Origin: Mobula hypostoma
Lineage: Eukaryota
Direction: 5' to 3'
Assembly: GCF_963921235.1 (NCBI RefSeq)
Contig: NC_086108.1
Span: 9,052,001-9,116,000, forward strand
Length of the DNA stretch: 64,000 bases
Shown: positions 1 to 64,000 of the stretch, one piece after another
How positions within the stretch are numbered: position 1 is the stretch's first letter
How the letters are laid out: the number at the start of each line of letters is the position of its first letter
The notes under the pieces: model-generated
The model's input: only the letters and a program-made list of their open reading frames with translations
Database searches by the model: none
Told to the model about the DNA's origin: nothing
Made by a program: the position numbers and the translations under genes

Positions 1-523
1 CCGTTACCTGAACTTAATTGAAGTTGGATGATGCAACAAAACAATGATCCAAAACACAAGAGTAAATCAACAACAGAATGGTATAAAAAGAAGAAAATTC
101 ATGTATTGGGATGGCCAAGTCAGATTCCAGATCTTAACCCAATGGAGATGCTCTAGCATGACCTGAAGAGGGCTGTTCATGCAAGGTATCCTAGAAATAT
201 TGAGAACTGAAAGAGTTTTGTATGGACGAATGGCCTAAAGTTCCTCCTCACCGTTGTGCAAATCTGATCAGCTGCAGGAAACGTTTGGTGCTGAAAGAGG
301 TTCTACCAGATATTAAATACAAGGGTTCACATACTTCTTCCAGCCTGCACTGTGAATCATTAAACAATGTGTTCAATAAAAAGATAAAAAGTACAATTGT
401 TTGTCTGTTATTAGTTTAGGCAGATTGTGTTTTTCTATTATTCTGACTGAGATGAAGATTTGAACACATTTTATGAGTAATTAACGCAGAAAACCAGTTC
501 ACAAACTTTTTCTTGCAACTCTA
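1..523 (+). mobile_element. Tc1/mariner DNA transposon remnant (3' part of transposase plus right terminus), inactivated
   Basis: Translates to [19 protein letters not shown]...[27 protein letters not shown], matching the Tc1 QQDNDPKH and WPSQSPDLNPIE motifs, with a stop and a frameshift. The 3' end resembles the Tc1 terminus at 54590-54741. Confidence 0.85.
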
Positions 524-1033
524 TACGGGTTCTTTTGGGTTTCTTTGTTTTGTCGCTGCATGTTAGAAGACAAATCTCAAGCTTGTGTAAAGTATACAAA
601 CTTTGATAATAGATGCACTTTGAATTTTCTGTGTGGTTTGAATTAAACTTGATAAGTGTGATGGCTCCTGCCCTCAGCACCTGCTCTCCCCTCCACGTGG
701 CTGTTGCATCCTGTCCATACAGACGGTGTGCTGAAAGCTGGGTGATGGCAACAGATACCAGTCAAAGGAGCCACCAGATCTGGGCACCGTCCACAGATGA
801 ACATGACCAACATTTCCCCAGACCCACAGACAGTTAACCCCCACGGGCACCAACCCTCTTCGGCAAACCCACCAGCACACGTCGGAATGGAAGCCTGGCC
901 TTCCGCACACTGAAGTGATCAGATTAGCTGTATCTGTCATACAGTGAGGTGGGCTTTCGCATCAATGACCACCATGGTCTGAGAATGTGCAGCAGTGTCA
1001 CCACAATTCTGGCACCAACAAAGTATGCCCACA

Positions 1034-1239
1034 ATTTAAGCAACACACATCAAAGTTGCTGGTGAACGCAGCAGGCCACGCAGCATCTCTAGGAAGAGGT
1101 ACAGTTGACGTTTCGGGCCGAGACCCTTCCAAAACATCAACTGTACCTCTTCCTAGAGATGCTGCCTGGCCTGCTGCGTTCACCAGCATCTTTGATGTGT
1201 GTTGCCTGAATTTCCAGCATCTGCAGATTTCCTCGTGTT
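1034..1239. mobile_element. Short fold-back Penelope-like terminal-repeat insertion
   Basis: Inverted arms 1040-1113 and 1132-1205 (71/74 complementary). Carries the 3' half of a hammerhead motif. Flanked by TGCCCACA at 1026-1033 and 1240-1247. Confidence 0.7.
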
Positions 1240-1254
1240 TGCCCACATCTTACT

Positions 1255-1417
1255 ACCCTTTACATCTTTGGACTGTGGGAGGAAACTGGAGCACCCGGAG
1301 GAAACCCGCGCAGTCACGGGGAGAACGTAGAAACTCCTTACAGACAGTGGTGGGAACTGATCCCTGATCGCTGGGGCTGTAAAGCGTTATGCTAACCGTT
1401 ACGTTACCCTGCTGCCC
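1255..1417 (-). mobile_element. tRNA-derived V-domain SINE (HE1-like)
   Basis: Minus strand has the V-domain motif GGGTTTCCTCCGGGTGCTCCAGTTTCCTCCCACAGTCCAAAGA after a tRNA-like head. Sister copies occur at about 18485, 26435, 47990, 50670, 62720 and 63450. Confidence 0.7.
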
Positions 1418-1461
1418 GCGGTAACAGATGGGTGTGGCAGGAAGCTCAGGAGGTTCCCTAC

Positions 1462-1604
1462 CTGTAGCGAGGGCTGAACCTGGTGCGTCGTGAGAGGCTT
1501 CATCTGCAGGGGGACCGTCGCTCCTTGCTGTAGGAGGCAGGGAGCTCCGGACGCAGCTCCTGGGATGACCTTGCTGTCTGGAGACCGTGTTGTGGCCGTG
1601 GCGC
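1462..1604 (-). CDS. BICRA: BICRA coding exon 8 (last in window; gene continues beyond position 1)
   Basis: Acceptor ttattttgtcag|GC, donor CTACAG|gtaggg. 143 nt, phase 1 in and phase 0 out, matching the upstream exon. Encodes (G)ATATTRSPDSKVIPG...VQPSLQ, positionally like the human exon ending KPSGLQ; sequence conservation is weak. Confidence 0.75.
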
Positions 1605-2139
1605 CTGACAAAATAAATGCAACAAGGTTTAATGAGGCAGAGGAAGAGAGTCCAACACTGCCCGGATCATGTTCCATGTCCCCTTATCACAGAGAAAGAG
1701 GCCACTCAGCCCTTCGAGTGTCTGACAGCTCACAACTCATTCCCCAATCTTTCCCCCTCACCTCAGCACCAGGAGAATATTACAGTGGTGGCCAATTAAC
1801 CATTAAGATGTGGGAGGAAACCGGAACTTCTGGGGGAACCCACATGGTCACAGGGAGAGCATGCAAACTCCACATAGACAGTGCTGGAGGTCATGGTTAA
1901 ACCTGGAGATGGTGCCTCACAACTATTATTAGCTGTGTTACTGTGATGCCTGCTGAAGCTCCAACTACAATCTGCTTGTGCTACCCGTCTGCACGGTTAC
2001 AAGACCCAAGACAAGCTTGAAGAACAGCCCCATCTGGGCTGCACGACGCTCTGGCTCCCCAACACCCCATCTGGTAGTGAGGAGCCGCTGCCAGGATCGG
2101 AAAAAGAAGCAGAAAGCTCCATTTTGGGCACTAGCTTCC

Positions 2140-2500
2140 CCCAATGTCCAGGACACCTTCAGAAAACGATGCCTCAGAAAGACGGCATCCATCATTGAGG
2201 ACCCCCATCACCCAGAACATGCCCTCTTCTCATTGCTACCATCAGGGAGGAGGTACAGGAGCCTGAAGACACACACTCAATGATTCAGGAACAGCTTCTT
2301 CCCCTCTGCCATCAGATTTCTGAATGGACAATGAACCCATGAACGCTACCTCAGTACGTTTTGCTCTACTTCTTTAATTTTGTGTACACATTTCTTCTAA
2401 TTTATGTATTTTTTTATTATTATGGATTACATCCTACTGCTGCTGCAAAACAACAAGTTTCATGACGTGCCAGTGATATTAAACCCGATTCAGATTCTGA
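2140..2500 (+). mobile_element. L2/Rex-Babar-like LINE 3' fragment
   Basis: Encodes RCLRKTASIIEDPHHPEHALFSLLPSGRRYRSL, a typical C-terminus of these RT ORFs, followed by an AT-rich 3' UTR and a (gattct)-like tail. Confidence 0.75.
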
Positions 2501-3551
2501 TTTATCTTCTACCTGGGGGTACGCCACCTTCCTGGGCTTGAGATCAAACACAAGCATCTCATGTTCCGGTGTTCTCCACCTGTGACACTGACTCACCGTC
2601 CTCTCTCCACCTCGACTTGCTGGGCATCACCAATAGAGCGAGTCACCCTCTTCCTCTCGCCATGTAGGCAGTCCTACATCGAGTTCAACGCCGTCTAGCA
2701 ACTCCTGCAACACTGTTGGTGCCAAACTATCGGCCTCCACCGTTCCTTAGGGTTCAACAGCAACGTGGAGAGAAGGAGCCTGTTGCCCGCTAACAACTTA
2801 GAACATAGAATAGTACAGCACATTACAGGCCCTTCGGCCCACAATATTGTGCCAACCCTCAAACTCTGCCTCCCATATAACCTCCCACCTTAAATTCCTC
2901 TGCCTAGTAGTCTCTTAAACTTCACGAGTGTATCTGCCTCCACCACTGACTCAGGCAGTGCATTCCACGCACCAACCACTCTCCATATTTGACTGCCCTG
3001 GCTTGTGTACCTACACAGCTAGGACGCAATATCCTTGGTCAACCCTGACCGATGGAAATCTCTCACATGTATATAAGCCCACACTCAGATACTGCTATAT
3101 CTTGTTTTGTATGATTGCTTATATATTTACATTTATTGTGTTTTTATTGTTGTGTTCTTTACATTTAATGTGTTTATTTTGTGCTGCTGGAGTAACAAAA
3201 ATGTCATTCTCCTTTACGCTCGTGTACTGAAGAATGACAAAAAAAAGTATTGAAATGTGTCTGTTCTCTCTCCACAGATGCTGATTGACCTGCTGAATGT
3301 TTTCAGCATTGCTTCTATTTCAGATAGTGCTGATTTCAGGCTTCATTATAATTAATTATACAAAATATTATGCAAATGTTAAGTCATTAAATGTGCATTA
3401 TTTACAAATTATGTTGACTTAAGTTGATGTTAAGTTACACTTGTAACGTAGAGGTGTTGTAGTAAAGAGCCACGGTTCATGTCATTGACACACTGAGTGT
3501 GTAGGCCTGTGTAACAATAAACTCAAACCACCAGGGAAAATAGAACCAAAG

Positions 3552-4510
3552 ATGGCGCTGAATCAGCACGTGGGAAGGAGATTGAAAATCTGGCTGGAGT
3601 GGTGTCATAAAAACCTCTCACTCAATGTCAGCAAGACCAAGGAGTTAATTATAGACTTCAGCAGAAGGAAAGCAGAGGTCCATGAGCCAGTTCCCATCAG
3701 AGGATCGGAGCTGGAGAGAGTCAGCAACTTTAAATTCCTGGGTGTCATTATTTCAGAGGACCTGTTCTGGGCCCAGCATGCAAGCGCAGTTGTGAAGAAA
3801 GCACAGCAGCGTCTCTACTTCTTCAGGAGTTTGTGGAGATTTGGCATGACATCTAAAACTCTGACAAACTTATATAGATGTGTACTAGACAGCATACTGA
3901 TAGGCTGCATTACAGCCAGGTATGGAAACACCAATGCCCTTGAATGGAAAATCCTACAAAACGTAGCGGATATGTCCCAGTCCATCACGGATAAAGCCCT
4001 CCCAACCATTGAGCACATCTACGCGAAACATTGTCACAGGAAAGCAACATCCATCATCAGGAACCCTCACTACACCCAGGACATGCTCTCTTCTCGCTGC
4101 TGCCATCAGCTGGAAGGTACGGGAGCCTCAGGACTCACACCATCAGGTTCAGACACAGTTATCTCCACTCAACCATCAGGCTCTTGAACCAAAGGAGATA
4201 AATTCACTCAACTTCACTCACCCCCTCACTGAAATGTTCCCACAACCTTCGGACTCACTTTCAATGACTCTCCATCTCACGTTTGCGATATTAATTGCTT
4301 TGTTGTATATTACCATTTCTTTCTTCTTGCATTTGTACAGTCTGTTGGCTTCTGCACTCTGGATGATCACTCAAGTCGGAGTGGTCTTTCATTGATTCTG
4401 TTATGGTTATTATTCTATAGATTTATTGAAAATCCCCACAATAAAATGAATCTCAGGGTTTTATATAGTGATAAATATGTACTTTGCTAATAAATTGACC
4501 TTGAACTTTA
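3552..4510 (+). mobile_element. L2/Rex-Babar-like LINE, RT C-terminal (DUF1891-type) fragment with 3' tail
   Basis: ORF 3552-4187 reads WCHKNLSLNVSKTKELIIDF...VSNFKFLGVIISEDL...KKAQQRLYFFRSL, then frameshifts. Ends in aataaattgaccttgaacttt. Confidence 0.85.
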
Positions 4511-4779
4511 AGGCTTTTAACAAAAAGGATTCCCACTGTCCATGCAGCTGTAATTCTCGATTCTGTTCTCATTCTTCTTGGGACGATATTGTCCCCTCAG
4601 AAGGGTTCAAGCTCCACTCCAGATACTTGAACACAAACGTCTAAGTTGCAGATCTAACGTACGAATGGTGGACTGAAACGCTGTCAGAGGGCAATGATTT
4701 CTCCTCCCTCACAAGGGAGTTCTACCAGGAATATCGGGTCCCGATGTTTCCCTCTCATCAACACTACTATACCAAACCA

Positions 4780-5445
4780 TAGAACAGTACAGTACAGTTC
4801 AGATCCTTTGGTCCATCTACACTGTGCTGAACTGTATAGTACAGAATAGTACAGGCCATTCGGCCCACAATATTGTGCCAACCTTTTAACCTACTCTAAG
4901 ATCAATCTCACTCTTCCCTCCCACATAGCCCTCCATTTTCCTTTCATCCATGTGCCTATGAGTTTCTTAAATGTCCCTACGACATGGGCCTCAACCATGA
5001 CCCCCTGACAGGGCATTCCATGCACTCACCACTCCATGTAAAAAAAACCTACATCTGACATCTCCCACCCACCACATCCCCTTAAAATGGTGCCCCCTTG
5101 TATTAGTCAATTCTGCCCTGGGAAAAAGTCTCTGGCTATCCACTCTAACTATGCCTCTTATCTTATACACCCCTATCAAATCACCTCTCATCTTCCTTCA
5201 CTCCAAAGGGAGAATCCCCAACTGACCCAACCTATTCTCATAAGACACGCTCTCTAATCCAGGCAGCATCCTGGTAAATCTCCTCTGCACCCTCTCTAAA
5301 GCTTCCACAGCCTTCCTTATAATGAGGCGACCAGAACTGTACACAATATTCCAAGTGTGGTCTAACCAGGGTTTCATAGAGCTGCAATGTCACCTTGTAG
5401 ATCTTGAACTCAATCCCCTGACTAATGAAGGCTAACACACCAACA
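4780..5445 (-). mobile_element. CR1 LINE 3' fragment
   Basis: LYETLVRPHLEYCVQFWSPHYK and RGDLIGVYKI motifs on the minus strand, disrupted. Confidence 0.85.
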
Positions 5446-5915
5446 AAACCACTTGATCTTTGTCACATTCCTGGCCTGGAATCTTTCCGAGCACAGCTTA
5501 ACACCATTTCCCACATCACTCCCGGCCTTAGGATGTCCTGAAAGGGATGGGAAAAGTGCTAGGTGAATGCTAACCTTATGCAAGATGTCTCTTGTTCTCA
5601 CAACCACCACCCCCTCCACTCCATAAGGTATAGGAGCATAATCAGGCCAATCAGCCCATCCAGTCTGATCCACCATTCCTAGTGCGCTCTGACCAATGTC
5701 TCATAAAACCTCAGCATCACATCTTTGCTTTTATATTCTGGTCCCTTAAAATGAATGCTGACATTGCATTTGCCTTCCTTACCATTGGTTCAACCTCCAA
5801 GTTAATTTTTAGGGAATCCTGAACAAGTCCCTTTGCACCTCGGATTTCTGAATTTGTTCCCACTCAGGTCCCTACCTCCTCCTCAATACCATCTCCCCAC
5901 CCCACCCCAGCGCAC

Positions 5916-6132
5916 CTGCTGAAGATGCCTTCACGAGGACGGACGTCTGCTGCAGGAGGGTGGCCAGTGCCGCCGGGCCTCCCCCGGTAGGCTGCGGCTT
6001 CAGCCCGGCCGAGTTGGTGTGCGTCTGCGTCTGCAGGCTGGGCGACTGCACTTGGCTGCTGAGCTGGCTGACACCAGTCACGCCTTGGCTGCTGCTCGAG
6101 GGCTTGGCTTGAAGGATTATGTTGTGCTGCAT
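5916..6132 (-). CDS. BICRA: BICRA coding exon 7
   Basis: Acceptor ctttgtttcaacag|ATG, donor GCAG|gtgcgc. 217 nt, phase 0 to 1. MQHNIILQAK resembles human VPSGIILQNK. Confidence 0.85.
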
Positions 6133-6343
6133 CTGTTGAAACAAAGTGCATCGCTCGGTCACCATTGCACAGACTGCACGGCCCCAAGTCAACGCCATCC
6201 AGCCCATCTGGGCCATGTCATATTCTCCCCACCACTGAGCACATCTACAAGGAGAACTATCTCAGGAGAGCAGCATCCATTATCAGGAACCTTCACACCA
6301 CCCAGGACACGCTCCCTTCTGGCTGCTGCTCTCAGGAAGGAGT

Positions 6344-6620
6344 CTCAGGTTCCACACCACCAGGTTCAGGAACAGTTATTACCCCACAACCATTAGGCTC
6401 CTGAACCAGTGTGGATAACTTCACTCATCACAATGAGCCTCAGGTCCCACACCACCAGGTTCAGGAACAGTTATTACCCCACAACCATCAGGCTCCTGAA
6501 CCAGTGTGGATAACTTCACTCACCACAATGAGCCTCAGGTCCCACACCACCAGGTTCAGGAACAGTTATTACCCCACAACCATCAGGCTCCTGAATCAAA
6601 GGGGACAACTTCACTCACCC
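6344..6620. repeat. 95-bp tandem triplication inside a LINE 3' fragment (host about 6225-6880, + strand)
   Basis: Unit ctcaggt(t/c)ccacaccaccaggttcaggaacag... starts at 6344, 6439 and 6534. Confidence 0.9.
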
Positions 6621-7874
6621 CATCACTCAACTGACGGGCTCACTTTTAAGGACTCTTCATCGCATATTCTCGATATTTAGTGTTTATTTTATTATTATTA
6701 TTGTTTTCCCCTTTTTGTATTTGCAGTTTGTTGTCTCTTGCACATTGGCTGTTTGCCTGTCTTGTTGGGCGTGGTCTTCCATCAATTCTATTGTATTTCT
6801 TTGTATTTACAGTGAATGCCAGCAAGAAAAAGAATCAAGGTTGTATATGGTGACATATATAATAAATTTACTATGAAGTTCCTTCTAACCACTGCCTTCT
6901 GATAGCTTGCATGTAAATCAGAAACTACTGCAGATGCAGGAAATCTGAAACAAAAACGGTGTTGGAGAAACCTTGGTCAGGCAGTATTCTGTGGCAAAAG
7001 AAACAGTCAGAACAAAGAGTCACAGACACAGACGTTTCTCTCTCCACAGATGCTGCCCGATATGCTCAGAATGGTGGGGTACAGGCCGAATCGAGCAGGC
7101 AGGGTCCAGGCACCAGAGTGTATCAAAACGACAGAACCCAAATGTTTGGACGACAATTACGCACCGGGTCAAATTGGAAAGGTCAGGGAGTTGGGACCGG
7201 AGGCGAGGGACAAGACGGTTCAGCTTGCCGCTCCGTGACGTTTACTCAGCTCTGCGCTGAACTGAGGCTGTGGATGGTCTCTCTTTTCAGGACCAGTTCT
7301 GAATGCTATTTGCTTTTATTGTTTGCATGATTTGTTTTTCTATCTCTCTACACATTGGATATTTGTTGGTCATTTTTAAAAAATAGGTTCTTTTGAGTTT
7401 CTTGGTTTTGAGGCTGCCTGTATGGAGATGAACTCAAGGCTGTAGAATGTATACAAACTTTAATAATAAATGCACTTTGAACTTTAGAGTTTTTCCAGAA
7501 CTTTGTTTTGATGAACATTCATTATAACCTTTTACACGCCAAGATTTCCCTTAATTTAATGTAAGTCATAAATAGCATTGTTCTCAACCACGTATGAATC
7601 TCTATTTCGACTTATTGATGACCAACTTGGTGCCCTGTCTTCATCTCCCAAGAGGACACCAGTTACCGTCTTGTGGTTGACCTTAACATAGACAGGGAGG
7701 GGGGTGGGTTCCAAACCTGAGGTCCACAGACCCCTCAGTTCATGGGCAGCAGTCCATGGCATTAAAAAGGTTAGGAATCCATGGTTTACACTTCAGCTTA
7801 CAGCAGGATCTGGAGTTCTTATGGAAATGTTTATTTGATGATGAACTTCAATAAAAAGTAAATTACAGAAAAAA

Positions 7875-8815
7875 AAAGAAAAATGGCGGATGAAATTTAA
7901 TGCAGACAAGTGTGAGACCTTGTCGTAGGGTTTGGAGGCTCGTGTGCCTCAATGACCCTGACAGCTATGTTGGCTGGAGTCAGGGCTTTATGCTCTTGGT
8001 AGGGTCACCCATATCAAACAGATCAAAGGGTAGAGGACAGACTAAGAGTGGTCCACCGGTCCTGCAGGTTCAGGGGTTCAGCTCAGGGCTAACAACCCTG
8101 ACTGGTCAAACACAACTGTTACGGAAACAGCAATGAAGAATCCTTCTACATCTGAGTGTGATGGTTTTCCTGAGACTTCACCCAGGACTTGCCTGACTGA
8201 CAGTAGTGAAAACCGAGAGGAAGCTACTGACATGATGAAGGAAGCCCTGAACATCACCAGAGATGGGGGACCTTCATTGCTGCCCTAAACACCAGCGGCG
8301 TAACGGGCAATACGTAGGTAAGTGTGAGGTGTGGCACTTTGGGAGGACCAACCAGGGTGGGGCTTGCATGATGAGTGGTAGGGCACTGAGGAGTGCGGTT
8401 GAACAGACGGATATGGGAATACAAATCCATAATTTTTTGAAAGTGGCGTCAAAGGTAGATAGGGTCCGAAAGAAAGTTTTGGCACATTGACCTTCCAAGT
8501 GCTGAGTACAGGAGCTGGGATGTAATGTTGAAGTTGTATAAGCCATTGCCGAGGCTTAATTTGGAGTCCCGTGTGCTCCAAGGAGATGCAAGGGGCAAGT
8601 TTTCTTTCACATGGAGAGTGGTGGGTGTCTGGGCTGGTGGTAGAGGCAACACCATTGGGGCTTTTAAGAGACATTTAGAGAGGCACATGAATGTGAGGAA
8701 AATGGAATGATATGGACGCAGTGCAAGCAGAATAGATTAGTTAATCACTTATTTGATACACTGGGCACAACATTGTGGGCCGAAAGCCCAATTTCTCTGC
8801 TGTACCGTTCCACAG
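7875..8815 (+). mobile_element. Decayed CR1 fragment interrupted by an RTE-like insertion
   Basis: FNADKCE / KCEVWHFGRTNQG and MLKLYKPLPRLNLE motifs, plus a CR1-like 3' end. Confidence 0.7.
7917..8319 (+). mobile_element. Non-autonomous RTE-derived retroposon (about 400 bp) with 9-bp TSD
   Basis: AAGTGTGAG is duplicated at 7908-7916 and 8320-8328. The 5' part (aatgaccc...agctatgttg...ggtagggtcaccca) resembles fish RTE 5' UTRs from memory, and the tail is TAAG-like. Confidence 0.65.
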
Positions 8816-8862
8816 TCTAGGTTCTCAACGCGAGGGCGAGGGCGAGGGGGAGGCACACTCAC

Positions 8863-9597
8863 CTGCTGAAGCTTCTCCATGAACGACTTGTGCTGTTGGG
8901 TGGGGTTGGGGATGGCGGATATGTTCTGAAGTTGGTTGGTCACCATCTGGAACCTCTGCTGCTGCTCTGCTGTCAGGGTGAGGGTCTGGTAGACGGGCTG
9001 CAGGGGACCCTGAGGGTGAGGTTGGCAGTGGAGCTGCAGCTGTAGGGACGGGGGCTGGGGGTCACCCGGGCTCTGCGAGGGGGCGGTGGAGGGGGGCAGG
9101 AGGCGGGGCGGGGTCTGGGCCTCAGCCGGGGTCTGGCCTTGACCACCGGGCTGCTGCTGCTGCTGAGAGGCGGGAGCCGGCGGGGTCAGCTGCGGCTCGG
9201 CCGGATGGGGGGGCTGGGAGGATCCGCCGCCCTGGAACGGCACCTGCAGGGGCGGCTGGGACGGGGGTCTCATGGGGTGGGGCGGCTGGGAGCCCCCGTG
9301 GGGGGAGCCCTGCAGCTGGGTCTGGATGATGTAGAGGGGCGGCTGGGAGGGGGTGCAGGATCGGGAGAGGGGCTCGGAAGGGGGGCGGGACAGCACCTGG
9401 GGTTGGGAAGGAGGGCGGCTCTGGGGCCGCGACGGGGGCCGAGACAGAGGCTGCGGCTGGGAGGGCGGGCGGGACTGGTGGGGGGACGGCAGCTGGATGT
9501 GGACCTGGGCGTCGTTCTGTGGGGCCTGAGGCACGGGCGATTGCGACGTGGGTGTGCCCTGGGGCATCGCTGTCTTCTGCTGCCCAGCAGCCATCTG
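8863..9597 (-). CDS. BICRA: BICRA coding exon 6 (Pro/Gln-rich)
   Basis: Acceptor gttcctccag|CAG|ATG (tandem), donor CAG|gtgagt. 735 nt, phase 0/0. SRPPSRPQSRPPS...SRPPSEP, YIIQTQL and RFQMVT resemble the human BICRA motifs TRPPSRPPSRPQSVSRPPSEP, FVIQNQL and TFQMVT. Confidence 0.93.
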
Positions 9598-10684
9598 CTG
9601 GAGGAACCAACAAGTAGGAGGTGGTGGAACATCACAATCCCACAAGACAAATCCCCTCCCCACCGTCCCAGTCACCCCTCCCCCGCCCCGAGAACCATCA
9701 GGTCACCATTCAAACACCGAGCTCAATCTCAACACCTTCTGGGGAGGGGTGGAGGGTGGAAACATACACTGCACCCAGAACTTCAGACATCTAGCCCTTC
9801 CAAAAAGGCATCACCCGAGGGAGCCACACATCCATGGAGACCCCTTGGGTGGTGCTGGCAGTAATTTTACAACCAGTGTGAAACAGACTGCAATTAAAGG
9901 CAGTGAGTGCTGGATGCCTAAGTGGATGGACTGTTAGCTGAATAAACAGGAATTGGGATAAACTCACTCAACTTCAGGTCTCACACCACCAGGTTCAGGA
10001 ACAGTTACCATCAGGCCCCTGAGCCAAAGGAGATCGATAACTCCACTCAACTTCACTTGAACCATCATTGAAACATTCCCACAACCTACAGACTCACTTT
10101 CAAGGACTCTTCATCTCATGTCTTCGATATTTATTGTTTATTTATTTAATATTATTACTTCTTTCTCTTTATATTTGCACAGCTTGTCATCTTTTGCACA
10201 CTGGTTGAATGCCCACGTTGGCACAGTCTTTCATTGATGCTATGGAGTACGACCACAAGACAATGGTTCTCTGGGCCGTTTCTGGTGATATATCCGTACT
10301 CTGATAATAAATGTACTTTAGACTTCGGAACTGGATCATTGTTGTCACATGGAAAAGACTGCCCCAGCCACTCTGGTCATTCTCTTTTCAAAACCCCTCC
10401 CATCGGGCGTTTCCTACCAGCCTCAAGGAGCCTCTAACATGCTGCTACAAGACTACTGAATGGTTCCCCAGTACAATAATGGACTCTTCACGGCACAATC
10501 TACCTCGTTACTGTCTATCTGCACTTTCTCTGCAGCCGTTACATTTTGTTCTGCTTTCTGTTATGGTTTTAACCTTGCTCTACCTCAAAGCACTGTGCAA
10601 TGATCTCAACTGTCTGAACAGCGTGGAAGACAAGCTTGTCACTGTACACTCGGTATATCTGACAATAACGAACCAGTTCCAATC

Positions 10685-11050
10685 CCACACACAAAATGCT
10701 GGAGGAGCTCAGCAGGTCAGGCAGCACCCGTGGAGAGAAATGGACAGTCGACGTTCTGGCCGAGACCCTTCATCAAGACTGGAAAGGAAGGGGGCAGAGA
10801 GGCCAGAAATAGAAGGGTGTGGGGAGGGGGAGAAGCGTGAGGGGTGTGAGAGGAGGATCCGGGTGAGGGGGGAGAAGGTCGGAGAAAATGGGAACAATGT
10901 GAGAGCCTAGGAGGTGGGAGGTAGGAGAGGCAAAGTGCTAGAAGGAAGAATCTGACAGCAGGAGACAATGGAACATAGAATAACATGAAAGAGGAGCACT
11001 TTATGTGTGTTTTGTTTCTGCATTCCAGCATCGCAGTCTCTTGGATCTCC
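10685..11050 (-). mobile_element. Penelope-like terminal-repeat fragment with degenerate hammerhead motif (10745-10781)
   Basis: Minus strand reads CAGTC-TTGATGA-A-GGGTCTCGGCCA-GAA-CG-TC-GACTG. Same family as 61800-62375. Confidence 0.65.
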
Positions 11051-12574
11051 ACAGAACCACTAGAAAGACCCTGATGGAAACAGGCCATTCAGCCCACTTC
11101 TTTTTGCTGACCCAAGTCACCTACCTGAGCTAGCTGCACATGTGTGTATTTGGCCCATATTTCTGGACTTTTGCTCCCCTACGTATCTGTCCAAACATTG
11201 CTTTACTAACAGCTGCCTATAATAAAGTGGAAAGAGTGAGAAATTTCAAGTTCCTGGGTGTTACTATCTCTGAGGACCTTATATGGCCATGATCTCTTCT
11301 CGCTGCTGCCATCAGGTAGAAGGTTCAGGAGCCTCAGGACTCACACCATCAGGTTCAGGAACAGTCACCACCAGGCTCTTGAACCAAAGGAGATAACTTC
11401 ACTCATTTGCCCATCCATTGAAATGTTCCCATGACCAATGATAATCCCTTTAAGGACTCTTTATCTCATTATTTCATGTTCTTGTATAGATATTGCTATT
11501 TATCTATATTTGCCTTTACACAGTTTGTTATCTCCTGCACTCTAGTTGATCTTTCACTGATTCTGTTATAGTTGCTATTCTACAGACTTGCTGACAATGC
11601 TTTAAGAGAATCAATCTCAGGGTTGTATATGGTGACATAAATACTTTGATAATAAAATTTACTTTAAACTTAATAAAAACAATATTAAGGTTTTTGTTGT
11701 TCAAAGCTAGGATGTTTCTGTGAGGAATGTGGTGTCAGATCATCGGGCAGCGTGTGAAGATCCTTCTACACACGGTCCCATCGGACACTCACAGGGCTGG
11801 TCATATCTCAGTTAAAGAACCAAAGTTTATGGATTCATATCCTTGTTTACAAATCCCTGCCGGACCACCTTGTTTTGCCTCTGGCACTTGCTACAGTCCC
11901 TTAAGGTTCAAAACATCTTCTCACTTCCAACTCTGGCCTTGATTTCACCCCGAAAGCTACTGCTTCACCAGTGGTACCCTCAGCTGCCCAAACCCTACGA
12001 CTGCTCACTGCCTTTACGATGACCTTGAGATGTCTCCGACCCAATACTGTGTGGCTCACGATGTTCAGTTACGTTCTGGGTGCCGTGTACATGCACAATA
12101 ACCAGCGGGGAGAGAGAAAATAAACTGAATTCAGAATTAGTGGCAAATTTCCTTGGCTATCGGAAGGATCCTGATAAAATAAATGTTCATTAATAAGATC
12201 ATGTTCATGATTTGCAAAAAGCACAGATCCCACTGTTTGGACTGAGACACCACAGGACAAACATGCATGCATTTCACACTGCAAGGTGCTGGCCAACACC
12301 AGCTACCCAGCCAAGGCGGTGGGGTTCAGTCTCGAGGGTTAGCCATCTGGGGTGAGAGACCAGGGTTGTTCATCCCTCTTTTTTTTTGATTTCTCTGCCT
12401 GGAAGGGAACATCGTCTACGCATCTGCCAACTGATTACCCTGGCTAGGACTGGCTCACTCTGCAGCCCACTGGTAGGAAGGGAACAAGCAAAGGCAACTG
12501 TGCTCAGACCTGATTGAATTCCCTGTGAGTGCTCTGTCCACTTTTAACACACACACACACTCACTCTTACTTAC

Positions 12575-12580
12575 TCGGAT
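12575..12580 (-). CDS. BICRA: Candidate 6-nt in-frame microexon of BICRA (Ile-Arg)
   Basis: Minus strand: long pyrimidine tract ...ttggctttag|ATCCGA|gtaagt. Both neighbouring junctions are phase 0. No transcript evidence. Confidence 0.4.
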
Positions 12581-13784
12581 CTAAAGCCAACGTAACACAG
12601 TGCAAGGAGACAGGACTGAAGGAAGATAGAGCAAACAGCAGCTTTAAGCCAGAAGCAAGAGGGAAGATAGAAAGGCCACTGGTGGAGATGGGTTCTGTGT
12701 GTGTCTGTCTGCATTTCTATGCGTCTCTGTGTGGTGTCTGCGTGTGGGGAGGGGGAAACAAATGGGTGCGAAGGGCGTTTTGTGTGGTTGGTGTGAACCG
12801 CACCTGTCCACTACACACCTCAAACACCCCAGATTTGGTGGGTATCCATTGGCACTGCCAGCCACACAGCCCAGGAACAAGAATGCTGAGGGGTTGCTGG
12901 ACACCTGTCATTCACATCCCCATCCCCCTGGGTCCCAAGATCACTTAGCCTCTGCAACACTGTCCGTCTCTGTAACCTCCTGCCTAACCCCACCCCCAAG
13001 GCAGGTGGGGAAGGTGCAAGTCACAGGCCACAGCCAACACCGAATTGCTCTCTGACCACGTAATGACGTAACTCCTACTTCCCCCAACAACACCCTGTAC
13101 CCGACTGTGACAGTCCCACTGCACCACGTGGCATTGCCAGGACCACTTGGCCCACCTCTGCACCAGCATCTTTACTTTCCAACTAGGCTCAACCAATCCC
13201 ACACTTCCCTCGGACATCACCCGTCCAACCTGCTTCCTGCAGCATGTCTCAGCTCACCACCACACCCTGCGTAACAACAGACTCACAAGATCTGAAGTAG
13301 AAGTGGAGAAGGCCATTCTGCCTCTGTCTGTGCCTAGCCATCGTGGCAGATGGGCAGATCGGGGGGGGTGGGGGGTGGTGAGAACACTTCACCCCCCCCC
13401 ACCCCCGCCACTGACATAATTTCTTTGGTTATCTAAGAATCTATTGATCTTTGACAGTGACTGAACTTCCCACAACTCTCTTTGATAGAAGATTTCCAAA
13501 AAGTTAGTTCCCTTGGAGTGAAGCTGTTTCTTCTATTCTGTCTAGATTCCTTTGACTGAACACTTGTTTCAAAACTGTGATCCTTGATTCTCGACTCAGT
13601 GAACAAGGGGAAACAGGCCTCTACATCCACCCTGTCCAACACCCTAATAATACTGTATGTTTCACTGAGATTGCTCTGCATTCTTCTGAAGTCAAAAAGA
13701 ATGACTCTGTCTAGGTTAGGCTCTGTCTAACCTCTCCTCTGAGGGTCCTTCCTCCTCCTAAAAATCAATCTGACGAACCTCAAA

Positions 13785-14645
13785 GTCATAAAAAGTACAG
13801 CACAGAAACAGGCCCTTCAGCCCATCTAGTCCATACCGAAACCACTTAAACAGCCTACTCCCTTTGACCTGCATCAGGACCATAGCCCTCCATATCCCTA
13901 CCATCCATGTACCCATCCAAGCTCCTCTTATACATTGAAATCGAGCTCACATGCACCACTTGTGCTGGCAGCTCATTCCACACTCTCACCATCCTGTGTG
14001 TGAAGAAGCTTCCCCTCATGTTTCCCTTAAACTTCTCAGCTCTCACCCTTAACCCATAACCTCTGGTTGTCGTTCCACCCAATCTCAATAGAAAAAGCCT
14101 GCTTGCATTTACTATATCTATACCCCTCATAGTTTTGTATACTTCTGTCAAATCTCCTTTCAAACTTCTACGTTCGAAGAAATAAAGTCCTAACTTATTC
14201 TATCTTTCCTTATAACTCAGGTGCTCCAGACCTGATAACATCCTTGTAAATTGTGTCCCTGTACTCTTTCAACCTTATTTACATCGTTCCTGTAGGTAGG
14301 TGACCAAAACTGCACGCAATACTCCAAATTAGGCCACACCATCGTCTTGTACAACTTCAATATAACACCCCATCTCCTGCACTCAGTACTTTGATTTATG
14401 AAGGCCAATGTGCCGAGAGCTTCCTTTACAATTCTATATACTTGTGATGGCACTTTCAATGAATTATGGAGCTGTAGTCCCAGATCCGTTTGTTCCAATG
14501 GACTTCTCAGTGCCCTACCATTCACTGTGTAAGACCTAAGCTGGTTGGTCCCACCAACATGCTACACCTCACACTTGTCTGTATTAAGTTCCATCTGCCA
14601 TTGCTCAGCCAATTTTTCCAGCTGACCCAGATCCCTCTGTAAGCT
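13785..14645 (-). mobile_element. CR1 LINE RT 3' fragment
   Basis: LKLYKTMVWPNLEYCVQFWSP and KGDLTEVYKTMRGID...RMVRVWNELP motifs. Confidence 0.88.
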
Positions 14646-14994
14646 ATGATAGTCTTTCTTCCTCTGTTCCCTGGATGGGAAATCTGGCTTGGTCAGAATA
14701 TTCTCACCATTTCTCCCATGCCTTTAATTTCATACCCAACTCCTCCTGCCCTGAGGCCAGCAAGCCATCTTACCACCCAGCTGTGTACGCTATCTGCAGG
14801 TTTTATCTTTGGTGCTTTACATACGAGGATATCGAGCTGTGCCTGAGCACCAACACTTCTCAGTCCCTCAACATTTAATTAAAGGAAGCTTCATTTTCCT
14901 AGTTTTCCCTGTCAGAAGTGGATATCTTCACACACTTCCACATTCTATCCCAAATGCCACCTCACCAATTTACGTAGCCTACCAGCACCCCACC

Positions 14995-15560
14995 ATAAGA
15001 TACAAAAGCAGAATTGGGCCTTTTGAGTCCGCTCTGCCACTCCATCATGGCTGATTTATTATCCCTCTCAACCCCATTCTCCTGCCTTCTTTCCGTAACT
15101 TTGACGCCCTTACTAATCAAGAACTTAGCGACTTCAACTTTAAATATACCCAATGACTTGATCTCCACAGCTGTCCATGGCAATGAATTCCACTCTATGG
15201 CTAAAATTCTTCCTCATCTCTGTTTTAAAGGGGCACCCTTCTATTCTGAGGCTGTACTCTCTGGTCCTAGAGACTCCCACTATAGGAATCATCCTCTCCA
15301 TCTCCACTCTTAGGTCTTTCAATATTCAATAGGTTTCAATGAAGTCCCCCCCTCCCCCCCCCACACACACAGTTGCTCTAAAATTCAGTGAGTACAAGCC
15401 CAGAGCCATCAAATGTTCCTTATATGTTAACCCTTTCTTTTCCTGGAATTGTTCCCATAAATCTCCCCCAGATCCTCTCCAATATCTGTAGATATGGAAC
15501 TGTAAGCTGCTCACAATATTCCAAATGCAGACTGACCAAAGCCTTATAAACCCTCAACTT
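14995..15560 (-). mobile_element. CR1 LINE 3' fragment
   Basis: LRVYKALVSLHLEYCEQ and SRTREYSLRIEGCPFKTEMRKNF motifs, with the typical 3' UTR. Confidence 0.8.
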
Positions 15561-16397
15561 TATATCCTCCTCACAATCCACACTGCCTAGTCTTGGACAC
15601 ACTACACTTGATCTGCTCTTCCAACTACCCATATAGACTGTAAATATACGAGGGGCCCTGACACCAATCGCTGTGCAACTTCATTTGTCACAGTCCTCTA
15701 ATCTAGAGACAACCTGCATATTGCTGTTCTAACTTCTGCCCATTGACTAATTCCCAATTCGAGCCAGTATCTCACTTTCACATTTGTTGACCGACTCTGT
15801 GTGTACCTTGTCAAGGCCCTGATAAAACCCTAGTACATCACATTTGCTGGCTTGTTCTTTATGTAGCTTGCTAAAACCTCACAAAAAATCTAAGAGATGT
15901 GTCAATAATGATTTCAGTAATCCAACCAACCATATTATTTTTGTGAGTTCTGTTACACCGCTTCCTTAAAATGTTTTCCAGCATTGCTGGTGTCAGGCTA
16001 ACTGCTCTGTAGTTCCACATTTCCCCTCTCCGCTGTTTCCTAAAGTAATTCACCTCTGCCTCAGGATACTGTCCTGGATGCTATGGAATGTGGAAGTCAA
16101 CATCCAGTGAATCCACCATCCCCACAGCTACCTCCTTCAAAACCTCAGGATATCCTCCAGGACATGTGGTCCTGGAGATAACTGGAGATGAACTAAATCA
16201 TCTTCCATCTTTATATAAAATCTGTATTAAAACCATTAGTTTCTAAAGCATTATTGACTATCCAAACAAGCTCTCCTTTTAAAGTTGAATGCAATGAAAG
16301 ACCTCCCCCAAGAGGACCACAACCTCTTCATCTCCACTCTAAAACGCTGGGGCCTCTGGTCCTAGACTCTCCCATCATAGGAAACATCCTCTCCATT

Positions 16398-17445
16398 TAG
16401 GGGACTCCATAATTAGAGGAGCAGACAGCTGATTCTGTGGACGTGAAAGAGATGGTATGCTGCCTCTAAGGTGCCAGTTTTGGGATGTCTCCGAGCAGGT
16501 TATTATAAAGGGCAGGTTGAACAGCTGGAAACCATGGCACATATTGGCACCAATGACATACATAGGTAGGAAAAGGGAGAAGGTACTGAGGAGAGGATAT
16601 AGGGAGTTAGGAAGAAAGCTGGGGTAGTAATCTCTGGATTGCTGCCTGTGTCACATGCCAGTGAGGGTATGAATAGGGTGATCTGGCAGATCAATGCGTG
16701 GCTGAAGAATTGGCACGGGGCAGGGTTTCAGATTTCAGGATCACTGGGATCTCTTCCGGGGAAGGTATGTCCTGTACAAAAAAGGTGGGTTACACCTAAA
16801 CTCAAGGACCAGTATTCTTCAGGGCAGGTTTGCTAGAGATGTTTAACCTAATTCGGCAGGAGGGTGGAAACCACAGTGATAGCTTTGAGGGTGGGGCAGT
16901 TGGTGCACAACTAGATTGTGAGGAACGACAGGCAGATGACCGGGCAAAATTGCTGTCAGTGAGATGAGTTAAAGCGTAAACACGAAGAGTGATGAATACA
17001 GGACTGAAAGTGTTACATTTGAATGCGCATAGCTTACGGAATAAGGTAGATGATCTTGTAGCGCAGTTGGAGATTGACATTGTGGGCATCACTGAGTTGT
17101 AGCAGAAAGAAGATCATAGTTGGGAGTTTAACATCCAAGGATACACATTGTATTGAAAGGACAGGCAGGTAGGCCAGGGGGGGGGGCTGGCTCTGTTGGT
17201 AAAAAATGAAATCAAATCCGTAGAAAGAGGTGACATAGGGTCCAAAGATGTAGAATCCTTGTGGGTAGATTTAAGAAACTGCAAGGGTAAAAAGACCCTG
17301 ATGGGAATTATATACAGACCTCTGAACAGTAGCCAGGACGTGGGAGATAAATGTCAACGGAAGGTAGAAAACGCATGTCAAAAGGGCAATGTTACGATAG
17401 TCATGGAGGATTTCAATATGCAGGTGTAGATTGGGAAAATCAGGT
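16398..17445 (+). mobile_element. CR1 5' portion: ORF1 SGNH-esterase remnant plus ORF2 APE endonuclease start
   Basis: GDSIIRG and HIGTNDI (esterase) motifs, then LKVLHLNAHSLRNKVDDL...VGITE...GGLALLVK...GIIYRP...EDFN (endonuclease), with stops. Confidence 0.85.
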
Positions 17446-18484
17446 TGTATGCTTGACTACTATTGTCATTATATGTGCGATATGTGCCTAGTTCTGTGTG
17501 TGGCCCGAGAGGAACACCAATTCATTTGGCTCTATTCACGGATATAGTTGAATGACATTTAAATTGGAACTTGATAGAAAACCTTCAGTTTTGTCTTGGT
17601 GATTTCCTTCCTCGTAGGAGTTTAGTAAGAGATTAATTCCCATGTCTGACACTGCCCCTTCCCACCACTCTGATTATCACTTTCTCACCGGACGCAAGCA
17701 CATCGAATCTGTACTTCATAACACTTAAGAAGTCACAGTTACACCAACAGACCCTTTGATCCAATGACCTTGCTGAGCAAAATGTCCTCCTCACCTAGTC
17801 TCACTTGCTTGTTAAAACTTTCCTACCTCTGAACCTCTTTTAAATATTGTAATCCTACCTGCCTCTGGCGGCTTGCTCCACGCACCCACCCTCTGTGAAA
17901 ATAGTTGCTCCTCAACTCCCCTTTAAATTGTCAACCAATGTCCCCTTTATTTCTCCCCTCTCCCATCGGGCAGAAGTGAATCAGAATCACGTTTTTTATC
18001 ACTGGCATAAGTCGTGACATTTGTTGTTGATCTCCTTGTTATGGGCATATTGTCTGTCTGCACCTTCTCTGTAGCTGTTAAAACATTTTTCTGCACTCTG
18101 CTTTTGTTTTACTTTGTAATAACTCAATGTGATGCTCATTCATACCACTGGACCCAGTCTTCTGAGTTCCAGAGAGTGGAACTGCCCCAGTGAAACGGCC
18201 TTTCCACTTTAAAAACTCTCACACACAGGTATCCCGCCATCGTCGGACACAATGGATAACCACCACCTCAATGCACTGTGTAATGATCTGATATTAATGA
18301 ACAGTATGCAAGACAAGCTTTTCACTGAATCTCAGTACATCATTTCCAAATCCAAGACAATAAAATTCAAAAGCATGTACCACCAGGCTCAAGGAGAGCT
18401 TCTACCCCACTGTTATCAGACACTTGAATAAGATGAACCCATGATCTCATAAATTACTTCACCCTATTGTCTAACACAATGACT

Positions 18485-18650
18485 AAATCACCTATCAACG
18501 GGTACATCTTTTGACTGTGGGAGGAAACCAGAGAAACTCGTGCGGTTACGGGGAGAACGCACGAAGTCATTACAGACAGCGGCAGGAATTGAACCCGGGC
18601 CGCCAGTACTGTAAAGTGTTGTGCTGACCACTGTGCAACAGTACCGCCCA
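18485..18650 (-). mobile_element. tRNA-derived V-domain SINE
   Basis: Minus strand has an A-box-like TTGCACAGTGG, a B-box GGTTCAATTCC and the V-domain. Confidence 0.7.
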
Positions 18651-20309
18651 TCACCCTGGGCAGGGCACTCATCACTCACTGTGTAAATAAATCTTACCCC
18701 TGCCACCATACTTTCCCCCAAAATTACGCCCTCTGGTATTAGCCATTTCTGGCCTGGGAAAAAGTCTCACACAATCCACACCTCTTATCATCTTGTATAT
18801 GTCTATCAAGTCACCTCTCATCCTCCTTCACTCCAAAGAAAAAAGCCCTAACTCGCTCAACCTTTCCTCATAAGACATGCCCTCCAATGCAGGCAGCATC
18901 CTGGTAAATCTCCTCTGCACCCTCTCTAAAGCTTCCACATCCTTCCCTTAATAAGGCAACCAGTACTGAACACAATACTCCAAGTGTGGTCTAACCTTTG
19001 TTAAGATCTTGCACCTCATTTCCACCTGCACTTTCTTTGTGACTTTAACACTTTATTCTGCATTCTGTTATTGTTTTACCTCGTACTACCTTAATGCACC
19101 GTGTGTAATCAAATGCTCAGTAAGGGTGATATACACGACAAGCGCTTCAGTGTACCTCTAGGCAATAACATGCCAATTTACCAATGTAGACTCCAGAAAA
19201 CGACTGTGACTATCCACCTTATCTAAGCCCCTCGTGACTTTATAAGCCTCTTTTGGGTCATCCCTCGACCTCCTAACCTCCTGGGAAAATGCCTCAGCTA
19301 TCCAGTCTCTCTGGAGATGGGGGCATGGTTCTGACTTTTTTTGACACACACTTTTAACCACATTCTTCTTATAACATCCACAACTGCCCACAGTGCCCCA
19401 GGTACAATCTCTCCAACGTGGTGGCCCAATTCCTGTACTCAACGTCTATCCTACACCCCACCTCAACCTGACCCAGCTGGCTGTTTCTAAGATCTTTTGA
19501 CTTCTGTCAAGTGGCCCTCAGTCCACCTCTCCTGCCTGCAGTCACGAGAACCTGTTTCCACAGGGGCAGGACTAGACCCCTCAGCTCATTGGGTCTGCTC
19601 TGCCCTTCCTTCGTGGCTGATTTATTATCCCTCTCAACCCATTTCCTCATAACCTTCGACGTCCTGATCAATCAAGTACCTATCAACCTCCGCTTTAAAT
19701 ATCCCCAATGACTGCCTCCACTGCCGTCTGTAGCAATGAATTCCACAGATTCACCTCCCTTTGGCTAAAGAGATCCCTCATCCTTGCTCTAAAGGGACGT
19801 CCTTGTATTCTGAGGCTGTGCCCTCTGGCCCTAGGCTCCCCACTATAGGAAACATCCTCTTCACATCCACTCTGTCTGGGGCTTTCAATATTTGGGAAGT
19901 TTCAATGAGAGGCCCCCTCATTCTTCTAAACTCCATTGAGTACAGGCCCCAAGCCATCAGATGTTTCCCATATGGGACGTCCTTCTATTCTGAAGTTTCC
20001 CTCATTCACTCTACAAAAAGTCCTCCGGATTTTGAACCATTAAAACTCCTGTCAGGTATTTCTGCACTTTGAGGCGAGCTACACTCCCTCACCCGTAAAC
20101 AAGGTTGGAACACTTTCCATCGTGCACATCCACGGATCCGAATCTCCACCCGTGGCCCAAGCAACAATTTACTAAAGAGATCTTGGCTTATCTTGTGAAG
20201 TTAGTATTTTCTGCAGTCCCAGAAACCCAGAGCAGGAGGTTTATTAGTAGAAGTGTCAAAGTGAGAGACGGGGGGGGGGGGTGGGGGGAGACGGATGGTC
20301 TCAGACTAC

Positions 20310-20546
20310 CTGACCAGCCAGAGCCTGCTGGAAGTGAGAGCCCGCCAAAGTGGGCAGCACCGTTTGTCCCTTGGAGTCTGGGGTTCCGGCGGCCGCCAGC
20401 CCCACGCTACTGCTGACAATCACGGAGGCGGGCACACTGCTGGTGGTGACGGTTGGCGCTAAGCTGTGGGGTGGTGGCTGGTTCAAGCCTCGCTCCTGCT
20501 GAAGTTTGAGGGCTGCCTGGTAAAGCTGCTGTTGCTTCTCTTCCTG
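20310..20546 (-). CDS. BICRA: BICRA coding exon 5
   Basis: Acceptor gttaccag|CAG|GAA (tandem), donor CAG|gtagtc (weak). 237 nt, phase 0/0. Contains SVPASVIVS, identical to the human BICRA motif. Confidence 0.88.
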
Positions 20547-20585
20547 CTGGTAACATTCAAGACAAAGGCGTCAGCAACAGTGGGA

Positions 20586-20660
20586 CACGAGGGCGCTGAG
20601 ACACGAGGGCGCTGAGCCACGAGGGCGCTGAGCCACGAGGGCACTGAGCCACGAGGGCAC
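20586..20660. repeat. 16-bp tandem repeat (about 4.7 copies of CACGAGGGCGCTGAG[A/C])
   Basis: Units start at 20586, 20602, 20618, 20634 and 20650. Confidence 0.9.
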
Positions 20661-21029
20661 CCAGCCAGCGGGAGAGAGAGAGAGCGGTGCTGAGCCAGTG
20701 GGAGGGGAGGCATGGAAGGCAAAGGTACCCATGGGGGGGGTGGGGGGGGCTGTGGGGTTGAGGGCAACTAGGGTGGGGGGGGGAGAAGAAAGAAAGAGAG
20801 TGATTGAGGTCAGCCGGGGTGGGATGAGGGGGATACCCACAGGGGTGAGTTTAACCAGTGTGGGGTGGGGTTTTGGGACGATCCACAGGATGGTGTGGGG
20901 AAGAGAGCCAGAGCCACAGGAGCTTCAGAGTTAGAGCACTAGCTCAGGACCACGGACTGCAGGACTGTCACCCCCCCCCTCCATCCTCGACACCCCTCCC
21001 ACGACTCGGTTCCCTACACCCCTCTCTGT

Positions 21030-21460
21030 GACCCCCTTAATTCACAACACTCCTCTCTGTGTGACGTCCCTCTTCCTACACCCTCTGCCTCTGTAACCTC
21101 CTCCAGTCCCTACAACCCTCCTCCTCTCTGTGACCTGCTTTGGGCCCTACCCTCCTCACTTTCTCTGCAAGTCCCTCCATCCCCTACACCACTCCCTGTC
21201 TCTGTAACCCACTCCCTCCCCTTCACCTGTCTCTGTAACCCCTCCCATCCCTTTCACCCGTCTCTGTAACCCCTCCCATGCCTTACACCCCTCCCTGTCT
21301 CTGTAACCCCTCCCATCCCTTACACCCCTTTGTGTCTCTGTAACCTCTCCCATCCCTTTCACCCCCGTCTCTGTAACCTCTTCCATCCCTTACACCCCTC
21401 TGTGCCTCCCTCCCCAGTCTCTGTAATCCCCTCCTCTCCCTATCTCTGTGACACCCTCTA
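21030..21460. repeat. C/T-rich minisatellite (about 30-35 bp, CTCTGTAACCCCTCCCATCCCTTACACC...)
   Basis: Recurrent ctctgtaacc and catccct blocks. Confidence 0.8.
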
Positions 21461-23532
21461 GCCACATTCCTCAGATCTCTATGCACCATTTATGGTTCAA
21501 ATTGTCCCTTGTTTGAATGGCTTCCCCACAGTTTAAACTGTCTGTCCCCAAGCTCTGTGAACTCTGCCAGCTTCCATTCCCCTCAAGATGCTCCTTACAG
21601 CTGGCCTGTTCAACCGAGCCTCCTCTCAGGTGCCCGGGACTTCCTGTCTACCAAGGGACCATGAGCTCGAACTATACTGAAGAGCAGCGTATCCCCTCGG
21701 AGTTCTGCTCGCCTCGTTATCATAAGGATATGAAGCTTTCGAGAGGATGCTGAGGAGGTTTACCAGGATGCTGCCTGGATTAGAGAGCATGTTTTGTGAG
21801 GACAGGCTGAGTGAGCTGGGGCTTTTTCTCGAAGAAAGATGAGAGGCAGAGGCAGATACATTAGGGATATTTAAGAAACCTCTACATGAAACGCTGTTGC
21901 AGGAAAGCAGCAACATCAGGGACCCCCACCACCCAGACCAGAGTCTCTTCTCACTGCTGCCACCAGTAAGACTCACACCACCAGGTTCAGGAAATCAGCA
22001 TCCTGAACCAAAGGGAATAACTTCACTCAACTTCACTTGGCCCATCACAGAAATGTTCCCACAACCAACAGACTCACTTTCAAGGAGTCTTCATCTCATG
22101 TTCAAGATATCTATTGCTTATCTACTTATTATTCTTTCTTTCTTTTTGTATTTGCACTGCTTGTTGCCTTCAGCACTCTGGTTGAACACCCTAGTTGGGT
22201 GATTTTTCATTAATCCTGTTATAGCTAAGTATTCTAAAGACCTGCTGACTATGTTCACAAGGAAATGAACCTCAGAGTTGTATATGGTGATATATATGTA
22301 CTTTGATAACAAATTTACTTTGAACTTTGAAACTCTCAAATGTTCCAACTGGCTGGCAGAAAAGTGGAGGCCCATGTAGGAGGGAAAGGTTAGGTTGACC
22401 TTGAAGCATAGGATAAAAGAACGCACAACTTCATGGGCTGAAGGCCCTGTACTGTGCTGTACGCTCTATGTTCTATATTCTAGTCTGCAGGTTGCAGAGA
22501 TTCAGGTGAGTTGGCATGTGGGAAGGGAAATTGGGCACTTGGCCTACATTGCACACAAACACACATTCCTGCCCTGACTTGTTTGATCACCATCTTCTGC
22601 ATTTGCCCATGGAATGAGCTGTCTCTCCCTACACCTCCTCTCTCGCCCAACCCTTGGGACTCTGTATTGAGCTTGTTAGCTTTGTTCGAGATCTGAATGG
22701 CAGCTGTGATCAGTCTTGTGGAAGTGGTCCTGTCCCTGCTTGCTACTGGTGGTCCCAGTGAAAGAGGCTGGCAAGACACAGGCTCAGCACCACGGTGAAG
22801 GCACGCCACACTGAGACCCTCCATTGGTCAAGTAGTAATACACAGGCCAGAGCAGTATGATATGGGGAGCAAACTGCTGCTCATGCAGCAGACTTCTCCT
22901 CTCGAAGCAGCTTATGAATCCAAAGGAACAGCAAAGACCACTACAGTCAGCATTGAACTCAACGTAGGACCACCTCAGGGACTCCAGCTCCATATTTTCC
23001 CCTCGGGGTTTACTCTTGAAGCCTTTGCCATGAGTGGGTATAACCACAAGGCAGCGGAGGCTTGAGAAGAGAGCTTTCCTTCTCCAGCTGTGGTATTCTA
23101 CAGTGAGCCAGCACAGGGGGGCCCCGATTCGAATCCTGCCCACTCAAATTCCTGCCCTGCAAAGAGTAATTGAGCATAAAGGTAGGGACTGAAGAAGGTG
23201 TTGGTGAGGTCCAAGCTGAAGGCAGATACAGTTTTTGTCTCATTGAGTCTAGAATAGACCGGCATTGGAGGGAGCTCAAAGGTGCATTCCGTCTACTCCT
23301 GGAATGAACGCAAGAAATAGCAGGAGCCCATTGGGCCTCTCGTGTCCTCTTCGTAAATCACTGGGTCATTTTTTTTTTTAACCTCAGTATCACTTCAGAA
23401 TCAATTTTATTATCACTGACATATGTTGTAAAATATTTCACCGTTCCTCAAGGTTGTCACAGCTGAGGGAGGTAGTGGGGATAAGCAACCACTAACTATT
23501 AAATGCTCCCGATGGGGGAGGAGGGAACGTCA

Positions 23533-23743
23533 ACTCAGACCATGAGAGGCCTGCGTCGGGCATTTTCATGCCTTACAAGGCGCAGATTGGAAGTGTGTGT
23601 GGGGCGCCACTCCCCGCTCAGACACTAGAGCAATGTGTGGTTAAGTACCTTGCTCAAAGACACAAACACACTGCCTCAGCTGAGGCGCGAACTAGCCACC
23701 TTCAGATCACTAGACGAACGCCTTAACCACTTGGCCATGTGCC
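23533..23743 (-). mobile_element. tRNA-derived SINE with CORE-like domain, nested in another repeat
   Basis: Minus strand has an A box TGGCCAAGTGG, a B-box-like AGTTCGCGCC, then GTGTCTTTGAGCAAGGTACTTAACC. Confidence 0.7.
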
Positions 23744-24629
23744 CAACACCAATGGTGTGCACCTCAAATAGCCTCCGACAACCAAGACCAGATCCTGGCC
23801 TTCTCGTGTGGCTTTGGGAGTAAACCCCGAGAGAAAGACCAATGTTGAGTTCAATGCTGATGGCAACTCCTGCGACGCGGTAGGTGTTAAGATGCATCCG
23901 TCTCTGCCGTTCCTTTGGGTTCATTGGATGCATGAAGAGGGGTAGCTTCCTACATGAGCAACAGCTTGCTCTCCATATCATACTGGCCTGGCCCTGGTAT
24001 CCAGACAGCAAGGTGCAACGTCCATAGTCAAACCTGACTGATGGAGGCCACAGTTATCAGTTATGTCTTTGCAGCAGCAATACAATCCAATAGATAAAAA
24101 TTACCATAAATTACAAAAAATAAAATAATTCTGCAGAAGATGGATAATAAGGTAGTGTTCATGGGTCTATGGACCATTCAGAAATCTGACGGTGGAGGGA
24201 AAGAAGCTGTTTCTGAATTACTGAGTGCCTGCATCTCCTCCTTGATGGTTGTAACGAGAATGAGGCATGTCCTGGGTAGTGAGGGTCTTTAATAATCAGT
24301 GCCACCTTCCTGAGGGCATTGCCCCCTGAAGATATCCTCATTGCTGGGAGGGTTGTGCCCACGATGGAGCTGGCTGCCTGCATCTATAACCAGCTACTGC
24401 GACTCTACCTTAAACCGTCTGGGTTCTGAGGTCTGGAATTCTTTCCCAAAACTTCTCATTCTCTGACTTTTGGATTCCCCTTAAATCCTGTGGCTTTGAC
24501 TATGCCTTCTGTAGTTGCCTTAACGTGATTCAGTTTGGGTTGTGTCTGATAGTGGCACTTTTGCAAGGTTCACCCGTTACCCCTCATTACTTTAAAAACT
24601 ATAGACTGTATATCCCAAATACTGAGAGA

Positions 24630-24880
24630 TAGAGCTTCCTCAGGGAATGCCAAAGATTCCCCATCTTCTGAGAGAAGGAATTCCTCTATCCTCAGCCAAG
24701 GAAAACCAACCCAGAGCTACAGAAGTGACAACAAAAACTCCAAGGACCTCATCCCTGGAAGAGCAAAGATCTTCACCTAGATGTAAAGATGGGCCAACAC
24801 CTGGACTTGAAAGACTAGCCCAAGACAGAGGATTCTGGCGAGCTGCTGCCCCAGTAGAGGTGACAGGCTGAAGAAGAATC
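24630..24880 (+). mobile_element. RTE-like LINE 3' end
   Basis: LERLAQDRGFWRAA C-terminal motif and a (GAA)n tail. Confidence 0.6.
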
Positions 24881-25452
24881 ATTTTATGGAAAGAATGCAG
24901 ATCCAGAGGAACAGAGGGGTGATGAGGTGGATGCTGAGAGAGTGGGGCTTATCTAGAAGACAAGGCATGCTTTTGGAGTACGAGGTGGCCTATTTCAGAA
25001 CTGAAGGGAGGGGTTGGAATTTAGTCTGAGGGTTGTACACCCTTTGAATTATTGTGGAGGCCAAATATCTTCAAAACAGGGTGAGTTTTGGTTTAAGGAA
25101 GAGTTGGGGGTTAGCAGTGATATAAGAAAATCAGCCCCGTTCTGAAGTAGTGACCATCCCTCTTGCCTCCTCAGACGCTGCCTGACCCACTGAGATTTTT
25201 TTACTTTTAGAGATACGCCACGGTAACAAGCCCTTCCAGCCCAATGAGCCCAATTACACCCATGTGACCAATTAATTGATGAGAATATAAAAGCAAGGAC
25301 GTAATGCTGAGGCTGTACAAGGCATCGGTGAGGCCTCACTTGGAGTATTCTGAACAGTTTCGGGCCCTTATCTAAGTAAGTATGTGCTGACATTGGAGAG
25401 GGTTCAAAGAGGATCGTGGTAATGATAGTGGGATTGAAAGGCTTGCCATATG

Positions 25453-26011
25453 AAGTATTGTGTGCAGTTTTGGTCCCCTAATCTGAGGAAAGACATCCTT
25501 GCCATAGAGGGAGTACAAAGAAGGTTCACCAGATTGATTCCTGGGATGGCAGGACTTTCATATGAAGAAAGACTGGATGAACTGGGCTTGTACTCGTTGG
25601 AATTTAGAAGATTGAGGGGGGATCTGATTGAAACGTATAAGATCCTAAAGGGATTGGACAGGCTAGATGCAGGAAGATTGTTCCCGATGTTGGGGAAGTC
25701 CAGAACGAGGGGCCACAGTTTGAGGATAGAGGGGAAGCCTTTTAGGACCGAGATTAGGAAAAACTTCTTCACACAGAGAGTGGTGACTCTGTGGAATTCT
25801 CTGCCACAGGAAACTGTTGAGGCCAGTTCATTGGCTATATTTAAGAGGGAGTTAGATATGGCCCTTGTGGCTACGGGGGTCAGGGGGTACGGAGGGAAGG
25901 CTGGGGCGGGGTTCTGAGTTGGATGATCAGCCATGATCATAATAAATGGCGGTGCAGGCTCGAAGGGCCGAATGGCCTACTCCTGCACCTATTTTCTATG
26001 TTTCTATGTTT
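25453..26011 (+). mobile_element. Young 5'-truncated CR1 with intact C-terminal ORF, nested in an older CR1 (about 25280-26410)
   Basis: Uninterrupted ORF YCVQFWSPNLRKDILAIEGVQRRFTRLIPGM...WNSLP and a (TTTCTATG)n tail. Older CR1 sequence resumes on both sides. Confidence 0.9.
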
Positions 26012-27029
26012 GATGGCTGGAATTCACACGAATAAGAGGTGACCTCATTGTAACCTATTTAAAGTCGAAAGGCCTCGATACAGTGGAGGTGGAGAGGATG
26101 ATTCCCACGGTGGAGGAGCTTAAGACCAGAGGGGGGCACGGCCTCAGGATAGAGGAATATCCATTTGGAATGGAGAAGAGGAGGAATTTCAGAGAGTGGT
26201 GAATCTGTGGAATTCACTGCCACAGGCCGCTGTGGAGGCTAAATCACTGGGCAGAGGTTGACAGGTTCTTGATTGGTCAGGGCACGAAGGGATACGAGGA
26301 GAAGGATGGAGATTGGGGCTGAGAGGGAAAATGAATCAGTGGTGGTGAAATGGTGGAGCAGACTCGACGGGGCGAATGGCCTAATTCTGCTCCTCTATCC
26401 TACCGTCTCTAACCTAACAACCAGCAGCTCCTTGGACAGTGGAAGGAAACTGGGGCACCTGGTAGAAACCCATGTGGTTATGCGGAGAACGTACAAATTC
26501 CTTACAGTCAGCAGAGGGAACTGACTCTCTGTCACTGGTGCTGTAATAGTGTTGCAACAGCCACTACACTAACACGTTCCTCCAGCCGTCTGCGTACAGC
26601 AAAGGGTTAGGAGGAACAGGCAGGAAAAGGCACAGTCAAAATGTCCAGTGTCTGGATCACGCAAGCAGGAGAGCAGAGAAACTCAGCTGGTCAGGCAGCA
26701 TCTGCGGCGGCAAATGGTAGAAGTTGATGTTTCGGGTTGGGACCTTGGGTCAGCACGAGGGAGTGGGAGAGGGATGCTATGGGCTGGAGGTGAAGGGTAG
26801 AACCAGATTAGGAGAGAGGAGATTAAACCAGGTGCAGGGAGGTGATGGCATGGGAGGGCTGAGCAAAGGGAGAGTGGATCACCCCCCAACTTCCCACCAA
26901 CACGCTGGCTTGTGCACATTCTGTCTCCTTGGCTACTGAGGGGCCAACACAAATTGGGACTTCCCATCTTCCACTTCAGCACTCATAACAGGACTGGATT
27001 TTTCCAGCTCCAATGGAGCGTGCGAGAGG

Positions 27030-27652
27030 AGAACATGGGACGGGAAAGTGGGGTGGGAGAGAGCACGGGATGGAAAAGAGGGGTGGGAGAGAGCGCGGGA
27101 CGGGAGGGTGGGGGAGAGAGCAAGGGACGGGACAGTGGGGTGGGGGAGAGGGGACGGGACGGCGTGGTGAGAGATAGAGCACAGGACGGGACGGGGGGTT
27201 GGGGGGAGTGAGCAAGGGATGGGACGGTGGGGTGGGAGAAGAGCATGGGACGGTGGGAGACAGAGCACAGGACGGGACGGCGGAGGGGAGAGAGAGAACG
27301 GGATGGGACGGCGGGGTGAGAGAGAGAGCACGGGATGGGACGGGGGTGTGGGAGAGAGCATGGGACGGGACGGCGTGGTGAGAGATAGAGCATGGGACGG
27401 GACAGGGGGGTGGGAGAGAGAGCACGGGACAGTGGGGTGGCAGAGAGAGCACGGGATGGGACGGTGGGGTGAGAGAAGAGCACGGGACGGTGGGGTGGGA
27501 GAGAGAGCACGGGACAGTGGGGTGGGAGAGAGAGCAGGGGATGGGACGGTGGGGTGGGAGAAGAGCACGGGACGGTGGGGTGGGAGAAGAGCACGGGACG
27601 GTGGGGTGGGAGAGAGAGCACGGGACGGAACGATGGGGTGGGGGAGAGCACG
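27030..27652. repeat. G/A-rich minisatellite (about 24-30 bp, GAGAGCACGGGACGGTGGGGTGGGA)
   Basis: More than 20 imperfect tandem copies visible. Confidence 0.9.
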
Positions 27653-27876
27653 GTTCAGGTGGATGTTAAACTCACTGAAGCGCTTACCCAAGAGGAAGTG
27701 AGAAGTTGTCCTTCTCACCAGATTTGGACCCCTCAACAGTCACAAAGAAGGCAGAGGACATACAAGGGGGGAGCAGGAGGGGTTGTGGGAACAATGTGAC
27801 CAGAAGGCAGAAACATCGCAGTGGACAGAGAGTGCGCACGCGTGTGCTGCTCACGCCCAGTGGGTATAGGACTCAC

Positions 27877-29757
27877 CTGCTGGAAGAAGACCTGGGCAGT
27901 GTCCTGTCCGACGGCAGGCCCCGAGCCTTGCTGGGTGATGACGACCTTCCCGGCTGGGACAGGGAGGGCAACCGAGTTGCTGCTGCCGGCCTGCGTGAGC
28001 GTCTGGACGTGCGAAGGGGGAGCGGGGGCAGAGGCAGCCTGCACTGCCAGCAGTGAGGTCTGCCCGTTGCCCAGAGCAACCAGGCCACCGGGACCCTGCT
28101 GGGCAGCGCTGGCAGAGGCAGGTGCCTCCCCCGGGCCCAGCACAGCCGAAGCAGCCGCCCCTGCCTGCCCTGGCAGGGTCACGCCCTGGATGACGGCAGG
28201 CGCTGAGGCCTGGTTCTGTGACCCGAGCGACACAGGCATTTGGAAGAGGGCTGGCTGCCCCACCGGGCTGGGCTGCAACTGGATGGGGGCGGAGAGAATG
28301 TGGGTGGCCCCATGGGCTCCCTGGGCAGCGATGACCTGGCCCAGGCTCAGCTGGCCTGCCAGGCCCTGCCCACTCAGGATGTGGGCCGGCAGGGCCTGGT
28401 TGGCGATGATGTGGGTGGCGGAGGGCTGGGCGCCCAGCAGCTGGCCTCCCACACCGGGCTGCAGGGTGGGCAGGGACTGGGGCAGGGACAGGCCATGGCC
28501 GGAAGGCAGCTGCCCCTGCAGCAGGAACTGGCTCTGGCCCTGCAGCACAGCCTGCGGAACCTGCTGGGGCTGGATGACGATGCTGCCCCCCTGCACGTGC
28601 AGGCTGAGGGGCTTGCCGAAGGCGGCAGGCTGGGCGGCCTGCTGGGGCTTGAAGACGGTCGAGGGGATGGTTTGGGGGAAGGCTGCCCCCGAGGCCGAGA
28701 AGACCACGCTCTGGGCTGGCTTGCTTGTCATAAAGGTCAGGTTCTGCTGGGCCTTGGGTGGCGGCGGGGGCTGCTGTGGGGGCTGGTGCGACTGCTGCTG
28801 CTGCTGCAGAGAGGGGGGAGCCTCGGCCTGCACGGTGAAGGGCTTCGAGCTGATCTGGAAGAGCTTGTGCTGCACCAGGCCCGTGCTAGGCTTGGGCTGG
28901 ATGGGGGTGGGAGTGCGCTGGACCACCACACTCTGGGCCTGCATCACGGCCGGGCTGGGGCTGGGCCTGGTCACCCCGCCGGAAGCCCCGGCGAAGAGCG
29001 AGTTGCCATTGAGGGTGGCCGGGCCCGAGGCCTTCTGCAGGACCAGCCCCGCACTGGGCGGGGACACTCCAGATGAGGGGAGGGCCACCCCTGGCTGAGG
29101 CTGGGGCGGCGGCTGAGGCTCGGGGGCGGGTGAGGAGATATAGCTGACCCCCGGCACGCCGCCCACCTGTGTGGGCTGACCGGCCTTGGCGATGACCTGC
29201 TGCCCGGGCTGGTTGATAGCCATCAGCGGCTGACTGGACAGCTGGCCCACCACCTGGATCTGGCTGATGCCCAGCGCCCCCGAGGGGCTCCCATTGGGCA
29301 GCGGCTGTAGCGTCACGTTGCCCAGCCCCACCTGCTGAAGGAAGGGTTGCAGGCTGATGGCCTTGTTCACCACCTGGCCCCCCAGGGCCTGCGGCTGGAT
29401 GAGGGCCTGCTGGGCCAAGACAGGGGGCGGAGGGGCCGGCTGCTGCTGCAGGCCAATCAGGTCGGCGCCGGCGGGGAAGAGCTGGCCGCCGTCAGCCGAC
29501 TGGGACGCCGGCTGCAGCGAGGGGAAGTGCAACGAGGCGATGTCCAGGTCAGCATCCTCCTCCAGCGACTGCTCCGTGATGTTGGCCTCCTGAAGGCTCT
29601 GCTGAAGGATGTCGCAGGGCTGCTCGGAGTTCTGCAGGTTGGAGCCGGACGGCGGCCCCAGGATCTCATCTTCGAGGAAGTCAAGGTCAACCGCGCTGGA
29701 GGAGCTCTGCGTGTGCCCGCTGTTCAGGTGGTTCACCGTCGCATCCTGGACGTTGAG
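27877..29757 (-). CDS. BICRA: BICRA coding exon 4 (large, 1881 nt)
   Basis: Acceptor ttgtctttgcag|CTC, donor CAG|gtgagt. Contains VDLDFLEDEILG, QPCDILQQSLQEANITEQ, QPFLQQVGLGNVTLQP, RTPTPIQPKP, QNLTFM and GQPALFQMPVSL, all matching human BICRA/GLTSCR1. Confidence 0.97.
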
Positions 29758-29855
29758 CTGCAAAGACAAGTCCATCGGTCACTCCCCAGTTATTCCAGTC
29801 CCCGTGATTAAACAGCCCAGGAAGTCAGCGGGTCAGACAATTAGCAAATGAAATC

Positions 29856-30250
29856 TACTCAGTGGCCACTTTATTTGGTACACCTGTATACCTGCTTGTT
29901 AACGCAAATATCTAATTAGCCAATCACGTGGCAGCAACTCAATGCACAAAAGCATGCTGACATGGTCAAGAGGTTCAGAGCAAACATCAGAATGGGGAAG
30001 AAATGTGATCTAAGCGACTTTGACTGTGGAATGATTGTTGGTGCCAGATGGGGCAGTTTGAGCATCTCAGAAGCTGCTGATCTCCTGGGATTTTCACACA
30101 CAACACCGATGAGCTACAGACTATGAACATACACTCAGTGGCCACTTTATTAAGTACAGAAGGCACCCAATAGTGGCCACTGAGTGTCTGACTGTTGGTG
30201 TCAGATGGGGTGGTTTGAGGATCTCAGAAACTGATCTCCTGGGATTTACT
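29856..30250 (+). mobile_element. Tc1 5' remnant plus a 58-bp TIR-only miniature element (30130-30187)
   Basis: TIR CTCAGTGGCCACTTTATT and transposase start MGKKCDLSDFDCGMIVGAR. The miniature element reads ACACTCAGTGGCCACT...AGTGGCCACTGAGTGT. Confidence 0.8.
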
Positions 30251-31054
30251 AATGCATGAGAGAGCGGCAGATGCTGGAATCTGGAGTAAAATATCAAACC
30301 GCTGGGAAAACTCAGTGGGTCAGGCAGCATCTGTGGTGTGGGGAAAGACACAGGCAAGGTTTTGGGCTGTGACAATGCAGGGTCTTAAGGTAGTGACACC
30401 AGATCTGTCAGGATCCAATGTCATGTGTTCTCACAACTGTCTAGCTGTTGCCAAGCCGCTATAAGATGCTTCCTGTGAAAACAGCTCAGCTCTCCGACTG
30501 TGAAAACTCATTCAGTCAGCAGGAAAGATGTGTCGTTTTATCATGGGTGGAGTTTAAAGAATCGAAAGGGCAGAACTGCGTGCTCTATGCCACCTCAAGC
30601 TTTGCATGTGCCATCTGCTTACCACTCCTGTTCCCTTGCTCTATGCGCTCCTTCAACCTTATTTACAACTAACTTTCCCGTCGGTAGGTGACCAAAACTG
30701 CACACAATACTCCAAATTCGGCCTCACCAATGTCTTTTACAACTTCAGCATAACATCCCATACTCAATACTTTTGACTTATGAAGGCCAATGTGCCAAAA
30801 GCTTTATTCTACCCGTGACACCACTTTTAAGGAGTTATGGATCTGTATTCCCGGATCCCTGTGTTCTACCAAACTCCTCAGTGCCCAGCGTCCTCCCAAA
30901 GGGCAACACCTCAGATTTGTCTGCATGAAATTACTTTAATAAAAGAGTGCTCAACCTTTCTGTAGACAGCAGGGATATATTGTTCTGTAGGACCATGATG
31001 GGTCAGTAGGGTCAAGAGAGCTGGGCTCTAAATGGGTGAAGAACAGTGCGTTCA

Positions 31055-31453
31055 AAATTCAAAGTAAATTTATTGTCATAGTGCATACAAGTCACCATAC
31101 ACAACCCTGAGATTTATTTTCTTGTGGGCATACTCAATAAATCTATAGAATAATAACCATAACAATGAAAGACTGCCCAGCTAGTGTGTTCAACTGGTGT
31201 GCAAAGACAATAAACTGTGCAAATACAAAAAAGTAATGATAATAAATAAATAAACAAACAAATAAAGCGCTAAGTATTGAGAACATGAGATGAAGAGGCC
31301 TTGAAAGCGAGTCCATTGGTTGTGGGAACATTTCAACGATAGGGCAAGTGAAGTTGAGTGAAGTTATCCCCTTTGGTTCAGGAGCCTGATTTCCTGAACC
31401 TGGTGGTGTGAGTCCTGACTCTCCTGTACCTTCTTCCTGCAGGCAGCAGTGAG
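31055..31453 (-). mobile_element. L2/Rex-like LINE 3' end (left flank of the array)
   Basis: Reverse complement of the LINE tail also seen at 4090-4510 and 21950-22330. Confidence 0.85.
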
Positions 31454-34400
31454 GGTTGCCGACGGTGGGCAGTGAGGGTCGCTGATGGTGGGTGGTGAGG
31501 GTCGCGGACGGTGGGCGGTGAGGGTCACTGATGATCGGTGGTGATGGTTGCCGACTGTGGGTGGTGAGGGTCGCGGACGGTGGGCGGTGAGGGTCGGTGA
31601 TCGGTGGTGAGGGTCGCTGATGATCGGTGGGTTCACAGACGGTGGGCGGTGAGGGTCGGTGATCGGTGGTGAGGGTCGCTGACAGTGGGCGGTGATGGTC
31701 AGTGATGATCGGTGGTGATGGTCGCTGACGGTGGGTGGTGAGGGTCGGTGATGATGGTCGCTGACGGTGGGTGGTGAGGGTCGGTGATGATGGTCGCGGA
31801 CGGTGGGTGGTGATGGTCGCTGACGGTGGGCGGTGAGGGTTGCGGACGGTGGGCAGTGAGGGTCGGTGATGATTGGTGGTGATGGTCGCTGACGGGCGGT
31901 GAGGGTCGGTGATGATCGGTGGTGAGGGTCGCTGACGGGCGGTGAGGGTCGGTGGTGATGGTCGCTGACGGGCGGTGAGGGTCGGTGATGATCGGTGGTG
32001 AGGGTCACTGATGGTGGGCGGTGAGGGTCGGTGATGATCGGTGGCAATGGTCGCTGACGGGTGGTGAGGGTCGGTGATGATGGTAGCTGACGGTGGGCGG
32101 TGAGGGTCGCGGACGGTGGGCGGTGAGGGTCGCGGACGGTGGGCGGTGAGGGTCGCTGATGATCGGTGGTAATGGTCGCTGACGGTGGGCGGTGAGGGTC
32201 GGTGATGGTCGCGGACGGTGGGTGGTGATGGTCGCTAATGATCGGTGGTGATGGTTGCCGACGGTGGGCGGTGAGGGTCGCGGACGGTGGGCGGTGAGGG
32301 TCGCGGACGGTGGGCGGTGAGGGTCGCGGACGGTGGGTGGTGAGGGTCGCGGACGGTGGGTGGTGAGGGTCGCTGATGTTCGGTGGTGAGGGTCGGTGAT
32401 GATCGGTAGTGATGGTCGCTGACGGTGGGCAGTGAGGGTCGGTGATGGTCGCGGACGGTGGGTGGTGATGGTCGCTAATGATCGGTGGTGATGGTTGCCG
32501 ACGGTGGGCGGTGAGGGTCGCGGACGGTGGGTGGTGAGGGTCGCCGACGGTGGGTGGTGAGGGTCGCCGACGGTGGGTGGTGAGGGTCGCTGATGTTCGG
32601 TGGTGAGGGTCGGTGATGATCGGTGGTGAGGGTCGCTGACGGTAGGTGGTGAGGGTTGCCGACAGTGGGCGGTGAGGGTCGGTGATGATCGGTGGTGAGG
32701 GTCGCTGACGGTAGGTGGTGAGGGTCGGTGATGATCGGTGGTGATGGTTGCCGACAGTGGGCGGTGAGGGTCGGTGATGATCGGTGGTGAGGGTCGCTGA
32801 CGGTGGGTGGTGAGGGTCGGTGATGATCGGTGGTGATGGTCGCTGACGGTAGGTGGTGAGGGTCGGTGATGATCGGTGGTGATGGTTGCCGACAGTGGGC
32901 GGTGAGGGTCGGTGATGATCGGTGGTGAGGATCGCTGACGGTGGGCAGTGATGGTCGCTGACGGTGGGTGGTGAGGGTCGCCAATGGCGGGCGGTGAGGG
33001 TCGCTGATGATCGGTGGTGATGGTCGCTGACGGTGGGCGGTGAGGGTCGGTGGTGAGGGTCGCTGACGGTGGGCGGTGAGGGTCGGTGGTGATGGTCGCT
33101 GACGGTGGGCGGTGAGGGTCGGTGGTGATGGTCGCTGACGGTGGGCGGTGAGGGTCGGTGGTGAGGGTCGCTGACGGTGGGTGGTGATGGTCAGTGATGA
33201 TGGTCGCTGACGGTGGGTGGGGAGGGTCGGTGATGATCGGTGGTGATGGTCGCGGACGGTGGGCGGTGAGGGTCGGTGATGATCGGTGTTGAGGGTCACT
33301 GATGGGTGGTGAGGGTCGGTGATGATCGGTGGTGATGGTCGCTGACGGTGGGTGGTGAGGATCGGTGATGATCGGTGGTGAGGGTCACTGACGGTGGGTG
33401 GTGAGGATCGGTGATGATCGGTGGTGAGGGTCACTGACGGTGGGCGGTGAGGGTCGGTGATGATCGGTGGCGATGGTCGCTGACGGTGGGTGGTGAGGGT
33501 CGGTGATGGTCGCTGACGGTGGGTGGTGAGGGTCGCGGACGGTGGGTGGTGATAGTTGCCGACGGTGGGCAGTGAGGGTCGCTGATGATCGGTGGTGATG
33601 GTTGCCGATGGTGGGTGGTGAGGGTTGCGGCCGGTGGGTGGTGAGGGTCGCTGATGATCGGTGGTGATGGTTGCCGACTGTGGGTGGTGAGGGTCGCGGA
33701 CGGTGGGCGGTGAGGGTCGCTGATGATCGGTGGTGATGGTTGCCGATGGTGGGTGGTGAGGGTCGGTGATGATCGGTGATGATGGTTGCCGACTGTGGGT
33801 GGTGAGGGTCGCGGACGGTGGGCGGTGAGGGTCGGTGATGATCGGTGGTGATGGTTGCCGACTGTGGGTGGTGAGGGTCGCGGACGGTGGGCGGTGAGGG
33901 TCGCTGATGATCGGTGGTGATGGTTGCCGATGGTGGGTGGTGAGGGTCGCGGACGGTGGGCGGTGAGGGTCGGTGATGATCGGTGGTGAGGGTCACTGAT
34001 GGTGGGCGGTGAGGGTCGGTGATGATCGGTGGTGAGGGTCGCTGACGGGCGGTGAGGGTCGGTGACGATCGGTGGTGAGGGTCGCTGATGGTGGGTGGTG
34101 AGGGTCGCCGATGGCGGGCGGTGAGGGTCGGCGATGGTGGATGGTGAGGGTCGGTGATGATCGGTGGTGAGGGTCGCTGACGGTGGGCGGTGAGGGTCGG
34201 TGATGGTCGCTGACGGTGGGTGGTGATGGTCGCTGATGGTGGGTGGTGAGGGTCGGTGATGATCGGTGGTGAGGGTCGCCGATGGCGGGCGGTGAGGGTC
34301 GGCGACGGTGGATGGTGAGGGTCGCTGATGATCGGTGGTGAGAGTCGCGGACGGTGGGCGGTGAGGGTCGGTGATCGGTGGTGAGGGTCGCTGATGATCG

Positions 34401-37400
34401 GTGGGTTCACAGACGGTGGGCGGTGAGGGTCGGTGATCGGTGGTGAGGGTCGCTGACAGTGGGCGGTGATGGTCAGTGATGATCGGTGGTGATGGTCGCT
34501 GACAGTGGGTGGTGAGGGTCGGTGGTGAGGGTCGCGGACGGTGGGTGGTGAGGGTCGGTGATGGTCGCTAATGATCGGTGGTGATGGTTGCCGACGGTGG
34601 GCGGTGAGGGTCGCGGACGGTGGGTGGTGAGGGTCGCGGACGGTGGGTGGTGAGGGTCGCTGATGTTCGGTGGTGAGGGTCGCTGATGATCGGTAGTGAT
34701 GGTCGCTGACGGGCGGTGAGGGTCGGTGATGGTCGCGGACGGTGGGTGGTGATGGTCGCTAATGATCGGTGGTGATGGTTGCCGACGGTGGGCGGTGAGG
34801 GTCGCGGACGGTGGGTGGTGAGGGTCGCTGAAGTTCGGTGGTGAGGGTCGGTGATGATCGGTGGTGAGGGTCGCTGACGGTAGGTGGTGAGGGTTGCCGA
34901 CAGTGGGTGGTGAGGGTCGGTGATGATCGGTGGTGAGGGTCGCTGACGGTAGGTGGTGAGGGTCGGTGATGATCGGTGGTGATGGTTGCCGACAGTGGGC
35001 GGTGAGGGTCGGTGATGATCGGTGTTGAGGGTCGGCGATGGTGGATGGTGAGGGTCGCTGATGATCGGTGGTGAGTGTCGCTGACGGTGGGTGGTGAGGG
35101 TCGGTGATGATCGGTGGTGAGGGTCGCTGACGGTGGGTGGTGAGGGTCGGTGATGATCGGTGGTGATGGTCGCTGACGGTAGGTGGTGAGGGTCGGTGAT
35201 GATCGGTGGTGATGGTTGCCGACAGTGGGCGGTGAGGGTCGGTGATGATCGGTGGTGAGGATCGCTGACGGTGGGCAGTGATGGTCGCTGACGGTGGGTG
35301 GTGAGGGTCGCCAATGGCGGGCGGTGAGGGTCGCTGATGATCGGTGGTGATGGTCGCTGACGGTGGGCGGTGAGGGTCGGTGGTGAGGGTCGCTGACGGT
35401 GGGCGGTGAGGGTCGGTGGTGATGGTCGCTGACGGTGGGCGGTGAGGGTCGGTGGTGATGGTCACTGACGGTGGGCGGTGAGGGTCGCTGACGGTGGGCG
35501 GTGATGGTCAGTGATGATGGTCGCTGACGGTGGGTGGGGAGGGTCGGTGATGATCGGTGGTGATGGTCGCAGACGGTGGGCGGTGAGGGTCGGTGATGAT
35601 CGGTGTTGAGGGTCACTGATGGGTGGTGAGGGTCGGTGATGATCGGTGGTGATGGTCGCTGACGGTGGGTGGTGAGGATCGGTGATGATCGGTGGTGAGG
35701 GTCACTGATGGTGGGCGGTGAGGGTCGGTGATGATCGGTGGCGATGGTCGCTGACGGTGGGTGGTGAGGGTCGGTGATGGTCGCTGACGGTGGGTGGTGA
35801 GGGTCGCGGACGGTGGGTGGTGATAGTTGCCGACGGTGGGCGGTGAGGGTCGCTGATGATCGGTGGTGATGGTTGCCGATGGTGGGTGGTGAGGGTTGCG
35901 GCCGGTGGGTGGTGAGGGTCGCTGATGATTGGTGATGATCGGTGGTGATGGTTGCCGACTGTGGGTGGTGAGGGTCGCGGACGGTGGGCGGTGAGGGTCG
36001 CTGATGATCGGTGGTGATGGTTGCCGATGGTGGGTGGTGAGGGTCGCGGACGGTGGGCGATGAGGGTCGGTGATGATCGGTGGTGAGGGTCGCTGATGGT
36101 GGGCGGTGAGGGTCGGTGATGATCGGTGGTGAGGGTCGCTGACGGTGGGCGGTGAGGGTCGGTGACGATCGGTGGTGAGGGTCGCTGATGGTGGGTGGTG
36201 AGGGTCGCCGATGGCGGGCGGTGAGGGTCGGCGATGGTGGATGGTGAGGGTCGCTGATGATCGGTGGTGAGGGTCGCTGACGGTGGGCGGTGAGGGTCGG
36301 TGATGATGGTCGCTGACGGTGGGTGGTGATGGTCGCTGATGGTGGGTGGTGAGGGTCGGTGATGATCGGTGGTGAGGGTCGCCGATGGCGGGCGGTGAGG
36401 GTCGGCGACGGTGGATGGTGAGGGTCGCTGATGATCGGTGGTGAGGGTCGCGGACGGTGGGCGGTGAGGGTCGGTGATCGGTGGTGAGGGTCGCTGATGA
36501 TCGGTGGGTTCACAGACGGTGGGCAGTGAGGGTCGGTGATCGGTGGTGAGGGTCGCTGACAGTGGGCGGTGATGGTCAGTGATGATCGGTGGTGATGGTC
36601 GCTGACGGTGGGTGGTGAGGGTCGGTGATGATGGTCGCGGACGGTGGGTGGTGAGGGTCGGTGATGGTCGCGGACAGTGGGTGGTGATGGTCGTTGACGG
36701 TGGGCGGTGAGGGTTGCGGACGGTGGGCAGTGAGGGTCGGTGATGATTGGTGGTGATGGTCGCTGACGGGCGGTGAGGGTCGGTGATGATCGGTGGTGAG
36801 GGTCGCTGACGGGCGGTGAGGGTCGGTGATGAGGGTCACTGACGGTGGGCGGTGAGGGTCGGTGATGATCGGTGGTGAGGGTCACTGATGGTGGGCAGTG
36901 AGGGTCGGTGATGATCGGTGGCAATGGTCGTTGACGGGTGCTGACGGTGGGCGGTGAGGGTCGCGGACGGTGGGCGGTGAGGGTCGCGGACGGTGGGCGG
37001 TGAGGGTCGCGGACGGTGGGCGGTGAGGGTCGCGGACGGTGGGCGGTGAGGGTCGCAGCCGGTGGGTGGTGAGGGTCGCTGATGATCGGTGGTGAGGATC
37101 GCTGACGGTGGGTGGTGAGGGTCGGTGATGATCGGTGGTGATGGTTGCCGACGGTGGGTGGTGAGGGTCGGTGATGATCGGTGGTGATGGTTGCCGACGG
37201 TGGGTGGTGAGGGTCGCGGACGGTGGGTGGTGAGGGTCGGTGATGATCGGTGGTGAGGGTCGCGGACGGTGGGTGGTGAGGGTCGGTGATGATCGGTGGT
37301 GAGGGTCGCGGACGGTGGGTGGTGAGGGTCGGTGATGATTGGTGGTGATGGTCGCTGACGGGCGGTGAGGGTCGGTGATGATGGTCGCTGACGGTGGGTG

Positions 37401-40400
37401 GTGAGGGTCGCGGATGGTGGGCGGTGAGGGTCGGTGATGGTCGGTGGGTGGTGAGGGTCGCGGACGGTGGGTGGTGAGGGTCGCAGCCGGTGGGTGGTGA
37501 TGGTCGCTGACGGTGGGTGGTGAGGGTCGGTGATGATCGGTGGTGATGGTCGCTGACGGTGGGTGGTGAGGGTCACTGATGGTGGGCGGTGAGGGTCGGT
37601 GATGATCGGTGGTGAGGGTCGCTGACGGTGGGTGGTGATGGTCGCTGACGGTGGGCGGTGAGGGTCGGCGACGGTGGATGGTGAGGGTCGCTGATGATCG
37701 GTGGTGAGGGTCGCGAACGGTGAGCGATGAGGGTCGGTGATGATCGGTGGTGATGGTCACAGACGGTGGGTGGTGATGGTCGCTGACGGTGGGTGGTGAG
37801 GGTCGGTGATGATGGTCACAGACGGTGGGCGGTGAGGGTCGGTGATGGTCGTGGACGGTGGGTGGTGATGGTTGCTAATAATCGGTGGTGATGGTCGCTG
37901 ACAGTGGGTGGTGATGGTCGCTGACGGTGGGCGGGGCGGTGGTGAGGGTCGCTGACGGTGGGTGGGGAGGGTCGGTGATGATCAGTGGTGATGGTCGCGG
38001 ACGGTGGGCTGTGAGGGTCGGTGATGATCGGTGGTGAGGGTCACTGACGGATAGTGAGGGTCGGTGGTGATGGTCGCTGACGGTGGGTGGGGAGGGTCGG
38101 TGATGATCGGTGGTGAGGGTCGCGGACGGTGGGTGGTGAGGGTCGGTGATGATTGGTGGTGATGGTCGCTGACGGGCGGTGAGGGTCGGTGATGATGGTC
38201 GCTGACGGTGGGTGGTGAGGGTCGCGGACGGTGGGCGGTGAGGGTCGGTGATGGTCGGTGGGTGGTGAGGGTCGCGGACGGTGGGTGGTGAGGGTCGCAG
38301 CCGGTGGGTGGTGATGGTCGCTGACGGTGGGTGGTGAGGGTCGGTGATGATCGGTGGTGATGGTCGCTGACGGTGGGTGGTGAGGGTCACTGATGGTGGG
38401 CGGTGAGGGTCGGTGATGATCGGTGGTGAGGGTCGCTGACGGTGGGCGGTGAGGGTCGGCGACGGTGGATGGTGAGGGTCGCTGATGATCGGTGGTGAGG
38501 GTCGCGAACGGTGAGCGATGAGGGTCGGTGATGATCGGTGGTGATGGTCACAGACGGTGGGTGGTGATGGTCGCTGACGGTGGGTGGTGAGGGTCGGTGA
38601 TGATGGTCACAGACGGTGGGCGGTGAGGGTCGGTGATGGTCGTGGACGGTGGGTGGTGATGGTTGCTAATAATCGGTGGTGATGGTCGCTGACAGTGGGT
38701 GGTGATGGTCGCTGACGGTGGGCGGGGCGGTGGTGAGGGTCGCTGACGGTGGGTGGGGAGGGTCGGTGATGATCAGTGGTGATGGTCGCGGACGGTGGGC
38801 TGTGAGGGTCGGTGATGATCGGTGGTGAGGGTCACTGACGGATAGTGAGGGTCGGTGGTGATGGTCGCTGACGGTGGGTGGGGAGGGTCGGTGATGATCA
38901 GTGGTGAGGGTCACTGATGGTGGGCGGTGAGGGTCGGTGATGATCGGTGGCGATGGTCGCTGACGGTGGGTGGGGAGGGTCGGTGATGATCAGTGGTGAG
39001 GGTCACTGATGGTGGGCGGTGAGGGTCGGTGATGATCGGTGGCGATGGTCGCTGACAGTGGGTGGTGAGGGTCGGTGATGATGGTCGCTGACGGTGGGTG
39101 GTGAGGGTCGCGGACGGTGGGCAGTGAGGATCGGTGATGGTCGCGGACGGTGGGTGGTGATGGTCGCCGATGGTGGGCAGTGAGGGTCGCTGATGATCGG
39201 TGGTGATGGTTGCCGATGGTGGGTGGTGAGGGTTGCGGCCGGTGGGTGGTGAGGGTCGCTGATGATCGGTGGTGAGGGTCGGTGGTGATGGTTGCCGACG
39301 GTGGGAGGTGAGGGTCGCCGACGGTGGGTGGTGAGGGTCGGTGATGATCGGTGGGCGGTGAGGGTCCGTGATGATTGGTGGTGATGGTCGCGGACGGTGG
39401 GTGGTGAGGGTCGGTGATGGTCGCGGACGGTGGGCGGTGAGGGTTGCGGACGGTGGGTGGTGAGGGTCGGTGATGATCGGTGGGCGGTGAGGGTCGGTGA
39501 TGATTGGTGGTGATGGTCGCGGACGGTGGGTGGTGAGGGTCGGTGATGGTCGCGGACGGTGGGCGGTGAGGGTTGCGGACGGTGGGCGGTGAGGGTCGCT
39601 GATGATCGGTGGTGATGGTCGCGGACGGTGGGTGGTGAGGGTCGGTGATGGTCGCGGACGGTGGGCGGTGAGGGTTGCGGACGGTGGGCGGTGAGGGTCG
39701 CTGATGATCGGTGGTGATGGTTGCCGACGGTGGGTGGTGAGGGTCGCCGACGGTGGGCGGTGAGGGTCGGTGATGATCGGTGGTGATGGTCGCTGATGGT
39801 GGGTGGTGAGGGTCGGTGATGATGGTCACGGACGGTGGGTGGTGAGGGTCGGTGATGGTCACGGACGGTGGGTGGTGATGGTCGCGGACGGTGGGCGGTG
39901 AGGGTCGCGGACGGTGGGCGGTGAGGGTCGCGGACGGTGGGCGGTGAGGGTCACGGACGGTGGGCGGTGAGGGTCGGTGATGATTGGTGGTGATGGTCGC
40001 TGACGGGCGGTGAGGGTCGGTGATGATGGTCGCTGACGGTGGGTGGTGAGGGTCGCGGACGGTGGGCGGTGAGGGTCGGTGATGGTCGGTGGGTGGTGAG
40101 GGTCGGTGATGATCGTTGGTGATGGTTGCCGACGGTGGGTGGTGAGGGTTGCGGGTGGTGAGGGTCGGCGACGGTGGGTGGTGAGGGTCGGTGATGATGG
40201 TCGCGGACGGTGGGTGGTGAGGGTCGGTGATGGTCACGGACGGTGGGTGGTGATGGTCGCGGACGGTGGGCGGTGAGGGTCGCGGACGGTGGGCGGTGAG
40301 GGTCGCGGACGGTGGGCGGTGAGGGTCGGTGATGATTGGTGGTGATGGTCGCTGACGGGCGGTGAGGGTCGGTGATGATGGTCGCTGACGGTGGGTGGTG

Positions 40401-42849
40401 AGGGTCGGTGATGATGGTCGCTGACGGTGGGTGGTGAGGGTCGCGGACGGTGGGCGGTGAGGGTCGGTGATGGTCGGTGGGTGGTGAGGGTCGGTGATGG
40501 TCGGTGGTGATGGTTGCCGACGGTGGGTGGTGAGGGTTGCGGGTGGTGAGGGTCGCTGATGATGGTCGCTGACGGTGGGCGGTGAGGGTTAGTGATGGTC
40601 GCTAACGGTGGGTGGTGAGGGTCGCTGACGGTGGGCGGTGAGGGTCGCTGATGATCGGTGGTGATGGTCACTGACGGCGGGTGGTGAGGGTCCCGACGGT
40701 GGGTGGTGATGGTTGCCGACGGTGGGTGGTGAGGGTCGCCGACGGTGGGCGGTGAGGGTTAGTGATGTGGTCGCTAACGGTGGGTGGTGAGGTTCGCTGA
40801 CGGTGGGCGGTGAGGGTTAGTGATGGTCGCTAACGGTGGGTGGTGAGGGTCGCTGACGGTGGGCGGTGAGGGTTAGTGATGGTCGCTAACGGTGGGTGGT
40901 GATGGTTGCCGACGGTGGGCGGTGAGAGTTAGTGATGGTCGCTAACGGTGGGTGGTGATGGTTGCCGACGGTGGGTGGTGAGGGTCGCCGACGGTGGGCG
41001 GTGAGGGTTAGTGATGGTCGCTAACGGTGGGTGGTGAGGGTCGCTGACGGTGGGCGGTGAGGGTCGCTGACGGTGGGCGGTGAGGGTCGCTGATGATCGG
41101 TGGTGATGGTCACTGACGGCGGGTGGTGAGGGTCCCGACGGTGGGTGGTGATGGATGCCGACGGTGGGTGGTGAGGGTCGCCGACGGTGGGTGGTTAGGG
41201 TCGCGGATAATCGGTGGTGATGGTTGCGGACGGTGTTCGGTGAGGGTCGCTGATGGTCGCTGACGGTGGGTGGTGAGGGTCGGTGATGATGGTCGCGGTC
41301 GGTGATGATGGTCGCTGACGGTGGGTGGTGAGGGTCGCTGATGATCGGTGGTGATGGTCACTGACGGCGGGTGGTGAGGGTCCCGACGGTGGGTGGTGAT
41401 GGTTGCCGACGGTGGGTGGTGAGGGTCGCCGACGGTGGGTGGTGAGGGTCGCGGATAATCGGTGGTGATGGTTGCCGACGGTGGGTGGTGAGGGTTGCGG
41501 ACGGTGTTCGGTGAGGGTCGCTGATGGTCGCTGACGGTGGGTGGTGAGGGTCGGTGATGATGGTCGCGGTCGGTGATGATGGTCGCTGACGGTGGGCGGT
41601 GAGGGTTGGTGATGGTCGCGGACGGTGGGTGGTGAGGGTCGGTGATGGTCACGGACGGTGGGCGGTGATGGTCGCGGACGGTGGGCGGTGAGGGTCGCGG
41701 ACGGTGGGCGGTGAGGGTCGCGGACGGTGGGCGGTGAGGGTCGCGGACGGTGGGCGGTGAGGGTCGGTGATGATTGGTGGTGATGGTCGCTGACGGGCGG
41801 TGAGGGTCGGTGATGATGGTCGCTGACGGTGGGTGGTGAGGGTCGGTGATGATGGTCGCTGACGGTGGGTGGTGAGGGTCGCGGACGGTGGGCGGTGAGG
41901 GTCGGTGATGGTCGGTGGGTGGTGAGGGTCGGTGATGGTCGGTGGTGATGGTTGCCGACGGTGGGTGGTGAGGGTTGCGGGTGGTGAGGGTCGCTGATGA
42001 TGGTCGCTGACGGTGGGCGGTGAGGGTTAGTGATGGTCGCTAACGGTGGGTGGTGAGGGTCGCTGACAGTGGGCGGTGAGGGTCGCTGACGGTGGGCGGT
42101 GAGGGTCGCTGATGATCGGTGGTGATGGTCACTGACGGCGGGTGGTGAGGGTCCCGACGGTGGGTGGTGATGGTTGCCGACGGTGGGTGGTGAGGGTCGC
42201 CGACGGTGGGTGGTGAGGGTCGCGGATAATCGGTGGTGATGGTTGCCGACGGTGGGTGGTGAGGGTTGCGGACGGTGTTCGGTGAGGGTCGCTGATGGTC
42301 GCTGACGGTGGGTGGTGAGGGTCGGTGATGATGGTCGCGGTCGGTGATGATGGTCGCTGACGGTGGGTGGTGAGGGTCGCTGATGATCGGTGGTGATGGT
42401 CACTGACGGCGGGTGGTGAGGGTCCCGACGGTGGGTGGTGATGGTTGCCGACGGTGGGTGGTGAGGGTCGCCGACGGTGGGTGGTGAGGGTCGCGGATAA
42501 TCGGTGGTGATGGTTGCCGACGGTGGGTGGTGAGGGTTGCGGACGGTGTTCGGTGAGGGTCGCTGACGGTGGGTGGTGAGGGTCGGTGATGATGGTCGCG
42601 GTCGGTGATGATGGTCGCTGACGGTGGGCGGTGAGGGTTAGTGATGGTCGCTGACGGTGGGCGGTGAGGGTCACTGATGATCGGTGGTGATGGTCGCTGA
42701 TGGTGGGTGGTGAGGGTCGGTGATGATGGTCGCGGTCGGTGATGATGGTCGCTGACGGTGGGCGGTGAGGGTCGCTGATGATCGGTGGTGATGGTCACTG
42801 ACGGTGGGTGGTGAGGGTCGCTGACGGTGGGCAGTGAGGGTCGCCGATG
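31448..42849. repeat. 11.4-kb minisatellite, 23-bp variant units (GGTGAGGGTCGCTGACGGTGGGY / GGTGAGGGTCGGTGATGATCGGT) with higher-order duplications
   Basis: Continuous interspersed variants of the two 23-mers. Rare variants recur at 791 bp and about 2.1-2.3 kb spacing. Confidence 0.97.
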
Positions 42850-42965
42850 CTGGATGCTGCTTTCCTACACTCTATAGACGTACTCAAAAGAGTGGAGGGC
42901 TTTATCCACGAAGGACTGGGCTGTCGCGAAGCCAGTCAATATACTCTGCACTAGTCATCTACAGA
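42846..42965 (-). mobile_element. Upstream continuation of the same LINE (right flank of the array)
   Basis: Minus strand cagtccttcgtggataaagccctcc...aggaaagcagcatcca matches LINE 3978-4056 (cagtccatcacggataaagccctcc...aggaaagcaacatcca). Confidence 0.8.
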
Positions 42966-43210
42966 AGTTAGGCCCCCTCTTGACCAGATTTTTCACCACT
43001 GTAACAAGTGATCCAGGAACCTACTCGTGGAAGGGAACTGTAAAGAGGAAGGGATTTTAGGAAGAAGCTACAGAGAGAGACCCCACAAGAGAAGCAGGGT
43101 TGTTTGTTGAGTGTTTGGCATAGTCCGTGCCTTTCACCTGCTGCGTAAATGTTTAGCTCAGGAGAGATCACAGTGAAGCAAGAGGAAAGGGGGCGGCAGG
43201 CAACACTTAC

Positions 43211-43276
43211 AGATGCGTCGGTGAAGAAAGCACTGGCCGGGTCTGTGCTTGTGTCGAGGAGATCTTCACCATCAAG
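43211..43276 (-). CDS. BICRA: BICRA coding exon 3
   Basis: caacag|CTT...TCT|gtaagt, 66 nt. LDGEDLLDTSTDPASAFFTDAS aligns to human LDSDDLLDNPGEAQSAFYEGPG. Confidence 0.93.
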
Positions 43277-43924
43277 CTGTTGATTGAATCAGAAACATGT
43301 TTAAAGGTGTTATCTGCAGCCACAGTCACCCGATCCAGGTTTACTGGACCAGTCGTGGAGATCCCTCAAAGAGCACAGCTTCTCAACAGCGAGAGCAGAG
43401 GGGAGCTGGAGATGTGACCTGGATACAGAAGACAGGGGACTCCGGTCAACACAGCTCAACAGTGGGCAAAGATCCGTGTTACGCACCGCTCTCACCATAG
43501 CCCAGGGCGAGTGCAGAGACCAGACTGCACCAGCTAATCTCACCATGCACACAGACTGGGCAGTGCATTGGCACAGTGTGTAAAGCCAGACTTGGGCTTC
43601 AGTCCCAGTCTCCGACACTCTGTGTGGAGTTTGCACACTCTTCCTGTGACTGCTTGAGTTCCAATCCGGTTTTCCTGACCGTATCTCAAAGACCTGGGGG
43701 TTGGTGGGTTAACTGGGCTGACTGTAGCTTGTCCAAGGATCTGGGGGGGCGCAGAGGGAGCTAATGGAAATGGGGGGGGGGGGAGAATGGAGTGCTGTTA
43801 GTGTGAATGAACACTTGTCGGTCAGCACTGATGCGACTGGCTGAATGGCCCATTTCCTGGTTACATCTCCATGATTTAACATTACTGGCGGAATCAGTAT
43901 TAACCTGAAGGAAGGTTACAGCAG

Positions 43925-44270
43925 AGGTGAGGGGATGCAGAGGGGAGGGTGTGGATAGAGGTGGGGGAGGGTGCAGATAGAGGTGGGGGAGGGTGCAGAT
44001 AGAGGTGGGGGGGTGGGCCTAGATAAAGGTGGGGAAGGGTGGGGATAGAGGTGGGGGAGGGTGTGGAGAGAGGTGGGGGAGGTGGGGGTGGGTGTAAATA
44101 GAGGTGGGGAAGGTGGGGGTGGGTGTAAATAGAGGTGGGGGAGGTGGGGGTGGGTGTAAATAGAGGTGGGGGAGGTGGGGGTGGGTGTAAATAGAGGTGG
44201 GGGAGGTGGGGGTGGGTGTAAATAGAGGTGGGGGGTATAAATAGAGGTGGGGTGGGTGGAGTTAGAGGTG
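43925..44270. repeat. G-tract minisatellite (GAGGTGGGGGAGGTGGGGGTGGGTGTAAATA, about 31 bp, plus shorter variants)
   Basis: Tandem units with multiple G3-G5 runs on the + strand. Confidence 0.88.
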
Positions 44271-44773
44271 AGGGGAGGTGGAGTAGTTTGGGGCAGAACA
44301 ACTGTGGGGCCACAGACCAAGACAGCCGCCACGGGGGCGGGGGGGGAGGGAGTGAAGGCTGCTGGGGGGGGGAGGGGAGGGCGTGACGGCTGCAACGGGG
44401 GGGCGGGTAGGGGAGGATGTCACGGCCACCACAGGGAAGGGAGGTCCGGACACGCATTAGGAAGGATGTCAAGGCATGCAGGCGTGTGGCTGGGACTCCG
44501 AACTACTGTGGATGATACGGAGAACAAACAAGAGAAAACGGGTTTAGCTGGAGCAGGTTAGGAATAAAGTCATGGATTTAGAATGGGTGGCTCGGGAATG
44601 GAAGTGGGGAATGATTTCACAGAGCAGCTTAAGAGAGGGGCACTGTACCCAGAGTACAACCTGGCACTCCTTATTGGACAAACATTGGGAACAGGAGGGC
44701 TGACCGGGACACGTGAGATTTTAGAGCATCGAAGAGAGCCAATACAAATCCCACATCAGCAAGTCAGTCTTAC

Positions 44774-44816
44774 CTGGTCTGAACCATGCAAGAAGTCATT
44801 TAGAGCCTGGGGGTCA
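44774..44816 (-). CDS. BICRA: BICRA coding exon 2
   Basis: ccctccctcacag|T GAC CCC CAG...GAC CAG|gtaaga, 43 nt. (C)DPQALNDFLHGSDQ versus human DPQALNDFLHGSEK. Confidence 0.96.
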
Positions 44817-46725
44817 CTGTGAGGGAGGGAGAAGATACATTTTAGGAATGGCTACAGGTTCATCTGATCAAAAGCCGACAAAACAACAAGGACTGGGATG
44901 GTACAGATCAAACACACGTCTTACACCACCCAGTCCTCCCAATGATGGACATGCAGTGTGCGAGGGAAGCGCTCCCCCCTCTCAAACGCACAACCTCCTC
45001 ATCCTGATGGGACAAACAGGGAAACTCGGATTTGGAAATGTATCATCCCTTCACCACCAGTGGCCCCACACCCTGAGACTCGTCCCCAACAGCACCCTGG
45101 CAATGTCTTCACGTGGATGGCTGTGGCCCAAGGTCATTCAACAGCACCTTTTCAACCAGCAATGGGCTGATTTGATGTGAACTATTAATTCTCTGTCTTT
45201 GTCTATCCACCTCCCTTTCTCCCCCTCTGCCTCTCTCCACCCCCCTTCTGCCTCTCTCTCTTCCTCCCCCTCCACCTCTCTCTCTACCCCCCACCCTGAC
45301 AGACACTGCCTGATCAGCTGAGTGTTTCCATTCCTCCCTGATTTCAGATTTCCCGCTGTTCATGGTTAATATACGCGGAGGTCAGCACATGAAGCCACTC
45401 GTAATGAAAGAAACCTCAAAGACACCAGACATCAGTGGACACATGAAGTGGGTTAACCACTGAGTCACTCAAAACCTGGTAACGATCAAAGCCACAGCTG
45501 TACCCGAGAGTTTCAGTTAAGGGACAGTCACAAAAATAACCCTGTGTGTTATTTAACAGAAATCATTACAGCGAATTTAAAAGCAGGCCAGATAAAGGAC
45601 AAGAGATTTGCAAGGCCGTGGTTTTGCACACTATACACGTGGGTAATCCTCGTCACAAATAACCAGAGCAGGCAACAGAATCTGACCACAGACACTAGAA
45701 CTGCCAGTGTGGAGATCGGGCGGGGCAAGCCTCCTTCACTGGAGTGTTTGGCGGGGCTACTCCGTGCACTGCATGAGCAGAGAGCTTGTGACCTCCATGA
45801 GCAGATCTACAGACTATGCGTCACCTCGGGATGACAAACCACACGTCCTCCACTTCTACCACCGCTGGGAAAAGTATACCCATCCTCGTTACTATTCAGA
45901 CCAACTGGCCACATTAGGTGACTTGCGGCAGTGTGAAACTGCCAAATCCTGTCTGCTGGAACCCAGCAGGCAATGGGTGGGGTGTGTGCTCCCAGACAAC
46001 AGCAGCATGGCCGACCAACCAGAAGCCTTCACCATCTGAGATCAGGCTAATTACCAGATGCAATTACCCCGACGACTCTCCACCTCTCCAAACCACAGTC
46101 CCGAAACCCTCCTGCACATGGGTTGCTGTGATCCCTCCTTATAATTGCCAGTTCTATATGCAGGGAAAAGGGTGGGAGTCGGGCAAAGACCATACAGTCA
46201 TAGAGCACTACAGAAGCAGGACCTTCGGCCCATCGAATCCATGCCGACCCGGTCTTCTGCCTAGTCCCAGTGAGCTGCTCCGGGACCACATCCATCTACC
46301 TATCCAAACTTCCTTTATACGTTACAATGGAATCTCCATCCACTACTTGGGCTGGCAGCTCGTTCCACACTTGCAGCACCCACTGAGTGAAGAAACTCCC
46401 TTTAAATATTTCACCTTTCATCCCTTATCCTAGTTCTGGTTTTATCCAACCTGAGGGTAAACGCCTACATACATTTACCTTATCTATATCCCTCAATTTT
46501 GAATACCTCTATCAACTGTCCCCCTCATTCTCCTGCACTCCAGGTAACAACCCTTTCCCTCCAACTCTTTAAATATTATTGAGATCACTCCTGTAGGTAG
46601 GTGACTAGAACTGCACACAATACTCTAAATTTGGCCTTTTGCATGTTGTATGATGTGGGTGATTATGGTCTTTCAATGACTGTGATTATTCTTTGCAAAT
46701 TTTTTTCACAGAACTGGTTTGCTAT

Positions 46726-47174
46726 TGGATCGACTGGGCTTATACTCGATGGAATTTAGAAGATTGAGGGGGGATCTTATTGAAACGTATAAAATCCTAA
46801 AGGGATTGGACAGGCTAGATGCAGGAAGATTGTTCCCGACGTTGGGGAAGTCCAGAACGAGTGGTCACAGTTTGAGAATAAAGGGGAAGCCTTTTAGGAC
46901 CGAAATTAGGAAAAACTTCTTCACACAGAGAGTGGTGAATCTGTGGAATTCTCTGCCACAGGAAACAGTTGAGGCCAGTTCATTGGCTATATTTAAGAGG
47001 GAGTTAGGTATGGCCCTTGTGGCTAAAGGGATCAGGGGATATGGAGGGAAGGCTGGGGCAGGGTTCTGAGTTGGATGATCAGCCATGATCATACTGAATG
47101 GCGGTGTAGGCTCGAAGGGCCGAATGGCCTACTCCTGCACCTATTTTCTATGTTTCTATGTTTTCTATGTTTCT
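46726..47174 (+). mobile_element. Young CR1 3' end, sister of 25453-26011
   Basis: Nearly identical ORF end (...YGGKAGAGF*), 3' UTR and (TTTCTATG)n tail. Confidence 0.9.
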
Positions 47175-47989
47175 GGGTAGTGTCTTTACAAGACGGGTGA
47201 CCCCAGCCATTATCAATACTCTTCAGAGATCGTCTGCCTGGCGTCAGTGGTCACATAACCAGGACTGGTGATCTGCACCGGCCGCTCATACGACCATCCA
47301 CCACCTGATCCCGTGGCTTCATGTGACCCTGATCGGTAAAACAACAACAGGATGCAGAATAAAGTGTAAGAGCTACACGGAAAGTTCAGTGCAGGTAAAC
47401 GATAAGGTACAAGATGTTAACTGGGGTCAGACCACAATTGGACAGGGGTCTTGGAGAAGCGACACAGAAGATTGTAACATTGGAATAGGGAGTTGCTGGT
47501 CTCCCCTCTCACTGATACGGGAGCGACCTCCCTCTCCCTGAATGGAGAGAGACACAGCCTGCCTGACATACCAGTGCGGGTTTGTGAACTGTAGTTTGAT
47601 TGGGGGTGGTGGTGGGGGGGGGGGGGGAGGAGCCTGGTCACCTCATTATAAGGAGGACGGGGAAACTTTCCGGAGGGCGCAGAGGAGATTTACCAGGATG
47701 CTCCCAGCGGGCATGTCTTTCGAAGATTCGTTGAGCAACCTACGGCTTCTCTCTTTGGAGCGAAGGAGGATAAGAGGTGACTTGACAGATGCGTACAAGG
47801 TGATAAAAGTGGACAGATTGGGTGGACAGCCAGAGATTTTTCCCCAGGCCAGAAACGGCTAATACCAGGGGCTATAACTTTAAGGTGTTTGGGGGCAAGT
47901 ACGGGCGGGGGTATGTCAGAGGTAAGTTTCCTTTTAAAACACAGAGAGTGAGGAATGTGTGGAACACCTTGCCAGGAGTGGCAGGCTGC

Positions 47990-48180
47990 AGGGTGGCGTA
48001 GTGGTCAGCACGTGCTTTATTGTGAAGGCGACCAGGGTTCAATTCCTTCTGCTGCCTGTAAGGAGTTTGTACGTTCTCCACGTCACTGCTTGGGTTTCCT
48101 CCGGGTGCTCTGGTTTCCTCCCACAGTCCAAAGACGTACCGGTTGGTCGGTTAATTGGTGATTGCAAACTGTCCCATGAC
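47990..48180 (+). mobile_element. V-domain SINE nested in a CR1 fragment
   Basis: A box TGGCGTAGTGG, B box GGTTCAATTCC and V-domain. CR1 sequence lies on both sides. Confidence 0.72.
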
Positions 48181-49256
48181 GGGATTGCTGAGCACCACGG
48201 CTCAAAGGGCCGGAAGGGTGGACGGACAGACAGACACTGTAAATTAAAAAGATACGTTAGGGGCGTTTGAGAAAGACTGAGATAGGCACATGGATGATAA
48301 AAATGGAGGGTTACATTGGAGAGAAGAGTTAGTTTGATCTGAGAGTCAGTTAGAAGATCGGCACAGCATTGTGGGCCGAAGAGCCTGTACTACCTGTGCG
48401 ATGCTGTAACGTCCTATAAACAAGGTAGATTGTGAGGTTGAGAGTCCATCTTGTATCAGAGAGTCTGATAACAGTAGGATGAATAGTTGGTAGCCTGCCA
48501 ACTCTCTGTATAGTCAATGCTCTCTGCACTACAAATGGGAGGTGCTGCAGTCAGGGGAAGGTGCACACTGAGAAGAGTTTGAAAGAGGAAGAGGGACGGC
48601 TTCCTCCCGCTCCACCACCCCACCCCTGACCTGTAGCCTGGTCCTCAGCAGGCTGCACCTCATTCTCAAAATAAGAACAGGTTCTGCTGGAGTGGGCAGA
48701 ACATAAACATCTTTGCCCACGCTCCAGCCAGTGGATAAGCACTGACTCTGAAGGTGGAACTAATGCCTGGTGTGGAGGGAGGGGCCACTGCACAGGATCT
48801 GAAAAAGCTGCAGAAAGTCGCAGACTCAGCCAGTTCCATCCTGGACACCTGCCTCCCCAGCATCGAGGACATCTTCATTAGGTGATGCCTTCAAAATGCA
48901 GCATCCAGCATTAAGGACCCCCATCACCCAGGACGTGCCCTCTTCTCATTGCTACCATCAGGGAGGTGGTACAGGAGATGATCACACACACTCGACCATT
49001 CAGGAACACCTTCTTCCCCTCCGCTGTCAAGATTTCAGAATGGACAATGAACCCATGAACACTACCTTGCTATTGTTTTGCTCTGTTTTTGCACTATTTA
49101 AAATATATATACAATTCTTACTGTAATTTGTAGATTTTCTTGATGTATTGGAACGCACTGGTGCTGGAAAACAACAAACTTCAAGACATAGGCCAGCGAT
49201 ATTAAACCTGATTCTGATTCTCAACAAAACCAGTCCAGTTGGTGCTTAGTACATAC

Positions 49257-49297
49257 CAAATTACATCTAGCAGACAACGTCCATCTTCATCATCCAT
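49257..49297 (-). CDS. BICRA: BICRA coding exon 1 (canonical start; exon spans 49257-49302)
   Basis: ttctccttacag|TTGAC ATG GAT GAT GAA...ATT TG|gtatgt. MDDEDGRCLLDVI(C) is identical to the human BICRA N-terminus. Confidence 0.97.
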
Positions 49298-49756
49298 GTC
49301 AACTGTAAGGAGAAAGACAAACCATTATACAGACGCCATTGCAGGCCGGGATAGCGTCAAAGGAATTCGCATTTCTATAGCGCCTTTGCAAACCTCAAGG
49401 AAAACCAAGCAGTCAGACCCCTTGAAGCTGATCTTTTTTTTAAAATGGCGTTATGTTTGTAAACTAGGAAACAGAGCCAACAGAAGCACAGAGATCTCCC
49501 ACAGACTTAGAAAGTGAAGATCACTGGATCACCTGCTCCTATGACGTTTGTCGAGGAACAAATATTAACCCTGGAAAGCTCGGGGAAATCCAGTCCTTGA
49601 AAAGGATACGTGGGATATTTAACTTTGATTGGAGGGAATGCATAAGATGCCCATCCCACCCCTCACAATACACTCTACTCCCTCCCCCTCGGCACCACAA
49701 CCTCAGGTTGTGAATCAAACTGGAGCAAGGAATGATTCCAGTGTCTCCGGATTTAA

Positions 49757-49915
49757 CACGCATCAAAGTTGCTGGTGAACGCAGCAGGCCAGGATGAAGG
49801 GTCTCGGCCTGAAACGTCGACTGTACCTCTTCCTAGAGATGCTGCCTGGCCTGCTGCGTTCACCAGCAACTTTGATGTGTGTTGCTTGAATTTCCAGCAT
49901 CTGCAGAATTCCTGT
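49757..49915. mobile_element. 159-bp fold-back Penelope-like insertion with perfect 15-bp TSD
   Basis: TGTCTCCGGATTTAA at 49742-49756 and 49916-49930. Arms 49757-49793 and 49845-49881. A partial hammerhead (GATGA-A-GGGTCTCGGCCT-GAAA-CG-TC-GACTG) lies in the loop. Confidence 0.82.
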
Positions 49916-51889
49916 TGTCTCCGGATTTAAGGAGACTTCAACCAATTAAACTACAAGTGGCTTACAAGACCTTAATATATAGCAATAGAATATATAGCCA
50001 TTCGGCCCAGGAGTCTGCTCCATCATTTTATCACGGCTGATCCATTTCCCTCTCAATCTCATTCTCCTGGAAGCAGCTTCTTCCTGACAAATCACTTCAA
50101 GATTGTTTAACACCACATCTAGTACAAGTGTAAGGAGAACAAAGTAATTGTGACCCCAGATCTGAAGCAGCACAAAAAAAGCACAATAAGATAAAGAACA
50201 AACTAATAAAAGTAACACAATAAATACATTGACATAAGACAGCTTATATGCATAGATTAGAAGTCCACAATGGTTAACCAGCACACAATACTGGGCAACA
50301 GGAGTGACCGACAGGAAATGATAAAGTAGTGGTGGTCGGGGGTGTGGAGGGGTGGGTCAGTCGGTGGAGATGTCGATCAGCCTCACTGGTTTGGGAATGT
50401 AACTGTTCTTCAGTCTGGTGCCGGATGCTACGTAGGTTCCTCCCCGATGGGAGTGGGACAAGCAGTCCATGAGCAAGGTGGGTGGGACCCCTCATGATGT
50501 TAACTGGTCCTTTTCCGGCACAGCCTACACTGGCGGGGAGGCTGCTGCTGGTGATGCACTGGGCAGTCTTGACTACCTGCTGCAGAGCCTCCCTGTCCGC
50601 CGAGGCGTGGTTTCCATCGCATACAGCATGTGAGGATGCTCTTTCGTGCACCTGTAGAATGACCTGTGACCAGGGCAGCACTGCCGTGTAGGGGTTAGCA
50701 CGGCGCTTTATATCACCAGCGACCTGGGTACGATTCTGCCGCTGCCTGTCAGGGGTTTCTCCGTTCTCCCTGTGACCGCTCTGCTTTCCTCCCACAGTCC
50801 AAAGACCTACTGGTTGGTGGGTTAACTGGTCATTGTAAATTGTCCTGTGGTTAGGTTAGGTTAGGATAGGATAGGATTTAATTGGGAAAGTGCTGGACAG
50901 TGCAGCACGAAGGGCCTATTCCATGCTGTATCACAATAAGTAAATAAAATAAAAAATGGTTTCCCACACTCCTGCAAGTAATGAGTAATTACTGAGGACA
51001 GATCTTCCCTTCATTACTTGTTACATACACCTGTTAGGGTGCACTCTCCAGTTACCTTATAAGGTAACCATAGCCTTCAGCACCACCATCAGCAGCAGAA
51101 CAAATCTCTAAGGTATTGTGTGCTGGTTAACCAGCTTATCCACTGGGACAGAGGCTAGAGCAGTCCAGAAAGATGGTGTCCTCTAACAGAATGGCCCAAC
51201 AAGTTTGCTTCTCCTGGAGAGGGAGGGGGAAAGTCAGGGCACAGAAAGGCAGAGGGTCAGACCAGGGTTTGGTGGTAAAGAGATTGGACTTGGGGCAGGA
51301 AGTGGAACAGCAGCTTTACAACTTCTGAGGCAGATACAAGAAACTTGTAAGCAGATAGCACAAACAAATATCAGTTAAACTTTAACCACACCAAATGAGA
51401 TAAGGAACATTTGGTCTAGCAACATGTAGAACACGGAACCATATAGCATCGGAAAACCATTTGGTGTTCACATGAAACCAGTGGAGAATCTGTGGAAGTC
51501 ACTGCCACGGACAGCTGTGGAGGTCAAGTCATTGGGTACAGTTCAAGTGGAGGTTGATAGTTTCTTGATTAGTCAGGGTGTCAAAGGTTACAGCAAGAAG
51601 GCAGGAGAATGGGGTTGAGAGGGATAATAAATCAGCCATGATGGAATGGCAGAGCAGCCCCAGAGGGCTGAATAGCCTAATTCTGATCCTATATCTTCTG
51701 GTCTTATGGAATCCTACAGTTTTGCAGTATATTGTACATGTATATAGTTAAATGACAATAAACTTGACTTTAGTCACATCAGTTATGTGTGGATCTGAGG
51801 CATCGATGAACAAGGCATTTTCATTCCTATATGCAATACTACTTAATCTCCATAATGTTAAGATATTACTGGCAGGAAATGTGAAAATT

Positions 51890-51891
<2 letters not shown>

Positions 51892-51953
<62 letters not shown>
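51892..51953. repeat. (GT)n microsatellite, about 31 units
   Basis: Perfect dinucleotide run. Confidence 0.98.
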
Positions 51954-51960
<7 letters not shown>

Positions 51961-53952
51961 AAAAAACAGAAAACTAATAAAACTTGTAATCAAAAATCTC
52001 ACTAAACTAATCCCTATGCCCATACAATGTCCATACCCTTCCATTCTCGGTATACTCAGATGCCTAAGAATCTCTTAAACATTTCCATCATATCTGCCTC
52101 CTCCACCACCCCAGGCACCCACCACTCTTGTGTGTAAAAAAATCCCTGACCTGGCCATCTCCATTGAACTTGAAGTGCATGCTGTGTAGTAATTAAGACA
52201 TTCAATCCAGGGAAGATTACACTGTCTTGTCCTATCCACCCCACCTACGCCACTCATAATCTTACTCCTCCCAGCCTCCAGTTCTCCAGAGATAACAATC
52301 CAAATTTGCTCAACCTCTCATGATAGCACATGCCCACTAATCCAGAAAGCAACCTAGCAAACCTCTTCTGCACCCTCTCCTATGCCTCCACATCCTTCCT
52401 ATATTGGGATCATCAGCACTGAATGCAATGCTGCAGATGCGGCCTAACTAGATTTTTATAAAGCTGCAATATAATTTCCTGACTCCTGAACTCAATAAAG
52501 GCAAGCATACCAAATGCCTTCTTGTATACCCCATCAACCTGAGCACCTGTTTTCAGGGAACAATGACTTGTACCCCAACACTGTTAAGGTCGTCAACCGC
52601 ATAGTGTCTCTTTACATGCAATCTGACAACGTTTTAACCCTCATATTTGGCAGGGTTAAACACCATGTACCATTTCTCTGTCCATATCTACAACTGATCT
52701 ATATCCTGCTGTGTCTTTTGGCAACACTCTACACCATCCACAACACCACCAATCCTTGTATAGTCTGCAAACTTACTAACTTACCCACCTGCCTTTTCAT
52801 CCAAGTGATTTACCAGGAACAGCCGACATCCTAATACCAGTCTTAGCGTGTGTCTAGTTTGTCCAGTCGTGGAACAATCAGCCTCTCTGGGTCCAACAAA
52901 ACCTGGCCATTTTGTCAATAATAAGTGGAGCTTAGGAGGATTAGTGGTGCCTAATGGCGACTCCTTTGTTTGCATCTTTGGAAAAAGCTCTATCTCCATC
53001 TTTAATATCTCTATTTTTCCCTTTCAGGGTTCTTTTGAAGGCCCTGAACTGGAGTTACACACTGACTACAGTTCTTTGCAGGAATGGAACCCGTTCCCAG
53101 GGTTTTACAACCGGCCGTTGTGGTTCGGCATGCCAAAGGCTCGGCCTAAGAATCCGGCTCAGATTCGGAAGCCGAGGATCTCGGGGCTCCGGAGACAGAC
53201 AGATCGAGGGTCGGTGTCACGACAGGAGACCCATATGTCGTCTGGGGAGTCGGGATATCTGCGGCCATGTGCCCAGTTTTTTGGGCACAGAGCTCGAGAA
53301 AAGCAATGTAACGGACTTCTAACATCGTAAACCAGTGAGTTGTTTGTTATGTCTCCCCACTCGCTGGGAAAACGGGAACACCTCCTTCTCCCTTATTAGG
53401 GGGAGAGAGAGAGCCTGTGGGATGTTGAATACCGGGTGAAATGCAAAGTCTTTGGGGTAACTGCAGGTCTGTGTCTTTGCTATTGCTTTGCTCACACTTG
53501 AGAGCTTGGTGGCGGTGCTGATGCGTTGTGGTTTTGCCGGTGGGGAGACGGGGAATTGTTGCTTGCTGCTGCTTACATGCTGGGGGGGCACTTTGGGGTT
53601 CTAACATTTAACTGTCATTCGTTCTTTGGGGCACTCCTCTGTTTTCATGGATGGTTGCGAAGAAAAAGCATTTCAGGATGTATATTGTATACATTTCTCT
53701 GACATTAAATTGTACCTCTGAATTCCCTCACCCATGATGTGCCTCCAGTCTCATCCAGGGATACCCCTGTCTGCTTGGCTCAGCTGTTCACAGGCCGATC
53801 CAGTAACAGAAGCCAGTAGCCACTGGGCGGGCAGGTCACTGGCCTGAAATCTGTGCGCTTCAGGAGTTCTCTAGCCAACTCACACTCCCTTCCCCACTGC
53901 CACCTCCCATGGCAAGATGACAGGATCATCAGAGAACAGGGAGCCCTTCTAC

Positions 53953-54079
53953 CGCGGGTCCTGACAAATGATATAACATGTAAATCGCCTTCAGAGAAAG
54001 CCATTGTCTGATGTAACCTGTGGTTCACCTGCGCCAGTGGCCGAGACATGATGGGAAATCCGACATAAAGCTGAGGGAA
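53953..54079 (-). other. BICRA: Candidate upstream BICRA exon (5' UTR or N-terminal extension)
   Basis: Strong acceptor cctctctctaccttacag|TTC and weak donor CGCG|gtagaa. 127 nt, open and in frame with the canonical ATG. Sequence does not look repetitive. Confidence 0.5.
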
Positions 54080-54589
54080 CTGTAAGGTAGAGAGAGGATT
54101 GTGATGGGTAACTGGAGCTACAGATGTGTGAGCAGTCTTCAAACACAACTAGTTTTATGCAGCTGCTGTTGGGTGCAGGAGTGCAAGTTAAGATTTAATT
54201 ATCATTGAACCATACATAAACATTGCCAAATGAAACTGCATTGTTCCGGGGCCGAGGTCCAAAACACACCATCATCAGCACACAGCACATATAGTTACGA
54301 TAGCAGGCGACATACAGTCACACAAAAAAAATATAACCCCATGACCCTGAAATGGCATGCCCTGTAGAACGATGGTGTACGGGGATGTTGTACTGGTCCA
54401 GCTTGTTCTTCTATCGAGCAACCACAGGAGGGGAGTGGCGAGACAGCACCCGAGAGAGTAGCACTGAGTGAACACCAGAGGGCAGCACTGATGGGAGGGC
54501 CCAGCCCCAACCCAGCACGGACTCAGGCTACAGAGTGTCACAAATACATGTAGTATTGGATCATCTTTCTCAATAAATAAATAAATGAA

Positions 54590-54741
54590 CAAAAATAATG
54601 TTTTTGTGTTATTTATTTAACTGGGTTCTCCTTATCTAGTTTTCAGACTCACCGTGAAGATCTGATCACATTTTAGGCCATACTTATGCAGAAATAGAGA
54701 AAATTCTACAATGTTCACAAACTTTCTAACACCCCACTGTA
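54590..54741 (+). mobile_element. Tc1-like right terminus remnant
   Basis: Similar to 390-523; ends ttcacaaactttctaacaccccactgTA. Confidence 0.6.
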
Positions 54742-55527
54742 TTTAAAGTAGAGGTTGGTAGGTTCTTGACACAGTAAATTTCAAATTGTCCCATTCAGGC
54801 CTAAAGATTTAATCGCTGCTAAGGATCTCTTACTCTTGTGGGATAATGGTGGGGGTGGGGGAAGGGACAGTGGTCACTCTGCTTGGCAGGTGAGAGACTT
54901 GTGGCTGTGAAACAATCTCAGGCTCTGGGATCTCCTCGGGACTGGTTGTACGAGTTGTACCGTGGAGAGCATTCTGACAGGCTGCATCACTGTCTGGTAT
55001 GGAGGGGCTACAGCTCCCTCTTGGGCACTAGCCTACAAAGTACCCAGGACACCTTCAGGGAGCAGTGTATCAGAAAGGCAGTGTCCATTATTGAGGACCT
55101 CCAGCACCCAGGGCTGCCCTTTTCTCACTGTTACCATCAGGGAGGAGATACAGAAGCCTGAAGGCACACACTCAATGATTCAGGAACAGCTTCTTCCCCT
55201 CTGTCATCCGATTCCTAAATGGACATTGAATCCTTGGACACTACCTCACTTTTTTTAAAAATATACAGTATTTCTGTTTTTGGCATTTAAAAAAAATCTA
55301 TTCAATATACGTAATTGATTTACTTATTTATTATTACTATTTTTTATTTTATTTATTACTATTTTTTCTCTCTGCTAGGTTACATATTGCATTGAACTGC
55401 TGCTGCTAAGTTAAATTTCACGTCACATGCCGGTGATAATAAACTTGATTCTGAGATTGCAGGAAGTGGTTCTGATAATCCTGGGCACCTTTCTCCTCGA
55501 ATCATCGACTTTGCTCTCTCAAGGGAG

Positions 55528-56180
55528 GGAGAAGATGGCGGCGCAATGCAGGGTGTGCGGCCTCTCCGGTGAAACGATATCGCATTTGTTAAATAGGGGC
55601 CGTGCACATTCCTGATTTGATGGAGACAGACGTGAGAGCACAGAGGAACATCTGGAGAAACTTCTGAAATGCCCGCTTCGCTGCCGCTGCTACTGTGCGA
55701 TCGAGAATCTCCGGAGGGCAAGGCCCAAATCCTCGGCTTTGCCTGTTGCTGGCAGCCGGGGCCGGGGTGGAAGCGCTCGGCAGAGATGGTGCTCGGTGTC
55801 GGAGGCTCGAAGTTTTAGGATGGACTGAGTCGGACTGTGGTTGGGTGCTTCCAGGGTGCTGCATCGGCAAGTTTGCAGCACTGGAGGTTCATGGCAGGGA
55901 GAGTTTTTCTTCCTTCTACCGTCTGTGTGAGATGATGGGACTTTCGAGAGACTTTGAGACTTTTTTTTAAACCGTGCCCATGGTCTGTTCTTCATCAAAT
56001 TCGGTATTGCTTGCACTGTTGTAACTATATGTGATGATTATGTGGTTTTTGTCAGTTGTTTAGCCTTGGTCTGTCTTGTGTTTCTGTGATATCACACTGG
56101 AGGAACATTGTATCATTTCTTAATGCATGCATCACTGAATGACAATAAAAGAGGACCTGAGTGTCCTCATAATAAAAAAA
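55528..56180 (+). mobile_element. Probable non-coding retroposon with LINE-like 3' tail, abutting the truncated Gypsy end
   Basis: GC-rich 5' part, GT-rich 3' part, aatgacaataaa and a terminal A-run. No recognisable ORF. Confidence 0.45.
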
Positions 56181-59100
56181 ACTGATCAAAGTGTCGTCAC
56201 TAGACGCAATCCCCACTGTGTAGGAGTGGTCCAGTTTTATCCTTAATCTTCCCAAGTACCTCTGTAGTCCCTCGCAAGGACTGCTTGCCCAGGGGTGAAA
56301 CATCAAACCTCCTTGTTTAGGGAATCCTCAATATGCCTCGGCTGTTTGACCTGCACACTCCTTCTGAGATTGGGATTAAGGAGATCCAAGCGAAAGTGCA
56401 AAGGAAGATCCAGGAAACCAAAATAGTCGGTGAGTTGCTGGTTGCGGAGTGCGCTGTATTGTGGTATGCAAGGAGGAAACTGGTGAACTTGTGATTCAGT
56501 GTATCGTGCTCTGCTGTCATTGCTTGCAGTGCGTTCTTTAGTCTCTGGACAACCCTTTCTGCCAAGCTATTTGTAGCTGGGCGGTACAGTTCAGATGTAA
56601 TATGTCTTATTCCATTCATTCCCAGGAATGACTGAAACTGTTCCACAACAAGCTGTGGTCCACTGTCTCTGAGCAAGTATTCTGGTAGAGGCTTCTCAAC
56701 ACAACAACAGTGTGCGAGGCTGTAGTGCAGTCTATTGGAAACACTTCTGGCCACTTTGTAACTGCATCCACTACTGCCAAGAACCACACGAATCCCCCGC
56801 CAGGGCAATGCAGAACATTGCTGGGAATGGAGAGGCACTGCTCTCGGCAGCTCCTGCACGTGGTGGCATCCTGAATGCTGCATGGCAAGTTGCTCGATGT
56901 GCTGATCCATCCAGGGCCACCAGACAAAGCTTCAAGCCAATGCTTTCACTTTGAACACGCCCAGATGACTGACACGTAGCTCCTCCAGCATCTCAACTCT
57001 CAGCTTGGCTTGTACAACAACTCTCAATCCCCAACTAAGGCAACTCCTGTCAAGGGCAAGTCCATCCTGGTAAAAAAAAATGGGGGAACTGGAAATCTGC
57101 TGCACATTCCAGCCAGTTTGGGTGGCCAAGTAGATCTGAGACAGTGTGTGATCTTCTCTAGTTTCCTTTCGGATCATCTCTGCCATAATAGGGAGACTTT
57201 TGATCTGCGTTGGTGAGAATACGTCAAGAGCGTGTTCACTTTTGTAAATTTTTCAAGTAATTCCTTTTTCAAGGGTAAACAGGACAATCAATCAGCATTT
57301 CTACAATTAATCGTCCTCTTGACTTCAAATTTGTAATTGCGTCCTGCAAGAAACAGGCCCCATCTCTGCATTCGTGCTGTTGCTGTTAGTGGAACACCCT
57401 TCTGTGGATTAAAATGGACACCAGTGGTTGACGATTGGTAATGAGGATAAACTCTCTCCCACACAGGCATTGGCTGAAACGTTCTACACCCCATACCAGA
57501 CAAGGCCTCTCGGTTCATCTGTGTAATCTTTCTCTGCAGTGGTAAGGGAACGTAATGTAAAAGCTATGGGCCGTTCACTTCTATCATTTATAACATGTGA
57601 TATGACTGCACCTACAGCATAAGGAAAGTCGTCACAGGAAGGCTTCACTGGATAATGCGGATCTTCATGTGTCAGTACACCGTCTGCAGTTGCCATTTCC
57701 TTTGCCTTTTGGAAAGCCACCTCACACTGCTTTGTCCATTGCCATTTCTTCCCAATCTGCAGTAATGAGTTCAAGGGGTGCCAAGGGGTACCGGATATAG
57801 TAACTGACAAATCCCGAAAAAGACCTCAACTATAACATGTTCTTTGTCCCCGGGGCATCCAGCACTGCTTGAATTTTCTCAGCATACCTGTGTAATCCTT
57901 GTGCATCAATGGTGCGACCACAGTAAGTGATGCTTGGCTTAAAGAATTCACACTTGTTGTACAATGCTCTGAGCCCATAATCCTCTAATTGTTTTAAAAC
58001 TGTCTTGAGATTTTGGAGATGTTCCTTGTCATCCTTACCAGCAACAATCACATTATTCAAGTAACAGTGAGTGCCCGGGCAGCCTGACAGCATCTGGTCT
58101 ATAGCTTTCTGCAAGAATGCAGGTGCAGATGCTACTCAAAAATAAGACTATTTGTGAGCATTAATGGTAAGCAACACTTTTCTTCCATATCCATTTGAAG
58201 ATAGACCTCAGCTAAGTCCACTTTGCTGAAGTGTTTTCCTCCAGAAAAATTTGCAAAGATATCCTCTACCCTGGGGAGAAGATATTGATCTACTTTTAGT
58301 ACTGGGTTGATGGTGACCTTAAAATCACCAGAGATCCTGACAGACCCATTCCTCTTGGCTACTGGGACCACTGATGTTGCCCATGGGCTCCACTCAAACT
58401 TTGAAAGAATTTCTTCAGTCTCCACGCAATCTAGCTCACTACTTTATCACAGATGTTATTAGTAACCAAACGGGCTTTGTAAAACTTGGGTGTGGCATTT
58501 TCATTTAACACTGTTAATGAAATGTTTGAGTTGATAGGTTTGAGTTTTCCAGTGCCATCCTTGAAACAGTACTGTGGTATCATCCAGTACCTTCCTTAAT
58601 CACTTTCAGTTGACTCCATTGTGGGGGACATGGCATGCAAATAGTGGATAGATCTCCAATCACAAGTTGTAGTGGTCTCACCCAATCAGAGCCCAACAAT
58701 GCTGGCCCTCCTGTTCTCACCACATAGAAGCCCAATGTGACTTGTTGGTTATTGTATTTCACTGTTACAAATGTCATTCTCACAAGAGTTATCTTTTCAC
58801 CATTACAAGTTCTTAGACAGAGGCTTTTGTCCAGTCTCTTTGAAATGCCATTCAAAATCATTTTGTGGAATGACTGAATCAGCCAAGCCAATGTCCAGTT
58901 CCATTTTAATTAATTTGCTGTTCACTTCTGGGGTAAGCCATATTACTCATCTGTTGTTAGTTTTCACATTGTAAATCTCAAGGCTACCCATTCCTGCATC
59001 ACTCTCATCATTACCATATTTTTCATCAATGGTAGGCAGATTAGAGCTCTTTTTGAAGCTGCAACGTGACTTTTTATGTCCTCAGTGCAGTCTATTTATT

Positions 59101-59804
59101 TTTGTCTGCCCGACATGCTCTTTGTATGTGTCCTACTTCGTTAACATTTTCAAGTTTCACCTTTAAACCTGCATTGGTCCGGTGTACGTGAGGCCCTGCC
59201 GCAATGGTAGCAAAATTTATTTGGCCAGGCAGGTTTCTGCTTAGAGGTTGCAACTGTGTTCAGGCCAACTTTCATATCTGACTGCAACTCAATTGTGTCT
59301 CTGGCTGCTGTTTCCATATATACAGTGATTTCAACGCTCTTTCAAATGTGAGTTGTGCTTCAGTTAGGAGCCATTTTTTGAATGCTTTCTTGCAAGATTC
59401 CACAAGCTAAGTGATCTCTCAGTGCATCATTAAGCTCATTGCCAAACTGATAATACTTGGTCTTCAATTTAGCCACATACACTGAAATAGACTCCCCTTC
59501 CTATTGATTCTGCTTATGAAACCTAGTGTTCTGCAATCAACTATGGTTTCAGTTCTAAGTGTTCTTGTATTACATTCATGATATCAGCAAAGCTCATTTC
59601 AGCTGGTTTGGTTGGAACAAATAAATTTCTAAGCAAACTGTATGCTTTTCCATGCATTGCACTCAGTAAGACTGGCACTGGCTTTCATGGCCCATTTCAT
59701 TTGCTTCAAAATACTGCCCAATTCACTCAGTATACATCATCCAGTTATCATTTGTGTTAGCGAATGCATCTATCTTTCCAATGTAGCCAACCATTTCTGC
59801 TTTT

Positions 59805-59835
<31 letters not shown>

Positions 59836-60244
59836 CACAAGATTATTTTCACCTGTTAGTCACTGTTTATGAACCTGTGAATTTCATCCGTTTTCTGCTT
59901 TTTAAAAAAAATATAAACACGACTCTCTCTCTCTCTCCCTCCCTCCCCCACTCTTCCAAAGAAATACAGAGGTAGTCATCTCAGGTTCATTTTAAAACTA
60001 CCTTGTTGCCACAGTTATGTTTTGTAACTCCAAAAAACTCAGTGAAAGAGAAACATAGAAGCTGGCGATACTCGTGTACTCAGCTTCTTTTCTTTAGTGA
60101 GGCACTCACATACGATCTGGTGGCATAATGATATATGGCATTCATGTACTTCTTACATATAACCAGAATAAACTATGTAAGCAAACAAGAATGCTTAATC
60201 AAACAATACATCTACAACATTACTGAAATATTAAATACACAACA
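56181..60244 (-). mobile_element. Degenerate Ty3/Gypsy LTR retrotransposon (gag-PR-RT-RH-IN), 3' LTR missing
   Basis: Gag knuckle CYHCGRASRTPDQC (59171-59212). RT SPWATSVVPVAKRNGSVRISGDFK...FSKVDL, with YLNN in place of YLDD. RNase H ERPIAF. Integrase FLAVVDAVTKWPEVF and DSGPQ...NSLAERVVQRLK. The order RT-RH-IN indicates Gypsy. Many frameshifts. Confidence 0.93.
60013..60244 (-). repeat. 5' LTR of the Gypsy element, followed by a PBS-like site (60001-60011)
   Basis: Minus strand begins TGTTGTG, ends AAAACATAAC(T), then TGGCAACAAGG. No partner LTR is present to confirm the boundaries. Confidence 0.6.
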
Positions 60245-61799
60245 GTATTCCTTCTCTTCTCCCCACCTTCCCGTTCAGGCATATTCCCATTTTTTTTCCA
60301 GTCCTGATGAAGAATGTCGGCCCAAAATGTTGAATGTTTATTCCCCTCCCATGAATGCTGCCTGACCTGAGTAGCTCCAGAATGTTTTGTGTGTGTTGCT
60401 CTGGATTTCCAGCACCTGCAGATTCTCCTGTGTTTGTGAAAAGAGAAAAGAGGCTGGATTTCCTGTTTTGTTTACTTATTATGTTTGTGTTGCTCTGCTC
60501 AACATTGTGGCCATACCTCAATAAGTTGGCATGAGTGAGTGGCGACACTGGTTGACTGCCCCCAGGGTTAGGTCGTTAACAGAAACAATGCATTTCACTG
60601 TCATGCATGTGATAAAAAAAAATCAAATCTGGAAATTATTCAGATCTGAATCTAAATTATTTTATAAACTTCTATCAAGTCTCCCTTCGGTTTCCTGACT
60701 CTCCAGAGAAAACAAGCCAAGTTTGTCCAAACTCACCTTATGCCTATTGTTTAATGTTAATTTTGGTTTGCAAAAAGATAATTTCAGTTTTACAAACCAA
60801 GTCCAACAGAGGCAAAGCCCTCCCAACCATTGAGCACATCTACATGAAATATTGTTTTGATGTTTATCTTTAGAAGCTTTTTGTATGACGCATAGCTCCG
60901 GGGGTGAACACCTAATGGGTTTTATTTTTCTCACTTTTCCTTGCTTTAGTAGGGTTTTTTTCTCTTTTTTTCTGTCACCAAAATTTTTTCAACCTTTAAA
61001 ACAATGGTTTTTTTTCTTGCGACATTGTAAGTATTGCCTACTTCAATGTACTCTTGTTAATTTTGGATAATAATAATAAAAAGATGTGAAAAGAAAGAAA
61101 TATTGTTGCAGGAAAGCAGCATTCATCATCAGGGTCCCCCATCGCCCAGGACATGTTCCCATCTCACTGCTGCCATCAGGCAGAAGATACAGGAGCCTCA
61201 GTACTTGCACCACCAGGTTCCAACTTCACTTGCCCCATCAGTGAGGGAACTGTACCCACAACCTATGGGCTAACTTTCTAGGACTCCTCATGTCATGTTC
61301 TTGATATTTATTGATTATTTATTATTATTGTTTCTTCTTTTCGCAATTGCATAGTTTGTTGTCTTCTGCACTCTGACTGATTGCCATAGTTTGGTGGTCA
61401 TTCATTGATTCTGTTATGGTTGTTATTCTATGGATTTGAGGAGGATACCTACAAGGAAATGCATCTCAGGGTTGTACATGGTGACATATGTGTTACTTTG
61501 ATAGTAAAATTTACTTTGAACTCAACTTCATCCAGCAACCCTTGTTGTAAGTTTTGATTGCAACATTGCACCCTCTAACTATACTCTAGTGGGTATAGTG
61601 TGAACAAAGGCAAACTACTGGAGATGGTGCTGAGCTGTGACCTCTGCTGAATCACAGCTCACATTTAGTTGCTTTTATGAAGTTTCTGAGGATCGTTTGG
61701 GTGATAGAGGAGGGAGTTAGGGCTTAGGGATAGGAGTGTGGGGTTAAAGGATTCTATGTGTGTGGGTGGGAGGGAGAAATGGGACTTAATTTGCTGTTG

Positions 61800-62375
61800 C
61801 AACACAGACAAAACACAGGAGGAACTCAGCAGGTCAGGCAGTATCTGAGGAAAAGAGTAAACAGTTGACATTTCAGGCTGAGGCCTTTCTTCAGGACTGA
61901 GAAGGAAGGGGAAAGACTCCAGAATGAAGAGGTGGGGGTGGGGAGGGGAAGGAGGATAGCTGGAGGGTGATAGGTGAAGCCAGGTGGGTGGGAAAGGTCA
62001 AGGGCTGGAGAGGAAGGAATCTGATGGAAGAGGAGAGTGGACAATAGGAGATAGGGAAAGAGGAGGAGTTCCAGGGGGACATTACAAGCAGGTGAGAAGT
62101 AAAAGGTTACAGTTATGAATTTTGGTGGGGGGGGGGGAAGAGTTCTGCTCTCCGGAAAGAGAAATTAATATTCATGCCATCAGGTTGGAGGCTACCCAGC
62201 CAGAATATAAGGTGTTGCTCCTCCAGCCCGAGGATGGCCTCATCCTGACACAAGAGCGGCCATGGACCAACACGTCAGAATAGAAATGAGAATACGAATT
62301 TAAATGTTTGGCCACTGGGAAGTCCTGCTTGTGGCAGATGGAATGGAGGCGCAGGGTGAGGCGGTTCCCCCAATT
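61800..62375 (-). mobile_element. Penelope-like element 3' fragment (GIY-YIG endonuclease C-terminus plus terminal repeat)
   Basis: LGNRLTLRLHSI...FPVAKHLNS...QDEAILGLEEQHLIFWLGSLQPDGMN, typical of the vertebrate PLE ORF end, followed by a hammerhead-bearing repeat. Confidence 0.8.
61862..61899 (-). ncRNA. Minimal type I hammerhead ribozyme motif (core intact)
   Basis: CAGTC-CTGAAGA-A-AGGC(CTCA)GCCT-GAAA-TG-TC-AACTG: CUGANGA and GAAA cores, 4-bp stem II, GUC triplet, stem I 4/5 paired. Confidence 0.65.
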
Positions 62376-63686
62376 TATCACGGGCCTCACGTTGTCTTTG
62401 CTGTTGTTGCCCATCGTGTTCTGTGTTTTTCTGCCAAGCATTGGGGGTATGCTCTGTAGGCACTTGAATGAGTGGCAACACTTGCAGACTACCCCCCCCC
62501 CACACCCTTAGACACATTGGTTGTTAACGCAAACAATACATATCATTGTATGTTTCGATTTACGTCTGTAAATAAATTTTAGTTTTGAACTAATCACAAC
62601 TTAACACACAGTGACTGAGTATAACCAGCCCATCCCCGTCATCTCTTGGTGGGGCAGGGAAGGAGAGGAATCTGGGAGAAGAGCTTAAGAAAGCAGAGAA
62701 GTGTACGAGGTGGTTACCACAATTGCCTACAGTGCCGGCAATCATCGATTGGGGTTCAATTTCACTGCTCTCTATAAGGAGCTTGTACCTTCCTCTCGTG
62801 ACTGCATGGGTTTTCCCCCACAGTTCAAAAATGGACGGGCGAGGGTTAGTGAATTGTGGGCACGCTACGGTGGTGTCAGAAACGTGGCGACTCTCGCGGA
62901 CTGCCCCAGCACGTCGTGAAACAATCACCCAAATGGCACGTTTCTCCACAGACGTGACAAATAAGGCTAGTCTTTGAATTGAAAACTCTGCCTTGGGTTT
63001 CCCCGCCATCTACAGGAGTCTGCGTCACTGAAGCAAGGTTCAGAATCAACCTTGTTGAGTTACCTGCATGAGCAGACATCATAGAAATCCTGGAACGCGC
63101 CTGGGCTTTAAGCGTCTCCTGGTCCCCTATTGCAGTGTAGAATCTGCCAGAGGTTGCTGGATACCCACATTACGTCGCGTGTCAGCTGCGTACAAAGCTT
63201 TACCTGCACAGAAAGACATTATTACAAGCTCGTACACTCTCAAGGCTTAGTACAACTGCTCTCTGCCCATGCCCAGCGCTATCGTCCTCCACCCACTCCC
63301 CTCTGGCCAAGTCTCACACAACTTCCATCGACCCTATTTATTGATCTGGGGACACAGCATGGGGCAGGCCTTTCTGGCAGAGCAAGCCACACCATACAGA
63401 CTGAACCCGAGCCCAATCACAGGGAATTTTCCCAATGACCAATGAGCCTACTCACCGGTACGCCTCTGGAATGTGGGAGGGAAGTGGAGCACGGGAAGGA
63501 ACTCACAACGGGGATGCCGGAATTGAACTCTGAACTCCGCTGCCCCGAGCTGTAAATGCATCAAGGCAGACCCTACGCTACCGTGCCACATGCCTAGATA
63601 ATTTACAATGCTCAATACACCCAAGAAGCACACTCAAAATGCTGGAGGAACTCAGCTGGTCAGGCAGCATCTATGGAAATGAATAA

Positions 63687-63724
63687 AAGTCAACGTTACG
63701 GGCCAAGGCCCTTCATCAGGACTG
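63687..63724 (-). ncRNA. Minimal hammerhead motif, core mutated (GAAA to GTAA)
   Basis: CAGTC-CTGATGA-A-GGGC(CTTG)GCCC-GTAA-CG-TT-GACTT within a PLE-type repeat (about 63625-63727). Confidence 0.5.
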
Positions 63725-63727
63725 GAA

Positions 63728-64000
63728 ATATAGAACATAGAATAGTACAGCACAGTACAGGCCATTCGGCCCACAATGTTGTGCTGACCCTCAAACCCTG
63801 CCTCTCATATAAGACCCCACCTTAAATTCCTCCATATACCTGTCTAGTAGTCTCTTAAACTTCACTAGTGTATCTGCCTCCACCACTGACTCAGGCAGTG
63901 CATTCCACGCACCAACCACTCTCTGAGTAAAAAACCTTCCTCTAATATCCCCCTTGAACTTCCCACCCCTTACCTTAAAGCCATGTCCTCTTGTATTGAG
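63728..64000 (-). mobile_element. CR1 3' end (runs off the window); sister copy at about 2797-2985
   Basis: Tail atagaacatagaatag and close similarity to 2797-2985. Confidence 0.8.

What the first reader, a model, noticed from the sequence alone, without database searches (positions are those of the whole stretch)
31448..42849. An 11.4-kb minisatellite born from a 23-bp piece of a LINE, still sitting between the two halves of its parent
Seen: the left flank (31055-31453) is a LINE 3' end and the right flank (42846-42965) is the upstream part of the same LINE family. The array interrupts it at the segment coding AASII.DPHHP. The unit GGTGAGGGTCGCTGATGATCGGT resembles that segment in other copies in the window (reverse complement of about 4049-4071, AGTGAGGGTTCCTGATGATGGAT; compare about 21900-21935). 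Array translations accordingly repeat IITDPHHP. Inference: local amplification of about 500 units from one retroelement 23-mer, now about 85% of a 13.45-kb intron.
Basis: partly seen in the sequence, partly recalled or inferred. Interest (0 to 1): 0.75.

Follow-up and report, generated by a model that had tools for sequence, protein, structure and literature searches.

The report
Giant minisatellite born inside a LINE
In an intron of a ray's BICRA gene, one 23-base stretch of a dead jumping gene has been copied in place about 500 times into an 11.4-kb repeat, a known kind of event that is unusual here only for its size and for how clearly its origin can still be read.

Summary
Confirmed. An 11.4-kb degenerate minisatellite (23-bp period, about 495 unit-lengths) fills 85% of a 13,453-bp intron of BICRA in a myliobatiform ray. 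It lies between two colinear, same-strand halves of one dead, 5'-truncated LINE of the same subfamily. Its first unit (42828-42850) is LINE sequence. One correction: the halves do not rejoin cleanly, because 14 LINE bases are missing at an 8-bp microhomology. Short-read contigs bridge the right junction in the best-matching organism and in a relative about 3% diverged. Two more distant relatives carry the same LINE insertion. New observations: the parent 23-mer hides a 13+10-bp internal repeat; 6 of 10 common array variants copy one half onto the other (post hoc, permutation p 0.004); a nearly CpG-free parent became a tract with 1,131 CpGs; growth went on by 0.3-2.3-kb block duplications. Transposon-derived minisatellites and 3-30-kb intronic VNTRs are known. 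The scan also noted a 23-bp, CR1-born 47-kb array in another genome. It resembles avian 'sequence stuttering' but fails two of its features here. Single-locus status, total length in reads and polymorphism are untested. New member of a known kind.

The parts
31051..31453 (-). 3' part of a dead LINE (end of ORF2, 3' UTR, tail); resumes at an 8-bp microhomology (CTCACTGC) shared with the array unit
   Evidence: BLAST to other window copies; pairwise alignments
31454..42850 (-). Degenerate minisatellite, period 23 bp (13+10 internal halves), about 495 unit-lengths, 66% GC, 1,131 CpG (o/e 1.43); C-rich on the transcribed strand, G-rich on the template strand
42828..42850 (-). Parental unit, still in LINE register (codes the I-I-x-D-P-H-H-P stretch of ORF2)
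   Evidence: 22 paralogous contigs of run X19 match up to 42828 and then continue into the LINE (table 7); ORF2 relatives carry the motif
42851..42969 (-). 5' part of the same LINE copy, truncated at about 42969, with an internal deletion of about 60 bp at about 42930
   Evidence: loose ends at 42930 and 42969 in all four runs
29758..43210 (-). Host intron of BICRA, 13,453 bp, GT..AG
43211..43276 (-). BICRA coding exon upstream of the intron (66 bp)
27877..29757 (-). BICRA large coding exon downstream of the intron (1,881 bp)
   Evidence: (first 136 aa: 100% to a Mobula BICRA record, 99% to Hypanus and Hemitrygon)
44774..44816 (-). BICRA coding exon (43 bp)
49257..49297 (-). BICRA coding exon segment (MDDEDGRCLLDVI)
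31560..36830 (.). Higher-order blocks repeated at offsets of 2.1-2.3 kb, 2.8 kb and 4.9 kb (95-99% identical segments)
37247..38966 (.). Recent duplication of about 0.8 kb (longest exact repeat 469 bp, offset 791)
39820..42566 (.). Nested duplications of 0.2-0.4 kb at offsets of 0.27-1.8 kb (98-99.7% identical)
3812..4509 (+). Reference copy of the same LINE subfamily, with a single unexpanded unit at about 4054-4076
   Evidence: PF09004; relatives carry RVT_1 + PF09004

Best explanation
A single-locus minisatellite that arose in place from a dead LINE and has no function of its own. Step 1 (shown): a 5'-truncated LINE of the RVT_1 + PF09004 type inserted, sense to the gene, into a BICRA intron before these rays diverged. 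Step 2 (inferred): the 23 bases coding 'IIxDPHHP', bounded by CCA..CCA and made of two similar halves (13 + 10 bp), were duplicated by slippage or unequal exchange. Step 3 (pattern shown, mechanism inferred): out-of-register pairing between the halves produced 10- and 13-bp drop-outs and copied bases from one half to the other. Together with GC-ward changes, this turned a nearly CpG-free unit into one with about 2.4 CpG. Step 4 (pattern shown): growth continued by duplication of multi-unit blocks of 0.3-2.3 kb. Step 5 (inferred): the downstream end ate 14 LINE bases by pairing at an 8-bp microhomology. The array is probably tolerated because its transcribed strand has no GTRAG donor motif and no AATAAA.
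For: Colinearity, same strand, equal divergence and same subfamily of the flanks. All 8 other window copies that cover the segment have one unit. Paralogous contigs leave the array exactly at 42828 and continue into the 14 missing bases. Contigs bridge unique intron into the array: X1, 42803-43648, 0 differences (X1 may be the source sample); X5, another organism, 42784-43652, 25 differences. Contigs of X18 and X19 (54 differences over about 755 bases) cover exon, intron and LINE down to 42894/42896. Anchor spacings are 411 at 10 bp and 355 at 13 bp; 6 of 10 common variants are among the 10 of 69 possible changes that make the halves alike, and all five mismatched columns are hit (permutation p 0.004, best of 98 alignments). 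CpG: 0 in 7 of 8 parent copies and 1 in the eighth, against 2.39 per unit. Block duplications. GTRAG 0 on the transcribed strand against 337 on the other, and AATAAA 0. The annotated ray BICRA proteins join the two exons without array sequence.
Against: No genome is held, so other loci could not be searched. No unexpanded orthologue was seen: the X18 and X19 contigs end about 45 bases short of the unit. The left junction and the total length were not checked in reads. The direct repeat that matches the 23-bp period is only 3 bp, shorter than the 5-10 bp of the Haber-Louis model. No target-site duplication was found for the LINE copy. The variant tests are post hoc, variants share descent, and the parent unit is inferred from 6 window copies with column 14 set as in the array (2 of the 6 copies have it). 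'CpG-creating' (7 of 10, p 0.0003) fits the same variants as well as 'half-copying' does.
Confidence: 0.87

Rival explanations
1. The tandem array arose once in a source element or elsewhere and was carried here, either as cargo of a LINE subfamily with an internal VNTR (as in SVA) or as a dispersed satellite that recombined into the homologous LINE segment.
For: Cannot be excluded without a genome. The clean loss of 14 LINE bases at a microhomology could be a recombination scar.
Against: 8 of 8 other window copies have one unit. The unit core occurs once outside the array, as a 10-bp match in an exon. The first unit is in exact LINE register. An 11-kb internal array in a copy that keeps only about 0.55 kb of LINE is unlikely to have been retrotransposed (inference).
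Confidence: 0.07
2. The array is real but much shorter, and the 11.4-kb length is inflated by the assembly (false block duplications).
For: Near-identical blocks exist (469 bp exact). G-rich minisatellites are hard to sequence (passages of 10.1101/2025.10.14.682431). No laid contig spans the array.
Against: There are 125 unit types among 554 segments and 4,493 distinct 31-mers, 1,997 of them unique, so at least several kb are non-redundant. Duplications are nested at many offsets and differ by 0.3-5%.
Confidence: 0.04
3. The array has been kept or enlarged by selection as a regulatory element of BICRA (a new CpG-dense, G4-prone domain acting as enhancer, silencer or transcription brake), like TRACT in CACNA1C.
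For: CpG o/e 1.43 and 99 CpG per kb. 19% of 25-bp windows reach a G4Hunter-type score of 1.2 or more. TRACT long alleles go with lower expression (abstract of PMC13131567). The array start is shared with a second organism.
Against: No expression or chromatin data. Private variants show CpG transitions at 2.3-3.5 times the non-CpG rate (p 0.05-0.08; 21-36 events), which suggests some germline methylation. Such effects can exist without selection.
Confidence: 0.08
4. Two unrelated LINE fragments happen to flank an unrelated minisatellite.
For: LINE fragments of this family are common in the window (at least 10), and a 23-mer match of 19/23 alone is modest.
Against: It needs the same strand, the same subfamily, colinearity to within 14 bases, and a unit equal to the intervening segment.
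Confidence: 0.01

Closest known systems
Transposon-derived minisatellites (Ahmed and Liang 2012, PMC3389668, parts 1-3 of 4 read; review PMC6947457, passages read)
   Same: The unit is a piece of a TE and the array overlaps the parent copy, with local growth. 7,276 human cases are reported, 601 of them from L1.
   Different: Size: those 7,276 total 1.05 Mb (about 144 bp each, my division) and Alu-derived ones average 2.3-2.4 units, against 11.4 kb here. Their screen required at least 95% unit identity and would miss this array.
TRACT, the 30-bp intronic VNTR of human CACNA1C (PMC13131567, abstract and one results section read), and human-specific VNTRs (PMC8327921, passages read)
   Same: Intronic, same size class (3-30+ kb), many variant units, length change by block duplication and deletion.
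   Different: I saw no statement that TRACT comes from a TE. Here the parent is a LINE still present on both sides. The longest perfect tract here is only 114 bp. Polymorphism and expression effects are untested here.
Avian 'sequence stuttering' (Hron et al., PMC12954441; abstract, passages, first part of discussion read)
   Same: Strictly local, imperfect tandem expansion of formerly single-copy intronic sequence in a gene with GC-rich coding sequence (GC3 0.83-0.85). Their spans reach 23.5 kb.
   Different: They describe it in birds and gerbils, on dot chromosomes without interspersed repeats and with introns largely covered by repeats. Here only 4.0% of the rest of the window is tandem repeat, LINE fragments abound, and no exon copies were found.
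Mouse Ms6-hm/Hm-2 (MaLR LTR) and B1-derived VNTRs; chicken HinfI/SCR1 (CR1) and PROsat (L1 ORF2) satellites (seen only as table rows and citations in PMC6947457 and PMC9659126)
   Same: Large tandem arrays grown from a retroelement segment, in some cases from ORF2.
   Different: Different parents and unit sizes. I did not read the primary papers.

Membership tests
TE-derived tandem repeat (criteria of PMC3389668) | Unit at least 70% similar to the TE | tested here: met
   Array consensus matches the majority of 8 window copies at 19 of 23; no library consensus was available
TE-derived tandem repeat (criteria of PMC3389668) | Array overlaps a TE copy by at least one period | tested here: met
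   Unit 42828-42850 is in LINE register
TE-derived tandem repeat (criteria of PMC3389668) | Unit at least 20 bp, GC at least 40%, at least 2 units | tested here: met
   23 bp, 66% GC, about 495 unit-lengths
TE-derived tandem repeat (criteria of PMC3389668) | Screening filter of at least 95% identity among units (a filter of that study, not part of the concept) | tested here: not met
   TRF matches 69-75%
Single-locus minisatellite / VNTR | Present at one locus only | not testable with these tools
   No genome held; no second array in the 64-kb window
Single-locus minisatellite / VNTR | Copy number varies among individuals | not testable with these tools
   Only contigs were available; none spans the array
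Haber-Louis origin (as summarised in PMC6947457 and PMC3389668) | 5-10-bp direct repeats flank the amplified motif | tested here: inconclusive
   3-bp CCA at 23-bp spacing; an 8-bp repeat at 25-bp spacing marks the downstream junction but not the period
Sequence stuttering (PMC12954441) | Local, imperfect tandem expansion inside an intron | tested here: met
Sequence stuttering (PMC12954441) | Extensive length variation within the species | not testable with these tools
   No spanning reads
Sequence stuttering (PMC12954441) | Occasional copies of exon edges in neighbouring introns | tested here: not met
   8 exons against the window: best bit score 31, below their cut-off of 42.1; the feature is occasional, so this weighs little
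Sequence stuttering (PMC12954441) | Regional: introns widely covered by simple repeats, interspersed repeats absent | tested here: not met
   2,083 of 52,595 bases (4.0%) outside the array are TRF repeats; many LINE fragments
LINE (APE-type non-LTR retrotransposon) | Reverse transcriptase ORF2 | tested here: met
   For the sister copy at 3489-4184: PF09004, E 6.5e-9; all 37 longer relatives carry PF09004, 35 also RVT_1, 4 also PF03372
Rex1/Babar clade | Placement in the clade by an RT tree or a library consensus | not tested
   The label is recalled from the C-terminal motif; the review passages read (PMC6274825) and a search for the old domain name did not test it
CpG island (sequence thresholds recalled: over 200 bp, GC over 50%, o/e over 0.6) | Sequence thresholds | tested here: met
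   11.4 kb, 66% GC, o/e 1.43
CpG island (sequence thresholds recalled: over 200 bp, GC over 50%, o/e over 0.6) | Unmethylated in the germline | tested here: inconclusive
   CpG transitions 2.3-3.5 times enriched among 21-36 private variants, p 0.05-0.08

The most novel reading that the evidence does not exclude
This is the bird-type 'sequence stuttering' instability at work in a cartilaginous fish, in a GC-rich gene from an ancestrally small chromosome. Here the single-copy seed is known because it is LINE sequence. The array would then be length-polymorphic, would have grown many-fold since the split from a relative 3% diverged, and would show that conversion between the hidden halves of a unit can build an 11-kb CpG-dense domain from a CpG-free seed against methylation decay.
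Probability: 0.25. Interest if true: 0.6.

Novelty: new member of a known kind. Interest (0 to 1): 0.38.

Why it matters
How minisatellites start is poorly explained: one human survey could assign a mechanism to only 6% of TE-derived cases (PMC3389668). Here the seed, both boundaries and the ancestral unit can be read from hundreds of sister LINE copies. Relatives at about 3% and 7% divergence bracket the events. That makes it a good test locus for birth, unit evolution (half-to-half copying, CpG gain) and block growth of a very long VNTR. It also bears on whether the intronic instability described for bird dot chromosomes exists in other vertebrates. It is not a new kind of element, and no function is shown.

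Tried and rejected
Whole-genome search for the array: no genome is held. Summed contig depth on the array bin 42775-42812 was 2209 against 10.2 on unique intron in X1 (about 216 times; the assembly has 200 places at least 80% like that bin), 382 against 43.6 in X5 (about 9 times; 84% of the run read), and 0 in X18 and X19. This hints at an array of about the assembled size in organism A, a much shorter or more diverged one in organism B, and none in F and G. The tool states that such depth is no copy number and that lack of cover proves nothing, so I do not use it as evidence. One X1 contig first looked like a different allele of the array end. It is better explained as an internal segment present twice in the assembly (37877, 38668), so no allelic difference is claimed. 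A protein search with an array translation, to find the same expansion elsewhere, scored none of 7,997 candidates at E 1e-5; this is weak, because the query is low-complexity. Target-site duplication search: none. Hairpin drive: 171 nt at the array start fold no better than shuffles (z +0.89). Exon stuttering: none. Array-derived coding exon: none in 6 ray BICRA proteins examined. The two Atlas searches did not identify the gene reliably; one search did. BICRA/GLTSCR1 is absent from the one supplementary file of PMC12954441 held as text, and no paper held both 'BICRA' and 'dot chromosome', so a dot-chromosome location in birds is not established here. Searches of the scan's notes by sequence and nearby place found nothing.
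Full report
1. The observation. TRF finds one array at 31449-42844 with period 23 (494.9 copies, 69% matches, 7% indels). It is 65-67% GC with a G skew of about +0.6 throughout. It is not a plain 23-mer repeat: of 554 segments, 352 are 23 bp, 65 are 13 bp, 60 are 10 bp and 23 are 20 bp, in 125 types. A wrap-around alignment gives 367 ungapped full units.

2. The host. Four minus-strand exons (49257-49297, 44774-44816, 43211-43276, 27877-29757) have GT donors, the three internal ones have AG acceptors, and they join into an open frame. The start of the large exon is 100% identical over 136 aa to a Mobula BICRA record and 99% to Hypanus and Hemitrygon records, so the window is from a myliobatiform ray. 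The array's intron is 13,453 bp, 84.7% of it array. GC3 is 0.83-0.85. In one search, BICRA lies on records of 115-118 Mb in these three rays but 16-20 Mb in Amblyraja, Rhinoraja, Pristis and Heptranchias. This suggests an ancestrally small chromosome later fused (inference). Shorter shark chromosomes hold more simple tandem repeats (passages of PMC10620051).

3. The parent. At least ten fragments of one LINE family lie in the window. The longest codes the end of a LINE ORF2 (PF09004; 37 longer relatives, 35 with RVT_1). I recall this C-terminus as Rex1/Babar but did not test the clade. On the minus strand the right flank gives LINE sequence up to ...KAASS and the left flank resumes at ..LLP.GRRYR. 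Against the copy at 3812-4509, the right flank plus unit ends at 4071 and the left flank starts at 4093, at 79.5% and 80.6% identity. Both flanks score best against the same subfamily. Shuffles do not approach the right-flank score (87 against at most 35 in 500). Contigs of four public runs fix the boundaries. Paralogous contigs diverge at 42969 (5' truncation; 135-277 contigs per run), at 42930 (an internal deletion of about 60 bp) and, in X19, at 42828, where 22 contigs continue into the 14 bases this locus lacks. So the first unit, 42828-42850, is LINE sequence in register, and the far end runs into the LINE at an 8-bp stretch shared by unit and flank.

4. History. An X1 contig covers 42803-43648 with no difference and so bridges the right junction; X1 may be the source sample. 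An X5 contig from another organism covers 42784-43652 with 25 differences and carries about three units, so the array had started before that split. Contigs of X18 and X19 (two further organisms, 54 differences over about 755 bases) include the LINE part down to 42894/42896. Their 50 gap letters are too few to hold the 60-bp segment, so they share this copy and its deletion (the last step is inference). They stop about 45 bases short of the unit, so the pre-birth state was not seen. I laid 4 of the 20 runs that hold the stretch or part of it, and only the right junction.

5. How the unit evolved. The parent 23-mer is bounded by CCA on both sides in most copies and consists of two similar halves of 13 and 10 bases that differ at five columns. 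Anchor spacings in the array are 411 of 10 bp and 355 of 13 bp. Ten derived variants reach 10% of units. Six copy the other half's base, and all five columns are hit (10 of 69 possible changes do so; permutation p 0.004 after allowing for the best of 98 alignments). Seven would create a CpG in the parent context (14 of 69; p 0.0003), one of which does not in the array context. These tests are post hoc and overlap. Common variants run 5 weak-to-strong against 2 strong-to-weak, whereas private variants run 2 against 15 (Fisher p 0.009). That pattern is expected if GC-rich variants spread preferentially, although private variants may include assembly errors. The outcome is 1,131 CpG (o/e 1.43, against 0.30-0.38 in the flanking intron) from a parent with none in 7 of 8 copies. 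CpG transitions are 2.3-3.5 times enriched among private variants (p 0.05-0.08), a weak sign of methylation. Later growth was by blocks: offsets of 2.1-2.3 kb on the left, 0.8 kb in the middle and 0.27-1.8 kb on the right, 95-99.7% identical. The longest perfect period-23 tract is 114 bp. The G-rich strand is the template strand and is G4-prone (19% of windows at 1.2 or more). The transcribed strand has 0 GTRAG and 0 AATAAA, against 337 GTRAG on the other strand, which may be why the gene tolerates the array (inference).

6. What is known. TE-derived minisatellites are an established class: 7,276 in human, 601 from L1, mostly 2-3 units (PMC3389668, parts 1-3 of 4 read). The Haber-Louis origin model I saw only as summarised there and in PMC6947457 (passages). 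Satellites from LINE ORF2 are tabulated in PMC9659126 (passages). Intronic VNTRs of this size exist: TRACT is 3-30+ kb (PMC13131567, abstract and one section), and block duplication is the usual mode of length change (PMC8327921, passages). Avian sequence stuttering is the closest process (PMC12954441), and zebra finch dot-chromosome introns are over 70% tandem repeat (passages of 10.1101/2025.10.17.683159). That process is regional there, whereas here the rest of the window is 4.0% tandem repeat and rich in LINEs, with no exon copies. It works like a stutter, but I do not file it as one. Searches listed no LINE-born minisatellite in a cartilaginous fish. The library lacks most subscription papers, and unseen supplements (tables of PMC12954441 and PMC3389668, bioRxiv files) may bear on size precedents and on BICRA's location in birds. 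The scan's notes hold a similar unchecked case in another genome, a 47-kb array of a 23-bp CR1 ORF2 piece (e1-7938461).

7. Verdict. It is a new member of a known kind: a large, unusually legible example. The added value is the readable seed, the bracketing relatives, and the half-to-half and CpG pattern. Open points are single-locus status, true length, polymorphism, methylation and any effect on BICRA. Interest 0.38.

Noticed in passing
window 6340-6619: A second tandem repeat born from the same LINE family: a 95-bp piece just downstream of the 23-mer segment, repeated 2.9 times at 95% identity, inside its parent copy in another BICRA intron.
   Followed up: partly
window 31390-31395 and 21985-22000: The left flank and the LINE copy at 21878-22331 share the same deletion of about 19 bp in the end of ORF2, between the arms of a short inverted repeat; copies at 11285 and 61097 have different deletions there. 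This points to a shared sub-lineage or a deletion hot spot.
   Followed up: partly
window 21155-21458, 27020-27653, 43942-44284, 44333-44412, 45206-45282, 20586-20658: Six more short, strongly strand-skewed G/C minisatellites in BICRA introns, several within 0.2-0.7 kb of exons; none matched another place in the window well.
   Followed up: partly
window 43587: The window lacks 18 bases that the X5, X18 and X19 contigs carry, so this is a lineage-specific deletion near the exon.
   Followed up: no
window 60797-60855 and 61097-61522: A copy of the same LINE split by about 240 bases of AT-rich sequence just upstream of the 23-mer segment.
   Followed up: no
window 25260-26400 and 46730-47170: Near-identical young CR1-like LINE 3' ends with a CTATGTTT tail (label recalled); the one at about 25460-25990 is nested in an older copy.
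   Followed up: no
window 56200-60200: A decayed LTR/Gypsy-like pol and gag region on the minus strand, judged by eye from the sequence; not analysed.
   Followed up: no
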